In this document: one piece after another, positions 1 through 46,523 of the stretch
Position numbering within the stretch: position 1 is the stretch's first letter
Layout of the letters: each line of letters begins with the position of its first letter
Assembly: GCA_049322915.1 (NCBI GenBank)
Contig: JBMOPW010000039.1
Coordinates: 1 to 46,523, forward strand
Reading direction: 5' to 3'
From: Candidatus Zhuqueibacterota bacterium
GTDB taxonomy: Bacteria > Zhuqueibacterota > Zhuqueibacteria > Thermofontimicrobiales > Thermofontimicrobiaceae
DNA: 46,523 nucleotides
Made by a program: the position numbers and the translations under genes
Notes under the pieces: model-generated
The model's input: only the letters and a program-made list of their open reading frames with translations
Databases searched by the model: none
What the model was told of the DNA's origin: nothing

Positions 1-136
1 GAATTTGAGTCAACATTCAGATTTTCAATTAGCTAAAAACTAAGCTATTTTGTAACTCAGTTTTTATACGTTTATTCTAAAAAGAGCACCATTCAGGTTA
101 GCCAGCCTCCTTTAAAAATACTATGAATAATGCAGG
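1..136. mobile_element. Possible terminus of an insertion sequence (IS1380-like inverted repeat at 123-136)
   Basis: ATGAATAATGCAGG at 123-136 (reverse complement CCTGCATTATTCAT) resembles IS1380-family IR ends as I recall them. Homology of the flanking repeat to its right-hand copy stops right at this point. No transposase ORF is visible. Confidence 0.3.
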
Positions 137-469
137 CTAAGACACAAAGAATTAGGTATATCGAAAATTATTGATTCTGAAAAGCTGAATTTGGTTTTGG
201 AAATGAAATTGAATTTCAAAAATATGAGAATGAGTCGGCGCTAAAAAGGGGCTAACGCCTAAAAATCAAAGGTGAAATTCTGTTCCCCTGCTTAAAAGTC
301 GGGGCTATTCAAGGTGTCTGACTTTTAATTTTTTCAATTGAATTGCCACGTCATTTATAACGTGGAATCAAAGCTTTTAAGGCATTTTAGAGTCGACCCT
401 GGAATGAAAATGAAATTGACATCTTCGTGACCTGGTGACTCTGAGGCAAGAGTACCTGCCTGAACAGCA
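137..469 (+). repeat. Left copy of a ~330-bp dispersed palindrome-rich element (inverted relative to 45908-46258)
   Basis: Manual alignment with the reverse complement of 45908-46258 shows shared blocks GGGCTATTCAAGGTGTCTGACTTTTAA, GCCACGTCATT, TTTTAGAGTCGACCC and GGAATGAAAATGAAATTGACATCTTC. Confidence 0.9.
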
Positions 470-494
470 TTGTTGCATCTTCAGTAAATCGTTT

Positions 495-1016
495 TTAGGG
501 TTGCCGTCGCAATAACAAATCGCTGTAAGAAAGGCTGATAAAATCCTTGTCCGTCAAGCTGAAGAGGTCAATGTACTTTTCGCATTGCTTCCGCAACGCT
601 TCCTGCCCAATTGTCCCATCGGAATCGATCGCCTCGATTTCTACAAATGAACCCAGCTCTTTCACCTCATCGATATGGAATTTTACATAGTCGATGAAGT
701 AAATCTCGCGCATTTTATCGACGACAATCAGGACGCCCAGCGCCTGCGCCAGCACCTGTTTCAGGTCGGAATCCGGGTTGGGTTGATACAGGGTGACCAG
801 CGATTTTTTCGGTCCCGGCGCGTCGTCCCGCTCGTAGTGGACGAGATGATGTTCGATTGTACCCTCGCGCAGTTTCAATCTGCCGTGGGAACAATAGAAA
901 TAGGTGTCGATTTGATGGTCGATGCCCTTGAATTCCGCGCGATGCTGCTGCAGCATCGTTCGGATGGTTGCCGGCCGACGGCAGCGCGCTTTGATTTCTA
1001 TATTCAGATGGCTCAT
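495..1016 (-). CDS. CYTH domain protein (class IV adenylate cyclase / triphosphate tunnel metalloenzyme family)
   Basis: N-terminal NIEIKAR (ExExK-like), QIDTYF, RLKLR, VDKMREIY, HIDEVKELGSFVEIE and SYSDLL motifs. Confidence 0.88.
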   Translation of the reverse strand: MSHLNIEIKARCRRPATIRTMLQQHRAEFKGIDHQIDTYFYCSHGRLKLREGTIEHHLVHYERDDAPGPKKSLVTLYQPNPDSDLKQVLAQALGVLIVVDKMREIYFIDYVKFHIDEVKELGSFVEIEAIDSDGTIGQEALRKQCEKYIDLFSLTDKDFISLSYSDLLLRRQP

Positions 1017-1155
1017 CAGAACTCCCTGTCATTTGTTAACACTGGAACAAAAAGCCTCCATGCCTGGCTTTGAATCGCCATTCCATGAAGGCGCGACGAA
1101 ATACCCCTGGACAGCGCGAACCAATCGCGGTTCCCGCTGCTGTATTTCGGGTGAA

Positions 1156-1890
1156 TTAGTTCAGCTTGCGAATGCGGACTTCGATATCCTTCTCGTTCGC
1201 CAGCAATTTAATGATCTGGCCGGTGTCGGTGTTGCCGAAATGATAGGGATAGAGAATGCGCGGTCGAAACGCTCTGGCCGCATCGGCTACCATGTCCGGA
1301 GTCATGGTGTATGGCAAATTCATGGGCAAAAACGCGATGTCGATGTCGGTCAGCTTTTTCATCTCCGGCGTATTTTCGGTGTCCCCGGCAATGTAAACGC
1401 GCTGGTCGGCAAACGCGATGATGTACCCGTTCCCCTGACCTTTGGGATGGAACGGTTGCCCGTTGGATCGCTTGTGAACCAGGTTGTACGCCGGGACGGA
1501 TTCGATCCGAAATCCCTTCGCGGTCCTGGTCTCGTTATTGGCCATGACCGTACCCCAGCCCAGTTGCTTCCGGCAAGTGCCGGTCAGAATGATTTCTGTA
1601 TCGTCCTTTTTCAAAATGCTGATGGCGTCCGGATCGAGATGATCGCCATGCTCGTGGGTGACGAGGATGAGATCGGCTTTGGGCAATTGGGCGTAGTCGG
1701 CGTATTCACCGACCGGATCGACGTGAATGACTTTGCCATTGAACTGAAACATCAGCGTGCCGTGGCCAATGAAGGTTATTTCCAAATCAGCGCCGGCTGT
1801 TTTGATGGTATCTTTTTCAAACTTATTTTCTGATTGGGCCTGAAGGGACAGGCCAAGAAACAGCATGAATATAAAAATGGATAGGCGCAT
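1156..1890 (-). CDS. Exported MBL-fold metallo-hydrolase
   Basis: Signal peptide, THEHGDHLD (HxHxDH), YIAGDT, and PYHFG. Confidence 0.88.
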   Translation of the reverse strand: MRLSIFIFMLFLGLSLQAQSENKFEKDTIKTAGADLEITFIGHGTLMFQFNGKVIHVDPVGEYADYAQLPKADLILVTHEHGDHLDPDAISILKKDDTEIILTGTCRKQLGWGTVMANNETRTAKGFRIESVPAYNLVHKRSNGQPFHPKGQGNGYIIAFADQRVYIAGDTENTPEMKKLTDIDIAFLPMNLPYTMTPDMVADAARAFRPRILYPYHFGNTDTGQIIKLLANEKDIEVRIRKLN

Positions 1891-1926
1891 TTTTTCCTCA
1901 CGTTTTTATTCGATGTTCAACTGACC

Positions 1927-4900
1927 TCATTTCAGAACGATGAGCTGCCTCTGAATGGTCACATCGTTTACCGTTAATCTGTAGAAATAGTTCCCGCTGC
2001 TCACCGCCTGTCCCTTCGCGTCGAGGCCATTCCACTGGATGGAGAAATAACCGGGGCCGCTGAATTCATCCACCAGATTTCGGATGGCATGGCCCTGCAC
2101 ATTGAAGATGGACAATGTCACGCGACCTGGCGCCGGGACTTCGTATTGAATGATGGTCGCGCCATTGAACGGATTGGGATAGTTCTGCCCCAACTGAACC
2201 CGCTCCGGGACGTTCGCGCGGACGCGAATGGGCGGATAAAGCGTGTAACTACCGTCGGTATCGAGCTGTTTGAGACGATAGAAATAGACGCCCGGCGCGA
2301 GCGCCGATGCGTCGGTGAAAGTGTAACTGTGCGGCGCAGCCGAAGTGCCATTGCCCCGGACAAATCCGATTTTCACCCAATCGGCCTGTTCGTCACAGCG
2401 GTGCACGTCAAATCCGAAATTATTGGATTCAGTGACCGTGGCCCAGGAGAGGATCATCTGATTGCCGTGTGCCCGGGCGGAGAAACTGGCCAACTCCACC
2501 GGTACGACGTCTTTGGGCTGAATGACCAGTTCCTGTTCGAAACTGCCCAATCGATCGCTCAAATCCTCGGTGGTCACCGTGACGATTTCGGCTTCCAAAT
2601 CGCTGATGTAGCAATGAGCCGCGCCCATGTTCATGGGCAGCGTCAGTTCCGAAGTCCAGGTGAGGGAGTCCGGCGAGAACAACAGGGTCGCAGAGTTGGA
2701 GGTCAACCGCACGCTGGTGAACGTCAGATAATCCCACGCGCTGCTGCCCGCCTCGCGCGCTTCCACGCGAATCGGATTGGCGATGTTTTTTTTCAATGTA
2801 TCCACCAGCGGGACCAGCACGAGCTGGTCAGCGACCGGATTGGCAAGGTCAACGTCCTCCCAGAAAAGCGAGGTGGTGACGCCGCGGGGATAGTGGTAGC
2901 CGGCCGAGGCTTCGCCGGTATCGCTGAAAAGCTGCTCGGACCAGCATGTCCGCCCGGTGATGCGGTTCAACTGCAAATCGGCGTGAATGGCATCGATGGC
3001 GCCATTGTAAAGATCGCTGGTCTGACCCATGATTTTTTCAGCGATGTATTGACAGAGATACACTTTGCTCTGCCAGGTTCGCGTGGTGTCGCTGGAAATT
3101 TTCCAGGCGCCGGTGCCCTCGTCCAGACACACCCCTGGTTTCATCACAGCCTCGAGATGATTTTTCAGCAGCGTGATGAGCGAACCGAACCGGCCGTTTT
3201 CGGATACCGCGTCGCTGTCGCCCAGCTTGTAAGGGAAAATCAATCCTTCGATGGCCGGAATGATGCGGGCGTCGATCATTTTGTTGAACAGCGAAGGCAG
3301 CCAGACGCCGGACTCATCCTGAATCTGATAGCTCTGAATGGTCGCTGCGGCAACCTCTCCGCGCGTCCGGGCGAGTTCAGCCTGCTCGGGCAGGTTCAGA
3401 TGCGTGAGCACGATATCCAGCGCCAGATAGGAAGCCCACGTCTTCACTGCCAGATAGAGATTTTCGTAAGGCTGCTTCAGAGAAGGATCGAGTGCGTCAT
3501 ACGTTGTAATTTCCTCGCTGGCGTCCTGGTACGTGGTGATCAGGCTCTGAACGCCATCGCGCTGACTCGCCTCAAAATCATCCCGGTTGATCAGGGATTC
3601 CAGGCAATCCTGAAAGATGTCGGATTTTGCCTGAAGCCAGGAATCGTCATTCGTGGCTTTCCAATAAAGCGCCGCGCAGAGAAGCCAGTTGGTCAATTCC
3701 TCATGGGCCATGGAAATGTAGGTCTCATAATCCGAAGTGCCGGCCGGCGTGAACGTGGTATACCGTCCCATATCGTGGTTGAAAGAAATGCCGCCCGGAT
3801 AACGCGTTCCATCGCCTTTCGGGGCTGTCACCTGGTCGTAATAGAAATAGCGCGACGTCCACAAATCGAGCACATTGCGCATGGTCCAGGGATGCATGCG
3901 CAGTTCGTAAAAGACCATATCCGCGGTCAAATCCAGCGTGTTGATGTATTGAAAATCGCCTTCGGAAATCACCCAGACCGGCCCATTCTCTGATTGGAGA
4001 TAGCAGGTATTGGCCAGGTATGTATGGGTCGAATGCGCGATGAGAAACTGGCGGGACGCATTGACGCCGGAGTTCGCCAGTTTTTGATCCTGTTCCAGGC
4101 AATACCGCTTGATCGTTTCAGCCTGTTCGTAAGCAAAGGCAGCGACATCGACGTAGCTGGAGAATAATTCGGTGTAATAAAATTTCGAGCTGATGCCATC
4201 GGTCACGACATCATTATTATAATGAAGCGTCAGCAGAAAAATGTGGTCTGTGGATCCCGGGGGAACAATGATCCGGATAGCGCCGCTGTTCCAGCCGCTG
4301 GAGGCGTCGCCATAGGCAAAATATTTGAGCACATTTTCATACTTGATCGCCTCGATCTGGCAGCCGGCTTGGCCGGTCAATGCCACAAGAAAACCGCGCT
4401 CCTGATCGGTGTGGCGAAACTCGAATCCGCGCAGGAATTCATCACCCAATGCATCGTAGACATTATCGTGAATGTTGGCGCGCAGTCCGAACAGTATTTC
4501 GGCTGATTCCGATGATTGCGAATTGTCCCAGGCGATCTCGATCCATTGGGCCGGACAGAAGACGAGCTTTTTCTGAGCCGCATCCATCGTCGCCGGATCG
4601 GGCATGGCCCAGATCGGGGAGTAGACCGAGATGCGCACGTCCGGCGTCTGCCATTGATCCGAGCAGTATCGAAACGTTCGGCTGATATCAGCATCGTCGT
4701 AAAAATCCGAAGCATTGTATTCCGACGGATTCAGCACAAACGGAAAAATACGGACTCCGGCGCTGTCGGATTTGTAAGCAATATAAATATCTTTACTCGG
4801 CGGAATGGCTTTGGTATTCATGAAACCGCCGCCTCGCTCTTTCATCCCAAAGACGAACGAACTGAACGCCCCGGTCGGCGCGTGATCGGCATTGAACCAT

Positions 4901-5040
4901 TTCAATTCTTCGCCAGCCCGAATATCGCTGGCCGGAGAGAACAGCGCGATGGCGAGCAGCGCGCACAGGGGTGCTATTCGAACGAAATGTCGAATGCCCA
5001 TCATTCCTCTTAAAACGAATCGATTGATTGCTGAGATCAT
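1927..5040 (-). CDS. Glycoside hydrolase family 52 (beta-xylosidase-like) with signal peptide and C-terminal FlgD-Ig/T9SS-like sorting domain
   Basis: GH52-like motifs FNADHAPTGAFSSF, WVISEGDFQYINTLDLTAD, GGISFNHDMG, MAHEELTNW, EITTYDALDPSL, NLYLAVKTWA and HYPRGVT. C-terminal VPVELASF...YRLKQLDTDG...QNYPNPFN. RBS AAGGA upstream. Confidence 0.82.
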   Translation of the reverse strand: MISAINRFVLRGMMGIRHFVRIAPLCALLAIALFSPASDIRAGEELKWFNADHAPTGAFSSFVFGMKERGGGFMNTKAIPPSKDIYIAYKSDSAGVRIFPFVLNPSEYNASDFYDDADISRTFRYCSDQWQTPDVRISVYSPIWAMPDPATMDAAQKKLVFCPAQWIEIAWDNSQSSESAEILFGLRANIHDNVYDALGDEFLRGFEFRHTDQERGFLVALTGQAGCQIEAIKYENVLKYFAYGDASSGWNSGAIRIIVPPGSTDHIFLLTLHYNNDVVTDGISSKFYYTELFSSYVDVAAFAYEQAETIKRYCLEQDQKLANSGVNASRQFLIAHSTHTYLANTCYLQSENGPVWVISEGDFQYINTLDLTADMVFYELRMHPWTMRNVLDLWTSRYFYYDQVTAPKGDGTRYPGGISFNHDMGRYTTFTPAGTSDYETYISMAHEELTNWLLCAALYWKATNDDSWLQAKSDIFQDCLESLINRDDFEASQRDGVQSLITTYQDASEEITTYDALDPSLKQPYENLYLAVKTWASYLALDIVLTHLNLPEQAELARTRGEVAAATIQSYQIQDESGVWLPSLFNKMIDARIIPAIEGLIFPYKLGDSDAVSENGRFGSLITLLKNHLEAVMKPGVCLDEGTGAWKISSDTTRTWQSKVYLCQYIAEKIMGQTSDLYNGAIDAIHADLQLNRITGRTCWSEQLFSDTGEASAGYHYPRGVTTSLFWEDVDLANPVADQLVLVPLVDTLKKNIANPIRVEAREAGSSAWDYLTFTSVRLTSNSATLLFSPDSLTWTSELTLPMNMGAAHCYISDLEAEIVTVTTEDLSDRLGSFEQELVIQPKDVVPVELASFSARAHGNQMILSWATVTESNNFGFDVHRCDEQADWVKIGFVRGNGTSAAPHSYTFTDASALAPGVYFYRLKQLDTDGSYTLYPPIRVRANVPERVQLGQNYPNPFNGATIIQYEVPAPGRVTLSIFNVQGHAIRNLVDEFSGPGYFSIQWNGLDAKGQAVSSGNYFYRLTVNDVTIQRQLIVLK

Positions 5041-5134
5041 GTGAGTTGTCCTTTAATCTGATTGAATCGTTCAAAATGGTTGGCTTACAAATAACTCGCT
5101 GCGGAAAAAACGGCTGTCCCCGGGATAGGCGTTT

Positions 5135-6706
5135 TCAATTGCTTTTCACCGGTATGAAACTCATCGCCCGCTCTGCCAGCGCAGTGATGGTCAGCGAGGG
5201 ATTGACGCCCAGATTGGCCGGAATGGCCGAAGCGTCCACCACGTACATATTGTCGTAGCCGAATACGCGATGGTATTTGTCGATCACTCCTTTTTCCGGA
5301 TTCTCCCCGATGCAGACGCCGCCCAGAATATGGGCTGTCATCGGAATATTGAATAATACTTCTGTCACTGCATTTTGCGGGATGGCATCCAGCCGTTTGG
5401 CCATGCCTTTGACAGCCTCGTTCGCTTCCGGAATATAGGTCGGTATTTTCTTACCGCGATTTTTCGAGACCATACCTTTGCTGAACAAAGTCCACCAGCG
5501 CCGCTTGCGCAGAATGGTGATGTGATTGTCCAGCGTCTGCATGACCAGCAGAATGACGCTGCGCTGTCCCCAGCCAAATGGCCAGCACGTCCTGAGAAAT
5601 AGTATCGGATGGCGAAGGATATTTCCTAAGAATTTTAACGGCCTCGGAATTTTCGAGCCGCCATCCGTGAGCAGGCTGGCCAGAAAGCTCATGATATCGG
5701 AACCCTTCGGGTACCGCACCAATTCGATGTGAGTGGCGTCGTTCACGAACAGGCTGGAAGTGATAGCCACGCCGGTGGAGAGGTACTCGTCGCTTTTTTT
5801 CGCGGTGACGCCGGCCAGCACTTCGCTGTTGGTCCGCACCACGTGTCCCAACCTGTCGGATATTTTCGGAAGAGCGCCGTCCTCCTTGCATTTCATCATC
5901 AGTTCCAGCGTCCCCAACACGCCGGCAGCGAAGACAATGCCTTTCGCGCGATGCGTTTTTTTTCTTTGAAAGAGAACATCCGTCACTTTTTGGGACGTGA
6001 CCAGGTACTCGCCATTCTCCGGACGGACGGATATAACTTTATGCTCCGGGATAATTTCAACGCCCAATTGTTCGGCCAAATAGAGGTAATTCCTATCCAG
6101 CGAATTCTTCCCGCCGTCGCGGCATCCCACCATGCAATGCCCGGTCTGGGTGCAGCCGGTCCGCGCCGGACCTCTGCCGCCGAAATAGGGATCCGGCACT
6201 GTTTTCCCTGGCTCGCCGAAGAACACGCCCACTTCGGCAGATTTGAAATGGTCTGACCGGCCAATCTCTTTCGAGTAATCCTGCAGCGAATAATCCGATG
6301 GCCAGAATTTGGGATTGGTCACAACGCCCAGCATTTTCTTCGCGGTCTCGTAATGAGGCATCAGTTCGGATTTCCAGTCGCGGGACATTCCATTCCACTG
6401 GGGATCGATGAAAAATGGGTCCGGCGGGACGAACAGGGTATTGGCGTACACGAGACTGCCGCCGCCAACGCCGCTGCCGCCAAGAATCAGCACATCGTTC
6501 AGCATCCGGATTCGTTGAATGCCATAACAAAAAATTTGAGGCGCCCAGACAAATTTCCAGAATTCCCAATTGGTCTTGGGAAAATCGAGCGCCAGCCATC
6601 GTTTCCCCGCCTCGATCACGCAGACACTGTAGCCTTTTTCAGCTAAACGCAACGCCGCCACCGAACCGCCAAACCCGGAACCGATAATGATGTAGTCGTA
6701 GGTCAT
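5135..6706 (-). CDS. GMC family oxidoreductase, cholesterol oxidase (ChoD)-like
   Basis: GSGFGGSVAALRLAEKGY FAD motif, GVGGGSLVYANT, TAHILGG, and VDASAIPANLGVNPSLTITALAERAM. Confidence 0.88.
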   Translation of the reverse strand: MTYDYIIIGSGFGGSVAALRLAEKGYSVCVIEAGKRWLALDFPKTNWEFWKFVWAPQIFCYGIQRIRMLNDVLILGGSGVGGGSLVYANTLFVPPDPFFIDPQWNGMSRDWKSELMPHYETAKKMLGVVTNPKFWPSDYSLQDYSKEIGRSDHFKSAEVGVFFGEPGKTVPDPYFGGRGPARTGCTQTGHCMVGCRDGGKNSLDRNYLYLAEQLGVEIIPEHKVISVRPENGEYLVTSQKVTDVLFQRKKTHRAKGIVFAAGVLGTLELMMKCKEDGALPKISDRLGHVVRTNSEVLAGVTAKKSDEYLSTGVAITSSLFVNDATHIELVRYPKGSDIMSFLASLLTDGGSKIPRPLKFLGNILRHPILFLRTCWPFGWGQRSVILLVMQTLDNHITILRKRRWWTLFSKGMVSKNRGKKIPTYIPEANEAVKGMAKRLDAIPQNAVTEVLFNIPMTAHILGGVCIGENPEKGVIDKYHRVFGYDNMYVVDASAIPANLGVNPSLTITALAERAMSFIPVKSN

Positions 6707-6767
6707 TTCAATCTCCGAAATTAATTGTGAGTCGAATCGTCTATACTTATAAGCGAGCCGTTTCCGT

Positions 6768-6804
6768 AAAAAAATACCCTATCAACAGGTGGCAGTCGAT
6801 AGGG
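6768..6804 (-). terminator. Intrinsic terminator ~60 nt upstream of the GMC gene start
   Basis: Minus strand reads CCCTATCGAC-TGCCACCT-GTTGATAGGG (10-bp stem, one G-U) followed by TATTTTTTT. Confidence 0.75.
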
Positions 6805-7067
6805 CAGAAGCAATGTGTGATATCAATAAAATTCTTTCGCCATGCTGATCCAATGATCTGTGATAGTTATCCTGAATTTATCGAATGTGAAGGCCTTTCA
6901 CTGATTCGCCGGCTGAGGGCGCCGGGCTGTCTGATCCTGGCGCGCCTGAAAAAATGCATTCCGGAACCAGTGCGCCGCGATGAAATGCGCCGCTTCCGTA
7001 CTGCGTGTCCGGAAGTCCCTGATGGGCAGACAGGCTAACCTGCGACGCCATGTGACTCATTTTTAAC
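6768..7067 (-). ncRNA. Candidate ~300-nt structured sRNA or attenuator/riboswitch leader (unassigned family)
   Basis: Bracketed by a consensus sigma70 promoter (7074-7102) and an intrinsic terminator. Nested helices span 6914-7059, and a second hairpin spans 6882-6908. Confidence 0.5.
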
Positions 7068-7073
7068 TTGTGA

Positions 7074-7102
7074 AATATAGCAAATGATTCTTCTTTTGTC
7101 AA
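7074..7102 (-). promoter_or_regulatory. sigma70-type promoter
   Basis: Minus strand TTGACA-17 nt-TATATT with TGn extended -10. Confidence 0.75.
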
Positions 7103-7377
7103 TACAAAATTATCTGGATTGCCAGTGAATTTCGCCATGCGCAAGTACTGCAACGACCGGGCACCCGGGATAATTCGAGGATAACCTCATTTCCGGCATG
7201 GCAATTAATTGCTTGACTTTTAGCATAATTTTAGTATTTTGGAATCAAAGAATTTTGAACTCGTTTTTCGTGGGGATCATTGATGTTCATCCAAATGGAT
7301 GGGCTGCTTTCGCCGGATCGCTTTGAAGCATTAAAAGTACGAATTGAAAACCGATTCCTCCCGGAAGCTGAGATATT

Positions 7378-7728
7378 TCATCGAGCCGTGAAGAAAAAAT
7401 CGTCGTCCTCGTCGCCGGAGGCGTCATCAATGAAACGATCAGGACCGTCGATTTTGCGTTTGATAAATAGCCCGGCGATGAACAGCAACGCCCCGGACGT
7501 CACTCCGATCCAGAGCACCATCGACCTGCTCTGCCGCTGCTCTGTTCTGACGTCCGAAATGATGTCTTCAGCGGCGACCAGCGAATCTGCTTCCGTGTCC
7601 TGCCCCAGAATATTGGACACGGCCGACTGATCCGGGGAGGAGTAAAATGTAGTTGACAGCGAATAGTATAAAAACGACAGGATGAGAAGTAGCACAGCTA
7701 AAATAAAGCAGTATTCATGAAGTTTCAT
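7378..7728 (-). CDS. Small hypothetical membrane protein (two hydrophobic segments, acidic tail)
   Basis: N-terminal hydrophobic helix, second TM segment VLWIGVTSGALLFIAGLFI followed by KRK. Divergent from the methyltransferase gene. Confidence 0.6.
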   Translation of the reverse strand: MKLHEYCFILAVLLLILSFLYYSLSTTFYSSPDQSAVSNILGQDTEADSLVAAEDIISDVRTEQRQSRSMVLWIGVTSGALLFIAGLFIKRKIDGPDRFIDDASGDEDDDFFFTAR

Positions 7729-7793
7729 GGTTCAAATGTTGGTTAGTCATGTAAAGAAATTCAACCAGTACATACCAGACGAGAATCACTGTT

Positions 7794-8321
7794 ATGAAAA
7801 AAATTTCCAATCTCGATCTCATTATATCTTCGCAATCGCTCGACCAGGTGCATCAGAAGCCGCGACGCCCTGTGCGCGTTGTTCTGGATAATATCCGCAG
7901 CCTGTACAATGTCGGTTCAATTTTTCGAACCTCGGACGCAGCCGGCGTGGAGAAGCTCTATGTGTGCGGTATTACCGGCCAGCCGCCCCGGGCGGAAATT
8001 CACAAGGCGGCATTAGGCGCGGAATCGAGCGTGCCGTGGGAATATTTCGAAACGCCGGCGCCAGTTTTAAATCGGTTGAAATCCGAAGGCTTCAGCATTG
8101 TTGTACTGGAGCATACAGATTTGCGCCAGCCGTATCATCAGGCGCAGTTCAGTTTCCCGCTGTGTCTTGTCATTGGCCATGAAATTACCGGCGTCTCGGA
8201 TGAGGCCGTGCAATTGGCGGATACCGCCATTGAAATCCCCATGTTCGGATTGAAGCAGTCGCTGAATGTTTCAGTGGCCTATGGCATTGCCATCTATGAA
8301 ATCATGAAACAATGCTCCTGA
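7794..8321 (+). CDS. SpoU/TrmH family RNA methyltransferase
   Basis: VLDNIRSLYNVGSIFRTSDA, LVIGHEITGV, and IPMFGLKQSLNVSVA SPOUT motifs. Confidence 0.92.
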   Translation: MKKISNLDLIISSQSLDQVHQKPRRPVRVVLDNIRSLYNVGSIFRTSDAAGVEKLYVCGITGQPPRAEIHKAALGAESSVPWEYFETPAPVLNRLKSEGFSIVVLEHTDLRQPYHQAQFSFPLCLVIGHEITGVSDEAVQLADTAIEIPMFGLKQSLNVSVAYGIAIYEIMKQCS

Positions 8322-8374
8322 ACCGGGATGTTCCGAAAATGCGCTCCGATGGCGAACAAACGCGACAGTACCGC

Positions 8375-9397
8375 TCACGCCGCAATGAGCGATGCGACCA
8401 ATCCCATGATGTTCAGATGCAGGTCCCACTTCAGGCCATCCACAGAAAGCGCCGGAATTCCCTTCACACCATCCACGACGGATTTGGTTCGGCAGAACTC
8501 TTCCAGCAGTTTCGTCTCCTGTGACGCATCATAAAATTTGGCGAATTCGCGCCCACCGGTCAGGCGGGCGAACACCCCGGCGGCGATGGCGTAGCCAGCC
8601 CAATTGGAGACGCCGGCGACAATGGTCGCGTCGGTTGGGATGCGGCAGGCGATTTTCCCGCCCAATCCGTTTTGGATGTTGTCGGAAATGATGTGCCAGG
8701 GAATAGCGCCCATGCCGATCTCGTTCCCTCCGTCGCCAATGCCAACCGTGAAAATTGGCTGCGGCGCTTCTTCGAACAGGACATGAATTGGCGCTGTGAA
8801 TGCGCTGACTGATTTTCCCCGCATGTTCAAACTCAATCCGGCCAATTCGCCGGGACCTTCTTTCTCAAATCGCGCCAGCAGCGCTTCATTGCGAACCGGG
8901 TATTGAGTTGAAAACGAATCCGGCGTGTGGCAGGGACCGACCCGCTCCAGCGAAATCAGGCATTGCACTCCATCGAGTGCGCGAGCATGCCGGGCGTTGT
9001 CGTTCGCCGGGATCACCGGGAACCGGATCACATCGATGGCCTGGATTCCGAAAAATTCCAGCCCCTGATGCAACGGCGGCGCGCACAGCGCGTCGGTGAT
9101 GAGCATGACCTGATACCCCAGTTGATGGAGGCTCCGCGCCAAAAACAGGGCGCCGAGCGGTCCATCGCTCTCCGGGGCTGGCGGCGTTCCGGCAGGAATG
9201 TAAAATCCTGTGGCAATGGCCACTGAGCAGCCCGGGCGCTGGGCTAAAAACTGGATAGCCTTCAGCAAATGTCCCCGGGTGAACGTGCATAAATTGTCCC
9301 CCGGATTCCGATGAATTCCCCGCAGACCGGCATCGGTTTGAATGAGCCATTCCAGTTGGTTGATTTTCAGCGAGGCGGCATCGTTTTCAGGCAGCAT
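8375..9397 (-). CDS. DUF4392 / D-glutamate cyclase family protein
   Basis: TGF...ESDGPLGA, ISLERVG, IGDGGNEIGMG, and VSNWAGY motifs. Confidence 0.85.
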   Translation of the reverse strand: MLPENDAASLKINQLEWLIQTDAGLRGIHRNPGDNLCTFTRGHLLKAIQFLAQRPGCSVAIATGFYIPAGTPPAPESDGPLGALFLARSLHQLGYQVMLITDALCAPPLHQGLEFFGIQAIDVIRFPVIPANDNARHARALDGVQCLISLERVGPCHTPDSFSTQYPVRNEALLARFEKEGPGELAGLSLNMRGKSVSAFTAPIHVLFEEAPQPIFTVGIGDGGNEIGMGAIPWHIISDNIQNGLGGKIACRIPTDATIVAGVSNWAGYAIAAGVFARLTGGREFAKFYDASQETKLLEEFCRTKSVVDGVKGIPALSVDGLKWDLHLNIMGLVASLIAA

Positions 9398-9429
9398 GGG
9401 CGATTGCTTTCCGGCGACAGGTTTATGAT

Positions 9430-12400
9430 TTAACGAACGACGACCATTTTATGGGTCATGTGAAATCCATTGGCCGAGATATGGTAAAAATAAACGCCGC
9501 TGACCACATTCATCCCCTGATCGTCCACGCCATCCCAACTGACCGTGTAATACCCGGCTTCCCGGCGTTCATCGACCAGCGTCCTCAATTTTCGGCCCAG
9601 CACATTGTAGACTTCGATCAATACGTACTGACTGGTGGGAATCTGGAATTTGAATGATGTCGTGTGATTGAATGGATTGGGATAGTTCTGGGACAGCGAA
9701 TAATTCGCCGGCGTCGGCGCTGTGACGGAAATGGGGTCATGAAATTTCGTGTGGCCGGTCAGCGTGATTTCTTCCAATTTATAATAATAGACTTTTCCGG
9801 CCATCGGCGTCGCGTCTTGAAATGAATATTCCCCGGCGCCTGTAATCAGATTCTCATTGATGCGGTTGAAATTCTCGTCCGGAAATTCGCTGCGAAACAC
9901 GTTGAAGCCGGCGCAATTCGCTTCGTACTGCGTGGCCCAGAGAAGTGTGATGGACCCATTTTCATTCTTCCCGGCGGAGAAATTCTCTAGGGTGACAAAT
10001 AGCGGGAGATAATAAACCGGCTGCGGCGACCTGACGAATCGGGACAGGGTCGTCGGGCCGAACATGAGCCGCACCCGCCAATAGATCGGCTGGTCGACTG
10101 GCAGTTGTGAGAAGGCCGACACTTCGTTCAAGGCAATAATGGGGCTGGCGCAGGTATCGCTGGAAATGACTCGGGCGAACGTGCTGTCCTGGCTCAATTG
10201 AAAGACGAAATACTCCGGGACGCCAAAGTCCATGTCAGCCAGTGTGGAATCGTTCTCCCAGAGAAATGTGTTGGCTTCAGTAATCTTATTCCCTTTGATC
10301 GGGAAAATGAGACGCGGCGCCGGGACGAATCGGGTCGCATGAGACTCGATGCGCCAGACGTGACGAACGACGGTGTCGGCGTTGGCGACGACTGCGGCCA
10401 CTGTGTCGCAGCCGGCCATGGAATCCGATGGCGAATAATGGAATAGCGTATCGCTGGCAAGACTGTCCCATTTCTGGTTGACGTACCATCGGATCGACAG
10501 GTTGTCCAGCTCCCCGGTCAGGATGGTCACGGCCAGTTTCACGCTATCGTTGCCGGCGCAGGCGAGGCTGCTATCTGCCGGCGAAAAACGAACCGAAATC
10601 GGCGTCGCCGGTCGCTGCCGGGGCGCGGTCAAAACGAACCATTGATGGCTGACGAGCGAATCTTCCCAATTAAAACAGACCCGAACTGTGTCCCTGTCAT
10701 GGACTCTGTGGTCCGGGTGCAGGATGAAGCTGGAATCCGTCGCCGAAGAGTCCAACTGCTGGTTGACATACCACTGAAAATTTCCAGCTTGCCGGCAACT
10801 GCTGACGCTGAAGCGGATCGAATCGGACGCCATGTCTATCGAATCCTGCGCCGGGTACCAGGCCAGGCAAGGAGCTGTCGGTTCAATGACCGTCGGGGAC
10901 TTCGCTGTGATGATCCATTCGTGGGACAACAGGGAATCCAGCCCGGCGATTTCGACCCGAACGGTATCGCTGTTGCGCGACGTATCGGCCGTGACGTACC
11001 AGTAGTAGGAATCGCGCGCAGTCGTGTCCGGCAGCCCGTTGACGAACCATTGGAAAGTCACAGAGTCGACCGCGGTTGAGTGAATTCCCGCTTTGAAATG
11101 AATCGAATCCGGTTTCGTGAGCGCGGAATCCGCATGCGGGAAAAAGGAGACCGAGGGCCAGGGGTCGGCTGGCGGAGTGAGATAATGCACGACCCACAGA
11201 AAATGTATTGTCGTATCCGCGTCAGAAATGCCGACGTCAATGGTGTCTCCGAAAGCGTTCGCGCCAGTCGCTGGCAGGGCGAAAATCGAATCCTCGGCTG
11301 CGGCGATGAGTTGCCGATTGAACCGCCAGGAAAAGCGGAGTGAGTCTGAATCCGGGTCACGGGCTGAAATGTGGAAACGGAGTGTATCGCCCGGGGCGAC
11401 GAGCGAGTCGGTCAGCGCCGATGCGACGAGAATCTCCGGGGCGCGATTTCGATGGAGCACCGCGATTCGCCAGTCGTGGACGCAGACAGAGTCGCCCATC
11501 TCGAAGCGCAGTGAAATGGTGTCCGTGCTGCCCGGAAAAGCCTGAGGCCAGTACGTGAACGGGGAAGAAATCGAGCTGCTATCTCGCACGCCGTTGACAG
11601 CCCATTCCAGAGTATCGGCGTCCGTCAATGCCCGCGGAAAGCTGACGGAGAACGTCACGCTGTCGCCGGCAGATACAGTGGTGTCGCTCGTCGGGAAAAA
11701 GGCGGGCAGCGGAAGGTGCTTCGCCGGAGCGAACCGGATTATCCAGGCGAACGATTGGGAAGTATCGCCCAGAGAGATGGTCGCTGCGATGTGCGTCGCG
11801 CCGATGGAATCCCACGGAGCGCGGACGTTTAGCCTGTTGCTGGTCTGGGAAGAATCGAGGCGCCCGTCGATGGCCCACTGATACATCAGTATCGCGGAAA
11901 ATGGTTCGATGCGCAGCAAAACGGAATCGCCGCAAGTGAGGGTCGTATCTGCGCACGGCGAATAGGTGAACGGAACAGCACGATTCGCAGTTGGATGGAC
12001 GAGAATCCAGTCATGAACAATCGCTGTATCCAGTCGAGTGAAGGTAATTTTCAACCGCAGTCTTGTCAGGGAATCGCTTCCTGTCGCCGGAGGAATGAAA
12101 AGAAACGCGCTGTCCCGGACGTCGATGCCAAGTCCATTCATTTCCCAGAAATAAGAAAAGTCGCTCTGGAGCGAATTCAGAATGCTGCATGAAAACAGGA
12201 GGGAATCGGCGTTCATCGCAACGGTGTCCTGCTGCGGGTGAAACAGGAAATAGGGGACAGGAGGCACAGTCACGGGGATGGATTCTGAACGGGCAATTTC
12301 AGCGCCGCTGCCGTCAATGCCGGTGACGGAATAATCATAGTCCGCGCCGGGCCGGGCCGTCGCATCGATGAAAAGGCTGTCGCCGGCCGGCGACTCGGCC

Positions 12401-14214
12401 AGTATTTGAAAAATCGTTTCGTGACCGGCCTTTCGAAATATCCGGTACCGTAGAGCGCGTCGAACCGGCGACCAGTTCAATTGCACTGGCATTGTGGATC
12501 GACAGGTCAATTGTATCGGCAGTTCGTCAGGCTGTATCGAAATTTCTTTGGTGAATTGATAATGATCCGCGGCCTCGGCAATCAATTTCAATCGAATCGG
12601 GTGTTCTGGCCCGGCGGCCTGGCTGGTGAGAATTAAAAATGGCTGCGATTGGTTATTGAATTCCTGATTGAAATCCAGTCTCGCGACGTGAATTTCGGGA
12701 TTCACCACTGTTACGCCGGGATTGCCTGGCAGGAGCGTGATTTTCACGACCTCTGCGGCAGACGAAAGATTCTTCATAAAGATGGTCAACGCATATTTTT
12801 CCGCCGGGCCCGGCAATTGGGCATTGACATCTTTCTCGCAATCTGTCCGTTGCACGATAAAATTTGGCCGATAGGCAAAGTCAGAGGCGCGTTTAAAATT
12901 GATACGGCCAGCGCCCAGTTCGCCTTCGTGGTCCGGATTCTTTTCATAGATATTTTCACAACTCCATAAAATTCGGTGCATGAGACTATCGCCAGCGCCA
13001 ATGGCATCGCAGCACAGAAGCCGGGCGGCGAGAGCAGCGACATACGCGGCGGCGATCGATGTTCCTGCCGGGTGTTTATCGCTTTGCCGGTCAGCCGCTG
13101 AAAACGCCGGGATGAAGCCCGGGGCTGCCACATCAACCCATTGTCCGAAGGAGGCATTGGGCAGCAAACGATCGGCTTCATCGACCGCCGTGACTGCCCA
13201 GACGCTGTCGAACGCGGCCGGATAATACGGCCGATTCGAGTTTCGGTCGCCGGCAGCGCACATAATGTTGCAGCCTTTTGAGCGTGCATGCGCAATAGCC
13301 GAATGAAGCGTTTTACTGAGATGCTCGCCGAACCAGGGAAGGACTAAAATGTCGACGCCTTTTTCAGCCGCGTAGAAAATCGCCCGCGATGCATCGAAGG
13401 CAGAAAAGCGAATATCGCCGCGCTTCGTGAAATAGCCTGCTGGCAGAACCATGAGCCGGTAATTCAACGAATAGGCGCTCTGCGCCGGCGAGGTTGCCCG
13501 TACTATTGTCTCAACCACGCCGGATTGGCGCCGGATTGCCGTCCCTGCGCGGTAATCAGCGGTGTCCGCTGTGACAAAATTCCAGCCGTGGATATCATCC
13601 GGGTAGCCATTAAAATCATTGTCTTTGCCATCCTGTTTTTCCCTGGTGTTGGTCCAGAGTTTACCAGTCAGATCCGGGTTTTTCCAGTCGACCTCTGCAT
13701 CCACGATGCCGATGACAATTGTCCGCGACTGCTTTGCGGGCATTCTGGCATCGATCAGATCGCACTGGTCCGGCGGCGAAGCATTTTTCGATTTTGTTGT
13801 GTCAGAGGTGTAGAAATAATTGGGCTCGACCCATGCCACAATATCGAGCGCGCGATAGGCTTTTTGTAATTCCGGAATATTGGCTGTGGTGTCGAAGGAA
13901 AATAAGAATATGTTTCGAATGGCAGTCGGAATTTTTTTCATGGAATTTGCCGTCGGATCCAGCAACGGCGCGATGGACGTCGCACCGAAAATTGAATTCA
14001 GCGAGTCCAGCCTGGCTAGCCCGGATGGCTGAGAAACATCGGCGGGAAGCGGTTTTTTGAATTGAATGATCAGCTCGTGATTGGGATAAGGATGGGGTTT
14101 CGCGCGCGCTACGGCCCTTTGCGAAGTAGCATAAAGCGGTGCCCAAATCGAATTAATGAGAATTAATCCGACGATGACCCACCTTCCCCGTGTCAGTACC
14201 TGAATTTGCTTCAT
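9430..14214 (-). CDS. Large secreted S8 (subtilisin)-like protein, probably catalytically degenerate, with FN3-like domain, 7 tandem Ig-like repeats and FlgD-Ig/T9SS-like C-terminal domain
   Basis: Propeptide ending VEPNY, DNDFNGYPDDIHGWNF, YYPAA, FGQWVDVAAPG, GTSIAAAYVA, LGAGRIN, and C-terminal QNYPNPFN. The ORF is open from 14250, but the likelier start is MKQIQ at 14214. Confidence 0.82.
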   Translation of the reverse strand: MKQIQVLTRGRWVIVGLILINSIWAPLYATSQRAVARAKPHPYPNHELIIQFKKPLPADVSQPSGLARLDSLNSIFGATSIAPLLDPTANSMKKIPTAIRNIFLFSFDTTANIPELQKAYRALDIVAWVEPNYFYTSDTTKSKNASPPDQCDLIDARMPAKQSRTIVIGIVDAEVDWKNPDLTGKLWTNTREKQDGKDNDFNGYPDDIHGWNFVTADTADYRAGTAIRRQSGVVETIVRATSPAQSAYSLNYRLMVLPAGYFTKRGDIRFSAFDASRAIFYAAEKGVDILVLPWFGEHLSKTLHSAIAHARSKGCNIMCAAGDRNSNRPYYPAAFDSVWAVTAVDEADRLLPNASFGQWVDVAAPGFIPAFSAADRQSDKHPAGTSIAAAYVAALAARLLCCDAIGAGDSLMHRILWSCENIYEKNPDHEGELGAGRINFKRASDFAYRPNFIVQRTDCEKDVNAQLPGPAEKYALTIFMKNLSSAAEVVKITLLPGNPGVTVVNPEIHVARLDFNQEFNNQSQPFLILTSQAAGPEHPIRLKLIAEAADHYQFTKEISIQPDELPIQLTCRSTMPVQLNWSPVRRALRYRIFRKAGHETIFQILAESPAGDSLFIDATARPGADYDYSVTGIDGSGAEIARSESIPVTVPPVPYFLFHPQQDTVAMNADSLLFSCSILNSLQSDFSYFWEMNGLGIDVRDSAFLFIPPATGSDSLTRLRLKITFTRLDTAIVHDWILVHPTANRAVPFTYSPCADTTLTCGDSVLLRIEPFSAILMYQWAIDGRLDSSQTSNRLNVRAPWDSIGATHIAATISLGDTSQSFAWIIRFAPAKHLPLPAFFPTSDTTVSAGDSVTFSVSFPRALTDADTLEWAVNGVRDSSSISSPFTYWPQAFPGSTDTISLRFEMGDSVCVHDWRIAVLHRNRAPEILVASALTDSLVAPGDTLRFHISARDPDSDSLRFSWRFNRQLIAAAEDSIFALPATGANAFGDTIDVGISDADTTIHFLWVVHYLTPPADPWPSVSFFPHADSALTKPDSIHFKAGIHSTAVDSVTFQWFVNGLPDTTARDSYYWYVTADTSRNSDTVRVEIAGLDSLLSHEWIITAKSPTVIEPTAPCLAWYPAQDSIDMASDSIRFSVSSCRQAGNFQWYVNQQLDSSATDSSFILHPDHRVHDRDTVRVCFNWEDSLVSHQWFVLTAPRQRPATPISVRFSPADSSLACAGNDSVKLAVTILTGELDNLSIRWYVNQKWDSLASDTLFHYSPSDSMAGCDTVAAVVANADTVVRHVWRIESHATRFVPAPRLIFPIKGNKITEANTFLWENDSTLADMDFGVPEYFVFQLSQDSTFARVISSDTCASPIIALNEVSAFSQLPVDQPIYWRVRLMFGPTTLSRFVRSPQPVYYLPLFVTLENFSAGKNENGSITLLWATQYEANCAGFNVFRSEFPDENFNRINENLITGAGEYSFQDATPMAGKVYYYKLEEITLTGHTKFHDPISVTAPTPANYSLSQNYPNPFNHTTSFKFQIPTSQYVLIEVYNVLGRKLRTLVDERREAGYYTVSWDGVDDQGMNVVSGVYFYHISANGFHMTHKMVVVR

Positions 14215-14669
14215 CGCATGAATCCTGGCTGGAAATTCAAAGGAAATCAAATCGATTCAGTGCCGTGATATGGAGATATGCAGGGAGGCATGCGGAGGGA
14301 CGTTTTTTGGAACACAATGCAGCCCGCGTCGATCGAGGCGCTTTCAGGCAAAGATCGCCATCGCATCGGGACAGGCCGACTGAGTAAATCAGCTCATTTG
14401 AATCGTGATGTTCAATTCGATGATCGGGACTTCGCTTCAATGAAACATATCCCGGCGAGCGCATTGCTTGATCTGTGTCGAAGCGTGAAATTGAAAAATA
14501 TGGCGCCGGTTCATTTTGTCCAATTCATCAAATTGAATTTTTCTTGTATCAAAATTTCCCTGAAGATACCTCCATAAGAGTGCTTAAATTGTCCGGCGTG
14601 ATGGGCTTTCAATGAATCAATCATCTGAATGCCGTGATAGTCGTCTAAGTCCCATTCAAACCTTGACGT

Positions 14670-14698
14670 AAAATATATAAAAGAAAAGAGAATGTCAA
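14670..14698 (-). promoter_or_regulatory. Possible sigma70 promoter for the S8-like gene
   Basis: Minus strand TTGACA-17 nt-TATTTT. Confidence 0.45.
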
Positions 14699-14940
14699 GA
14701 CAATTTTTTGAGTTCGGGGCCATTGGATTTCCATTCGGCCTGCGCGCTGAAATCGGGAGGATTGCTGTCAGCAGGAATTGAGTTTGGTTCGACATGAATT
14801 AAGCGATTAGCTGTCAGTCATCAGTTCTAAAAAAATTAATCCGGTAAGCCTGGTACACTTTTTCATCCTTCAGGTGATTTCAGCGCTTGTCAATAGCACA
14901 GCGTTATTTCTTTAGCTGAGCGCTTATTTTTCGTTGGAAT

Positions 14941-14972
14941 AAAAAAAGCCCGGCAACAACGCCCGGGCCTTT
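14941..14972 (-). terminator. Intrinsic terminator after the beta-barrel gene
   Basis: Minus strand GGCCCGG(G)C-GTTGTT-GCCGGGCT followed by a T run. Confidence 0.8.
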
Positions 14973-15007
14973 ATCCACAGCAACAAGGAGTACAGGAGAA
15001 CGCTTCG

Positions 15008-16276
15008 TCAAAACCAAAATCCAATGCCCAGGGCCAGGTTCAATCCATGCTGGTTGCTCAGAAAGAACCCGCCGTTGTTGCTCACTCCGAAGTCCAGGGC
15101 GAATGCGCCGAGTTTCAGTCCAAACCCACATGCGCTGATGAAGCCTTCTTTACCGCCCACTGCAAAACCGGTTCGCAACGGCAGCCACGAGAGGGGCGTG
15201 TACAGCAACCCCAGGGCCATCTGCGGCACGAGCGAAGTCCCTGGCCGGTTATTCAAGCCCTGAATATAATCTGCTGCGACAGCGAGGTTTTTATAGTGGT
15301 AGACAACTCCCAATCGCATTTCAGCGGGCAGGGTCGATGATGTGGTGCTTTTTAGCGATTCAGCTTCGACTGTCTTGAAAATGGAATCAGTGTCTGTGTC
15401 TTCCACAATTTCGAGCGTCACCGGATCCATGTTGAATGAGTAGAAGTTCTCGGTCGCATCCTGGTGCCATTGAATATTGCTGATGATGTTTTTGAACGCC
15501 AGACTCGCTGTCCATGTGTGATTGATTTCCGAAGCCACACCAATGTCAAAGCCAATACCTTTGCCGCTGCCGGCATATTCTGTTGTAATCAGGCCATTCG
15601 CTTCCATGCCATCGATGGTTGTCGTCATGTACCCTTTGGCGTCCTTCACATTCATGAAACCGAACCCCTGCAAATACTTGATGGTTGCGCCCACGGCGAA
15701 TTTTTTCACGCGGGAAATATGCAGGGGCAGAGCGCCGCTCAAATTATAACTGAGCACTGCGAATCCCTGTCCGTCTGAGTTGCCGAACGTGTACATTTTG
15801 TCCATCTCATTTCCGCGGAAAAGAATTTCGACAAAATTTTTATCGAGTTGCAGATCGGTGCAAAATAGCCCCTCGATGGAAAATGCCATATGCCCGGACG
15901 CGAAGCTCAGCACCTGCGATTCCGTGTTGATGCCCAGTCTCAATCCATCCGCGGGAATGCTATGGAGGATATCGTCGATGTCACCCGGTGTGAGCTGAGC
16001 GCCGTTGTACAGATCATACTGACTTTTGCTGAAGCTGTTATTCAGCACGCCAACCCCCATGTGAAATACGTTGACAGAGTAGCGATTCTTTTTAGTCAAT
16101 ACCAGATTTGCCGGATTCCAGAGAGGAGATTCAAATCCCCGCGCCATGCCAATATAGGCGCCAGCCATGCCAACGCTGCGCGGATTGGACAGGTGGGAGA
16201 TGGCCATGAGGCCGGAGCCGCATGGTACGAGCGTGAAAACAACCACTATAATAATGAAAGCTATTCTATTTTTCAT
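15008..16276 (-). CDS. Outer-membrane beta-barrel protein (DUF5723 / PorV-FadL-TraF-like)
   Basis: Signal peptide, RSVGMAGAY...WNPANL N-terminal motif, amphipathic strands (GIGFDIG, LPLRTG), and C-terminal aromatic residue (GIGFWF). Confidence 0.75.
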   Translation of the reverse strand: MKNRIAFIIIVVVFTLVPCGSGLMAISHLSNPRSVGMAGAYIGMARGFESPLWNPANLVLTKKNRYSVNVFHMGVGVLNNSFSKSQYDLYNGAQLTPGDIDDILHSIPADGLRLGINTESQVLSFASGHMAFSIEGLFCTDLQLDKNFVEILFRGNEMDKMYTFGNSDGQGFAVLSYNLSGALPLHISRVKKFAVGATIKYLQGFGFMNVKDAKGYMTTTIDGMEANGLITTEYAGSGKGIGFDIGVASEINHTWTASLAFKNIISNIQWHQDATENFYSFNMDPVTLEIVEDTDTDSIFKTVEAESLKSTTSSTLPAEMRLGVVYHYKNLAVAADYIQGLNNRPGTSLVPQMALGLLYTPLSWLPLRTGFAVGGKEGFISACGFGLKLGAFALDFGVSNNGGFFLSNQHGLNLALGIGFWF

Positions 16277-16306
16277 GTGTCGATTTCCTGAATTTGGATG
16301 TCAATA

Positions 16307-18343
16307 CTACTTCGTATCTTCTCCGCCGACGTTGATTTTGAGGACGGAATACAACTGTATGGTGATGTAATCCGAGGTCATGACGTGAACAGCAGTGCCA
16401 TCCGACCCGGGGAAAATTGCTTCAATGCCCGTGAAAACCCTGTCGTTCTCAAATATCTGCAAATCTTCTTTTGTCAGGCTCAGCGTCAATTCATTCAGCG
16501 AAGCATTTGATGTGTAGCCGGCCGCATCCACTGGCGCTGGTTTAATATCCAGCGGTCCAATGATCAGCTCCGGTTTGGAATAGACTGTGGAATCCTGCGT
16601 ACTCAGTTTCGCTACAATGATAGCGCCGAAGGGCATTTTATTGGTGATTCGCGCGACCACCTGGCCGGACATCAGTCGGTCGTGAATGGTTTCCTGGCTA
16701 TCTTCTTCAATATCCAGCGTATCGATATCGGACGTAGCTGTCTGAGTGGGAAAGGATAACGACAGCGGCGCCGTGATATTGATGCTGCCCTCGATGTAAT
16801 CGGACTGCTCCACAGAGCCGGGACTGCTGTTGTCTCCCAATTGTACCGAACCGGATACCAGAATTTGCTTTGGCAATGCGTTCATGAACTCGATGACGTT
16901 ACTGTTGCTTTTGTCAAGGACGATCGTGGTGGTTCGGCTGCCTCCTTCAGGCGCTGGCAGAATACTCTCCTGCACCTGCAAATTGACCGTTCGGCCGGCG
17001 TCGTTTATTCCCTGAATGGTAATATCGCTGTGCGCCGGAAAGTTGATCGTGTTGTCAATTTCCAGGCGGATAATGGCGTTGACCAATTTCACGCTATCCA
17101 GTTCATCTGAAAAATTCAGGTCTTCTGAAAAAGGCTCGAACTCGATGGTAATGTCGTTCAATATGCCGGTGATCTCCGAGAAAAGAATGTCGCTGCTCGA
17201 AAGTTGGGCCAGAAACTGGTCGGAGTTACGAACATGCACTAAGGTGTTTGAAGATTCGGTGACAAAGGTCCATTCAACCCTGATTTTCTGTTCCCCAACC
17301 TCCGCGCGTTCTGGCCGGAGGACAAGTCCCTGCAACGGGATGGAGAATTGAGAATGGCTTTCGTCTGAAAGGTACAGAGAATCGGTGTATGGCTGGCCAT
17401 TCCTGTAGAAGTCGGATAATTGATAGATAAGTTTCCCGGGGATAGACAGCAAGTTATCGATTGCGAAATTCAATTGACCGGATTGAATGATGGCCGTCTC
17501 AATGCTGACGGAGTCATCGATTGCAATGGTCTCCTGGCTGGTGGTGCGAATTGAAGGGATTTTTGCCACGGCTTCCCTCACGGCGAACGTGGAAAAGCTC
17601 GCCGTTATTTCGATGGAACTGTAGGCGTCAATCATGACGGATGCGCCTTTGCTGCCCGACGATGAGCCAGCCAATAGCAACTTGAGCTGATTTGAAAAAC
17701 GCTTCCCGCTGACATCAACGGTCGTGTTGGCGACTTCGCCGGGTGCGATTTCCCGATAAAAAGAAGTTTCGCCGATGAGTGTATCGGATGGGACGTCGAT
17801 CAGCCTGAGGACGAAATCGGAACCCAACCACACTGGGAGACCATTGGTGAGGTTGAGGAACACCGTTCCTGAATCGATCACTATCCACGAAAATTCCTCG
17901 AATGTTGGAAAAGTCGATGTCACATCGGGAATTAAAAACTCCGGAATAACAGCCGTGACTCCGTGCATGGCTTCGGCGTCGCTGAAGATTGTTGTAAAGG
18001 GATAGGATAGGGTTGATGATTCCAGCGCTTCGATTTGAAATGAACCTACATTGGCCTCGAAGTTTTCATCGAAACCATCGATATGCAATTTATCACCCAC
18101 AGTGTAACGCTCGATATCCCGCGAGAAATCAAAATACACTTGCCCGGTTGAATCGGACATCAGGTGTTTCTCGTCACTGACGATTTCATCCATGTGAAAC
18201 GTCTTATTGATGAGAGGCAGTGTAATATTCGTCTCCCACGAGGGCGCGGCAGGTGGATCAAATGAACAGGATAGCAGAAGGAGAAGGGAAAATAGCGCAA
18301 TGTTCATTCGTCGGAGTGTGGCTTTATCTAATAAATAACTCAT
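16307..18343 (-). CDS. Hypothetical acidic, beta-rich lipoprotein
   Basis: Lipobox-like LLLLLSC and RBS GAGGTG. Lies 30 bp upstream of the beta-barrel gene on the same strand. Confidence 0.75.
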   Translation of the reverse strand: MSYLLDKATLRRMNIALFSLLLLLSCSFDPPAAPSWETNITLPLINKTFHMDEIVSDEKHLMSDSTGQVYFDFSRDIERYTVGDKLHIDGFDENFEANVGSFQIEALESSTLSYPFTTIFSDAEAMHGVTAVIPEFLIPDVTSTFPTFEEFSWIVIDSGTVFLNLTNGLPVWLGSDFVLRLIDVPSDTLIGETSFYREIAPGEVANTTVDVSGKRFSNQLKLLLAGSSSGSKGASVMIDAYSSIEITASFSTFAVREAVAKIPSIRTTSQETIAIDDSVSIETAIIQSGQLNFAIDNLLSIPGKLIYQLSDFYRNGQPYTDSLYLSDESHSQFSIPLQGLVLRPERAEVGEQKIRVEWTFVTESSNTLVHVRNSDQFLAQLSSSDILFSEITGILNDITIEFEPFSEDLNFSDELDSVKLVNAIIRLEIDNTINFPAHSDITIQGINDAGRTVNLQVQESILPAPEGGSRTTTIVLDKSNSNVIEFMNALPKQILVSGSVQLGDNSSPGSVEQSDYIEGSINITAPLSLSFPTQTATSDIDTLDIEEDSQETIHDRLMSGQVVARITNKMPFGAIIVAKLSTQDSTVYSKPELIIGPLDIKPAPVDAAGYTSNASLNELTLSLTKEDLQIFENDRVFTGIEAIFPGSDGTAVHVMTSDYITIQLYSVLKINVGGEDTK

Positions 18344-18667
18344 TGATTCACCTCATGACTTATTAATTTTTTCCAGGGGGGTGGAATTCTATACTAATGT
18401 TTTTATCGACGTTTTAGTAAACAATCTTTAATATTTGGGAGAAGCAAACTCGTCGTTATCGAATCAGGGCGATATGACATTGATGAATAATGTTAAGAAT
18501 TATATATTTTTTTTTGAAAAATGCCATGAGTTTTTTCTATTTTCTTTTATCCAGGGAAGGCAAGACCGGTTCATCCTGATGAACGGATTAAGAAATTATG
18601 CTTTGAAGTACAGGCGAAGTCGATTTGATGTGCCTCCCTCAGCGGTACTTTTCGTCCGGAAATTAGA

Positions 18668-18696
18668 TTGACAGAATTGTTTAACCCATTTAAAAT
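18668..18696 (+). promoter_or_regulatory. sigma70 promoter P1 of rpsT
   Basis: TTGACA-17 nt-TAAAAT. Confidence 0.65.
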
Positions 18697-18737
18697 ATAG
18701 CATGTTATTCCGCTTTGTTTTTTGTCAAAAATTTATA

Positions 18738-18766
18738 TTGACATTTGATTTTTTTTTTAGTATATT
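18738..18766 (+). promoter_or_regulatory. sigma70 promoter P2 of rpsT
   Basis: TTGACA-17 nt-TATATT, 46 nt upstream of the start codon. Confidence 0.75.
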
Positions 18767-18812
18767 TGGCCAAGTTTGAGAATATATTACGATTAAATAT
18801 GGAAAGGAAGTT

Positions 18813-19067
18813 ATGGCGCATCATAAATCGGCGATTAAACGAATTGAAACGAACTTGAAACAGAATCGAAGAAATGTAAGCTACAAATCATTGCTGAAAA
18901 CCTCGATAAAAAAAGTGCTGAATATTTCTGATAAAGAAACGATTCAAGTTGAGTTGAAAAAAACGAATTCATTGCTGGATAAATTAGCAGCGAAGCGTAT
19001 CATTCACAAGAACAAAGCAGCCAATCAAAAATCGCGATTGGCCAAACACGCGAATTCGCTGAATTAA
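18813..19067 (+). CDS. rpsT: 30S ribosomal protein S20
   Basis: MAHHKSAIKRI...LDKLAAKRIIHKNKAANQKSRL, 84 aa and basic. RBS AAGGA. Confidence 0.97.
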   Translation: MAHHKSAIKRIETNLKQNRRNVSYKSLLKTSIKKVLNISDKETIQVELKKTNSLLDKLAAKRIIHKNKAANQKSRLAKHANSLN

Positions 19068-19089
19068 AACGTATTTGTTAACCAGACTT

Positions 19090-19165
19090 GAGACCGAAGT
19101 AGCTCATTGGATCCGGTAACTCCCCCTAATCCCGGTTCAATTGTGAGACTTCGGTCTCTTTTTTT
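19090..19165 (+). terminator. rpsT terminator with an unusually extended hairpin
   Basis: 11-bp basal stem GAGACCGAAGT/ACTTCGGTCTC followed by T7. Inner pairs CTCA/TGAG, TTGGA/TTCAA and CCGG/CCGG. Confidence 0.75.
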
Positions 19166-19649
19166 CCCTCCCATCGACCTCATTGTTGCAGTCCGGGCTA
19201 AATTCAAATTTGAAATGGTAGACCCATCCCAATTACATGTCATGCATGTGGTTCAACGCTGTGTCAGTCTTGTTATTTAATCTGACCTGGCCGATGACCC
19301 GACGTGGTAGTTTTTGTCTTTATAACCTATCGATTTTAAAGCAGTGGCATCTACGTTTTCCTGCGGTTGTATTTCCCTGAGCAAACCTTATCCTGAAACA
19401 AATTTCGATTTTGTCAATGCCATGCCATTTAATGGCTACCAAAATCGGAAAAAATAATTGCTGCAGACGACGGTTCGCCTGCCAACAGGGCGAATACTCA
19501 CTGTTCGCGTTCAGGTATCAGCAATCTGGTTAAGGTCTTTCGCCGGAAAGACGATATAATTTTGAAATAATAGTGCCAAAGCGCGTTTCAACATTGATAT
19601 GATTATCTCCTTTGCAAAGGGAATGCCACATAAGGTGAGGAGAAAAGGT

Positions 19650-20957
19650 ATGGGAAAAAATATTCACTTGGAACCGGTCTCCGACCAGCAGCGCTGGACA
19701 GAACTTTTCCGTCAATGCAGTCGAGTCGATTTTATGCAGACATGGCAATATGGTCTGGCCATTCATCAAAGCATTCAATGGGAGCCCAGCCGTCAGGTCG
19801 TCCTCCTGGACAATGCTCCGATTGCACTGGCGCAGACGCTTGTAAAAAATGTCCCCACAATCGGGACGATTGCCAGAATCCAGCACGGCCCATTGTTTTT
19901 TACAAGCGAGAAAAAGGTGCTGGATGAGCATACAAAAATGGCCATTGATGCGCTCTGGACATACTGGGTAGAACAGCGCGGTATGAGTCTCCACGTGACT
20001 CCGTGTGTATTGCCTGATGACCTGCCGGAAAATTGGTATGCGTCGACCCGATTGGCGCCCTCCCGAGAGGTGCTCTGGGCATCGGTGCGGATCGATCTGA
20101 GGAATCAGCCGCAGCGCCTTCGCGAACAGATGAAGCGTAAGTGGCGCTATTCCCTCCGCAAGGCCGAAGAGATGGAACTCACGCTGGAAATGGGCATGAA
20201 CGAGAGCGATCTCAGGTACTTTTTGGACAGGTACCGGCAGACCTCATCCGAAAAGGGAATCACGTGGCCATCCCCGGACCTGATTCACGCGTTGTGGCGT
20301 CTGGGCGATGCGGATATGAAGCTGATTTTCGCGCAAAAAAATGGGGAACGGATTGGCGCAATGGTTCTATTCCCGTACGCGGATTCCGTGGTCGGACTGG
20401 TCGCCTGGAATGGTCCCCTGGCGCCGCAATACCACGCCCACAATTTTCTCATCTGGCAATCGGTGTTACTCTGCCAGAAGCTGGGATTCCGTTGGTTCGA
20501 CCTGGGTGGAATAGACGAGGTCAATTTGCCGGGAATCACCCAATTCAAGCTCGGATTTGGGGGCGAAACCTATCAGTACATTGGCAATTATGAGGCGAAA
20601 CCCGGGGCATTACATCAACAAACGCATGGCGCAGTGGACTTCCAGACGTACGATTCCTTCATCCCCGGACTGCATCTCTCATTGGAAAACACTTCCGGCA
20701 ATGATACCATCATGGCTGAGGTGGAGAAAATCGTGCGGGATTTGGTCCGGCAGACCACTGGCTGGGATGGCGAATTCGACGCCCGTTTTTCCCTCATCAA
20801 CAGCGGTCTCATCGACTCACTCAGCATGGTGAGCGTCATCCAGGAGTTGATTCGTAAATTTGATATAGATATACAGCCACAGGAAATCACCATTGATAAT
20901 TTTGATACCGTGGAAGCAATTGGACATTTAGTCACGACAAAAATAGCGCAGAATTGA
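19650..20957 (+). CDS. FemAB/FemX-type GNAT transferase fused to a C-terminal DltC-like acyl carrier protein
   Basis: FMQTWQYG, IQHGP, KWRYSLRKA, and WFDLGGID...GITQFKLGFGG are Fem-family motifs. C-terminal LINSGLIDSLSMV...ITIDNFDTVEAI is an ACP with the Ppant Ser codon at 20817-20819. RBS GAGGAG precedes ATG 19650; the ORF is open from 19599. Confidence 0.82.
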   Translation: MGKNIHLEPVSDQQRWTELFRQCSRVDFMQTWQYGLAIHQSIQWEPSRQVVLLDNAPIALAQTLVKNVPTIGTIARIQHGPLFFTSEKKVLDEHTKMAIDALWTYWVEQRGMSLHVTPCVLPDDLPENWYASTRLAPSREVLWASVRIDLRNQPQRLREQMKRKWRYSLRKAEEMELTLEMGMNESDLRYFLDRYRQTSSEKGITWPSPDLIHALWRLGDADMKLIFAQKNGERIGAMVLFPYADSVVGLVAWNGPLAPQYHAHNFLIWQSVLLCQKLGFRWFDLGGIDEVNLPGITQFKLGFGGETYQYIGNYEAKPGALHQQTHGAVDFQTYDSFIPGLHLSLENTSGNDTIMAEVEKIVRDLVRQTTGWDGEFDARFSLINSGLIDSLSMVSVIQELIRKFDIDIQPQEITIDNFDTVEAIGHLVTTKIAQN

Positions 20958-21059
20958 TGCAGCGGATGTCCGTCCCATTCCACGAGCAGGATTCATGTTG
21001 CCGGGCGATGAAATGCCCGTCGCTCAATCGATACATCACTTTTCACGCTGATCTGAGAT

Positions 21060-22499
21060 ATGAATTTCAATTCGTTTATATTTGCCATTTTCTTCTTCGT
21101 CGTTTATGCGCTCTATCTGGTGTTGAAGCATAAATCCCAGAACAGAATGCTGCTGGTAGCCAGTTGCCTGTTTTACAGCTTCTGGGATTGGCGTTTTTTA
21201 GGATTAATTTTTCTCTCAATCCTGGTCGACTATTTTTGCGCCATGCGCATTGAGCAGCATCAATCGAAAATCATTCGAAAAAGGTATCTGGCTCTGAGCA
21301 TTGTATTCAATCTTTCCGTCCTCAGCTTTTTCAAATATTTCAATTTCTTTGTCGATAGCTGCATCTCGTTCTGCTCGTTGATTGGGCTTAATTTATCCCC
21401 GCCAGCGCTCCACATTCTTTTGCCGGTCGGCATTTCGTTCTACACATTCAAAACCATGAGCTACACCATTGATGTCTATCGGAAGCAGGTGCAGCCGACG
21501 CATAATTTCCGGGACTATGCCCTCTATGTCATCTTTTTCCCGCAACTGGTGGCCGGCCCAATCGAACGAGCGAAAAATCTTCTCCTGCAAATCGCTCAGC
21601 CTCGTACCCTGACCCATGAAAAATTGACCCAGGGCTTTACGCTCATCTACTGGGGGCTGTTCAAAAAAGTGTTCATCGCGGATAATCTGGGCGCGATTTT
21701 AGGATTCTACAACAGTTCCCAGACCGCCGGCGATTTGAGCCAGGACGGTGGGATGATTTTAGCAACGACCTACATGTTCCTGTTCCAGCTCTATTGCGAC
21801 TTTTCTGCGTACTCGGACATGGCCCGGGGAATCGGCAAGCTCATGGGCTTTGAACTCATGGTCAATTTCCGATCTCCGTTTTATGCGAAGAATATCCAGG
21901 AGACCTGGAGTCGCTGGCACATCAGTTTGACAACCTGGATCCGCGACTACATCTATTACCCGCTGGCCACCATGAAAATAGGAAAGCGCTTTTTGAATGT
22001 GAATGTCGTGGTCATGACCACGTTCCTCATCATCGGATTGTGGCACGGCGCTTCGTGGAATTATGTGCTCTGGGGCGGGTATAACGGCATGGTGATGATA
22101 CTTTATTCCATCTTTGTCAGGGAGACGCGACGGTTCAGGAAAAAGAAACCGGCGTACCTTGCGGCGCCATTGCATGTGTTGTCCGTGATTACGACGTTCA
22201 ACGTAGCAGCCGTTGGATTGCTGTTCTTCCGGGCCGAATCGGTTCAACAAATTTCAACCTGGGTCTATCTTCTGTTCGCCAATTTTTCATTGAGCGCAGA
22301 TGCGCTGGAATTATTCTTCAAAATGCTGTTGTTCATTTCGCCGTTGCTGGTAGTCGAGTTTTACCTTTTTAAGAAGGATGATATTACCCAACTGTTGCAC
22401 GTTCATCCGGTTCTGCGATACGGGTTTTTCTACCTGACGTTCTATTTGCTGGTTGTCATGCGGGCGCAGTCGGATACATTTATCTACTTTCAATTTTGA
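21060..22499 (+). CDS. MBOAT family O-acyltransferase (AlgI/DltB-like)
   Basis: LPVGISFYTF, FFPQLVAGPIER, YCDFSAYSDMA, WSRWHISL, GLWHGASW (catalytic His), and C-terminal FIYFQF. Confidence 0.93.
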   Translation: MNFNSFIFAIFFFVVYALYLVLKHKSQNRMLLVASCLFYSFWDWRFLGLIFLSILVDYFCAMRIEQHQSKIIRKRYLALSIVFNLSVLSFFKYFNFFVDSCISFCSLIGLNLSPPALHILLPVGISFYTFKTMSYTIDVYRKQVQPTHNFRDYALYVIFFPQLVAGPIERAKNLLLQIAQPRTLTHEKLTQGFTLIYWGLFKKVFIADNLGAILGFYNSSQTAGDLSQDGGMILATTYMFLFQLYCDFSAYSDMARGIGKLMGFELMVNFRSPFYAKNIQETWSRWHISLTTWIRDYIYYPLATMKIGKRFLNVNVVVMTTFLIIGLWHGASWNYVLWGGYNGMVMILYSIFVRETRRFRKKKPAYLAAPLHVLSVITTFNVAAVGLLFFRAESVQQISTWVYLLFANFSLSADALELFFKMLLFISPLLVVEFYLFKKDDITQLLHVHPVLRYGFFYLTFYLLVVMRAQSDTFIYFQF

Positions 22500-22755
22500 G
22501 TGCATGATCCACGGATGCCGAAAGACGCCGGATCGATTTTTGGCGCTGCTCAGTGATCTTCAACTGGGGTGATGGCTGAATAGCGCGGTGCATCATTGAT
22601 TTCATTGGGAGCATGCGCAGCGAACGAGCCAAAGAATTCTGTCTGGCGCATCGTTCGTGGCGTCATTTCAGTCACACGGGGGGAACCGATTTCGGAACGA
22701 CTTTGATGATTCCACAGGAAAAAACTTGGCAAACTTACTTCGCTACATAGCATCC

Positions 22756-23952
22756 GTGAAGCGGTTTCTTCTGGTGCTGGGCGCATTTTGTCTGATTGAA
22801 ATTGCACTGGCGCACATCCTACCGGCAATCATTCCGCAGCGATGGTATTTTCGTATGTACCTCCCCTGGGAAGCGATGAAAAAGACCGAATTGTTTTTGA
22901 GCAGCCAATTCAATATCATACCAAGTCCGGACCTGGGCTGGCGGAATAAACCGAATGCAGTGATGAATAAAATACAGTACGATCATTACGGCTCCCGCTC
23001 GCATGGGGGAATTGTGTCCGATGCCCGAAAGCCCATGCGCATTGTTTTCATGGGCGATTCGCGGATTGGCGGATATAATAATTTAGCGAATGATGAAACC
23101 GTCAGCGCCTATCTGGAACATGGCGACCTGGAAACCCTGAATTTCGCCACAAACCTCTATGGCCTGGACCAGGTCTTTCTGGCGCTGCCGAAATGTTTGA
23201 GTCAATTCACGCCTGATGTGGTGGTCGTGGCCATCGGCTCGGACATCGGTCAGGCGTTGAATTGCGTGTACCTGCCGCTGACGGACAGGAATGTTGGCGC
23301 GCCGCTGTTGAAACCGCGATTCTTTTTGCAGGACGGGCAACTCACCTGCCTGAGGCCTGAGGTATGCAACCTGCTCCAGAATATTCCCAACAATCCGTCG
23401 CTTCTGGAATTTATTGAAAAGAACGATGGCCATTATTTTGTTTTTAAGCATTTTCAGCGGAAGGAAACCCTGCCTTTTCTATCGCTGTTTTCACTCATCC
23501 AGGCCAATATCGCTTATGTGAAGCAGCAAATTGATTATCATCTCGGAAGACCATCTTGGGCGTCTGTTACCAATGAAAAACTGGCAGCGAAAATTTTGAA
23601 CCAAATGGAATCGGAGGCTGAGGCGCGGAATGTCAGGTTGGTTTTTTTAGTAATGCCCAAACGCAGTGAGTTGAAGTCGGGAAGCCATGCGTATCAACAG
23701 GTGGTTCACATGGCCGATTCGTTAGGATTGCGTTATATCGATGGTCTGGCGATCTTTCAGCGGATCCGCGGCAGCGAGTCCCTGTTTTTTGATGAAGTCC
23801 ATCTGCTGGCAAAAGGCAATCAGGTATTGGCCAGCCAGTTGATGGAATGGTTGGGGCCATCCACGCGCTTCGCAGTGGAAAATCAGATTTCAGTCGATAA
23901 AAAATTCTCCGGGACGCGGATGGCTGAGGAAGTTGAGCGGGCTGGCCGTTGA
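22756..23952 (+). CDS. Membrane-anchored SGNH/GDSL-fold protein (AlgJ/DltD-like acyl-transfer partner)
   Basis: N-terminal TM segment, IVFMGDSR (block I), NFATNLYGLDQ (block II-like), and FFDEVHLLAKGN (DxxH). The ORF is open from 22657, with a likely GTG start at 22756. Confidence 0.78.
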   Translation: MKRFLLVLGAFCLIEIALAHILPAIIPQRWYFRMYLPWEAMKKTELFLSSQFNIIPSPDLGWRNKPNAVMNKIQYDHYGSRSHGGIVSDARKPMRIVFMGDSRIGGYNNLANDETVSAYLEHGDLETLNFATNLYGLDQVFLALPKCLSQFTPDVVVVAIGSDIGQALNCVYLPLTDRNVGAPLLKPRFFLQDGQLTCLRPEVCNLLQNIPNNPSLLEFIEKNDGHYFVFKHFQRKETLPFLSLFSLIQANIAYVKQQIDYHLGRPSWASVTNEKLAAKILNQMESEAEARNVRLVFLVMPKRSELKSGSHAYQQVVHMADSLGLRYIDGLAIFQRIRGSESLFFDEVHLLAKGNQVLASQLMEWLGPSTRFAVENQISVDKKFSGTRMAEEVERAGR

Positions 23953-25107
23953 GCCGTAGGCCCCGCAATTGAAGAACACGACGAAATCGCCGGGTTCCAC
24001 CGGCTGCGAACATTCCACATTCATGGCCAGAATGTCCTGCGGCGTGCAGAGGCAGCCGGCGATGTCCAGCATGTATGTGGCAACCGGCGACCGATCCGAA
24101 TGGGCCAGAATATCCAGTTCAAAATTTCTCCGAATGATTTGCCCCATCCCGCCGGCAAGCAGGTAATTCTGATGCATGCCTCCATCGACAATGGCAAATT
24201 GCTTCGACCGAACCTGTTTTCGGTACAGGACTTTCGTGACGTAAATCCCGCTCTCGGCGACTAAGAATCGGCCGGGTTCCACAATGCGCCGGCAGCGATT
24301 CAGCAGCGAGTGGTACTCCCTGCGATGAAATAACTGATGAAGCGCCTGGCCCAACCTGTCCAGGTTCAATCTGTTTTGACCAGGAAAATAGGGGATGCCC
24401 CAGCCGCCGCCGAAATTGATCTTTTCCATAAGGAGCCCTGATGCCATTTCAAGACGTTGCGCCAGTTGGATAATGGTCTCAACGTTGACGGCGAGCGATG
24501 ACTCATCCAGCACCTGGGATCCGCTGTGGACGTGGATTCCGGTGAAATGGATTCGGCCCTGATTCTGTTTTATCCTGTCGAGACAGCGGAGCGCCTCTAT
24601 TTCATCGAGACCGAATTGCGTCTCCCCGGCCATCTTCAATCCTGACTTCACCTGACTCTGATCCGGATTCACCCGAACGCCAACATTGGGCAGACAATGA
24701 TGCTGCCGCGCGATCTGAGTAATTTTCTCCAGTTCGACGAAGTTTTCGATGTTGAGTGAACCGACGTTATTCTGAATGGCGTACTCAAGCTCATCGTCGG
24801 TTTTTCCCGGCCCGCTGAATTCGATGTTCACCGCCGGAATCCCATTTTCCAGCGCCGCTGCCAGTTCGCCGGCAGAAGCGACGTCGGCACCAACGCCGAG
24901 TTCCGCCATCAGCCTCAAAATCGCCGGATGCGGATTGGCCTTCACAGCGTAATGCGGGGAAAACAGTGCACCGAACCGTGCGAGAAATTCATGCACCCGG
25001 GCGCGAATGAGCGACGGAAAATAGAAATAGCCGGGCGTCGGATACTGCCGAAGGATGCGGAGCAGATTGGCCCGGTTGATGATGCTGTAAAAATCCTGTC
25101 TGGTCAT
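23890..25107 (-). CDS. Fold-type III PLP-dependent decarboxylase (LysA/BtrK-like; exosortase-system-associated type)
   Basis: HYAVKANP (PLP Lys), DVASAGE, GPGKT, HVHSGSQ, NFGGGWG, EPGRFLV, DGGMHQ, GCLCTPQD, and GAYGSTASPLNFLSHPRP. Confidence 0.88.
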   Translation of the reverse strand: MTRQDFYSIINRANLLRILRQYPTPGYFYFPSLIRARVHEFLARFGALFSPHYAVKANPHPAILRLMAELGVGADVASAGELAAALENGIPAVNIEFSGPGKTDDELEYAIQNNVGSLNIENFVELEKITQIARQHHCLPNVGVRVNPDQSQVKSGLKMAGETQFGLDEIEALRCLDRIKQNQGRIHFTGIHVHSGSQVLDESSLAVNVETIIQLAQRLEMASGLLMEKINFGGGWGIPYFPGQNRLNLDRLGQALHQLFHRREYHSLLNRCRRIVEPGRFLVAESGIYVTKVLYRKQVRSKQFAIVDGGMHQNYLLAGGMGQIIRRNFELDILAHSDRSPVATYMLDIAGCLCTPQDILAMNVECSQPVEPGDFVVFFNCGAYGSTASPLNFLSHPRPGEFFID

Positions 25108-26711
25108 GAGTACTTTTCCTCAAGCGCTGCGAATTGAATTTTTCCCGACGGAGTGCGCGGAAACGAATCGACGAACTCGATGCGTGTGGGTAACATGTAC
25201 GAGGGCAGTTTTGTCGAGAGATAATGGCTGAATTTGGCGCGATCCATGGGCATTGCTCCCTGCCATTGAATTTCTGCTATCAGTTCGGTTTCGCTTTCTT
25301 GCCTGCTGACCCCGAAAACAGCCGCATCTTTCACTTCGGGATGGTTCAAAATGACGTCAAGAATTTCTTTGGGATAAACGCGATTGCCTTTTACCTTGAG
25401 CATTTTGTCTCTTCGACCCAAAACATAAATAAAACCCTCTTCATCTATCGTCCCCATATCGCCGGTGAAAATAACGCTCTGGTCGAAAAGAACCGGTGGT
25501 TCCTGCATCGGATTTTTTCTCAGCTTGGCCTGCGTCGCGGCCGCGTCGCCCAGGTAGCCGGCCATCATTCCATCGCCGCGATGGATTATTTCGCCCGGTT
25601 CATTGGGCCGGCAGCGATTGCCCTGTTCATCCACAATGAAAATTTCAGTGCCGGCGACAGCGCGCCCCACTGAGTTGATTTTTCTATCGAAATCATTGGG
25701 TTTCAAAATACCGCTGCGGAAGGCTTCTGTTTGTCCGTACGTCTTGAAGATATTGACATTCGGGGCGAGGTCGCGCAGCCTGCGAAGCTGGTTTTCGGCC
25801 ATGCCGCCGCCTGAGATGGTGAAATATCGCACCTGCGACAGGCAGGACTTCACCTCGTTCGGATCATACGCCAGTAGCTCGGACCAGATGCTCGGCACGC
25901 CGGAAATTCCGGTAATGCGATAGGTCGCGATGGCACGGCAGATGTCCTGCGCCAGCCACGAATTGATAATGACGAGCTGTGCGCCGGAAAACAGGCTGGC
26001 GTACAATTGATTCAGCCCCACATCGAAGGAGAAGGGCAAAAGACTCAGTAGCCGGTCGCCTTGCGTCAGTTGAAAATCCTCGCATTCGGTGGTCACCCGG
26101 TTCAAAAGATCCTGATGGGAAATCATGACGCCTTTGGGCACGCCGGTGGAGCCGGAAGTGAACAGCAGCGCCAGCACATCCTGTTTCAGGAAAGGAGAGG
26201 TGGAGCGAAAACCGGCCCGGTCATCGGAGTCCGGCGCGATGGACTCGATGGCAGTGAATGTCCGCAATTTTTCCAGACAGGTGATATGAACCGGGGACCG
26301 GGGCTGAGCGTCGTAATGCAGGATTCGCGTGCGCGAAAGTTGGCCGGGCTGCAATTGCGACAGCCGTATCAATCCGGGATTGTCCACCAGCAAAATCGAT
26401 GACTGGCATAGTTCGACGCTGAATTGAATTTGATGAAGGCTGAGTTTGGGATTTAAACTGTAGAAGGCCGCGCTGTTTTTCAGAATAGCGAGCATGGCAG
26501 TGACGTGCTCAGGACTCCGCTGCATGAAAATACCGACGAACTGCCCCTGCCTGAGACCCAGGTTGCGCAGAACTTCAGCGAGATTGTCCGAAAAGGCTTC
26601 GAGCTGGCGATAGGTGACATCGATGCGTTTGCCCATTCCCATGTGCTGTGTCACAGCGATCGCATCGGGAATAGCTGCGGCAGTCGTTGCAATTCGTTTT
26701 AGGGCTGACAT
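25104..26711 (-). CDS. AMP-forming acyl/aminoacyl ligase (adenylation enzyme; exosortase-A-associated type)
   Basis: FTSGSTGVPKGV (A3), LPFSFDVG, YGQTEAFR, FTGDMG, GRRD, and RTPSGKI (A10). Overlaps the decarboxylase start by 4 nt (ATGA). Confidence 0.88.
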   Translation of the reverse strand: MSALKRIATTAAAIPDAIAVTQHMGMGKRIDVTYRQLEAFSDNLAEVLRNLGLRQGQFVGIFMQRSPEHVTAMLAILKNSAAFYSLNPKLSLHQIQFSVELCQSSILLVDNPGLIRLSQLQPGQLSRTRILHYDAQPRSPVHITCLEKLRTFTAIESIAPDSDDRAGFRSTSPFLKQDVLALLFTSGSTGVPKGVMISHQDLLNRVTTECEDFQLTQGDRLLSLLPFSFDVGLNQLYASLFSGAQLVIINSWLAQDICRAIATYRITGISGVPSIWSELLAYDPNEVKSCLSQVRYFTISGGGMAENQLRRLRDLAPNVNIFKTYGQTEAFRSGILKPNDFDRKINSVGRAVAGTEIFIVDEQGNRCRPNEPGEIIHRGDGMMAGYLGDAAATQAKLRKNPMQEPPVLFDQSVIFTGDMGTIDEEGFIYVLGRRDKMLKVKGNRVYPKEILDVILNHPEVKDAAVFGVSRQESETELIAEIQWQGAMPMDRAKFSHYLSTKLPSYMLPTRIEFVDSFPRTPSGKIQFAALEEKYS

Positions 26712-27309
26712 GTTTGAGAGAATCCAATTTCAGGTTGCTATCGGTTGAATTTCATCAAGTTATCTTCGTTCAATTGGAACGCTGGTATCCTCAATTTTGT
26801 GATAAAACAAATCCGCGTCAGAATGAAGGGACTGCGCTAATTTTTTCTAATGAGCAGATTGACTGCGGAGCCACGATTGATTTCTGCAACGCCAATGTAA
26901 TTATTTTCTTCCTCATTGTCCAATGAAATAAAAATAACAATACATCCCTGAATTGAATGCCTCTTGAGGTATTTCGGGTGGAATGAGAAATAGGGGGGAA
27001 GGCGGGGAACGTGTCAGAGGGCGTTGCCCATAGCGCTTTTCATGAACTGCGCATTAAATGGTGACTTTGGAACAGCAGCGGTCGCGCGTTTCAAAAAGAC
27101 GCTCTCCTGGAATCAGCAGTCGACCCATTCGAGCGTCGAAAGCGGCGAACGACGAATCAAAGGAAATGTATGAATCGCAGCAAAGGTGATTTTGTTCAAG
27201 GATCTGCGCAATCCCGGGACTCGGATTTCACTGGCAGCAATTCCACCTGTCAGTATGTCCCGGGTAATTCTTCACGGTTGCCCATTCATGTGGCGGAAAC
27301 AGCAACGCG

Positions 27310-28782
27310 TTAATTGGTCATCAGTTTATAATTAGGCGCCTCTTTTGTAATGATCACACTGTGCGGATGATTTTCTCGAACTGTCGCCTGGGATACTTTG
27401 ATGAATTGAGATTTCTCCTGGAGTTCGGGGATGGTTTTCACGCCGCAATACCCCATAGCTGCTTTCAATCCGCCAACCATCTGATAGATCGTTTCGCTCA
27501 ATGAGCCGCGGTAGGGCACTCGGCCTTCGATGCCTTCCGGAACGAGTTTCTTCGTCTCATCGGAATCCTGGAAATAGCGATCGCTGCTACCTTGCTTCAT
27601 CGCGGCGATAGAGCCCATACCACGGTACACTTTGTAGCTTCGGCCATCGAGGAAAATCGTTTCCCCGGGACTCTCCTGGGTTCCGGCAAATAAATTGCCA
27701 ATCATAACCGAGTCAGCGCCGGCAGCGATGGCTTTGGCTATGTCGCCGATTTGTTTGATGCCCCCATCTGCAATCAGCGGAATGTTATATTTCGAACAAA
27801 CTGCAGCGCAATCCATGATCGCCGTTATCTGAGGAACGCCGACACCTGTAACGACGCGGGTGGTGCAGATGCCGCTGGGCCCAATGCCGACTTTTATTGC
27901 ATCGACGCCGGCTTTGATCAAATCTTCGGCTGCTTCGGCTGTGGCAATATTGCCGGCAATAACTTCCATATCCGGGTATTTCTTTTTCAAATTGATCACC
28001 GCTTTGGCAACAGCTTCGTGATGCCCGTGAGCGGTATCCACAACGAGCACATCAACCCCGGCTTCCATGAGCGCGGCAGCGCGATCATCTCTGTCCGGCC
28101 CGACGCCAATCGCAGCTCCAACGCGCAACCGACCGTGGATATCTTTAGAGGCATTGGGATAATTCTTCTTCTTCTGTATGTCTTTGACAGTGATCAATCC
28201 CTTCAAGCGATTTTGATCATCAACGACGAGCAATTTTTCTATTTTATGCTTCTGTAAAATCTTCTCAGCCAATTCGAGCGTTGTGCCGATGGGCGCTGTG
28301 ACCAGATTCTCTTTGGTCATCACTTCTTTGATTTTCAGTTTCAAATTCGTTTCGAATCGCAGGTCGCGGTTGGTGAGTATGCCCACTAATTTATCATTTT
28401 CAACAACCGGGATTCCCGAGATATGATACTTTTCCATGACGCTGATTGCCTCTCCGATGTTGGCGTCGGGCGCCATGTAAATTGGTTTGAGTATCATTCC
28501 ACTCTCGGATCGTTTCACGCGGTCCACTTCATCCGCCTGCTTTTCGATGGGCAGGTTCTTGTGAATGATACCGATGCCCCCCTCGCGCGCGATGGCAATG
28601 GCCAGTTCTGATTCTGTCACGGTATCCATGGCGGCGCTGACGAGCGGTATGTTGAGCCAGATATTTTTCGTGAGTCGAGTCTGTGTCTCCGCCATTTTAG
28701 GAAGGACTTGTGATTTCGCCGGAATGAGCAGTACATCATCAAACGTAATTCCTTCTTTCACTATTTTATTTTTTTCCTGCAT
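27310..28782 (-). CDS. guaB: IMP dehydrogenase
   Basis: [22 protein letters not shown] pair, [25 protein letters not shown], and [14 protein letters not shown] precedes the start at 28782; the ORF is open to 28845. Confidence 0.97.
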
Positions 28783-29612
28783 GGGATGCTCCAATTTTGT
28801 GATAATAAGTTTCGTCTCACAGCCTGGTAAGATAATACATTTCAATACCCGGCATCTTGCTATGATGATTCATGATAAAAACGCGCCCAGTGATTTCGAT
28901 GAATATCTGAGATTTACACGCCCCATTTATTTTCTGGTCGACAGTAGTAACTGCCTGCTACAGTTCCTCATTGAAATTGATGTGCCATTATAATAATTAT
29001 TTGAATAATAATCAACCTTTTTCATACAGCAGTCGAGATTCGCATTCATCAAAATTCAACTTCGGGGATATCTGTCCTTCTTGTGCCAGCGTTATTGGAA
29101 AGATAAGGGTGTTGAATTTATTCTATGAAGGTGGAAGAAATTTGCATTCCTCCATCCTGAAACAGCGGCGATCTCATCTCCTGAGCAAAGTAATTACAAT
29201 TATGTTATTGAATCTTAATCATGATTTAACCTATCCGTAATTTGATTCAATTATTATGATATGGAAATGAAGTATTGATGAATCATTGTAAGATAGTTTC
29301 AGAATATTCTGAAAATACAACCTGAGAGCAAAAAAATATTTTGCAAAGAGGCATTATATCTATTTATTATTTTTGGAAATGAAAAAAGTGCGAAATGATA
29401 TTATGAAATTGCCTGAATGATGAATTGCAAGCAAGTCAATCGAAAAGGGAATGCGGCTGATGCGATCACAGAATTTCTTTCAAAGATATCTGGAAAAAAT
29501 CGATTATAAATATTAATGGGTTAAAGCTGTTTCTCTGAACTCCTTCGGCCACATTGTAAAATGAATAGACAGTCATATATTATTCGCAATATAAAAAAAA
29601 TGAAAAAATCGC

Positions 29613-29641
29613 TTGACATTCACAAGAAAGAATAATATATT
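29613..29641 (+). promoter_or_regulatory. sigma70 promoter upstream of the EPS locus
   Basis: TTGACA-17 nt-TATATT, about 380 nt upstream of the wza-like gene. Confidence 0.65.
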
Positions 29642-30022
29642 GATCTAAATATTTGCGTAAAAAATATCAAATAATGTGATTGTGGATTCAGTTGTGCATT
29701 CTTCTTTACTGACTAGAAACAAAAGACTCAATTCAGTTCCCGGTCTACTTCTGATCGATTAAATAAGTTTTTCCCTGTGAGATAGAAAATGATGGGTCAT
29801 CATTTTCGAACTGCAAACAACACTACAACAAATAAATATAAAATCGATCTCATCCCAAAATTTTCGGTAAATCTAATTCTATCACGAGTGAGATGCGTTT
29901 GTTTTTGAAACGGTAATCTGAAGAATCGTGGCAGTGATATTGAGTTGTGGAATACCTTTCAAGAATAATGAGTAAGAAAATCCTGCAATGTTAATTATTG
30001 CCATTTCATATTGAGGTAAAAT

Positions 30023-30931
30023 TTGAGAATCAAAAAAGGAATTTTGTTCTTGATACTTCTGGTGTCGGGAGTTACCCTGTATGGTCAGGAGCGCAGAATA
30101 AAACCTGGCGATGTCATCGAAATTATAGTCGCTGATAATGTCGCTTTGAGCCAGAGTGTGGTAGTTCGCTCCAATGGCACAGTGGAATATCCAACGCTCC
30201 AGGACCTTCCAGTTGATGGCATCACTTTGAACAGATTCCAGGAATTGCTGATCACGCAATTATCACGATTTTTGGAGACATCCCCGCTTGTCCTGGTTCG
30301 TTTTGGTGAGAGCTACCCGATACGAGTGACAGTTCTGGGCCAGGTTGTAATGCCCGGGTTGTACACGATAGCAAACACTGCCACTTTGCAGGGCGCGATC
30401 GGAGCCGCGGGAGGGTTAACTCCTGGAGCACAATTATCAAAGGTGAAACTAATCAGGGATAACAGCGGCAGCAAGGAAAATATCATCATCAACATGGAAA
30501 ATTTTTACAAGAATGGCGATCCATCCGCCTTGCCTTTGCTCAAAGAAGGGGATACAATTGTAATTCCTGGCAATCCACTGGCCACAAATGTCAAGGTGTT
30601 AGGATGTGTGGAAAATCCCGGCAGTTACGATGTGCTTTTTCAGACGACAATTCTGGATGTGATTTTCATGGCGGGCGGACCAACCGAAGATGCCAATTTG
30701 AAAAAGGTGAAAATTATTTCGCTCACCGGCCAGGATGCCCGGGATGTTAAAATAGATATTGATGAATTAATGCATTCAAAGACGTATATAAATATTCCAA
30801 TTGTTGTGCCGGGCGATGTGGTGTACATACCGAAGAAGAAGTTAAATTGGTCGGGTATTATGACTGTGATTCGGGATCTCACCGCTTTTGCGACCCTGTA
30901 TTATATCATCTATCGTTCGAGTGGTAGCTAA
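30023..30931 (+). CDS. wza: Polysaccharide export protein (Wza-like; Poly_export + SLBB domains)
   Basis: IKPGDVIEI, VRSNGTVEYP, two SLBB repeats (VLGQVVMPG...AGG, VLGCVENPG...AGG), and a C-terminal amphipathic helix. TTG start with RBS GAGG. Confidence 0.85.
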   Translation: MRIKKGILFLILLVSGVTLYGQERRIKPGDVIEIIVADNVALSQSVVVRSNGTVEYPTLQDLPVDGITLNRFQELLITQLSRFLETSPLVLVRFGESYPIRVTVLGQVVMPGLYTIANTATLQGAIGAAGGLTPGAQLSKVKLIRDNSGSKENIIINMENFYKNGDPSALPLLKEGDTIVIPGNPLATNVKVLGCVENPGSYDVLFQTTILDVIFMAGGPTEDANLKKVKIISLTGQDARDVKIDIDELMHSKTYINIPIVVPGDVVYIPKKKLNWSGIMTVIRDLTAFATLYYIIYRSSGS

Positions 30932-31069
30932 TTTGATTAACAAGTACCAATTTTTTGACAGGACTTGCAGATTCATTTCAGGGAGTCTTAGTTCTTATTA
31001 ATTCACCGATCTAAAATATATAAGTATTTTTGTATATGTAAGAGTTATTTAGGGACATCAAGAAATCCT

Positions 31070-33310
31070 ATGAAGAATACAATGAACCCAAATTTTCAAG
31101 TACCTGTTACCGATTTTGAATCACAGTTGCAACAGATGGTTCAACAGGAAAAATCTATTTTTTATGATTACTTTCGGATAATACGTAATCGAAAATGGAC
31201 AATATTAATTTGCTTGGTTATAGCACTTATTCCAACGATTATTTGGAATCAACTATCAACGCCTATTTATGAAGCTGAAGCGATGATCATTTATGAAGAA
31301 CCGAAAGAATCAATGTTTGCTTTAGATGTCGGTCAACCGTTTTATAATCGAAGCGCCATTATTAATTTAACTGAACAGATCAAAAGTAGAACTCTCGCCA
31401 CGGAAGTTGCATTGTCTATGCCCGATGATATTGTGAATACGTTTAACTTTCCAGATGATCCCCCCCCGGGATTCACAAAGCATAGATATATTGCCGCGAT
31501 ATTGAAAAAGAACCTGGTTGTTAAATCTGTTCGTGGTGGTGAGATTTTGACTTTGAGTATCAGAACCAACCATCCTGAAAGTGCGAAGATGGCTATTAAT
31601 GGTTATATCGAGCGATTGATTGACTGGAATTTGAAAAAGAAACGCGCAGAAGTGACAAGCGTAAAGGATTTTGTTGAAAATCAATTGAGTGTATTTGAAA
31701 ACAAGTTGAACAAGGCGGAAGTCGCTCTGCAAGCGTACAAAGAAAAGAATGCGATGATTTCGCTGAGTGAAAGCTCCACGCAGATTCTTAGCCGAATGAC
31801 AGAGGCAGAGATTGCCTACAACCAAGCCAAAGCTGAACGAGAGGCATTGGAACAGAGAAGAAATTATATCGAAAAAAAGAAATCTGAAATGGCGCCAACT
31901 TTATCGATGCCTCAAAGTACGCGTTCTAAGGATTTGAAAGAGGAATTGGCGGGACTTGAAGAACAATATTCCTCTTTTCAACTACAACAAACGGAAGCGG
32001 ATCAACATGAGCGACTGGCTTTGCGAGACAAAATTGACCTTACAAAGCAGCAGTTGATTGCAGAATTATCACGTAATGCACAGCGAGAGAACTTATTAGA
32101 TCCTTTATCTCAGGGTAGAAGTTTGCTACAGGAATCGATAACTCTTGATGTCGACCTGGAAACTTACAAAGCGCGAGAAAATGGTCTAAAAAAAATATTA
32201 GAAGAGTATGAATTACAGTTACAATCACTTCCGGGACAGGAACTGCAACTCGCGCATCTCATCAGGGAAAAAGAGGTAAACGATAAAGTCTATTCAATAC
32301 TTCTTGAAAAACGGGAGGAAGCGCGAATCACTGAGGCAGCCAAGGTAGGTGATATTCAGATAATCGATCCTGCTGAACGGCCCATTCGTCCCAAACGACC
32401 CGATAAAACAATGAATTTAGTTATAGGATTTTTATCGGGTTTAGGATTGGGATTTATACTAGCGTTTTTGTTGAATTCCCTTGATACGTCTATAAAATCC
32501 CAGGAGGATATTGAAAGGTATATTAATTTACCAATCTTGGCGGCCATTCCCAGAATAAGCCAGAATGGAGTTTTGGCGATCAACAAGACCAGGCATTCAA
32601 AACAATTTTATTCCAATAAGCTATTATCCAATTTTGAAAATATCCCACATTTCTATGAGGCGTACCGTACTCTTCAATTGAATTTAGCATTTGCCAGTAC
32701 AGATCACAAAATTTCATCTATTATTTTAACAAGCGCTGGAGCGGGTGAAGGGAAATCGCTGACTGCCATTAATATGGCCCAAATGTTTGCTAAAACCGGA
32801 ACGAAAACAATATTGGTGGATTGCGATTTAAGGCGACCGATGGTTCATAAGATACTCGATTTGAAACAGGAACCAGGTTTGACCAATCTTTTGATCAATA
32901 AATCGACCGAATGGGAAAGTGTCGTCCAGAGGCTGAGCAACAGTGATCTTTCAATTATCACCAGTGGAACTTTGCCTCCCAATCCATCGGAAATGCTTTC
33001 ATCGCAGAGTATGAAAGACCTTATTGAAAAACTGAAAAATCACTCTGAACTACTTATCCTGGATGCTCCGCCAATCATTGCCGTAAACGATTCAATGATT
33101 CTCAGTAAGAATATCGATGGCGTTTGTTTTGTAGTGAGGTCCGAAAAAGCAAAACGGGACGCTGTTCAGCGAGCGAAAAGCATCTTACAAACACAGGGCA
33201 TAAAAATTTTCGGCGTAATATTGAATGATGTCAACCTGAAAAGTCAGTACGGTTATTACAAAGATTACTATTATTATTCTCACGATAAAAAAAAGAAACG
33301 TAAAGCGTAG
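31070..33310 (+). CDS. wzc: Polysaccharide co-polymerase / BY-kinase (Wzc/GumC)
   Basis: Two TM segments around a coiled-coil periplasmic domain, Walker A TSAGAGEGKS, VDCDLRRP, LPPNPSE, LDAPP, and C-terminal Tyr cluster YGYYKDYYYY. Confidence 0.93.
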   Translation: MKNTMNPNFQVPVTDFESQLQQMVQQEKSIFYDYFRIIRNRKWTILICLVIALIPTIIWNQLSTPIYEAEAMIIYEEPKESMFALDVGQPFYNRSAIINLTEQIKSRTLATEVALSMPDDIVNTFNFPDDPPPGFTKHRYIAAILKKNLVVKSVRGGEILTLSIRTNHPESAKMAINGYIERLIDWNLKKKRAEVTSVKDFVENQLSVFENKLNKAEVALQAYKEKNAMISLSESSTQILSRMTEAEIAYNQAKAEREALEQRRNYIEKKKSEMAPTLSMPQSTRSKDLKEELAGLEEQYSSFQLQQTEADQHERLALRDKIDLTKQQLIAELSRNAQRENLLDPLSQGRSLLQESITLDVDLETYKARENGLKKILEEYELQLQSLPGQELQLAHLIREKEVNDKVYSILLEKREEARITEAAKVGDIQIIDPAERPIRPKRPDKTMNLVIGFLSGLGLGFILAFLLNSLDTSIKSQEDIERYINLPILAAIPRISQNGVLAINKTRHSKQFYSNKLLSNFENIPHFYEAYRTLQLNLAFASTDHKISSIILTSAGAGEGKSLTAINMAQMFAKTGTKTILVDCDLRRPMVHKILDLKQEPGLTNLLINKSTEWESVVQRLSNSDLSIITSGTLPPNPSEMLSSQSMKDLIEKLKNHSELLILDAPPIIAVNDSMILSKNIDGVCFVVRSEKAKRDAVQRAKSILQTQGIKIFGVILNDVNLKSQYGYYKDYYYYSHDKKKKRKA

Positions 33311-33835
33311 GTAGCCGGCTTTATTTTCAACACCAGAATTTTTCATTCGCGCTGAATAACTGGTTGCTGTGCTTCGCGATGGAGTTCGAAACGGATGAAG
33401 TATACCGAGAACTTTTGCTCAGTGAAGAAACTCAACTTGACTGACAATTAAACTTCTGAATTTGGCTTATTGAAGTATCCTTCCCGATTGCAAGGTAACT
33501 TATCATTCCGTTTTAAAAATGTTGTGCAAAGCCTATACGATGATTGTATTGTATGTAGCGATGACTAGAAATTTCAATATCGCAGTATGTACTTTTATGT
33601 ATTGTTCATTCGAAGTGGTTTCTTTTGATTTGCATTTCTACAGCTACAAAGCACTTTGTGAGATTAAATCCTGATTCCTGACCTTTTTCGGTTTACTTGC
33701 CCATGTGACTGACGTGGCGGAGCTATCTACTACCATGTCTTATTGAGTCAGTTCCTTTTTCTTTCTCTCTCTGAAACCATCGCTGAATGGTTAAGGTCTT
33801 GGAAATTTTATTCACCTCAGTTAATGGTTCCCACC

Positions 33836-35170
33836 ATGCAAAAATTCTATAAAAATATCAAAAGCGTATTTGAAAGCCGGGCATCACGACTGATGCGATC
33901 CATGAATGGATCAGTCAAGAATCTTTACTCAGTGGAATCTTTTAAAAAACTTTTATTTATTGAAAAACGAAGGGCAGAACGTTCTAATGCCAGCTCTTCT
34001 TTAATTCTATTGAACTTTCGAAGATATGCTGAGACCATTCATAAAAATGGAAATTTATTTTTAAAGGATACGGAGTATTTGGTAAAATTAATTTGCACGA
34101 ATATCCGTGAAACCGATGTTGTGTGTCTCTATGATTGTCTTACAGTTTTTATTTTACTTCCGGATACGCGAGTCGAAGGGGCAAAAATCGCATGCAAAAG
34201 AATTGTAGAGCAATTGATCTTCGCCCAGAATAACTATTATTATATCAATGAATTGAATTATAATACGCTTGACATCGAGGTAATTTCTTACCCAACCCAC
34301 GATCGATTGAAAGAAGGCGAGGCCGAGTACCCTGGAACCAGGCCGTCTATTCATAAGCAAAATGTTTTCAGTGGAAGAAATGGATCAGTGGCACTTTTCA
34401 ACGTATTGTTGATACATAATAGTGAAAAGAACCTTGAATTTCGTCAGAGTTCCGTGAATTATGAATCAATAGCACTTCCGGTGTTAAATATGTTTTTTTG
34501 GGAGAACCATTTCATTTCAGTGTTTCATTCGTTCACAAAGAAATTCGCCAAGCGCGGAATGGACTTTGTTGGAGCGATTTTCTTGATTCTATTATTGCTT
34601 CCCGCTTTTCTCATTATTGGATTTTTGGTGAAAGTGACGTCTAAAGGTTCAATAATTTATAAGCAGATCCGAATCGGTCATAAGGGGCGATATTTCAAAT
34701 TCTATAAATTCAGATCCATGTTCCAAAATTGTGATCATCGAGTTCATCAGGAATATGTTAAAAATTTAATTCGTGGCAATTCAGAAGAAATTAATAATGG
34801 TACCAAGGACGATCCTTTTTTCAAAATTAACAATGATCCCAGAATTACTTCTCTTGGCAGGATACTGAGAATGACGAGTCTTGATGAACTGCCGCAACTG
34901 TTCAATGTTTTAAAGGGCGAAATGAGTTTAGTTGGACCGCGGCCCCCCCTACCTTATGAAATTGAAAATTATAAACCCTGGCATTTTCGTCGGATTCTGG
35001 AAGTGAAGCCTGGTATTACCGGGTTGTGGCAAGTCAACGGTAGAAATAAAACTACGTTTGATGAAATGGTGCGCATGGACATCCACTATGCTGAGAAATG
35101 GTCATTATTTTTGGATTTAAAAATTTTACTAAAAACAATTAAGGTGTTATTTGTATTTGATGGCAAATAA
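33836..35170 (+). CDS. Priming sugar transferase (Bac_transf phosphoglycosyltransferase) with N-terminal degenerate GGDEF-like domain
   Basis: C-terminal KRGMDF, YKFRSM, DPRIT, SLDELPQL, MSLVGPRP, and KPGITGLWQV. The N-terminal region aligns to the GGDEF fold with an RETD I-site. Start uncertain; the ORF is open from 33743. Confidence 0.88.
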   Translation: MQKFYKNIKSVFESRASRLMRSMNGSVKNLYSVESFKKLLFIEKRRAERSNASSSLILLNFRRYAETIHKNGNLFLKDTEYLVKLICTNIRETDVVCLYDCLTVFILLPDTRVEGAKIACKRIVEQLIFAQNNYYYINELNYNTLDIEVISYPTHDRLKEGEAEYPGTRPSIHKQNVFSGRNGSVALFNVLLIHNSEKNLEFRQSSVNYESIALPVLNMFFWENHFISVFHSFTKKFAKRGMDFVGAIFLILLLLPAFLIIGFLVKVTSKGSIIYKQIRIGHKGRYFKFYKFRSMFQNCDHRVHQEYVKNLIRGNSEEINNGTKDDPFFKINNDPRITSLGRILRMTSLDELPQLFNVLKGEMSLVGPRPPLPYEIENYKPWHFRRILEVKPGITGLWQVNGRNKTTFDEMVRMDIHYAEKWSLFLDLKILLKTIKVLFVFDGK

Positions 35171-35223
35171 TAAAAATTTGATAAGCTCTTCTTACTTATA
35201 CCGCATGAATGAGGAGAAATGGA

Positions 35224-36252
35224 ATGAAGAAATTTAACGTTGCTGTGATCGGTTGCGGCTATTGGGGGCCAAATTTAATACGAAATTTCTATCAACTGTC
35301 AACGTGTAACATGGTCGCATGCTGTGACCTGTCCGAAAATAATTTGAAACGAATGAAAAATTTATATCCAGCTATCACGACGATCACGGATTATCAGGAT
35401 CTGATATCAAATCCTGATATTGATGCCGTGGCTATTGCAACGCCCGTATTTTCACATTGGGAACTGGCAAAGAAATGCTTGGAGGCGAATAAGCACGTTC
35501 TCATCGAAAAACCAATGGCATCAAATTCCGAGCAATGCATCGATTTAATTGAAACGGCAAAAAAATTCAGTCGAGTATTGATGGTCGGACACACTTTTGA
35601 ATACACTGCTGCTGTGAACAAGGCGAAGGAAATTGTGGATAGTGGTGAGCTGGGAGAAATTTATTACATCAGCAGCACGCGAGTCAACCTGGGTCTGTTT
35701 CAACCTGATATCAACGTGATCTGGGACCTGGCGCCGCATGATATTTCCATTATTTCCTATATGTTGAACGAAAGTCCAATCGGCGTTGGAGGTCAGGGGA
35801 AAGCCCACTTTAATAAAGAAATCGAAGATGTCGCTCAGATCACCTTAAATTACCCTAATGGAACAATCGCATTCATTCACAACAGTTGGCTCGATCCCGA
35901 CAAAATTCGAAAGACGACCATAGTTGGAAATAAAAAGATGCTTGTATACAATGATATCAGCCCCAATGAGAAAATAAAAATTTATGATAAAGGGGTCGAA
36001 GCCCCACCATATTATGATACCTACGCTGAATTCCACTTTTCATATCGCTACGGAGATATTTACACCCCGAGGATTGAAGAGTACGAGCCACTAAAACGCG
36101 AGTGCGAGCACTTTTTGGATTGTATTCGAGATTCAAAAACCCCCAAAAGCGACGGCTACTCTGGTTTAAGGGTTGTTTCTATTTTAGAAGCCGCAAATAA
36201 ATCCATGCGAAACGGCGGCGGTCAGCAGCCGATTGTTGCATATTACGCATGA
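35224..36252 (+). CDS. Gfo/Idh/MocA family oxidoreductase (WbpB/WlbA-like sugar dehydrogenase)
   Basis: VIGCGYWG Rossmann motif, HVLIEKP, and WDLAPHD. RBS GAGGAG precedes ATG 35224. Confidence 0.88.
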   Translation: MKKFNVAVIGCGYWGPNLIRNFYQLSTCNMVACCDLSENNLKRMKNLYPAITTITDYQDLISNPDIDAVAIATPVFSHWELAKKCLEANKHVLIEKPMASNSEQCIDLIETAKKFSRVLMVGHTFEYTAAVNKAKEIVDSGELGEIYYISSTRVNLGLFQPDINVIWDLAPHDISIISYMLNESPIGVGGQGKAHFNKEIEDVAQITLNYPNGTIAFIHNSWLDPDKIRKTTIVGNKKMLVYNDISPNEKIKIYDKGVEAPPYYDTYAEFHFSYRYGDIYTPRIEEYEPLKRECEHFLDCIRDSKTPKSDGYSGLRVVSILEAANKSMRNGGGQQPIVAYYA

Positions 36253-36346
36253 CGGGAACCGTTCCCACCTCGATAATTACCCAAAATAAAACAAGGTCTC
36301 ATTGTAAAGATGAGGTAATCAATACTATTTTTGAAAGGGATCTGAA

Positions 36347-36817
36347 TTGAGCCTGAGAAAGATCGCAGATGATGTAAAGCTTGGCAATAATGTGAAAATC
36401 TATGACTTTGTCAATCTTTATGGCTGTGAAATTGGAGACAATACAAAAATCGGCGCCTTTGTTGAAATTCAAAAAGGCGTGAAAATTGGTAATAACTGTA
36501 AGATTTCCAGCCACACATTTATTTGTGAAGGTGTGACCATCGAAGACAATGTGTTTATTGGGCACAATGTCACTTTTATAAATGATCTCTATCCTCGCGC
36601 GACCTCCGAAATGGGTGAACTCCAAACAGAAGCTGATTGGGTGTGCATTCCGACATTGATAAAAAAAGGAGCCTCCATTGGATCGAGTTCGACATTATTG
36701 TGTGGCATTACTGTTGGTGAAAATGCCATGGTTGGCGCAGGGAGTGTAGTGACAAAGGATGTCGCGGATGGGATCGTAGTGGTCGGGAATCCTGCGAGGG
36801 TAATAAAAACGAATTAA
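36347..36817 (+). CDS. Hexapeptide-repeat N-acetyltransferase (WbpD/WlbB-like)
   Basis: LbH repeats, FINDLYPRA, and VGAGSVVTKDV...VVGNPAR. TTG start. Confidence 0.88.
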   Translation: MSLRKIADDVKLGNNVKIYDFVNLYGCEIGDNTKIGAFVEIQKGVKIGNNCKISSHTFICEGVTIEDNVFIGHNVTFINDLYPRATSEMGELQTEADWVCIPTLIKKGASIGSSSTLLCGITVGENAMVGAGSVVTKDVADGIVVVGNPARVIKTN

Positions 36818-36842
36818 AGCGTTGTTAGCAATGAGAGAAAGG

Positions 36843-37114
36843 GAATCTTACAATAGAGAAATTTCAACTTACATTCAAGAAATTATATCTCGCAGTCATG
36901 AAATTGCATCGTTCAATAGAGAATTCCAATTTTACATTGAAGTAATGGAATCATACATTAACGAAATACAATTTTACATCTAAGAATTGCAATATGGGAA
37001 TAAGGAAATGGGAGTATACATTAAATAAATCCCGTCTTACATTGAAGCAATCTGATTTTATAAGAAGGAAATAAATATTAAATAGGAGAAATCCTATTCA
37101 ACATTTGATAAATT
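36843..37114 (+). repeat. Degenerate 21-bp tandem array (~13 units), possibly a decayed heptad-repeat ORF
   Basis: Consecutive 21-mers such as GAATCTTACAATAGAGAAATT, TCAACTTACATTCAAGAAATT, CAATTTTACATTGAAGTAATG, GAATCATACATTAACGAAATA and CCGTCTTACATTGAAGCAATC. Confidence 0.75.
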
Positions 37115-37215
37115 AAAAAGTTACTTATGATCTATTTTAATTCCGATGAACACAAAGTTAACTTAAATTTCAAAACTTATTGATGAATTTGAGTCGAAAA
37201 TAATCGCGCACCTGT

Positions 37216-38091
37216 ATGCCCCCAAAGTATGCAATAATAACACCGGCAAGAAATGAAGAGAAGTATATTGATTCAACCATAGCATCGGTTCTCTCCCAAA
37301 CTGCAAAGCCGGCAATCTGGGTCATAATCGATGATCACTCCACCGATAGAACTCGGGAAATCATTGATGCTGCACGAGATGAATTTCCATGGATACAATT
37401 ACTTGAAAATGATATTGAGGCGGAACGAGCGCCAGGAGCTAAGGTTGTTAGGTTATTTAATTTGGGCATTGATTCACTGAAGGATGAATATGATTTCCTC
37501 GTGAAGCTCGATGCAGATTTATCGTTTCGCCCTGATTATTTCGAAAGACTTTTTCTTGAATTTGAACGAGATCCCCATCTGGGAATCGCGGGAGGCTACT
37601 GCCAGAATCAAGATGGGCAGGCATTGAAAACTGAATGGACGCCTGAATATCACGTTCGCGGGGCAACGAAAGTGTATCGAAAAAAGTGTCTTTCGGATAT
37701 AGGAGGATTGATCCCGGTCATGGGCTGGGATGGTCTGGATGAAATGAAAGCGCAGATGTTAGGCTGGAATACAAAAAGTTTTAAAGATCTTCTCATTCTA
37801 CATCTACGGCACACCGGCCAAGCTACCGGCAAAATTCGATTCGCATGGCTCTGGGGAGTATCATCACATTATATGGGTTATGATCCAATATTTTTTTTAA
37901 TTCGATGCATGAGAAATATCAAACGACGTCCCTATCTGCTATTTAGTATGACCATGGTTTTTGGCTACCTTTACTCTTTGGTTGTTCGCAGCAAGCAAGT
38001 GGATGATAAAAATTTAATCCTATACATTAGAAAATTCCAAAGAAGGCGCCTTTTTTCTAACCTCAAATTTATCAATAGAAAAAATATCTGA
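37216..38091 (+). CDS. Glycosyltransferase family 2
   Basis: IITPARNEE, IDDHSTDRT, and KLDAD (DxD). Confidence 0.92.
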   Translation: MPPKYAIITPARNEEKYIDSTIASVLSQTAKPAIWVIIDDHSTDRTREIIDAARDEFPWIQLLENDIEAERAPGAKVVRLFNLGIDSLKDEYDFLVKLDADLSFRPDYFERLFLEFERDPHLGIAGGYCQNQDGQALKTEWTPEYHVRGATKVYRKKCLSDIGGLIPVMGWDGLDEMKAQMLGWNTKSFKDLLILHLRHTGQATGKIRFAWLWGVSSHYMGYDPIFFLIRCMRNIKRRPYLLFSMTMVFGYLYSLVVRSKQVDDKNLILYIRKFQRRRLFSNLKFINRKNI

Positions 38092-38338
38092 GAATTTGAT
38101 TAGGTGGCTACTTGTCTTAATGACTCAATAATTTGGGCTATTTGCTATTTGTTGGAAATAATCAAAAGCTCCTTCCTTTATAACATCTGTATTTCCTCCT
38201 CAGTTCTGTGATAATCATACCGTATCTATCTTCACAATTGATTTCATCATTTCATCATCGATTCTATGAATTAAGTGCTGGTTAAATAATAGTTACTTTT
38301 AGCTGAATCCCCCCATAAATTTTTAAGAACAAATAACT

Positions 38339-39649
38339 ATGGAGAAACTTGGCAAGAAGAACCCATTGAAAATTGCTATTCTAGGAGCATCACTTGCAAC
38401 AGAAAATATGGGAGTTTCTGCTTTAGCTGCTTCACTAATAAAAATAATCCTTGAAGTCAATCATGACGCAGAAATTTCTTTAGTCATGGGAAGCCGTTCA
38501 TCTGCTTCACACTGGTTTAATGTTAATGGCAAAACGGTTGAAGTGAAAATTATTAACCATCGGTTATCTCTGCACTCTGAAATTAGCAAACATTTGGTTT
38601 GGATTTTCATTTTAGCAATTCTTCAGGCACTGACTCCATTTCATTTCTGGCAAAAAAAAATAATCCACTCAAATCTTTGGCTTCAAACAATCTGGAATAG
38701 TGATTTTGTCGGGGATATACGTGGCGGAGATAGTTTTAGCGATATCTATGGATTAAAACGGTTCCTTAAAGGTGTCGTTCCCATTTTTATTTTATTGCTG
38801 TTAAAAAAAGATTTCGTTTTATTGCCTCAGACATACGGGCCTTATCAACGTGTCCTCTCAAAAAAAATAGCAAAGTTCATTTTAAGAAGGGCCAGTACTA
38901 TCTACGCAAGAGATAAATTTAGCGTGGAATTAATCAAACAGATCATTGATGACCCACAACTGCAATGCAAAATTCGCTTTTGCCCAGATGTGGCTTTTAA
39001 ACTTGATGCGATTCCTCCTGAAAAAATTGACTTGGCTCCTCCATTGGAACAAGATGCAAAGAGTACGCTTATCGGAATCAATGTGAATGGTCTTGTATAT
39101 CATGGCGGATACTCACGTGATAATATGTTTCATTTAAATTTCAATTATAAAATTTTTCTACAGCAATTGATAGAGGCATTTCTGGAAATTGAAAATTGTG
39201 AGATACTTCTAATTCCCCATGCCTTTGCAAAACCAGGTAACGTGAATAGTGATCCTGAGGCTTGCCAACAAATATTTGAGAATAATTTACAGGCACATGT
39301 GGGTAAAATTCATCTTGTTAATGGCAAGTATAATCAAAATGAAATCAAAGGTATCATTAAACTTTGTGATTTTTTCATTGGGACCAGAATGCACGCCTGT
39401 ATTGCTGCGATGTCCATGGGAATTCCAACTATAAGTGTCGCCTATAGCGGAAAATTCAAAGGAGTTTTTGAGTCTATAGGATTAGGGGAGTGGGTGGTCG
39501 ATGCACGGAAGGAAACACTTGCTTCATCACTGGATTTTGTTATGGATAAATTTATGCATAGAACGCAGCATTTAGATGACATAAGACAGAGAATTGACGA
39601 AGCTAAAAGTCTGACAATCACTGAATTCAGAGGAATGCTTTCGAATTAA
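38339..39649 (+). CDS. Polysaccharide pyruvyl transferase family protein (WcaK-like)
   Basis: NMGVSAL, GGDSFSDIYG, LPQTYGP, ARD, CPDVAF, and GTRMHACIAAMS. Confidence 0.88.
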   Translation: MEKLGKKNPLKIAILGASLATENMGVSALAASLIKIILEVNHDAEISLVMGSRSSASHWFNVNGKTVEVKIINHRLSLHSEISKHLVWIFILAILQALTPFHFWQKKIIHSNLWLQTIWNSDFVGDIRGGDSFSDIYGLKRFLKGVVPIFILLLLKKDFVLLPQTYGPYQRVLSKKIAKFILRRASTIYARDKFSVELIKQIIDDPQLQCKIRFCPDVAFKLDAIPPEKIDLAPPLEQDAKSTLIGINVNGLVYHGGYSRDNMFHLNFNYKIFLQQLIEAFLEIENCEILLIPHAFAKPGNVNSDPEACQQIFENNLQAHVGKIHLVNGKYNQNEIKGIIKLCDFFIGTRMHACIAAMSMGIPTISVAYSGKFKGVFESIGLGEWVVDARKETLASSLDFVMDKFMHRTQHLDDIRQRIDEAKSLTITEFRGMLSN

Positions 39650-39676
39650 CATCGCGTCGTTGGTGAGATTGTTACA

Positions 39677-40942
39677 ATGAAATTACGCTCTATTAAAAAC
39701 ATTCAAGACATTGTCGATTGGGGCTTGTGCTGTGGCTGTGGGGCGTGTTACTTTACATGCACCAGAGGAGCAATTCAGTTAATTAATGTTATCTCGGTAG
39801 GGATACGACCGATCGTCGACAATTCACTGTGCATAAGCGATTGTACCAGTCTCAATTATTGCCCGGGCTATTCGGTGGATGCACAAGGTATGAGACAATT
39901 TAACAATGGATCTGAAGATAATATTTATTTTGGTCCAACACTTGAAATTTGGGAAGGATATGCAGCGGACCCTGATATCCGCTTTTCGGCATCATCGGGG
40001 GGTGCATTATCGGCACTTTCACTATATTGCTTAGAAAAAGAAAATATTCAATTTGTCCTGCACACAGGGATGAATCCTGACGTTCCCTGGGAAAATAATA
40101 CAATAACAAGTAGGAATAGGGTTCAATTATTAGCGCGAACAGGTTCGCGTTATTCTCCATCATCGCCGTGTGACAGTATCCGACTGATTGAAGAAAATGA
40201 TGAACGATGCGTTTTTATCGGTAAACCGTGTGACGCATCTGCGATGATGAGCATCAGAGAAGAGTATCCCCAAGTGCTTGAAAATGTGGCTTTAATGCTT
40301 ACTTTTTTCTGCGCCGGGGTTCCTAGCACTCTGGGCACGCTTGAATTGATTAGAAAAATGAGTGCTAATGAGCAGGAAATATCCAATGTGCGCTATCGAG
40401 GCAAAGGATGGCCAGGTGATTTCCAATTGGATTTTAAGGACAATCGTGATCAGAAAGGTATGACCTATTTTGATAGCTGGCATCAACTTCAAAAATTTCG
40501 CTCGCTGCGTTGTCATTTGTGCCCGGATGGTTTGGGGCAGATTGCTGATATTTCTTGTGGAGACGCCTGGTATAAATATTCTAAAGAAAGCAAGAGTTTA
40601 GGTGAATCGCTGATATTAGTCCGGACAGAAAAAGGAAGGGAATTCCTTCATCGGGCGATGGAGGCAGGGTATCTTATTGCTAAAAAATCAAATGCTTCGA
40701 ATGTCATTAACTCACAAGGATTGATTGGGCGAAGAAAAGAATTATTTGGAAGATTAGTCGCTCGATGTATATTTTTTTTACCTATCCCCAACTTCGCAGG
40801 TTTTGAATTATATAAATCCTGGAAAAGTTTAAGCATGCTTAAAAAAATTTCAAATGTCCTTGGATCGATACGGCGCATTCTGTTGAAGGGGCTGTGGCAT
40901 AAAAATCGTTCGGGCGCTGTTATAAAGAATTTGTCAAGGTGA
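39677..40942 (+). CDS. FrhB/FdhB (coenzyme F420 hydrogenase beta subunit)-like Fe-S flavoprotein
   Basis: N-terminal CCGCGAC...C ferredoxin motif, SSGG, GSRY, FIGKPC, FFCAG, YRGKGWPG, RCHLCPD, and ADISCGDAW. Confidence 0.87.
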   Translation: MKLRSIKNIQDIVDWGLCCGCGACYFTCTRGAIQLINVISVGIRPIVDNSLCISDCTSLNYCPGYSVDAQGMRQFNNGSEDNIYFGPTLEIWEGYAADPDIRFSASSGGALSALSLYCLEKENIQFVLHTGMNPDVPWENNTITSRNRVQLLARTGSRYSPSSPCDSIRLIEENDERCVFIGKPCDASAMMSIREEYPQVLENVALMLTFFCAGVPSTLGTLELIRKMSANEQEISNVRYRGKGWPGDFQLDFKDNRDQKGMTYFDSWHQLQKFRSLRCHLCPDGLGQIADISCGDAWYKYSKESKSLGESLILVRTEKGREFLHRAMEAGYLIAKKSNASNVINSQGLIGRRKELFGRLVARCIFFLPIPNFAGFELYKSWKSLSMLKKISNVLGSIRRILLKGLWHKNRSGAVIKNLSR

Positions 40943-40946
40943 AAAT

Positions 40947-41921
40947 GTGATTGCTGCCTCAGTTATCATCGTGAATTGGAATACAAAAGAAATGCTGTTA
41001 TCCTGCATTGATTCAATATATCAGCATTCCTCCGATATTGAATTTGAAATCATTGTTGTAGATAATGATTCTACAGATGGTTCACAACATGCAGTGAAGA
41101 AACAATTCCCAGGAGTAAAGCTCATTTGCAATGATAAAAATGTCGGATTTGCCAGAGCAAACAATATTGGTATTCGCGCAAGTAGTGGTCGTTATGTATG
41201 TCTTGTCAATTCAGATATAGAAGTATTGGATAATGTAATTTTTAAATTGGTCTCTTTTTTAGAAAGCAATGCTCGTGTCGGTATTGTGGGGCCGAAAACA
41301 GTGAACCCTGACTTTTCAACACGTTACAATTGCAGGGAATTACCAACAGTTAGAAATGCGTTTTTTCAAGCGATTTTTTTTGACACACTATTCCCTTCAG
41401 TGAAAATATTCCGCGGCAGGACAATGTATTCATTCGACTACAATCAAATACTCCCCGTTGAAGTATTGTCGGGATGTTTTCTGGTAGTGAGAAATGAGGT
41501 GATTAAAAAAGTTGGCCTTTTGGATGAAAATTTTTTTATTTATGGGGAAGACGTAGATTGGTGTAAACGTATTTCGGATGCTGGTTGGGAGATTTTTTTC
41601 TATGGAGATACACAGGTTATTCATTACGCAGGATCGAGTTCGTCAAAAAAGAAAATTAGGTTTTCGCTGGAACGGTTAAAATCTGATTTATATTTTTGGA
41701 AGAAACATCATTCGATCCTTGAAAGAGCACTTTTTATTTCAATTATATATTTGAAATTTATCATACGCCTCATTGGTTGGACCCTCGTATACGTTGTTAA
41801 ACCATCAAAAAGTAACGTGTCCAATATCATGAGAAGCTACTTGCTTCAAACGATTTGGCTAACCTGGTTTCGGAAATATAGCCCAGCAGAATTTTTAGAC
41901 TTTCAGAAAATTAAAAATTGA
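40947..41921 (+). CDS. Glycosyltransferase family 2
   Basis: IIVNWNT, VVDNDSTDGS, NVGFARANN, VNSD, and FIYGEDVDWC. Confidence 0.92.
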   Translation: MIAASVIIVNWNTKEMLLSCIDSIYQHSSDIEFEIIVVDNDSTDGSQHAVKKQFPGVKLICNDKNVGFARANNIGIRASSGRYVCLVNSDIEVLDNVIFKLVSFLESNARVGIVGPKTVNPDFSTRYNCRELPTVRNAFFQAIFFDTLFPSVKIFRGRTMYSFDYNQILPVEVLSGCFLVVRNEVIKKVGLLDENFFIYGEDVDWCKRISDAGWEIFFYGDTQVIHYAGSSSSKKKIRFSLERLKSDLYFWKKHHSILERALFISIIYLKFIIRLIGWTLVYVVKPSKSNVSNIMRSYLLQTIWLTWFRKYSPAEFLDFQKIKN

Positions 41922-41959
41922 TATCTCACCAATTCTATTATTAGCTCCAGCAGATTTCA

Positions 41960-43060
41960 ATGGTACGATCGCCTACCGATAAAAACGGAATTCTTTCTGA
42001 AATAGACATAGTCCCACTGAGGGAAGCGGATCTGCAGGATGTTGCTGACCTCATACAGGCGATGCATCCAGTATCTCAGGATATATTGTTATTGAGATCC
42101 CATAGCAGAGACTATTATCACTGGATGTATTATCAAAATCCTGCCGGTAATGCTTTTGTTTTTGGCGCGAGGCATGAAGGGAGATTGATCAGTTGTTTTG
42201 CCATGGCCCCAAAATGGTTTAAAATTGACAGGAGCGAATTGTTGTGCGGCAAAACAATGGACATGTTCACCCACCCAGATTATCAAGGACTAGGGTTGAT
42301 GAATATTTTAGCCTCAAAAGTATTTGAAACAGCACAAAAATCTGGTATCACATTTTGGTTTGTAACTCCGTCAAAGAATTCCTACCCAATTTTCCTGAAT
42401 AAATGGCAATATGTCGAGAGCTTTGAATTAACCTACCGGTTTTCTGTATTGAATTTTAAGCCATTGCTTGAAAAATTAATTACACCAAGTGCATTTAGTC
42501 GAATTATTGGTACGATGATAAATGCGACAAGAAGTATGAATGTGCTACCAAAGAATTCTATCAAGCAGATTGAAGTTCATCCTGTGAATGAATTTACAGA
42601 AGAAGTCGATATTTTGTGGGCCAATTTTCATTTGAACCATCCAGTCATACAAATTCGCAATTCGAAGTATTTAAACTGGAGATATTTGGCCAATCCAGAT
42701 TCGTATGAAGTGTATGATTTTAAAAAAGCTGGAGCGCTTATTGGCATTATTGTATTAAAACAGACTATTCGCAATGGCCTAAGAATCGGTGAAATAGTCG
42801 ATTATCTATTTCTGGATAACAATAAACAAATCCTTCGAATGATGCTAATATGGGCGAAGAGGCATTTTCAAAAAGCGGGGTGCGCTGTTGTACAATGCTG
42901 GGTTATTAACTCATCATTGATGGAAAAGAAGATTATGAATGCTGGTTTGAAAAAAAAACGAAAGCAGCTAAAAATATTATTAAGTCCAAACGTTCCTTCC
43001 TCCTCTGTCTATGACAAAAATAATTGGTTCATAACTCAAGGTGATGGGAATGATATCTAA
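41960..43060 (+). CDS. GNAT family N-acyltransferase (tandem GNAT-like)
   Basis: THPDYQGLGL acyl-CoA-binding motif and YLNWRY. Located inside the EPS locus. Confidence 0.78.
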   Translation: MVRSPTDKNGILSEIDIVPLREADLQDVADLIQAMHPVSQDILLLRSHSRDYYHWMYYQNPAGNAFVFGARHEGRLISCFAMAPKWFKIDRSELLCGKTMDMFTHPDYQGLGLMNILASKVFETAQKSGITFWFVTPSKNSYPIFLNKWQYVESFELTYRFSVLNFKPLLEKLITPSAFSRIIGTMINATRSMNVLPKNSIKQIEVHPVNEFTEEVDILWANFHLNHPVIQIRNSKYLNWRYLANPDSYEVYDFKKAGALIGIIVLKQTIRNGLRIGEIVDYLFLDNNKQILRMMLIWAKRHFQKAGCAVVQCWVINSSLMEKKIMNAGLKKKRKQLKILLSPNVPSSSVYDKNNWFITQGDGNDI

Positions 43061-43212
43061 TTGATTTTGACACCAATGGTTGTGTTTTTACTAAATGAAT
43101 CTTAACAGAACGGCCCAGCAATAGATATTAACAGTGTATGCTCTTTTTGCTGTTAAATAGACAAATTGTTTACAGTCCTTTGATTGATAAAAATTTTTTA
43201 TTAAAAGGTAAG

Positions 43213-44388
43213 ATGCGTAGAGTCTGTGTAGTTGTTTTTTCATATTTCCCAGATGACCCTCGAGTTAAGAGAGAGACGGACGCATTGGTTCAAGAAAAGA
43301 TGCAAGTGGTCGTACTTTGCCTGTGTCACAAAAATGAGAAAAGGGAAGAGTATGTTCATGGCGCGCGAATTATTCGTATGAACTTACAACGGAAAAGACA
43401 TAGCAAGTTTCGATATCTTTTTGAATATTTTGCATTCATATCGTGGGCAACGATAAAAACTATTCGTTTGTCATTCACTCGAAAATTCAATTTAATGCAT
43501 ATTCATAATATGCCCGATTTACTAGTGATCTCAAGTGTCTGGCCCCGTATATTTGGGGCCAAAGTGATTCTTGATTTACATGATCCCATGCCTGAAGTAT
43601 TTATGTCGAAATATAATATTGATCGCTCACACGTCGCTATTCGATTTCTTGAATTACTGGAGCGTTTTTCAATTCGATGTTCTGATATCGTTCTGACCCC
43701 GAACATTGCTTTTAGAAAATTATTTATCGCACGCGATTGTCCGCCAGAAAAAATATTTATTATTATGAATTCCCCTCAGAATGAAACATTTGAATCGGCA
43801 AGGGCAAGTGTAGCAGAAGATTTTAATCTGAAGGACAGAAGATTTAAACTGATGTATCATGGCACTATTGTGGAACGGCATGGACTTGATTTAGCCCTTG
43901 AGTCAATTGCCATATTAAGGGAAAAGATACCTATGATATCTTTTCATGTTTTTGGTTCGGGTGATTGCTTTGTTAAGAAATTTTTATCATTGATAAAGGA
44001 ATTGATGCTAGAAGACATCGTGGTTTATCATGGTTTCGTTCCATTAAAGAGAATTGCCCAAATAATAAAGTTTATAGATGTTGGTATAATACCAAATCGT
44101 CTGACCCCATTTACCGATATCAATTTGCCGACGAGAATTTTTGAGTATTTATACCAAAAAAAACCGGTGATTGCTCCAAAAACCCAAGGAATACTTGATT
44201 ATTTTGATGATGATTCATTATTTCTATTCAGGCCAGGATGTGTGGACAGTTTGACAGAAACAATCACAAAAGTGTATGAAGACGTTACGAATCTGAAGAG
44301 AGTCGTTGAACAGGGTTACGGAGTCTATTGCAGGCATTGTTGGGATATCCAGAAATCAAATTTTATAAGATTAATCGATAGAATTTAA
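43213..44388 (+). CDS. Glycosyltransferase family 4
   Basis: DPRVKRE, HIHNMPD, DLHDPMPE, YHGTI, and LPTRIFEY. The ORF is open from 43138, with the likely start at 43213. Confidence 0.9.
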   Translation: MRRVCVVVFSYFPDDPRVKRETDALVQEKMQVVVLCLCHKNEKREEYVHGARIIRMNLQRKRHSKFRYLFEYFAFISWATIKTIRLSFTRKFNLMHIHNMPDLLVISSVWPRIFGAKVILDLHDPMPEVFMSKYNIDRSHVAIRFLELLERFSIRCSDIVLTPNIAFRKLFIARDCPPEKIFIIMNSPQNETFESARASVAEDFNLKDRRFKLMYHGTIVERHGLDLALESIAILREKIPMISFHVFGSGDCFVKKFLSLIKELMLEDIVVYHGFVPLKRIAQIIKFIDVGIIPNRLTPFTDINLPTRIFEYLYQKKPVIAPKTQGILDYFDDDSLFLFRPGCVDSLTETITKVYEDVTNLKRVVEQGYGVYCRHCWDIQKSNFIRLIDRI

Positions 44389-44491
44389 TTATAGTCATTC
44401 CCTCAAATTAAAGCTTATTTTGTTAATGACTCATAAAGGATTTACAAAGATGCAGGCAGGATATGCTGTAACATACAATGGTTGAAAAATA

Positions 44492-44507
44492 TGGCACTGA
44501 CTTTGCA
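44492..44507 (+). promoter_or_regulatory. sigma54 (-24/-12) promoter
   Basis: TGGCACTGACTTTGCA matches TGGCAC-N5-TTGCA, 57 nt upstream of the next ATG. Confidence 0.6.
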
Positions 44508-44564
44508 AAAGAAAAATGTGTAAAATTCTATTGGATGAATTAACTTGAAAATGGGAGATGCATT

Positions 44565-45866
44565 ATGAAGAATGCCATATTTTATTTTTATGTAGTCATG
44601 CTTATATTTTCAGTCAATGCACATGCAGCAAACCGTTATATTCGTTCTGATGCGACTGGAAATAATAGTGGGGCAGACTGGTTAAATGCTTACACATCAT
44701 TTCCATCCAGTCTTATCCGTGGAGATAAATACTATGTAGCTGATGGTACATATAGCGGGTACCATTTTGACGATGCGGAGCAAGACACGCATTCTATTTA
44801 TATTATGAAAGCCACAGAATCAGAACATGGTACTAACACTGGGTGGCAGCCTGGTTTTGGTGATGGTGTTGTATATTTTACAAACACCCTTTATTTTGAA
44901 AGTGATTATTGGATTCTTAACGGAATTATTGGCTCGCAAACAACACCTTGTGGAATGAAAATAACGACATCAAATGCAACTTCAGATTCAAAGCTGTTAC
45001 AGTTCAACAATTCAGCTTCGAATATAAAAATTTACTATATTGAAATGGAACATTGTGGAGAAGATAATAATTATAGGCAGGATATAGTATACTGTAACAC
45101 AAGTTCTACCGACATATTAATTTCCCATTGCTATATGCACAATGTCAACAGGAATATCTTTACAATTTCTGGTGGTTCCAATTGGATCATCGAGTACAAT
45201 ATCATAGCAGATAGACATACAAATAGCGATATTCATGGTCAACATATTCAAGGTGGGCCTTCGCTTACATCATACATCACGATTCGATACAATATTTTTA
45301 GAAATTGTCGAGGAACTGGGTATATAGTTCCGCTGGACAATAATCACCATCACTGGTATGTTTTTGGTAATTTATTTTATACCACAAATCTTGATCGATA
45401 TGGATCAAGTAGTGGATTATTCGGCGATACCACTGGTGATGAATGTGATTACATGTATTTTTATAATAACACTGTTATCGACCAGGGGGCTATGAACAAT
45501 GGTGTTGATTTTCACAAGATAAATCCAATAGAAATATGCTCATTTAATAATTTATTTTATAATGCCACAAGTGGTGATTTTTTTAATAACGGTGAGAACG
45601 ACTATAATTTATATGATGATTTAGAAGCAGCCAATAGTCTCGAGAATGGTCAGTATTGGCCTTCTGAACAATCAGATCTGTTTATTGATTATCTCAAGGA
45701 TGATTTTCAATTAAATTCTTCTACAGAAAGCGGTAAGATTTTACCCGATGAATATAAATTAGATATGAATGGAAATGTACGAGGAGCTGATGGAAATTGG
45801 GATAGAGGAGCTTTTGAGTATGATACACAAAAAGTTACCCCAAAGAACTTCAGATTTTTACGTTGA
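44565..45866 (+). CDS. Secreted right-handed parallel beta-helix protein with choice-of-anchor Q-like C-terminus
   Basis: Signal peptide, GNNSGADWLNA, Asn-rich PbH1-like repeats (IEYNII, IRYNIF, VFGNLF, FYNNTV), and DMNG...RG...WDRGAFEY. RBS GGGAG. Confidence 0.75.
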   Translation: MKNAIFYFYVVMLIFSVNAHAANRYIRSDATGNNSGADWLNAYTSFPSSLIRGDKYYVADGTYSGYHFDDAEQDTHSIYIMKATESEHGTNTGWQPGFGDGVVYFTNTLYFESDYWILNGIIGSQTTPCGMKITTSNATSDSKLLQFNNSASNIKIYYIEMEHCGEDNNYRQDIVYCNTSSTDILISHCYMHNVNRNIFTISGGSNWIIEYNIIADRHTNSDIHGQHIQGGPSLTSYITIRYNIFRNCRGTGYIVPLDNNHHHWYVFGNLFYTTNLDRYGSSSGLFGDTTGDECDYMYFYNNTVIDQGAMNNGVDFHKINPIEICSFNNLFYNATSGDFFNNGENDYNLYDDLEAANSLENGQYWPSEQSDLFIDYLKDDFQLNSSTESGKILPDEYKLDMNGNVRGADGNWDRGAFEYDTQKVTPKNFRFLR

Positions 45867-45907
45867 CATATTCAATTGAAATTAGCAGGATAGCAATCAA
45901 GATGGGC

Positions 45908-46258
45908 TACTATTCAGGCTTCTATACTTGCTCAAAGTCACAAAGTTACAAGAAGATGTCAATTTCATTTTCATTCCCGGGTCGACTCTAAAAAGCCTTA
46001 AAAGGCTTTGATACGTTGGTTAAGATATCGGCTCCACGTCATCAATGACGTGGCGATTCATTGAAAAAGTTAAAAGTCAGACACCTTGAATAGCCCTGAC
46101 TTTTGAGTCGGGGAACAGAAATTTACTTTCAATTTTTGGGTGTTAGCCCTTTATTAGCGCAGACGCATTTTTATACTGTGATAGTTAATTTTATTTTTAA
46201 AATTAAGTTCGTTTTTTTAGAATCGATAATTTTGGTATAATGTTTTTTTGTATTTGAG
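45908..46258 (-). repeat. Right copy of the ~330-bp element (inverted relative to 137-469; carries a 20-bp insertion at 46013-46032)
   Basis: The reverse complement aligns with 137-469 over its whole length. Confidence 0.9.
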
Positions 46259-46369
46259 ACTATGTGGCTGAATAGTTTCCAAGATGGATTCCAGCAATGA
46301 CAAAAATCTAAAGATCAATGCACAGTTGTGAATAACTAAGACTAAAAAAAGTAACTATAATGCTTCAGA

Positions 46370-46523
46370 TGGAATTGGAATTTTCCTCTAAATTTCTTAT
46401 ATTAAAAAAAATCAAACAGGAGGAAAATCCATGGCTAATAAAAGACGAACATTTACACCGGAACAAAAAGTAAAAATATTAAAAGAACACTTACTCGACC
46501 ACAAACCTGTTTCTGATATTTGC
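46370..46523 (+). mobile_element. Left end of a probable IS3-family insertion sequence
   Basis: TG-initial candidate IR TGGAATTGGAATTTTCC at 46370, followed by an RBS and a transposase-like ORF. Confidence 0.55.
46431..46523 (+). CDS. Transposase OrfA (HTH_Tnp_1-like), truncated by the window end
   Basis: AGGAGG RBS. Translation MANKRRTFTPEQKVKILKEHLLDHKPVSDIC has the RRxFTxExK pattern of IS3-family OrfA. Confidence 0.75.
   Translation, partial: MANKRRTFTPEQKVKILKEHLLDHKPVSDIC

Follow-up and report, generated by a model that had tools for sequence, protein, structure and literature searches.

What do five adjoining genes make together when they encode a Fem-like protein fused to a carrier domain, an MBOAT, a membrane-anchored SGNH protein, a PLP-dependent decarboxylase and a stand-alone adenylation enzyme? 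This question is raised by a cassette within a window of 46,523 nt (the whole stretch of DNA that was analysed). We consider it somewhat more probable than not (about 0.55) that the cassette encodes an MBOAT-SGNH pathway fed by a carrier protein, on which an amine-bearing acyl group would be made before its transfer to an envelope polymer. The parts are known ones, in what looks from their sequences like a combination not described before.

Organization of the locus

What was observed directly are the identities of the domains, their catalytic motifs, the ranking of homologues and the co-occurrence of the genes. The layout of the cassette, i.e., five adjoining genes with their domains, a 63-bp convergent overlap and a 4-bp ATGA overlap, is confirmed (Table 1), and with it the original prediction of two convergent operons with overlapping 3' ends and of a ligase gene translationally coupled to the decarboxylase gene. 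The start of the fusion gene is placed at the 19650 ATG, as in the database copy and in every orthologue; a longer frame opens at 19599.

Table 1. Coordinates of the cassette genes and of their overlaps in the window.
Feature	Position (nt)	Strand	Basis
Fem-like+carrier fusion	19650-20957	+	ORF, 435 aa
MBOAT	21060-22499	+	ORF, 479 aa
Membrane-anchored SGNH protein	22657-23952	+	ORF, 431 aa
PLP-dependent alanine-racemase-fold decarboxylase, BtrK-like	23890-25107	-	ORF, 405 aa
Stand-alone NRPS-type adenylation enzyme (ligase)	25104-26711	-	ORF, 535 aa
63-bp overlap of convergent SGNH and decarboxylase frames	23890-23952		Direct sequence reading
ATGA overlap (ligase stop codon with decarboxylase start codon; translational coupling)	25104-25107	-	Direct sequence reading

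Beyond the cassette lie guaB (27310-28845; Pfam IMPDH, 545 bits) and an EPS locus (30023-45866), whose product the original prediction put forward as a possible target of the modification. The GC content of the cassette (47-55%) is close to that of the genome (48.8%), unlike that of the EPS locus (37%), and the flanks of the cassette differ between related loci and are not conserved. The host, of a diderm-type uncultivated lineage, has T9SS genes and two PPTase genes. No PKS or NRPS genes were found in the window, and no exosortase in the 96%-complete genome, which makes the label "exosortase-A-associated" that had been mentioned for such genes inapplicable here. The Pfam families looked for (FemAB, PP-binding, MBOAT and Lipase_GDSL) are recognized, but TIGR03098, TIGR03099 and TIGR03019 are only the best-named relatives: all equivalog scores of the cassette proteins against NCBIfam models lie below the curated cut-offs.

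Adenylation enzyme and decarboxylase

The ligase matches Pfam AMP-binding (271.6 bits), AMP-binding_C (41.3 bits) and NCBIfam TIGR03098 (423 bits, cut-off 592), and is of the amino-acid type, with an FSFD motif, 260.9 bits against TIGR01733 and NRPS A domains at the top of the PDB list; the DltA model TIGR01734 gives 186.7 bits (cut-off 559.85). Its sites include Asp230 of FSFD (nt 26022-26024), Val231, Ser300, Arg332 (nt 25716-25718) and Lys524. The β13-β14 loop (YGQTEAFRSG) is shortened, with a two-residue deletion past TEA relative to an α-amino-acid A domain. The specificity segment 205-350 best matches the β-amino-acid enzymes CmiS6 and HitB, with IdnL1 and VinN lower in the list, and the loop segment 290-360 best matches VinN, ungapped (YGQTEAFRS versus YGQTECKRI). 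In the part of the review PMC11253843 that deals with VinN, from which the residue roles and the shortened loop are taken, this enzyme activates the β-carboxyl of (methyl)aspartate and its Arg331 holds the α-carboxylate of the substrate. In the alignment, D230, S299 and R331 of VinN correspond to D230, S300 and R332 of the ligase, VinN K330 and F231 are replaced by F331 and V231, and CmiS6 and HitB have small residues at the Arg332 position; the specificity residues of the ligase are conserved in five orthologues. Since the equivalents of VinN Asp230, Ser299 and Arg331 are kept, aspartate would be favoured as the substrate, leading to β-alanyl-S-carrier, which is a preference and not a call because K330 and F231 are not kept. 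These VinN-type features for side-chain carboxyl activation support the proposal, already made in the original prediction, that a dicarboxylic amino acid is activated.

The decarboxylase matches Pfam Orn_Arg_deC_N (162 bits) and Orn_DAP_Arg_deC (55.5 bits), as well as NCBIfam TIGR03099 (362 bits, cut-off 478) and lysA (262.5 bits), and its PLP lysine is Lys56 in YAVKANP (nt 24940-24942). Its best solved relative in the PDB is BtrK, the L-glutamyl-[BtrI carrier protein] decarboxylase (7ru7/2j66; 241 bits, E 1.4e-70), while the top diaminopimelate decarboxylase in the same comparison reaches 160 bits, and a separate LysA-like gene is present elsewhere in the genome (C35, 33% identity). Trios of an adenylase, a carrier and a PLP decarboxylase that produce GABA- or β-alanyl-carrier are described in part of PMC11350588 (BtrJ/I/K, FlvN/L/O and CtaD/E/F). 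BtrK is the only solved on-carrier decarboxylase relative, and its substrate is Glu, not Asp. The predicted complex of the decarboxylase dimer with the carrier domain scored 0.45 (best of three controls, 0.01), with runs sharing at least 95% of contacts and a partner pLDDT of at least 78. Of 157 solved complexes, 116 reach the mark used for such predictions, as do 2 of 215 mismatched pairs, and scores of at most 0.60 among those reaching it came from only 18 of the 157 solved complexes and from both mismatches, so that the model lends weak support to the decarboxylase acting on the carrier. The earlier idea of BtrK-like decarboxylation on a carrier is also favoured by the homology ranking and by ligase/decarboxylase pairs that adjoin carrier proteins in other genomes.

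Fem-carrier fusion

The fusion protein comprises a FemX-fold tandem-GNAT region (residues ~1-320), a disordered linker (320-351) and a carrier (~352-435). It matches Pfam FemAB (51.8 bits, cut-off 24), Acetyltransf_6 (37.8 bits) and, with the isolated C-terminal 86 aa, PP-binding (24.7 bits, cut-off 20.8); TIGR03019 gives 28.6 bits (cut-off 260). The profile of the fusion family matches FemX and PCP/DltC chains in the PDB, and by its sequence the carrier domain is PCP/aminoacyl-carrier/DltC-like, with the phosphopantetheine serine at Ser390 in GLIDSLS (nt 20817-20819). D389-S390-L391 and K300 are invariant in the 17-member family, and the conserved F299-K300 of the Fem domain lies near the position where FemX Lys305 falls, the role of which is given in PMC12945691. 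The AF2 model (pLDDT 83.6) has FemX, FemA, Sba18/Sbb17 and MprF as its top Foldseek matches, and the top FemX-fold matches are aminoacyl-tRNA-dependent transferases throughout. The original name FemAB-ACP thus described the protein well but left the FemX-fold domain without a role, for which an aminoacyl-tRNA-transferase fold is now seen. In its loci the Fem domain is fused to a carrier every time, and literature searches found no description of a Fem-family protein fused to a carrier domain.

MBOAT and SGNH protein

The MBOAT, the sole one in the genome, matches Pfam MBOAT (77.9 bits, cut-off 27) and the DltB model TIGR04091 with 175.7 bits (cut-off 375); His329 in GLWHGA (nt 22044-22046) and His287 are invariant in a nine-sequence alignment. 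It ends in FIYFQF (residues 474-479, nt 22479-22496), which includes Tyr476, and a C-terminal [FY][IF]YFQF is present in 11 of 11 complete orthologues, the window copy counted. FXYXXF is the acyl-shuttle motif of PatA-type MBOATs, and the acyl-Tyr shuttle mechanism has been demonstrated for PatA and DltX (both from part of PMC12148441). Because the protein ends in a PatA-type shuttle, it would be a carrier-fed hybrid rather than a Dlt copy. Its clade (49-60% identity) is distinct from 80 remoter, carrier-less relatives (34-46% identity), near none of which (0/80) a carrier, Fem, decarboxylase or cassette-type SGNH gene was found.

The SGNH protein matches Pfam Lipase_GDSL (24.1 bits, cut-off 23.6) and has an N-terminal helix (~35-58) and a non-conserved, low-confidence tail past residue ~400. 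Its motif sites, Ser135 of GDS (nt 23059-23061), Asn162 and Asp379/His382 in DEVH (nt 23791-23802), are invariant across seven orthologues. With its AF2 model (pLDDT 80.5), Foldseek retrieved generic SGNH/GDSL esterases and no particular likeness to DltD, PatB or AlgX.

Conservation of the cassette and alternative readings

The conserved core is the Fem-carrier/MBOAT/SGNH triad, and the ligase-decarboxylase pair is a frequent, exchangeable feeder. An MBOAT follows the Fem-carrier in 11/11 loci and an SGNH gene in 9/9, wherever the contig allows. Orthologues of the pair (43-53% identity) complete the set of five in 5/7 fusion-bearing genomes, in four of them on the same contig as the triad and within ~8 kb; these four (the host, a KSB1 MAG, an Omnitrophota MAG and an unclassified MAG) belong to different named lineages. 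Co-conservation of all five genes was thus borne out in these genomes but not in the other two, whose triads lack the pair: a ligase search of G045 at E <= 1e-30 gave no match, and the ligase that adjoins the triad of D. magnum is of a non-amino-acid type, with 25% identity and a His-type motif in place of FD. The pair is thus not required for the triad to occur. Metagenome contig L209 also has a ligase of non-amino-acid type, at 27% identity, next to the triad. The one relative with the same layout, the KSB1 MAG G017, has two TAA stops in the decarboxylase frame and a truncated SGNH frame, owing perhaps to decay or to an error of assembly. Ligase and decarboxylase share a strand, with the ligase upstream, in 72 of 80 related loci; most decarboxylase-family loci are without an MBOAT (present at 4/80) and in some the carrier is paired with an Antibiotic_NAT-family acyltransferase instead, so the pair feeds several kinds of transferase. 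A Gemmatimonadales MAG contig carries ligase-decarboxylase-carrier-MBOAT-SGNH in one direction and no Fem domain, and at an Actinoplanes locus Fem-carrier, ligase and decarboxylase genes occur with no MBOAT.

Two independent systems could simply abut here, a self-sufficient triad in which aminoacyl-tRNA is the source from which the Fem domain charges the carrier fused to it (a tRNA-dependent Dlt-like system) and a pair that serves another carrier or pathway. The triads without the pair or beside an unrelated ligase, the pairs without the triad in most of the 80 loci, with other carriers and transferases, and the fold of the Fem domain are in line with this. We nevertheless regard it as unlikely: the pair lies close to the triad in four different lineages, the cassette shows no other carrier gene, the Gemmatimonadales operon joins the pair directly to carrier, MBOAT and SGNH, and thiol acylation is not known for any Fem transferase.

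A still less probable reading places decarboxylation first, on a free substrate, with the ligase then loading a β-alanine-, GABA- or diamine-type product, much as free D-Ala is loaded by DltA. The order of the reactions is not fixed by that of the genes or by their translational coupling, and the ligase core resembles the free β-amino-acid activators CmiS6, HitB and IdnL1. However, the carrier-dependent BtrK scores 80 bits above any free-substrate decarboxylase, the predicted decarboxylase-carrier complex points weakly the same way, and the ligase retains the Arg that CmiS6 and HitB replace by small residues and that in VinN, as far as described, binds the α-carboxylate, a group that a decarboxylated substrate would lack. 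We give the least credence to a pathway without membrane crossing, in which an amino sugar in the cytoplasm, linked to a nucleotide or a lipid, receives the carrier-bound acyl group from the tandem-GNAT domain while MBOAT and SGNH separately O-acetylate a polymer from acetyl-CoA, like PatA/PatB. A fused shuttle motif, in the systems covered by the source, is typical of acetyl-CoA users, the Antibiotic_NAT-family partners of carriers in other loci are cytoplasmic N-acyltransferases, and the Actinoplanes locus dispenses with the MBOAT; against this stand the constant adjacency of Fem-carrier and MBOAT, the separation of the MBOAT clade from its carrier-less relatives and the Gemmatimonadales operon, which has carrier, MBOAT and SGNH in the absence of Fem.

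Proposed pathway

For the favoured carrier-fed pathway, we infer the chemistry of every step, the substrate, the function of the Fem domain and the kind of polymer modified as follows. The adenylation enzyme would activate L-aspartate, or a close analogue, at its β (side-chain) carboxyl as VinN does and transfer it to the phosphopantetheine arm at Ser390 of the fused carrier. The BtrK/VinO-like decarboxylase would then strip the free α-carboxylate, generating β-alanyl-S-carrier; with Glu as substrate, the product would be 4-aminobutyryl-S-carrier. The fused FemX-fold domain probably works in cis on the tethered group; its likeliest action would be to extend the freed amine by an amino acid taken from aminoacyl-tRNA, comparable to PacB on an NRPS-bound chain or to the amine-protection steps of vicenistatin and butirosin synthesis. 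The MBOAT (His329) would take the acyl group off the carrier thioester and pass it to Tyr476 in its C-terminal FIYFQF shuttle at the outer face, from where the membrane-anchored SGNH protein would take it on Ser135 and esterify a periplasmic or surface glycan.

Comparison with known systems

Among the closest known systems is teichoic acid D-alanylation by DltA/DltC/DltB/DltX/DltD, which shares with the cassette an adenylase-loaded carrier, an MBOAT, an FXYXXF Tyr and an SGNH protein, and in which, as outlined in part of PMC12148441, the acyl group passes from carrier thioester through MBOAT, the Tyr of FXYXXF and a membrane-anchored SGNH protein to an ester on the envelope polymer. The "Dlt-like" of the original prediction appears apt for this adenylase-carrier-MBOAT-SGNH logic, seen in the Gemmatimonadales operon and in the 5/7 co-occurrence, but not as homology: a Dlt homologue set was rejected given the fused PatA/AlgI-class shuttle, the Fem-fused carrier and scores below the cut-offs of the DltA, DltB and DltC models. 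In the cassette the MBOAT itself carries the shuttle motif, whereas that of Dlt is on the DltX microprotein, the carrier forms one protein with a FemX-fold domain, the ligase is VinN-like and not DltA, the decarboxylase is proposed to edit the tethered group, and the host is a diderm-type, T9SS-bearing lineage. PatA/PatB and AlgI-type O-acetylation systems, like the cassette, combine an MBOAT having two extra C-terminal helices that end in FXYXXF with a separate SGNH protein; as far as PMC12148441 covers them, they use acetyl-CoA as donor and no carrier protein, whereas the cassette MBOAT is preceded by a carrier gene at every locus.

The XrtA/PEP-CTERM families TIGR03098, TIGR03099 and TIGR03019 are the best-scoring named families for ligase, decarboxylase and Fem protein, and that set shares the module with the ligase upstream of the decarboxylase; the cassette differs in its scores below cut-off, a genome without exosortase and a Fem domain fused to a carrier and tied to an MBOAT. 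FemX/PacB-type transferases share the tandem-GNAT fold and the conserved F-K motif, and PacB lengthens an NRPS-bound chain using Ala-tRNA (PMC12945691), while the Fem domain of the cassette is fused to a carrier and its tRNA use is putative. Finally, the combination of adenylating enzyme, carrier and PLP decarboxylase is found in VinN/VinL/VinO (vicenistatin), FlvN/L/O (fluvirucin), CtaD/E/F (closthioamide) and BtrJ/I/K (butirosin), for which parts of PMC11350588 and PMC11253843 describe on-carrier Asp or Glu decarboxylation. As described there, these trios feed cytoplasmic polyketide, NRPS or aminoglycoside assembly, whereas the product of the cassette is proposed to be directed to MBOAT-SGNH export.

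Organization and genomic setting of the cassette

The cassette lies on a complete 46.5-kb contig (C39) of a 6.25-Mb assembly that is 96.3% complete, and its sole named close relative, belonging to the same order, is a candidate-division KSB1 MAG. Its five genes sit between a small S20-like ORF and guaB, and Pfam supports every domain named for them in the original prediction. The 63-bp convergent overlap of the SGNH and decarboxylase genes and the translational coupling of the adenylation enzyme (hereafter ligase) with the decarboxylase, in which stop and start codons overlap as ATGA, can both be read in the sequence. Promoter and terminator scans of the locus gave signals at or near shuffle expectation, and the genome contains two PPTase genes. 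Horizontal acquisition of the cassette as a GC island is rejected because its GC content (47-55%) equals that of the genome (48.8%).

Features of the window and the basis of their assignment
Feature	Position	Strand	Basis or remark
Giant T9SS-tailed protein, 1037 aa	1927-5040		
Cholesterol-oxidase-like GMC oxidoreductase	5135-6706		647.5 bits on NF058674 (cut-off 850)
D-glutamate-cyclase-like protein	8375-9397		PF14336
Giant T9SS-tailed protein, 1606 aa	9430-14250		subtilisin-like region
PorV/PorQ-like barrel	15008-16276		
678-aa ORF	16307-18343		no Pfam or NCBIfam match
S20-like small ORF (putative)	18813-19067		reading of translation only
Fem-like/carrier fusion, 435 aa	19650-20957	+	Pfam
MBOAT	21060-22499	+	Pfam
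SGNH protein	22657-23952	+	Pfam
PLP decarboxylase	23890-25107	-	Pfam
Adenylation enzyme	25104-26711	-	Pfam
guaB	27310-28845		Pfam, IMPDH 545 bits
EPS locus	30023-45866		

The best NCBIfam names in the cassette are DltB and the XrtA-associated families TIGR03098 (423 bits, cut-off 592), TIGR03099 (362, cut-off 478) and TIGR03019 (28.6, cut-off 260), all four scoring under their curated cut-offs. Neither the scores nor the exosortase A in the genome that together mark XrtA-associated genes are present here: a search of the 96.3%-complete genome for PF09721 (exosortase) gave no match, and the label "exosortase-associated", which had been raised as a context for the ligase and decarboxylase, is therefore unfit for this system.

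Activation and decarboxylation of the cargo

Searched against all solved structures, the decarboxylase finds its best match in BtrK, which decarboxylates L-glutamyl-[BtrI carrier protein] (241 bits, E 1.4e-70; the best diaminopimelate decarboxylase reaches 160 bits). The PLP lysine K56 of the cassette enzyme is invariant. On this comparison the enzyme is nearer to BtrK than to decarboxylases of free substrates. Its identity as the housekeeping LysA is rejected because the genome contains a second, LysA-like gene (contig C35, 33% identity) and because 38 of 40 relatives (41 genomes searched, including its own) hold only the LysA-like type, at no more than 36% identity; a cassette-type orthologue occurs in one of the 40, the KSB1 MAG G017 (51%). 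Trios of adenylase, carrier and PLP decarboxylase, in which Glu or Asp tethered by its side chain becomes GABA- or beta-alanyl-carrier, are established for butirosin, fluvirucin and closthioamide, as set out in sections of PMC11350588 and PMC7857480. A predicted complex of the carrier domain with a dimer of the decarboxylase scored 0.45 (best of three controls, 0.01). Of 157 solved complexes, 116 reached the calibration mark, as did 2 of 215 mismatched pairs; in the range up to 0.60, where the present score lies, only 18 of the solved complexes did so, along with both of those mismatched pairs. Contacts agreed by at least 95% between runs and partner pLDDT was at least 78. The prediction lends weak support to the putative binding of the carrier domain by the dimer.

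The ligase is a stand-alone NRPS-type A domain (FSFD with Asp230; TIGR01733, 260.9 bits), and its PDB list is headed by NRPS A domains. Residues 205-350 match best CmiS6 and HitB, which activate beta-amino acids, followed in the same list by DltA, IdnL1 and VinN, while residues 290-360 match VinN best and without gaps (ligase FTISGGG...YGQTEAFRSGI, VinN FTNSAAA...YGQTECKRISI). With offsets taken from the segment alignments, VinN D230/F231/S299/K330/R331 correspond to ligase D230/V231/S300/F331/R332, so that D230, S300 and R332 match whereas V231 and F331 differ from the Phe and Lys of VinN. Compared with the alpha-type A domain LgrA, the ligase has a two-residue deletion immediately after TEA, and its specificity residues are kept in five orthologues. 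According to excerpts of the review PMC11253843, VinN takes 3-methyl-Asp or Asp as a beta-amino acid, its loop has one residue fewer than that of alpha-amino-acid domains, its D230 binds the amine, and K330/R331 together with S299 give the site its form.

The VinN-like loop, the deletion relative to LgrA and the conserved residues favour activation of aspartate through its beta-carboxyl. Arg332 would then hold the alpha-carboxylate that the decarboxylase later removes, and the product of the two enzymes would be beta-alanyl-S-carrier. Glutamate as substrate and GABA as product, named in the original prediction side by side with Asp and beta-alanyl, are a possible alternative, since the ligase departs from VinN at two of the five residues and BtrK itself acts on Glu.

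The Fem-carrier fusion

The fusion belongs to a family of 17 clusters (40-100% identity, from 25 matches) in which D389-S390-L391 and many residues of the Fem domain are invariant, and its family profile matches peptidyl and aminoacyl carrier proteins and DltC above fatty-acid ACPs, as well as FemX. Pfam FemAB scores 51.8 bits on the fusion (cut-off 24). The AF2 model (pLDDT 83.6), in which residues 320-351 form a disordered linker, has FemX (E 1.3e-17, TM 0.73 on target), FemA, Sba18/Sbb17 and MprF domains as Foldseek neighbours. By Pfam score and modelled tandem-GNAT FemX fold, the Fem part fits the FemABX transferases. All of these fold neighbours use aminoacyl-tRNA, Sba18/Sbb17 being peptide synthases that depend on it. 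Within the fusion family K300 is invariant and F299 nearly so, and K300 falls within about one residue of the projection of FemX Lys305, the profile alignment stopping at FemX 295.

The pathways of vicenistatin and butirosin include steps of amine protection. PacB attaches Ala from Ala-tRNA onto an NRPS-bound chain, as described in parts of PMC12945691, which also deal with the role of Lys305 in FemX and the F-K pair of DhpH-C. By analogy, the putative role of the Fem domain is probably to aminoacylate the amine freed by decarboxylation with an amino acid taken from tRNA; alternatively, it could charge the carrier straight from tRNA. More doubtful is the complete scheme, in which the FemX-fold domain would use aminoacyl-tRNA to extend the group on its own carrier (or, in ligase-less genomes, to charge it) and the resulting dipeptidyl unit, for example aminoacyl-beta-alanyl, would be exported via the tyrosine shuttle of the MBOAT; we consider this tentative and, taken as a whole, unlikely.

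The MBOAT and its SGNH partner

The MBOAT is the only one in the genome, its His329 is invariant in nine sequences, and [FY][IF]YFQF forms its C-terminal end in all 11 complete orthologues including the window, where the fused shuttle reads FIYFQF. FXYXXF is the acyl-shuttle motif; in PatA and DltX its Tyr becomes acylated, according to portions of PMC12148441. With its invariant His and a terminal FXYXXF containing this Tyr, the MBOAT fits the acyl-shuttle systems. The adjoining SGNH protein has an N-terminal helix and an SGNH fold (AF2 model, Foldseek), with S135, N162, D379 and H382 invariant, and thus provides a membrane-anchored partner that has a Ser/Asp/His triad. Its fold matches are generic SGNH/GDSL esterases, none of those listed pointing specially to DltD, PatB or AlgX, and the fold search says nothing on the target.

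Conservation and modular use

Twelve full-length fusion loci were collected: eight from genome_contigs (KSB1, Omnitrophota, Desulfonema magnum, Desulfobacterales and unclassified MAGs), three from metagenome contigs and that of the window. The genome_contigs search was built on the 17-sequence fusion alignment; a two-sequence version matched the KSB1 locus alone. The MBOAT gene, always directly preceded by the carrier gene in triad loci (fusion, MBOAT and SGNH), follows the fusion in all 11 loci whose contig reaches far enough, and among the 12 the SGNH gene comes next in 9 of 9. Five fusion-bearing genomes were searched whole, which with this genome and G017 makes seven. Orthologues of the pair of ligase and decarboxylase, mutually adjacent and 43-53% identical, occur in five of them. 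In both this genome and G017 the pair adjoins the triad; it stands about 8 kb away in genome G041 (beyond TadG-like and giant LamG genes) and about 7 kb away in the Omnitrophota MAG G044 (beyond LRR and giant LamG genes), and is on a separate short contig in G043. In D. magnum, which alone among the triad carriers found is a cultured organism, the ligase beside the triad is only 25% identical, with a His-type instead of the FD motif, and the decarboxylase (41%) is far from the triad; a similar unrelated ligase (27%) occurs on the triad-carrying metagenome contig L209, and the search of genome G045 gave no ligase orthologue at E <= 1e-30. Thus, of the expected co-conservation of five genes, strict synteny holds for the triad and co-occurrence of the pair for five of seven genomes, the pair being absent in D. 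magnum and G045.

The decarboxylase family was scanned more widely, with at least 600 matches, at least 589 of them encoding relatives. Among 80 loci examined, 72 have a ligase upstream of the decarboxylase and on its strand, a carrier was matched in at least 10 (by tblastn, which is poor at small divergent carriers) and an MBOAT is present in 4. A Gemmatimonadales contig has the order ligase-decarboxylase-carrier-MBOAT-SGNH without a Fem domain, and in Methylomirabilota and Spirochaetales loci the pair is beside a carrier, an Antibiotic_NAT-family acyltransferase, Wzx and glycosyltransferases. A negative control rather than a census came from an MBOAT scan whose listed matches were relatives of 34-46% identity and included no known cassette locus; a carrier, Fem, decarboxylase or cassette-type SGNH gene was near none of the 80 relatives sampled. 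We read these neighbourhoods as a modular system, in which the pair would make an omega-aminoacyl-carrier donor for glycan decoration and the triad is one outlet of the pair that can also be fed by other ligases.

Several of these loci have features of their own. A string of ligase, Antibiotic_NAT-family acyltransferase, small carrier, decarboxylase and formyltransferase lies within a Wzx-GT locus in L046 (4966-9221) and L049 (852-4130); the decarboxylase of the Methylomirabilota string is the nearest outside the cassette clade among the matches listed (53%), and this string resembles an outlet through which the same donor would serve N-acylation in the cytoplasm. In Actinoplanes sp. (L050, 4890-11227), a carbamoyltransferase, a Fem-carrier fusion (36% identity), a ligase and a decarboxylase run in one direction, without MBOAT or SGNH, which may represent a natural-product use of the same module. 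In the high-GC loci L050 and L052, the longest-ORF frames were spurious and some Pfam rows empty, and frames were re-derived from tblastn matches. Of the relatives in the same order, G017 alone has the cassette (L013, contig C396, 8357-15424), in the same convergent arrangement. Two in-frame TAA stops interrupt its decarboxylase frame, its SGNH frame ends at 298 aa with loss of the DxxH block, and its Fem-carrier frame overruns the usual end by about 95 aa into the MBOAT gene, whether through decay or through an error of assembly. Directly upstream of the G017 ligase are AsnA and a class I/II aminotransferase, which may hint at aspartate supply. TadE/TadG-like pilin-type genes flank the triad in the three genomes of L015, L017 and L018, as do giant (~1,700 aa) Laminin_G_3 proteins in L015 and L018, the L017 contig ending short of this position; these genes stand between triad and pair. 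In L015 and L017 the fusion is immediately preceded by a conserved, unannotated ORF of about 246 aa.

Candidate targets

By proximity alone, the EPS locus that lies beyond guaB is a candidate target. It encodes Wza, Wzc, a WbaP-like initiating phosphotransferase, a UDP-GlcNAc 3-dehydrogenase-like oxidoreductase, a hexapeptide acetyltransferase, GT2s, a pyruvyl transferase with an F420-dehydrogenase-like partner, a GNAT and a GT4. Its GC content is 37%, versus 48.8% for the genome, and falls under the 5th percentile of the genome's 1.5-kb windows. The triad flanks differ in every other genome, being Tad-like and LamG genes, OpgC/DUF3131/GT2 genes or housekeeping genes. In a Desulfobacterales MAG (L019, 275-8938) the neighbours of the triad are OpgC, two DUF3131 proteins and a GT2, so that periplasmic glucans may be one class of target.

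Comparison with known acylation systems

Carrier-fed MBOAT-SGNH acylation with on-carrier decarboxylation, the core of the original prediction, is the best-supported reading of the cassette, with a probability slightly better than even (about 0.55) as judged from sequence. The refinements are the PatA-type MBOAT, a preference for aspartate converted to beta-alanyl, the probable addition of a tRNA-borne amino acid by the Fem domain and a modular feeder pair. If this reading is true, the cassette and its KSB1, Omnitrophota, Gemmatimonadales and Desulfonema relatives would form a third MBOAT-SGNH type, in which a PatA-type MBOAT is joined to a carrier and the cargo of this carrier first undergoes chemistry in the style of natural products, namely loading through the side chain, decarboxylation on the carrier and perhaps aminoacylation from tRNA. 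The charge of a surface polymer would change on receiving a cationic ester, be it beta-alanyl or aminoacyl, much as it does on D-alanylation, and the pair, widespread in polysaccharide loci, would gain a testable role in making omega-aminoacyl-carrier donors for glycan decoration. If the tRNA reading is also true, MBOAT-SGNH envelope modification would gain its first tRNA-dependent step, and the PatA/AlgI architecture its first carrier-fed MBOAT. Each part of the cassette is known; the combination is absent from the literature searched, in which no paper describing it was found (subscription journals being outside its coverage).

MBOAT-SGNH acylation is divided between carrier-fed Dlt, in Gram-positive bacteria and with a separate DltX, and the acetyl-CoA-fed PatA/AlgI systems. 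The earlier designation as Dlt-like holds for the carrier-fed MBOAT-SGNH logic and for the carrier, which is DltC/PCP-like by profile, but not for the individual components. The ligase scores below the DltA models (TIGR01734, 186.7 versus 559.85; NF003417, 189.3 versus 476) and has a specificity loop like that of VinN, not DltA, and the MBOAT reaches 175.7 on the DltB model TIGR04091 (cut-off 375). Whereas DltC is free-standing, the cassette carrier is the C-terminal domain of the 435-aa Fem fusion, and whereas DltB has no C-terminal shuttle and works with the DltX microprotein, the shuttle of the cassette MBOAT is fused, which makes this enzyme PatA-type. MBOAT/SGNH systems with a fused motif, as in PatA and AlgI, have no carrier protein according to the relevant portions of the PatA paper (PMC12148441); the cassette MBOAT shares their fused shuttle but has a carrier gene.

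Follow-up and report, generated by a model that had tools for sequence, protein, structure and literature searches.

A FemX-like transferase fused to a DltC-like carrier domain in a rare, Dlt-resembling operon of diderm bacteria

Why would a transferase of the Fem family carry its own acyl carrier protein? The question is raised by a single gene of a Candidatus Zhuqueibacterota bacterium (assembly GCA_049322915.1, contig JBMOPW010000039.1), which lies in a stretch of 46,523 nucleotides that we call the window. The gene and its parts are:

19650..20957, plus strand: Fem-ACP fusion gene, 435 amino acids plus stop (ORF list, Pfam, homologues)
19650..20615, plus strand: FemX-like tandem-GNAT domain, residues 1-322 (Foldseek, Pfam, conserved columns)
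20607..20702, plus strand: variable linker, predicted to be disordered, residues 320-351 (pLDDT below 50; alignment A1)
20703..20954, plus strand: carrier-protein domain of the ACP/PCP type, DltC-like (PP-binding, DltC, PDB carriers, D-S-L)
20817-20819, plus strand: Ser390, presumed phosphopantetheine site, codon TCA, within GLIDSLS

In the ORF list the frame is open without interruption over 19599..20957 (plus strand); the start at 19650, which gives the protein of 435 residues, has a GAGGAG box 8-13 nt upstream and matches the N-terminal ends of its homologues. Two genes could in principle have been joined artificially by a missed stop, a frameshift or a chimeric assembly, but the chance of this is negligible because: (i) both domains are present in all 17 full-length, independent homologues (40-47% identity to the window protein, 98-100% coverage); (ii) the fusion recurs at 12 further loci in separate assemblies, including the complete genome of the cultured Desulfonema magnum; (iii) a Logan contig of 45,570 nt, assembled independently from what is probably the source sample, runs across 19650-21100 without a single difference or gap; and (iv) contig pieces from a second study, which cover 20463-20792 and thus the linker, have substitutions only, the two changes (20693 T>A and 20744 G>A) being both third-position synonymous with codons read by eye. 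The fusion of a Fem domain to a carrier is real and under selection. The initial annotation was thus right to read a Fem-family GNAT and an ACP in one frame and to place the GLIDSLS serine where it did, and the missed stop that it thought conceivable in 20600-20720 can be dismissed on the evidence of the two other assemblies.

The fusion is also rare. When 1.84 billion proteins were searched, the carrier part was present in 12 of the best 150 representatives. The close homologues of the full-length fusion belong to several uncultured lineages in addition to D. magnum. Databases name these proteins only 'GNAT family N-acetyltransferase' or 'FemA/FemB family', and our literature searches found no description of a Fem-carrier fusion.

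In the AlphaFold2 model of the fusion (mean pLDDT 83.6), residues 320-351 are the sole stretch with pLDDT below 50, which sets the linker at about 30 residues; alignment A1 shows it to be poorly conserved and variable in length. The domain that follows is modelled with helices at 350-370, 390-404, 415-418 and 421-434, a predicted helical bundle in which the D-S-L serine stands at the start of helix 2, as in a carrier protein, and D389-S390-L391 is invariant in all 17 homologues. Pfam PP-binding is detected at 6.1e-4 (residues 362-426), its 20.4 bits falling slightly under the cut-off of 20.8. The likeness to DltC, which had been proposed from the letters alone, is upheld: the best NCBIfam match is DltC (NF003464, 1.4e-5, below cut-off), and the family profile retrieves peptidyl, aminoacyl and D-alanyl carrier proteins from the PDB at 4e-8 to 3e-6. 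An HMM scan of the six frames identified the fused domain as the sole carrier-like ORF in the window.

The Fem domain is predicted by Foldseek and Pfam to have the double-GNAT fold of FemX. Pfam FemAB matches residues 234-321 at 6.4e-14 (52 bits against a cut-off of 24) and Acetyltransf_6 matches residues 161-290 at 2.4e-9, while TIGR03019 scores 28.7 bits against a cut-off of 260.35. The best Foldseek match is FemX of Weissella viridescens (1.3e-17, TMt 0.73), the other top matches being FemX and FemA of S. aureus, Sba18/Sbb17 and MprF; all are aminoacyl-tRNA-dependent transferases, with Sba18/Sbb17 acting as peptide synthases. CoA-using tandem GNATs (the clavulanate tandem GNAT and VipF) are also in the list at 1e-9. 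Among 17 sequences W253 and K300 are invariant and F299 nearly so, with a motif LPGITxFK in which F299-K300 are encoded by 20544-20549. The catalytic lysine of the family is Lys305 in FemX and lies in the Phe328-Lys329 pair of DhpH-C, according to PMC12945691. Since the profile alignment to FemX stops at query residue 291 and FemX residue 295, K300 projects to FemX 304-305 by extrapolation, with no aligned column; extrapolated in this manner, the Phe-Lys pair of the Fem domain would sit at the position of the catalytic lysine. A complex prediction between the Fem domain (1-322) and the carrier domain (350-435) returned a score of 0.01, which is no answer and bears neither way.

Two further genes follow the fusion on the same strand:

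21060..22499, plus strand: MBOAT acyltransferase, 479 amino acids (Pfam MBOAT 1.2e-21; DltB matches)
22044-22046, plus strand: His329 of the MBOAT, in a WHG motif
22479-22496, plus strand: C-terminal acyl-shuttle motif FIYFQF of the MBOAT, with Tyr476
22657..23952, plus strand: membrane-anchored SGNH transferase, DltD/PatB-like, start codon uncertain (Pfam GDSL, Foldseek)
23059-23061, plus strand: Ser135 of the SGNH protein, in its GDSR block
23800-23802, plus strand: His382 of the SGNH protein, in its DEVH block

That the fusion works with the MBOAT had been suspected, and the neighbourhoods agree: an MBOAT gene lies immediately downstream of the fusion in 13 of 13 evaluable loci, and an SGNH protein comes after it in all 11 loci where the DNA extends that far. 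The NCBIfam and PDB matches of the MBOAT are to DltB only, at 2e-29 for DltB of the PDB and at 1.6e-51 for TIGR04091, whose 175.7 bits against a cut-off of 375 leave the protein outside the DltB equivalog. Compared with DltB it has about 88 extra C-terminal residues that carry the shuttle motif, and the tail (F/Y)IYFQF was found in 8 of the 8 loci read to the MBOAT stop. This is the C-terminal FXYXXF signature of the PatA/PatB class, defined together with its shuttle mechanism in PMC12148441; the MBOATs with a fused shuttle tail that are known to date use acyl-CoA and not a carrier. The SGNH protein has motifs that would provide the catalytic Ser and the Asp and His of a PatA/PatB-class partner, GDSR being invariant in seven of seven SGNH proteins and DxxH present in six of them; in alignment A3 these motifs are invariant. 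Its Pfam GDSL match is weak (4.5e-5) and its AlphaFold2 model (pLDDT 73.9) begins with a long N-terminal helix, the top Foldseek matches being all SGNH/GDSL hydrolases. No DltD-specific match of this protein was found; its sequence matches generic SGNH proteins (E 0.04-1.4) and its fold does likewise.

The nature of the cargo is suggested by two genes on the opposite strand:

23890..25107, minus strand: PLP-dependent decarboxylase, BtrK-like, of the aminoacyl-carrier-protein decarboxylase type (PDB BtrK, TIGR03099)
25104..26711, minus strand: adenylate-forming ligase, A-domain-like, presumed carrier loader (AMP-binding 1.2e-80, TIGR03098)

No tRNA gene was found in the window, in which promoter-like signals are as frequent as in shuffles and terminator-like ones about 2.5 sd above shuffles. 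The decarboxylase stands much nearer to BtrK than to the LysA type: in the PDB it matches BtrK best, 'L-glutamyl-[BtrI acyl-carrier protein] decarboxylase' (1.4e-70, 241 bits), against 4.5e-46 and 160 bits for the best diaminopimelate decarboxylase, and TIGR03099 scores 4e-108 (362 bits against a cut-off of 478.45). By these scores it resembles BtrK more than it does the decarboxylases of free substrates, and, like BtrK-type enzymes, it is accompanied by a ligase and a carrier. Ligase and decarboxylase are found as a pair in five genomes (window, L001/G278, L005, G001 and G002). BtrK, CtaF, FlvO and VinO are PLP decarboxylases that convert carrier-tethered (side-chain) Asp or Glu to GABA or beta-alanine. 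The best family of the ligase is TIGR03098 (1.2e-126, 423.3 bits against a cut-off of 592.35), and it is not a DltA equivalog (TIGR01734, 186.7 bits against a cut-off of 559.85); its signatures SFDVGLNQ and TEAFRS are common to genuine TIGR03098 ligases. We take the Asp of SFDV to be the amine-binding Asp of A-domains, placed like the conserved Arg of TEAFRS by motif anchors, and the residues at the A-domain specificity positions to be D, V, N, S, an ambiguous pair, T, R, S and K. This Asp and this Arg, as read from the motifs, would suit an amino dicarboxylate; since the GGG region allows two alignments and the anchors are motifs only, we leave the choice between Asp and Glu as substrate uncalled.

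Our direct observations concern only gene anatomy, conservation, folds and gene neighbourhoods. The reading that accommodates them best, which we put forward tentatively and at somewhat less than even confidence, is a carrier-dependent, Dlt-like acylation of an envelope polymer in a diderm, with the carrier fused to a FemX-like transferase. The ligase (25104-26711) would adenylate Asp or Glu and thioesterify it via the side-chain carboxyl to the phosphopantetheine of Ser390 on the fused carrier, and the decarboxylase (23890-25107), judging by its homology to BtrK, would strip the free alpha-carboxyl on the carrier to leave a beta-alanyl- or 4-aminobutyryl-S-carrier. In the weakest step of the scheme, the Fem domain might use aminoacyl-tRNA to aminoacylate the tethered unit on its free amine; the product would be a dipeptidyl thioester, chemically of the kind that VinM and BtrJ make, formed in PacB fashion on a carrier-anchored amine. 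From its conserved motifs, the MBOAT would take the acyl group off the carrier thioester and place it on its own Tyr476 in the FIYFQF tail, outside the membrane, and Ser135 of the SGNH protein would accept it and hand it on to an envelope polymer at a hydroxyl group, the acceptor being perhaps the polysaccharide of the adjacent cluster. The full chain, in which a tRNA-dependent Fem domain extends beta-alanyl or GABA on its own carrier and the dipeptidyl group reaches a diderm exopolysaccharide as an ester through a tyrosine-shuttle MBOAT, is possible but doubtful.

Two chemistries had been considered in the initial annotation. By analogy, we lean towards the addition of a tRNA-derived residue to the carrier-bound amine rather than the use by the Fem domain of its own aminoacyl-S-ACP as donor, because the decarboxylase is BtrK-like and the Btr and Vin pathways N-aminoacylate such carrier-bound units. 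In the Btr pathway, BtrJ aminoacylates a carrier-bound omega-amino acyl unit. Likewise, VinM aminoacylates the carrier-bound amine of 3AIB-VinL, and the Fem-like PacB is reported to transfer Ala from Ala-tRNA onto a peptide tethered to the carrier PacH, which provides a precedent for Fem-like aminoacylation of a tethered amine.

The loci are not uniform. The decarboxylase is missing from about half of them: in G003, G279 and G280 no orthologue was found, only LysA-like matches at 30-32% identity, and G005 gave no decarboxylase match whatever. At L003 and L024 a different ligase is adjacent, with an acyl-CoA-synthetase-type FHAFGG motif and without the amine-binding Asp; the cargo of these two loci may be without the amine that the Fem step would need. 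The missing decarboxylases and the second ligase type keep other chemistries alive, among them the use of the carrier thioester as donor. In addition, the three-gene core stands without a ligase in the locus in L007 and, directly beside IMPDH, in G279 and G280. Such loci would be expected if the Fem domain transferred the aminoacyl group from tRNA to the phosphopantetheine thiol and so replaced a DltA-type ligase, the ligase-decarboxylase pair being an add-on of some genomes, and the variation of ligase types among loci and the mere 2 AMP-binding matches in the 8.4 Mb of G003 point the same way. However, a dedicated ligase is kept in five genomes and another is adjacent in two loci, the genomes of G280 and D. 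magnum contain additional ligase-plus-carrier pairs at other sites that could serve, and we know of no precedent for a Fem enzyme that forms a thioester. Loading from tRNA is thus a distinctly remote prospect.

The relatives of the Fem domain suggest yet another role. The closest Fem-only relatives (about 30% identity) lie in polysaccharide loci, where polysaccharide deacetylases and DegT aminotransferases are their neighbours, and many of the next ones are proteins of ~700 residues in which the Fem part is C-terminal, two of them with DegT in precomputed Pfam annotation. These associations point to sugar amines as the ancestral acceptors. In the window, a candidate acceptor pathway, given for context only, lies 3 kb from the operon:

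30023..45866, plus strand: polysaccharide export and biosynthesis cluster (Pfam Poly_export/SLBB, Wzz/GNVR/ParA, Bac_transf, glycosyltransferase families 2 and 1, pyruvyl transferase and hexapeptide acyltransferase)

It may be, then, that the Fem domain uses aminoacyl-tRNA on another acceptor such as a sugar amine of a polymer precursor, that the carrier is a DltC-like donor for the MBOAT only, and that the fusion merely co-localises or co-doses two modifications of the polymer. The polysaccharide loci of the unfused relatives and the nearby cluster favour this reading, as do the long, disordered linker and a cassette, that of L049, which goes from carrier to MBOAT without a Fem partner. We consider it unlikely all the same: conserved fusions usually mark consecutive steps, the retention of this one in 17 of 17 homologues and in distant lineages exceeds the usual demand of co-dosing, and no glycosyltransferase or deacetylase was found as a constant neighbour of the fused form.

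Alternatively, the Fem domain might take the acyl group from its own carrier and transfer it to an amine in the cytoplasm, such as that of an amino sugar in a polysaccharide precursor, de-N-acetylated or made by DegT, the phosphopantetheine arm replacing the CoA of ordinary GNATs. The MBOAT and the SGNH protein would then either draw on this carrier as well or O-acylate that polymer with acyl-CoA, the known donor of fused-FxYxxF MBOATs in PMC12148441. In favour of such a reaction, the fusion puts the donor beside the enzyme, the tandem-GNAT fold includes CoA users (clavulanate tandem GNAT and VipF, Foldseek 1e-9), both ligase types would fit, including the one without the amine-binding Asp, and the Fem-only relatives adjoin deacetylases and aminotransferases that make sugar amines. 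Yet the best structural matches are all aminoacyl-tRNA users, the Lys and Phe that would correspond to those of a tRNA-dependent active site are conserved, and the invariable Fem-ACP-MBOAT adjacency (13/13) and the likeness to DltC and DltB are less well accounted for. Moreover, we know of no Fem-family enzyme that uses a carrier thioester, and none was found in the literature searched. Overall, this alternative appears improbable.

If the full chain, with tRNA-dependent extension of a carrier-bound amine ahead of a Dlt-type export step, is true, it would provide (i) the first link of aminoacyl-tRNA-dependent peptide-bond formation with Dlt-type envelope acylation, (ii) the first PatA-type MBOAT fed by a carrier protein and (iii) a chemistry for the long-catalogued but unexplained ligase-decarboxylase-carrier cassette of exosortase loci. 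How envelopes and exopolysaccharides are acylated affects charge, the way biofilms behave and resistance to cationic agents. To our knowledge, its carrier-protein-fed form has so far been confined to Gram-positive bacteria (Dlt); what this operon suggests is that diderm bacteria of the environment have a parallel pathway, whose cargo is different and derived from an amino acid. The fusion is in this respect a 'Rosetta stone', in which a Fem-like enzyme is physically tied to a thioester carrier, and the pathway is experimentally tractable: the cultured D. magnum, with its complete genome, has the fused gene, and the soluble parts are small.

How does the operon compare with known systems? The XrtA/PEP-CTERM cassette consists of a TIGR03098 ligase, a TIGR03099 decarboxylase, a small carrier and two hydrolases, and the window ligase and decarboxylase have precisely these two families as best NCBIfam matches and share the ligase signatures SFD.G.NQ and TEAFRS. 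Unlike this cassette, the window operon is without hydrolase genes and has a carrier that forms part of a Fem protein; its scores stay below the equivalog cut-offs, and exosortase (PF09721) was not found in the genome of the window, which is 96.3% complete. A carrier-like ORF is present in 8 of 10 sampled exosortase cassettes, and in one order 34 of the 151 genomes sampled have the ligase-decarboxylase-carrier cassette above cut-off. In one genuine exosortase-type cassette, L049, a separate carrier gene is followed by a ligase, a decarboxylase and an MBOAT ending in FLYFQF, together with a membrane protein with GTSR, which independently supports a route from carrier to MBOAT; no Fem partner was detectable near the cassette. 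Since neither an HMM of the 17 fused proteins nor one of 70 Fem-only representatives gave anything credible on ten exosortase-type loci, a direct link of Fem enzymes to the exosortase cassette could not be demonstrated. TIGR03099 was not found in four Comamonadaceae/Ramlibacter genomes that have Fem-only relatives at 23-25% identity. At L052, a distant PF13480 GNAT and a DegT-like gene come after the decarboxylase.

The modules of butirosin (BtrI/BtrJ/BtrK), vicenistatin (VinL/VinN/VinO/VinM), CtaD-F and FlvL-O likewise combine a ligase, a carrier and a decarboxylase, the last a PLP enzyme of the alanine-racemase fold, and among solved structures BtrK is the nearest to the window enzyme. These are antibiotic pathways that, unlike the window operon, end on a polyketide synthase or an aminoglycoside; VinM and BtrJ form the amide as ATP-dependent enzymes and not through a Fem-like domain, and the modules have no MBOAT or SGNH export step. 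PacB (pacidamycin), FemX, DhpH-C and Orf11/Sbb17 have the double-GNAT fold in common with the Fem domain, whose conserved Phe-Lys would correspond to theirs, but none is carrier-fused or MBOAT-coupled; PacB and its carrier are separate proteins of an NRPS line.

With the PatA/PatB-type systems, which O-acetylate peptidoglycan, alginate and cellulose, the operon shares an MBOAT of about 480 residues, its C-terminal FxYxxF tail and a separate SGNH partner. These systems are acyl-CoA users without a carrier (PMC12148441), whereas a carrier domain is encoded immediately upstream of the MBOAT in 13 of 13 of our loci. The Dlt pathway of Firmicutes, by which Gram-positive envelopes receive D-alanine, comprises the DltA ligase, the DltC carrier, the DltB MBOAT, the DltX microprotein and the SGNH protein DltD. 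Similarly, the operon has an adenylating ligase, a carrier with a presumed Ser-phosphopantetheine, an MBOAT and a membrane-anchored SGNH protein with Ser, Asp and His, and its carrier and MBOAT have DltC and DltB as best family and PDB matches. Unlike in Dlt, the carrier is not free-standing but the C-terminal domain of a Fem-like enzyme, no separate DltX is present and the MBOAT itself carries the FxYxxF shuttle, like PatA; every Dlt equivalog score falls far short of its cut-off, the hosts of the fusion are diderm bacteria without known teichoic acids, and the presence of a decarboxylase makes D-alanine an improbable cargo. The operon is a rare, uncharacterised system that resembles Dlt, and its probable role is to attach a small group derived from an amino acid to a polysaccharide.

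The fusion gene lies on the plus strand as a single uninterrupted frame, with the following features:

19599-20957, plus strand: open frame of the fusion gene
Fusion residues 161-290: Acetyltransf_6 domain (Pfam, 2.4e-9)
Fusion residues 234-321: FemAB domain (Pfam, 6.4e-14)
Fusion residues 362-426: PP-binding domain (Pfam, 6.1e-4; 20.4 bits against a cut-off of 20.8)
20817-20819, codon TCA: serine of the GLIDSLS motif, residue 390 of the fusion

The start codon, ATG 19650, has a GAGGAG box upstream and lies where the homologues begin, so that the protein has 435 residues; the position first assigned to the GLIDSLS serine codon was confirmed from the sequence. In an AlphaFold2 model built from 17 sequences (mean pLDDT 83.6, pTM 0.72), pLDDT falls below 50 in one segment alone, residues 320-351, separating two folded parts. 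D389-S390-L391, K300, W253 and an LPGIT motif are invariant in the 17-sequence alignment, and the linker is variable in both sequence and length. The fusion is genuine because: (i), when 5.8 billion proteins were searched through a word index with the fusion as query, 25 matched, 17 of which, the window's own protein among them, span 98-100% of it (the 16 others at 40-47% identity; the remaining 8 cover the Fem part alone); (ii), fused genes are present in 8 species-representative genomes, including MAGs of KSB1, Omnitrophota and Desulfobacterales as well as the complete Desulfonema magnum genome, and also in 3 metagenome contigs and 3 further genomes of the window's phylum (one of which, G278, is the same contig as the KSB1 locus L001, as judged by its length and identical tblastn values); and (iii), a Logan contig (45,570 nt) assembled from what is probably the source sample shows 0 differences across 19650-21100, and contig pieces from a second study over 20463-20792 are changed by substitutions only, the two in that span being third-position and synonymous as read from the codons. 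The single-frame fusion proposed in the initial annotation therefore stands, and a missed stop or frameshift is ruled out for practical purposes by the homologues and independent contigs.

A profile of the 17 sequences, searched without a word index, matched 18,429 of 1.84 billion cluster representatives at E <=1e-3 (676 at <=1e-30). The carrier part is present in 12 of the best 150 of these, 11 aligned from the N-terminus to position 431-434 and one being a fragment (82-433); the other 138 align by the Fem part alone, to position 340 at furthest, and are stand-alone proteins of ~320-350 residues or proteins of ~700 residues with a C-terminal Fem part. The full-length form occurs in 4/167 genomes of the window's phylum, the window's genome counted, so the architecture is rare and patchy; none was found at E <=1e-40 in the sole other genome of the genus (94% complete). 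Public names are 'GNAT family N-acetyltransferase' or 'FemA/FemB family protein', with one JGI name giving both halves, and a literature search with most subscription journals outside it found neither the fusion nor the operon described. This rarity bears out the view that the fusion is not a common characterised architecture; priority is not assured because the survey in a 2023 paper on the Dlt mechanism lay outside the search.

Two genes follow the fusion:

21060-22499, plus strand: MBOAT, just downstream of the fusion (Pfam and NCBIfam)
22657-23952, plus strand: SGNH protein, 431 residues, third gene of the core

In tblastn searches with the window's proteins, the MBOAT lies directly 3' of the fusion in 13/13 loci with continuing DNA (the window, L001-L008, L024, L025, L069 and L071; L023 stops at the fusion), and the third gene is found in all 11 loci extending beyond the MBOAT. 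Compared with NCBIfam and the PDB, the window MBOAT matches DltB and nothing else, at 1.6e-51 (below cut-off) in the former and 2e-29 in the latter. The protein exceeds the DltB model by ~88 residues and ends in FIYFQF; (F/Y)IYFQF forms the C-terminal end in 8/8 loci read to the stop. Judged from its sequence, this tail is the FXYXXF acyl-shuttle motif. As described in a section of PMC12148441, the tyrosine of this motif takes the acyl group at the MBOAT and hands it on to the SGNH partner; a microprotein, DltX, bears the motif in the Dlt pathway, and PatA-type systems have it fused to the MBOAT. The third protein has a long N-terminal helix, a G-D-S-R block that is invariant and also a D..H block, and SGNH/GDSL hydrolases alone are among the top Foldseek matches of its predicted structure. 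Because gene order and motifs are kept across loci, the constant core is Fem-carrier, shuttle-MBOAT and SGNH transferase, and a backbone running from carrier to MBOAT to SGNH protein is probable. In L001/L070 (G278:C396, the KSB1 MAG), the SGNH gene aligns just to residue 280, without the D..H block, and the decarboxylase match contains 2 in-frame TAA codons; both genes may be decaying, or the assembly may be in error.

Convergent to the core lies a pair of genes:

23890-25107, minus strand: PLP decarboxylase
25104-26711, minus strand: adenylate-forming ligase

The best solved relative of the decarboxylase is BtrK (1.4e-70, 241 bits, against 160 bits for the best diaminopimelate decarboxylase), whose PDB deposit is entitled L-glutamyl-[BtrI acyl-carrier protein] decarboxylase. 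Its best NCBIfam family, TIGR03099 (exosortase-A-associated decarboxylase), and that of the ligase, the partner family TIGR03098, are both below cut-off; two motifs of the window-type ligase, SFDVGLNQ (A-domain-like) and TEAFRS (conserved), also occur in two genuine TIGR03098 ligases. Part of PMC11350588 presents BtrK, CtaF and FlvO as PLP decarboxylases of Glu or Asp tethered to a carrier by the side-chain carboxyl, yielding GABA or beta-alanine, and an excerpt of PMC11284099 describes the same route by VinN, VinL and VinO in the vicenistatin pathway, where VinM adds L-Ala onto the freed amine while the unit is still carrier-bound. We propose a Dlt-like pathway in which the ligase would load Asp or Glu, via its side chain, onto the Ser390-phosphopantetheine, the BtrK-like enzyme would decarboxylate this unit on the fused carrier, the Fem domain might use aminoacyl-tRNA to aminoacylate the amine so freed, the MBOAT would hand the acyl group to Tyr476 in its own tail and Ser135 of the SGNH protein would pass it to an envelope polymer. 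As a whole this is the leading, best-supported account, which we put forward tentatively.

The pair adjoins the core in the window and in L001/G278; it is 7-9 kb away in L005, ~11 kb away on the same contig in genome G001 and on another contig in G002. Searches for a decarboxylase orthologue returned just LysA-like matches (30-32%) in G003, G279 and G280 and no match in G005; the genome-wide search of D. magnum covered the ligase. In G279 (L071, G279:C246) and G280 (L069, G280:C31), both from the window's family, an IMPDH gene directly abuts the three-gene core; in the stretch of the window compared with them (22657-28845) the IMPDH lies beyond the ligase and the pair intervenes, which indicates an insertion or a deletion. 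A different ligase adjoins the core in L003 (D. magnum) and L024, with an acyl-CoA-synthetase-type FHAFGG replacing the Asp. Since loci without the decarboxylase weaken the leading account, and since this second ligase type is without the amine-binding Asp, rivals remain, among them tRNA-dependent loading of the carrier, which we regard as very improbable. Two further ligases, at 30-33% identity to that of the window, have a small carrier-like ORF beside them: L015 in D. magnum (G004:C1:2979142-2983602) and L075 (G280:C87), a second ligase elsewhere in that genome. They may be separate systems or trans-acting loaders.

The top Foldseek match of the Fem domain in the PDB is FemX of Weissella viridescens (1.3e-17, target-based TM 0.73). 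Next come FemX of S. aureus, then Sba18/Sbb17, which are peptide synthases dependent on aminoacyl-tRNA, then FemA and MprF; tandem GNATs that use CoA rank lower (~1e-9). In a review, PMC12945691, Lys305 is described as the sole reactive residue of the FemX active site, and its DhpH-C equivalent, Lys329, has Phe328 just before it. In the fused family K300, which is invariant, follows F299 at the matching place, an equivalence that is extrapolated because the profile alignment to FemX ends nine residues short. PacB, as presented in part of PMC4052509, is a Fem-like precedent for acting on a carrier-anchored amine. Addition of an aminoacyl residue onto the carrier-bound amine is thus conceivable, if somewhat doubtful; that the carrier thioester is instead the donor of the Fem domain seems unlikely. 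The nearest unfused relatives (~30% identity) are situated in polysaccharide loci, with polysaccharide deacetylases, family-2 glycosyltransferases, asparagine-synthase-like amidotransferases and DegT aminotransferases as neighbours. This sugar-amine context of Fem-only relatives is a further weakness of the leading account. Another rival, to which we likewise give little credence, is that the Fem domain acts on an independent acceptor and the carrier serves the MBOAT alone.

At three such ~30%-identity loci (L027, L031, L032), each Fem-like gene is followed by a polysaccharide deacetylase, amid family-2 glycosyltransferases, asparagine-synthase-like amidotransferases and a Wzy-like gene. Among the next relatives of the Fem domain (P0018-P0024 and many of P0037-P0171), many proteins, from Leptospira and others, have ~700 residues with a C-terminal Fem part, and two of them (P0019 and P0024) carry a precomputed Pfam DegT domain; at L052 (5741-7998), an exosortase-type decarboxylase is followed by a gene resembling DegT and by a GNAT of PF13480. 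The recurrent aminotransferase-Fem pairing hints at aminoacylation of amino sugars.

The exosortase cassette provides an independent check on the Dlt-like pathway. TIGR03099 is over cut-off in 34/151 sampled genomes from the order of a Ramlibacter MAG (L009), and ten TIGR03099 loci were taken from the 35 genomes with a match (best-scoring places and long contigs; G035, which is unpublished, left out). The 17-kb stretch includes a ligase in nine of the ten, a carrier-like ORF in eight (HMM of the window's carrier domain) and an MBOAT in one, L049; HMM searches of the same ten gave no credible Fem protein like that of the window.

L049 (G020:C23:15868-33061), about 4900-12030: genuine exosortase-A-type cassette with TIGR03098, TIGR03099, TIGR03100 and TIGR03101 all over cut-off

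One strand of L049 encodes the carrier, hydrolase 2 and hydrolase 1, the other the ligase, the decarboxylase, an MBOAT whose last residues are FLYFQF and a membrane protein containing a G-T-S-R block. This unfused architecture supports the carrier-to-MBOAT step and suggests that some XrtA loci export the cassette product by a Dlt-like route. The window system itself is not XrtA, because PF09721 finds no exosortase in its genome (96.3% complete).

The surroundings of the core contain the following:

30023-45866, plus strand: cluster for making and exporting a polysaccharide (Wza-like exporter, Wzc-like chain-length/kinase protein, initiating sugar transferase)
9430-14250, minus strand: subtilase (Peptidase_S8), 1606 residues, with numerous repeat modules and, at the C-terminus, a FlgD_ig-like domain
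1927-5040: GH52 protein, 1037 residues, with the same C-terminal domain as the subtilase
8375-9397, minus strand: D-glutamate cyclase-like protein (GLUCM-like_C, 3.8e-55), ~10 kb upstream of the operon

The cluster starts 3 kb past the ligase and its polymer is a candidate acceptor; it also encodes an oxidoreductase, a hexapeptide acyltransferase, glycosyltransferases, a GNAT and a pyruvyl transferase with a FrhB-like partner. Core neighbours differ at other loci, for example Tad pilus genes and giant LamG proteins. In two MAGs (L002 7466-15208 and L004 7358-14075) the core lies among Tad/Flp pilus genes (TadE, RcpC/CpaB, TadG-like), with a conserved ORF of ~247 residues and no family match overlapping the start of the fusion gene, and in L002 and L005 it also adjoins LamG-domain proteins of ~1700 residues. 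We take the subtilase tail to resemble a type IX secretion sorting domain.

Each part of the system is of a known kind: a Fem-fold transferase, a carrier, a shuttle-MBOAT, an SGNH transferase, an A-domain ligase and a BtrK-type decarboxylase. By NCBIfam, the window system fails the equivalog tests for both Dlt and the XrtA cassette. Unlike either, it has its carrier fused to a Fem domain, it couples that carrier with a PatA-type MBOAT, a class said in a section of PMC12148441 to be without carriers, and its decarboxylation module would feed the proposed export route rather than an antibiotic assembly line.

Follow-up and report, generated by a model that had tools for sequence, protein, structure and literature searches.

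A degenerate GGDEF domain fused to a small phosphoglycosyl transferase: a candidate c-di-GMP receptor at glycan initiation

Degenerate GGDEF domains serve as receptors in several exopolysaccharide (EPS) systems, where Listeria PssE and Bacillus YdaK are EPS-linked receptors similar to PelD. In PelD, Alg44 and BcsA, c-di-GMP control takes the form of activation. A reference listed in PMC12802240 names PelD as a c-di-GMP effector, and the portion of that paper drawn on here treats c-di-GMP control of synthase-type pathways as well described and the post-translational control of Wzx/Wzy pathways as poorly understood. The same portion reports post-translational control of the initiating phosphoglycosyl transferase (PGT) of a Wzx/Wzy pathway by the EpsW-EpsZ pair of Myxococcus xanthus, and mentions a survey of PGT domain fusions (O'Toole, Imperiali and Allen, PNAS 2021) that includes regulatory domains, receiver domains among them. 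The PGT WbaP is described, in the excerpt of PMC10942596 used here, as having four extra membrane helices and a nucleotide-sensing accessory domain inhibited by UMP. The glycosyltransferase HfsJ of the Caulobacter crescentus holdfast is bound and activated by c-di-GMP and is needed for an exported adhesin polysaccharide, according to the corresponding extract of PMC9980756.

The DNA analysed here, referred to as the window, is a contig of 46,523 nucleotides from a Candidatus Zhuqueibacterota bacterium (JBMOPW010000039.1). It contains a gene whose product consists of an N-terminal GGDEF-like domain (N-domain), a low-confidence linker of ~70 residues and a small monotopic phosphoglycosyl transferase (Table 1). 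The mechanical ORF list gives this gene as 33743..35170 (+), 475 aa from a TTG start, and the peptide quoted in the initial annotation lies inside it on the + strand. Numbering from TTG 33743 probably overextends the protein at its N-terminus. The closest three homologues (444 aa) all begin at the residue equivalent to M32 (ATG 33836), and similarity extends upstream of M54, the start in the stored gene call of the window (P0001, 422 aa). Alignment with homologues points to ATG 33836 as the probable true start. In the full-length AlphaFold model the linker has pLDDT <50 at residues 155-227, with helices from 213.

Table 1. Coordinates of the fusion gene, its domains and motifs, and the neighbouring genes in the window.
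Feature	Position	Strand	Basis or remark
Wza-like outer-membrane polysaccharide export protein	30023..30931	+	Poly_export + SLBB domains
Wzc-like polysaccharide co-polymerase, C-terminal P-loop (tyrosine-kinase type)	31070..33310	+	Wzz, GNVR, ParA/CbiA/AAA_31
Degenerate-GGDEF/phosphoglycosyl-transferase fusion gene	33836..35170	+	444 aa from ATG 33836
GGDEF-like domain	33914..34300	+	ORF residues about 58-186
EKRRAER (ExxRxxR), first helix	33962..33982	+	E, R4 and R7 among the family's most conserved residues
RETD (RxxD, I-site register)	34106..34117	+	cgt gaa acc gat
DCLTV replacing GG(D/E)EF	34133..34147	+	Sequence; register from 3ign and canonical domains
R153 (AGA), putative third I-site position	34199..34201	+	Sequence
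Linker	34301..34549	+	~70 poorly conserved low-confidence residues, then conserved helix ALPxLxxFFWxxQ into membrane helix
Monotopic PGT core (Bac_transf)	34550..35152	+	Pfam residues 270-470
GFO/IDH/MocA oxidoreductase	35209..36252	+	Pfam
Hexapeptide acyltransferase	36347..36817	+	Pfam
Rest of glycan cluster: GT2, pyruvyl transferase, FrhB-like, GT2, GNAT, GT4	37216..44388	+	Pfam

An OPX (Wza) and PCP-2a (Wzc) export pair is present beside the PGT, and the oxidoreductase and acyltransferase probably act in nucleotide-sugar modification. The gene order Wza-Wzc-fusion-oxidoreductase-acyltransferase is repeated in two distant MAG loci, L001 (57% identity) and L002 (32%), in both of which Wza lies two genes upstream of the fusion and Wzc directly upstream. 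A 'Wzx/Wzy-type' pathway had been proposed for this locus. The adjoining Wza and Wzc genes agree with that proposal, but no Wzx or Wzy gene was found in the window and no Pfam flippase or polymerase family in the cluster. Scanned for hydropathy in six frames, the window has one ORF of at least 200 aa with at least four hydrophobic segments, an MBOAT at 21057-22496, and so is without a candidate flippase or polymerase. The window ends in a transposase-like start, and wzx and wzy may be located beyond it. A 433-aa ORF at 44565-45866 was considered as Wzy and rejected, since it shows a single hydrophobic segment, at the N-terminus, and resembles a secreted protein. Among the window ORFs scanned, none was seen to encode a diguanylate cyclase, a phosphodiesterase or a PilZ protein. 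Searched with Rfam at gathering thresholds, the whole window gave 0 matches, and the ~525-base gap upstream of the fusion gene hence showed neither a c-di-GMP riboswitch nor any other known RNA.

The transferase half was readily assigned. It matches Bac_transf (PF02397) with an E-value of 1.1e-65 and 220.9 bits against a cut-off of 27, and the window protein matches TIGR03025 at E 2.4e-83. Searched against the PDB, the core finds WbaP chains at E about 1e-46 and PglC-type chains at E about 1e-34. It was classed by what we take to be the defining PGT motifs, a re-entrant-type helix and a catalytic Asp-Glu pair: a hydrophobic helix of this type with an invariant Pro is encoded at 34550-34639 and a DE pair at 34883-34888, and a GPRPP motif is also found in the core. 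Residues D381, E382 and P399-R400-P401 are invariant in 11/11 aligned proteins. A single strongly hydrophobic stretch precedes the core (residues 247-265 in M32 numbering, score 3.09), and a marginal one lies near the C-terminus. The window protein does not reach the NCBIfam cut-offs of EPS_sugtrans, WbaP or WcaJ, models that expect a large N-terminal part. Judged from its sequence, the fusion is a small monotopic phosphoglycosyl transferase with an intact-looking core.

The N-domain had been annotated as GGDEF-like, and this assignment proved real and beyond chance. The Pfam GGDEF match (PF00990) of the window protein is sub-threshold (20.3 vs 23.8 bits, E 5e-4, residues 61-186), and so is that to NCBIfam TIGR00254 (20.8 vs 37.4 bits). 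The Pfam cut-off is passed by relatives, namely P0042 (47.4 bits), P0048 (45.4), P0261 (37.6) and P0244 (34.2). The Pfam match spans HMM positions 9-136 of 161, the last ~25 profile positions being missing, and the domain ends after beta-4, so that the helix and strands found C-terminally in canonical GGDEF are lacking. The pocket context of this shortened domain is consequently unlike that of solved receptors. A family profile made from the N-domains of 10 members was searched against the PDB and matched mostly GGDEF chains, the best being 3ign (E 2.9e-6), in a register that places the family R-x-x-D on RQSD and 'denvi' on GGEEF. The same register was returned by hhalign against 12 canonical GGEEF domains (probability 99.35%, E 6.4e-21). 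The AlphaFold model of the N-domain has a mean pLDDT of 76.9, with means over 10-residue blocks mostly 83-95 across residues 11-150 and dips to 75-78 at residues 71-80 and 131-140. Its secondary structure (M32 numbering) runs H33-50, E54-60, H62-67, H72-88, E95-98, E103-108, H113-133 and E146-152. Foldseek gave 62 PDB matches at E<=0.001; those listed are all GGDEF-domain structures (E from 2.9e-6, prob 1.00), and among them are several solved with c-di-GMP bound. For 6khu the TM-score by target reached 0.74, with an rmsd of 2.3 A over 128 columns. A fold match had been set beforehand as the refutation test for this assignment, and it was found with the AlphaFold model, Foldseek and hhalign alike. 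The N-domain belongs to the GGDEF family and has its fold.

The active site of this domain is lost. DCLTV stands at the GG(D/E)EF position and is followed by FILLPDT; this degeneration, already proposed in the initial annotation, is read directly from the sequence, and the register supports it. LLNF occupies the canonical (D)xD strand, where the first metal-binding Asp is Asn. The GG(D/E)EF loop and the beta-1 metal-binding Asp that mark an active diguanylate cyclase are both absent from the window protein. Residual cyclase activity was considered and rejected, as the motifs are lost. The I-site motif, by contrast with this freely varying site in relatives (see below), is kept. RETD and DCLTV are separated by exactly five residues (VVCLY), as had been claimed, and RETD aligns to RQSD of c-di-GMP-bound 3ign and to Re-D of the canonical domains. 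The position of R153 is, we assume, that of PleD R390, the third I-site arginine, on helix alpha-3.

To assess conservation, 119 relatives were chosen by PGT-domain similarity alone (best 120 listed), and the region could be aligned in 114. GG[DE]EF occurs in 0/114 of these, and the five residues at its place vary freely. RxxD is present in 113/114. Its loss in homologous fusions had been set in the initial annotation as a refuting outcome, and the motif is nearly invariant in this set, whose choice did not involve the N-domain. At the third I-site position 108/114 have a basic residue (R 41, K 67). The sole relative without the RxxD Arg, P0233, has EEHD, and its third position is Met rather than a basic residue. 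RxxD was also found in 32/32 single-domain full-length fused representatives and a degenerate A-site in 46/46 fused proteins, counts that are biased because both sets were selected with the N-domain profile. In the PGT-chosen set the most conserved N-domain columns (M32 numbering) are D94, R49, E43 and R91. The E/R/R of EKRRAER, which aligns with ExxRAxR of solved GGDEF domains, is invariant in 11/11 proteins, and the pattern occurs in 100/105 of those with all three positions aligned.

Within the PGT-chosen set ExxRxxR and LLPDT are conserved as strongly as RxxD, so the fold or an interface, not a ligand site, could explain the conservation. On such an explanation the dead GGDEF domain would be a protein-protein or self-association module without a nucleotide ligand, docking the PGT to Wzc, a glycosyltransferase or an active cyclase, or dimerising the enzyme, and RxxD, ExxRxxR and LLPDT would be kept for interface or fold. 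That several motifs besides RxxD are equally conserved is in its favour, and so is the general nature of ExxRAxR and LLPxT, which solved GGDEF domains have as well. Moreover, two or three tandem N-domains precede the PGT in some relatives (P0042, P0048, P0244 and P0261), an arrangement that would suit scaffolding. We nevertheless regard a module without a ligand as unlikely. The former GGDEF residues vary freely, whereas conservation of the R and D five residues upstream stands at 99-100%, and a free A-site with a fixed RxxD is the pattern expected if the I-site, and not the whole surface, is under selection. A sizeable proportion of active GGDEF domains has no RxxD, which means that the GGDEF fold does not require it. 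Furthermore, P0233, the only relative to have lost the Arg, has lost the third basic residue too.

The same alignment bears on whether the N-domain could be an evolutionary remnant, leaving an ordinary constitutive priming transferase. The weak GGDEF score of the window protein and the long, poorly conserved linker would fit a remnant. However, the N-domains of some relatives are only 27-30% identical to that of the window protein, and E43, R46, R49, R91, D94 and T111 are nonetheless kept at 98-100%. Such retention indicates strong purifying selection, which is not expected of a remnant, and we consider this explanation very improbable.

We put at roughly 0.6 the probability that the dead GGDEF domain is a c-di-GMP receptor that gates glycan initiation. 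From the conservation described above and the analogy with PelD and PopA we infer both binding of c-di-GMP and a resulting change in PGT activity. Points on the other side are the sub-threshold GGDEF scores of the window protein, its shortened domain, the predominance of Lys over Arg at the third I-site position, the absence of diguanylate cyclase, phosphodiesterase and PilZ genes from the window ORFs scanned, and the small number of loci (4, all from MAGs) among species-representative genomes. In the proposed mechanism the PGT would place the first sugar-1-phosphate on a polyprenyl-phosphate carrier. Its cytoplasmic N-terminus would be a catalytically dead, C-terminally shortened GGDEF domain with a retained I-site triad, made up of the beta-2 RxxD and a basic residue (Arg/Lys) of helix alpha-3. 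A rise in c-di-GMP would lead to binding at this I-site, and the signal would reach the PGT through the linker helix entering the membrane helix, or through domain pairing, and alter its activity. In this way the biofilm messenger would be coupled to the initiation of repeat units for the polysaccharide exported by the neighbouring Wza/Wzc pair. By analogy with PelD, Alg44 and BcsA, the effect of c-di-GMP is presumed to be activation rather than inhibition. Since undecaprenyl phosphate and nucleotide sugars are common to cell-wall and surface-glycan pathways, priming is a logical control point.

Domain pairing could take a familiar form. In PleD and WspR c-di-GMP bridges two GGDEF domains; in the same manner a c-di-GMP dimer may bridge two N-domains and so dimerise a small PGT that is normally a monomer. 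The bridge would be formed by the RxxD and R/K of one N-domain and the conserved ExxRxxR helix Arg of the other. Complex prediction for the N-domain (20-160) and the linker helix with the PGT core (205-444), in which both parts were supplied as alignments and two c-di-GMP were included with the ligand unscored, scored 0.16 and 0.15, where the mark is 0.32, a result that weighs neither for nor against the mechanism.

The identity of the ligand also has to be weighed. The nucleotide bound in the I-site pocket and signalled to the PGT could be a different one, for example (p)ppGpp, pGpG or a cyclic dinucleotide other than c-di-GMP. The shortened domain and the Lys in place of Arg at the third position in 67/114 relatives are compatible with this, and the fold match 9g85 is, by its entry title, PleD with c-di-GMP and ppGpp, which suggests that GGDEF proteins can hold other guanine nucleotides. 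The ligand-bound I-sites among the listed fold matches (3ign, 5euh, 2wb4 and 6zxm) all contain c-di-GMP, however, and no feature seen here favours another ligand. A different nucleotide therefore seems improbable, and c-di-GMP is the likelier ligand.

The N-domain is carried by nearly all of the 120 best PGT-domain relatives, so that the finding would cover many environmental bacteria and not one gene. The fusion relatives have few source names: KSB1, Calditrichota, 'Cytophagia' and one labelled Hodarchaeota archaeon. An N-domain pattern scan of species-representative genomes yielded 4 loci, all on MAG contigs, two of them too short or partial for context; the scan cannot serve for RxxD counts because its patterns contained EKRRAER and IRETD. 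In a Protein Atlas look-up, residues 1-200 fell in small unnamed clusters only, with GGDEF on 13% of members. In automatic annotation some relatives already carry both PF02397 and PF00990, and a GGDEF domain is mentioned in one source name. In the literature listings covered, no paper describes a GGDEF-PGT fusion or an effect of c-di-GMP on a PGT; the O'Toole 2021 survey of PGT fusions may already list the architecture. It is a tentative and rather doubtful extension of the c-di-GMP receptor reading that these proteins form a PGT clade with a built-in receptor, found so far in uncultured bacteria, that gates the first carrier-lipid-consuming step without a partner. If true, an I-site receptor fused to a PGT would represent a new class of output in c-di-GMP signalling and would provide a single-polypeptide test system for second-messenger control of glycan initiation.

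Among known systems, PelD of the Pseudomonas aeruginosa Pel system resembles the fusion: its GGDEF domain is degenerate, the active site is dead and the RxxD I-site has been kept. PelD is a post-translational link from c-di-GMP to polysaccharide production, and the same role is proposed for the fusion. PelD-type receptors are membrane proteins in their own right and serve synthase-type machineries, whereas here the domain shares one chain with the priming PGT of a Wza/Wzc cluster and is missing the C-terminal portion of the GGDEF fold. PelD does not appear among the listed sequence and fold matches of the N-domain, and PleD chains are found among both. PopA and PleD of Caulobacter share with the fusion an RxxD five residues before the GG(D/E)EF position and an Arg on the next helix. 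However, PleD is an active cyclase that uses its I-site for product inhibition, unlike the dead fusion domain, PopA uses its I-site for localisation and protein targeting, and neither bears a glycan-synthesis enzyme. From the side of the transferase, PglC and WbaP have the same Bac_transf core, hydrophobic re-entrant-type helix, DE pair and PRP, but PglC has no accessory domain and the fusion has a soluble dead GGDEF domain in that role. HfsJ is presumably neither a priming PGT nor equipped with a GGDEF-type receptor domain. Direct control by c-di-GMP within such a pathway, away from the synthase step where it is usually described according to the initial annotation, has a precedent in HfsJ as far as the extract on that enzyme goes. 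In EpsW-EpsZ, as set out in the portion of the source drawn on here, a separate phosphorylated receiver acts on the large PGT EpsZ, whereas a fused second-messenger receptor is proposed here. What would be new here, if true, is a receptor that is fused to the priming enzyme and controls it.

The N-domain peptide quoted in the initial annotation is correct and is encoded in the plus-strand fusion ORF. Two numberings are used here, ORF numbering from 33743 and M32 numbering from 33836. The fusion gene probably starts at 33836 (ATG, M32), because the three closest homologues, each of 444 aa, begin at this position and are already similar there. The 31 additional codons from the TTG at 33743, to which homologues give no support, fall inside a ~525-base gap between wzc and the likely start (33311-33835), in which no Rfam family was matched. 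The stored gene call of the window's protein (P0001) begins at M54. RETD is followed by five residues (VVCLY), then by DCLTV and FILLPDT. Both an active site degenerated to DCLTV and an RxxD five residues upstream of it, as had been claimed, can therefore be read in the sequence. Moreover, the beta-1 strand is LLNF, where canonical domains have an Asp-containing strand.

Features of the window, with their coordinates
Feature	Position	Strand	Remarks
GH52 glycoside hydrolase, 1037 aa	1927-5040	-	C-terminal type IX secretion sorting domain (Por_Secre_tail)
S8 subtilase, 1606 aa	9430-14250	-	C-terminal type IX secretion sorting domain (Por_Secre_tail)
FemAB/GNAT-like protein	19599-20957		Dlt-like set; weak phosphopantetheine-attachment match
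MBOAT	21060-22499		Dlt-like set
GDSL-like protein	22657-23952		Dlt-like set
PLP-dependent Orn/DAP-type decarboxylase	23890-25107	-	Dlt-like set
AMP-binding enzyme	25104-26711	-	Dlt-like set
Wza-like exporter	30023-30931		directly upstream of fusion, with Wzc-like gene
Wzc-like co-polymerase, P-loop kinase-type domain	31070-33310		directly upstream of fusion
Fusion ORF	33743..35170	+	475 aa counted from TTG
RETD (RxxD, I-site register)	34106-34117	+	sequence; 3ign and canonical-domain alignments
DCLTV (former GG(D/E)EF loop)	34133-34147	+	sequence; alignment register
433-aa protein	44565-45866	+	end of glycan cluster
Transposase-like ORF start	about 46430-46523	+	window end

The window protein lies below the cut-offs of both Pfam GGDEF (E 5e-4, 20.3 vs 23.8 bits; residues 61-186, profile positions 9-136 of 161) and TIGR00254 (20.8 vs 37.4 bits). 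Certain members of the same fusion family exceed the Pfam cut-off alone, with 34-47 bits. A profile (A2), made from the N-terminal regions of ten members of the family, was searched against PDB sequences. Twenty-two were found at E<=10, the best being 3ign (E 2.9e-6). All 12 with E below 0.2 were diguanylate cyclases, GGDEF-domain proteins or SadC GGDEF-domain fragments, the last labelled 'Uncharacterized protein' in the PDB sequence table and identified as SadC through the structure search. The 3ign alignment places R-E-T-D opposite R-Q-S-D and five variable residues opposite GGEEF. The same register was returned by hhalign of A2 against 12 ordinary GGEEF domains (A5; probability 99.35%, E 6.4e-21, 134 columns), which are not an independent sample, having been taken from proteins detected by the A2 profile. 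The N-terminal 238 residues were modelled with AlphaFold from a 73-row alignment free of any GG[DE]EF sequence; the model has a mean pLDDT of 76.9, with 10-residue-block means mostly of 83-95 across residues 11-150 and dips to 75-78 at 71-80 and 131-140. Its elements run helix, strand, two helices, beta hairpin, helix, strand; the domain ends after beta-4 and does not include the final helix and strands that a canonical GGDEF domain has. Foldseek of the model against PDB gave 62 matches at E<=0.001. Every match listed is a GGDEF domain (SiaD, WspR, PleD, GcbC, YfiN, DosC, FimX and others), with a probability of 1.00 and, for single-domain entries, an rmsd of 2.3-5 A over about 130 columns. A GGDEF fold match, the lack of which had been set beforehand as a refuting outcome, is thus present in the hhalign, AlphaFold and Foldseek results. 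Taken together, the PDB profile search, hhalign, the predicted fold and the Pfam-passing relatives settle that the N-domain is homologous to GGDEF.

The C-terminal half matches Bac_transf (Pfam, residues 270-470, E 1.1e-65), and NCBIfam polyprenyl glycosylphosphotransferase models are matched over their C-terminal 190-200 positions only. In PDB, its solved relatives are chains of WbaP (E about 1e-46) and of the PglC type (E about 1e-34). Upstream of the core lies a single strongly hydrophobic stretch (247-265, M32 numbering, score 3.09) that includes an invariant Pro; D381-E382 and P399-R400-P401 are invariant in 11/11 relatives. From the PglC literature, we take these to be the re-entrant helix, catalytic dyad and PRP motif of monotopic phosphoglycosyl transferases (PGTs). 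With one hydrophobic stretch and these conserved motifs, the fusion enzyme is a small PGT core, whereas WbaP-type enzymes have four extra helices and an accessory domain.

A search of 1.84 billion representatives with the A2 profile matched 10185 proteins at E<=0.001, of which 119 reached <=1e-10 and 16 reached <=1e-30, and 47/160 proteins taken from the matches have a PGT C-domain. In the resulting sample of 46 fused proteins (the window's own excluded) the PGT-proximal N-domain is degenerate in all 46 and carries RxxD in 44. In the other two, both tandem-domain proteins, RxxD is kept in the first domain; the motif occurs in all 32 single-domain full-length members. This sample is biased, as the A2 profile itself rewards RETD; canonical cyclases found by the profile likewise all have RxxD. 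Therefore, a second sample was drawn by the PGT domain alone (query residues 262-475). Among 8000 proteins scored, 7491 reached E<=1e-40, and the best 120 of these, minus the window's own protein, gave 119 relatives. The RxxD-bearing region aligned in 114/119, the remaining five being short entries (277-312 aa) truncated at the N-terminus; thus almost the entire clade of closest PGT relatives (best 120 of 7491) carries the N-domain. Within these 114, RxxD is present in 113 and GG[DE]EF in none, so that conservation of RxxD across homologous fusions, proposed earlier as a check, holds in a sample chosen without reference to the N-domain. The five former active-site residues are highly variable (the most frequent 5-mer is seen 6 times). 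R153 of the window protein presumably occupies the position of PleD R390, the third I-site residue; among the relatives, 41 have R here and 67 have K. The sole relative lacking the Arg of RxxD, P0233 (EEHD), has Met at this third position as well. Conservation within the N-domain is highest at D94, R49, E43, R91, T111, R46 and F36 (M32 numbering). A long form, to which the window protein belongs, is about 435-445 aa, and a short form with a shorter linker about 349-390 aa.

Other domain arrangements were also observed. In P0042, P0048, P0053, P0057, P0073, P0085, P0126, P0128, P0244 and P0261 (fusion relatives of 500-630 aa), degenerate GGDEF-like domains stand in tandem, two or three of them, before the PGT core, with RxxD kept in most repeats. 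Among the nearest non-PGT matches of A2, P0040 and P0043 have two GGDEF-type domains, at least one of them degenerate, followed by an HD/HD_5 domain.

A freely drifting former active site beside an invariant RxxD, with a basic residue on the helix that follows, is the pattern expected of a GGDEF domain retained solely for its I-site. Degenerate GGDEF domains that keep the I-site, such as PelD and PopA, are c-di-GMP receptors. Because the pattern matches these receptors, the N-domain of the fusion probably binds c-di-GMP (probability roughly 0.6). Counting against this, the domain is shortened, the third position is more often Lys than Arg, no gene for c-di-GMP turnover turned up among the window ORFs scanned, and the carriers are uncultured. 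Moreover, ExxRxxR and LLPDT, general GGDEF features, are as conserved as RxxD. The N-domain could instead be an interaction module without a ligand, which we consider unlikely. Binding of another nucleotide ligand is less likely again, and that the domain is simply a remnant seems very improbable. In the proposed reading, c-di-GMP binding to the N-domain would alter PGT activity, the likely direction being activation, by likeness to other c-di-GMP-controlled polysaccharide systems. The signal might pass along the conserved helix that lies after the low-confidence linker and continues into the membrane helix. Alternatively, c-di-GMP might bridge two N-domains via the conserved Arg of ExxRxxR, which presumably corresponds to the secondary I-site in PleD and WspR.

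Downstream of the fusion are a GFO-family oxidoreductase, a hexapeptide acyltransferase, two GT2, a pyruvyl transferase with an FrhB-like partner, a GNAT and a GT4. Scanning species-representative genomes revealed four fusion loci only, all on MAG contigs. Both loci with enough flank (L001 and L002, N-domain identity to the window protein 57% and 32%, respectively) share the window's gene order: Wza, Wzc, fusion, GFO oxidoreductase, hexapeptide transferase. The Por_Secre_tail domains of the GH52 hydrolase and the S8 subtilase point to a source organism in Bacteroidota or a nearby lineage, which agrees with L001 being labelled 'Cytophagia'. L002 also encodes a 651-aa DegT-type aminotransferase fused to a GT2 glycosyltransferase (13120-15075); at the corresponding place in the window the DegT gene is absent. 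As for the Wzx/Wzy-type pathway first proposed, the Wza/Wzc pair beside the PGT agrees with it, but the window has no flippase or polymerase candidate, its sole ORF with at least four hydrophobic segments being the MBOAT. The term 'Wzx/Wzy-type' therefore derives from the Wza/Wzc pair and the PGT only. Judged by eye from the translation, the first residues of the ORF at the window end look like an IS3-type transposase in its helix-turn-helix region. The glycan cluster may be interrupted there, which could account for the absent wzx and wzy. The 433-aa protein has an N-terminal signal-like segment and no Pfam match; our guess is a candidate secreted polysaccharide-active enzyme. Beside the glycan cluster lies a Dlt-type acylation-like gene set (19599-26711), whose products may attach a group derived from an amino acid to the polysaccharide.

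The observation is confirmed, and the proposed c-di-GMP interpretation stood up to both computational tests (predicted fold and RxxD conservation). Full-text searches turned up no publication that describes a GGDEF-PGT fusion or an effect of c-di-GMP on a PGT; the PGT-fusion survey of O'Toole et al. 2021 may list the architecture, and automatic annotation already pairs both Pfam families in some relatives. Other forms of control at the PGT step are known: EpsZ is controlled by a phosphorylated receiver protein (PMC12802240), while the WbaP accessory domain senses UMP and CapM is subject to phosphorylation (PMC10942596). Moreover, c-di-GMP acts directly on HfsJ, a glycosyltransferase of an exported adhesin (PMC9980756). 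In its mode of action the N-domain is likened to PelD-type degenerate GGDEF receptors, of which the fusion is not a member: it is joined to a priming enzyme, lies in a Wza/Wzc cluster and has a truncated domain.
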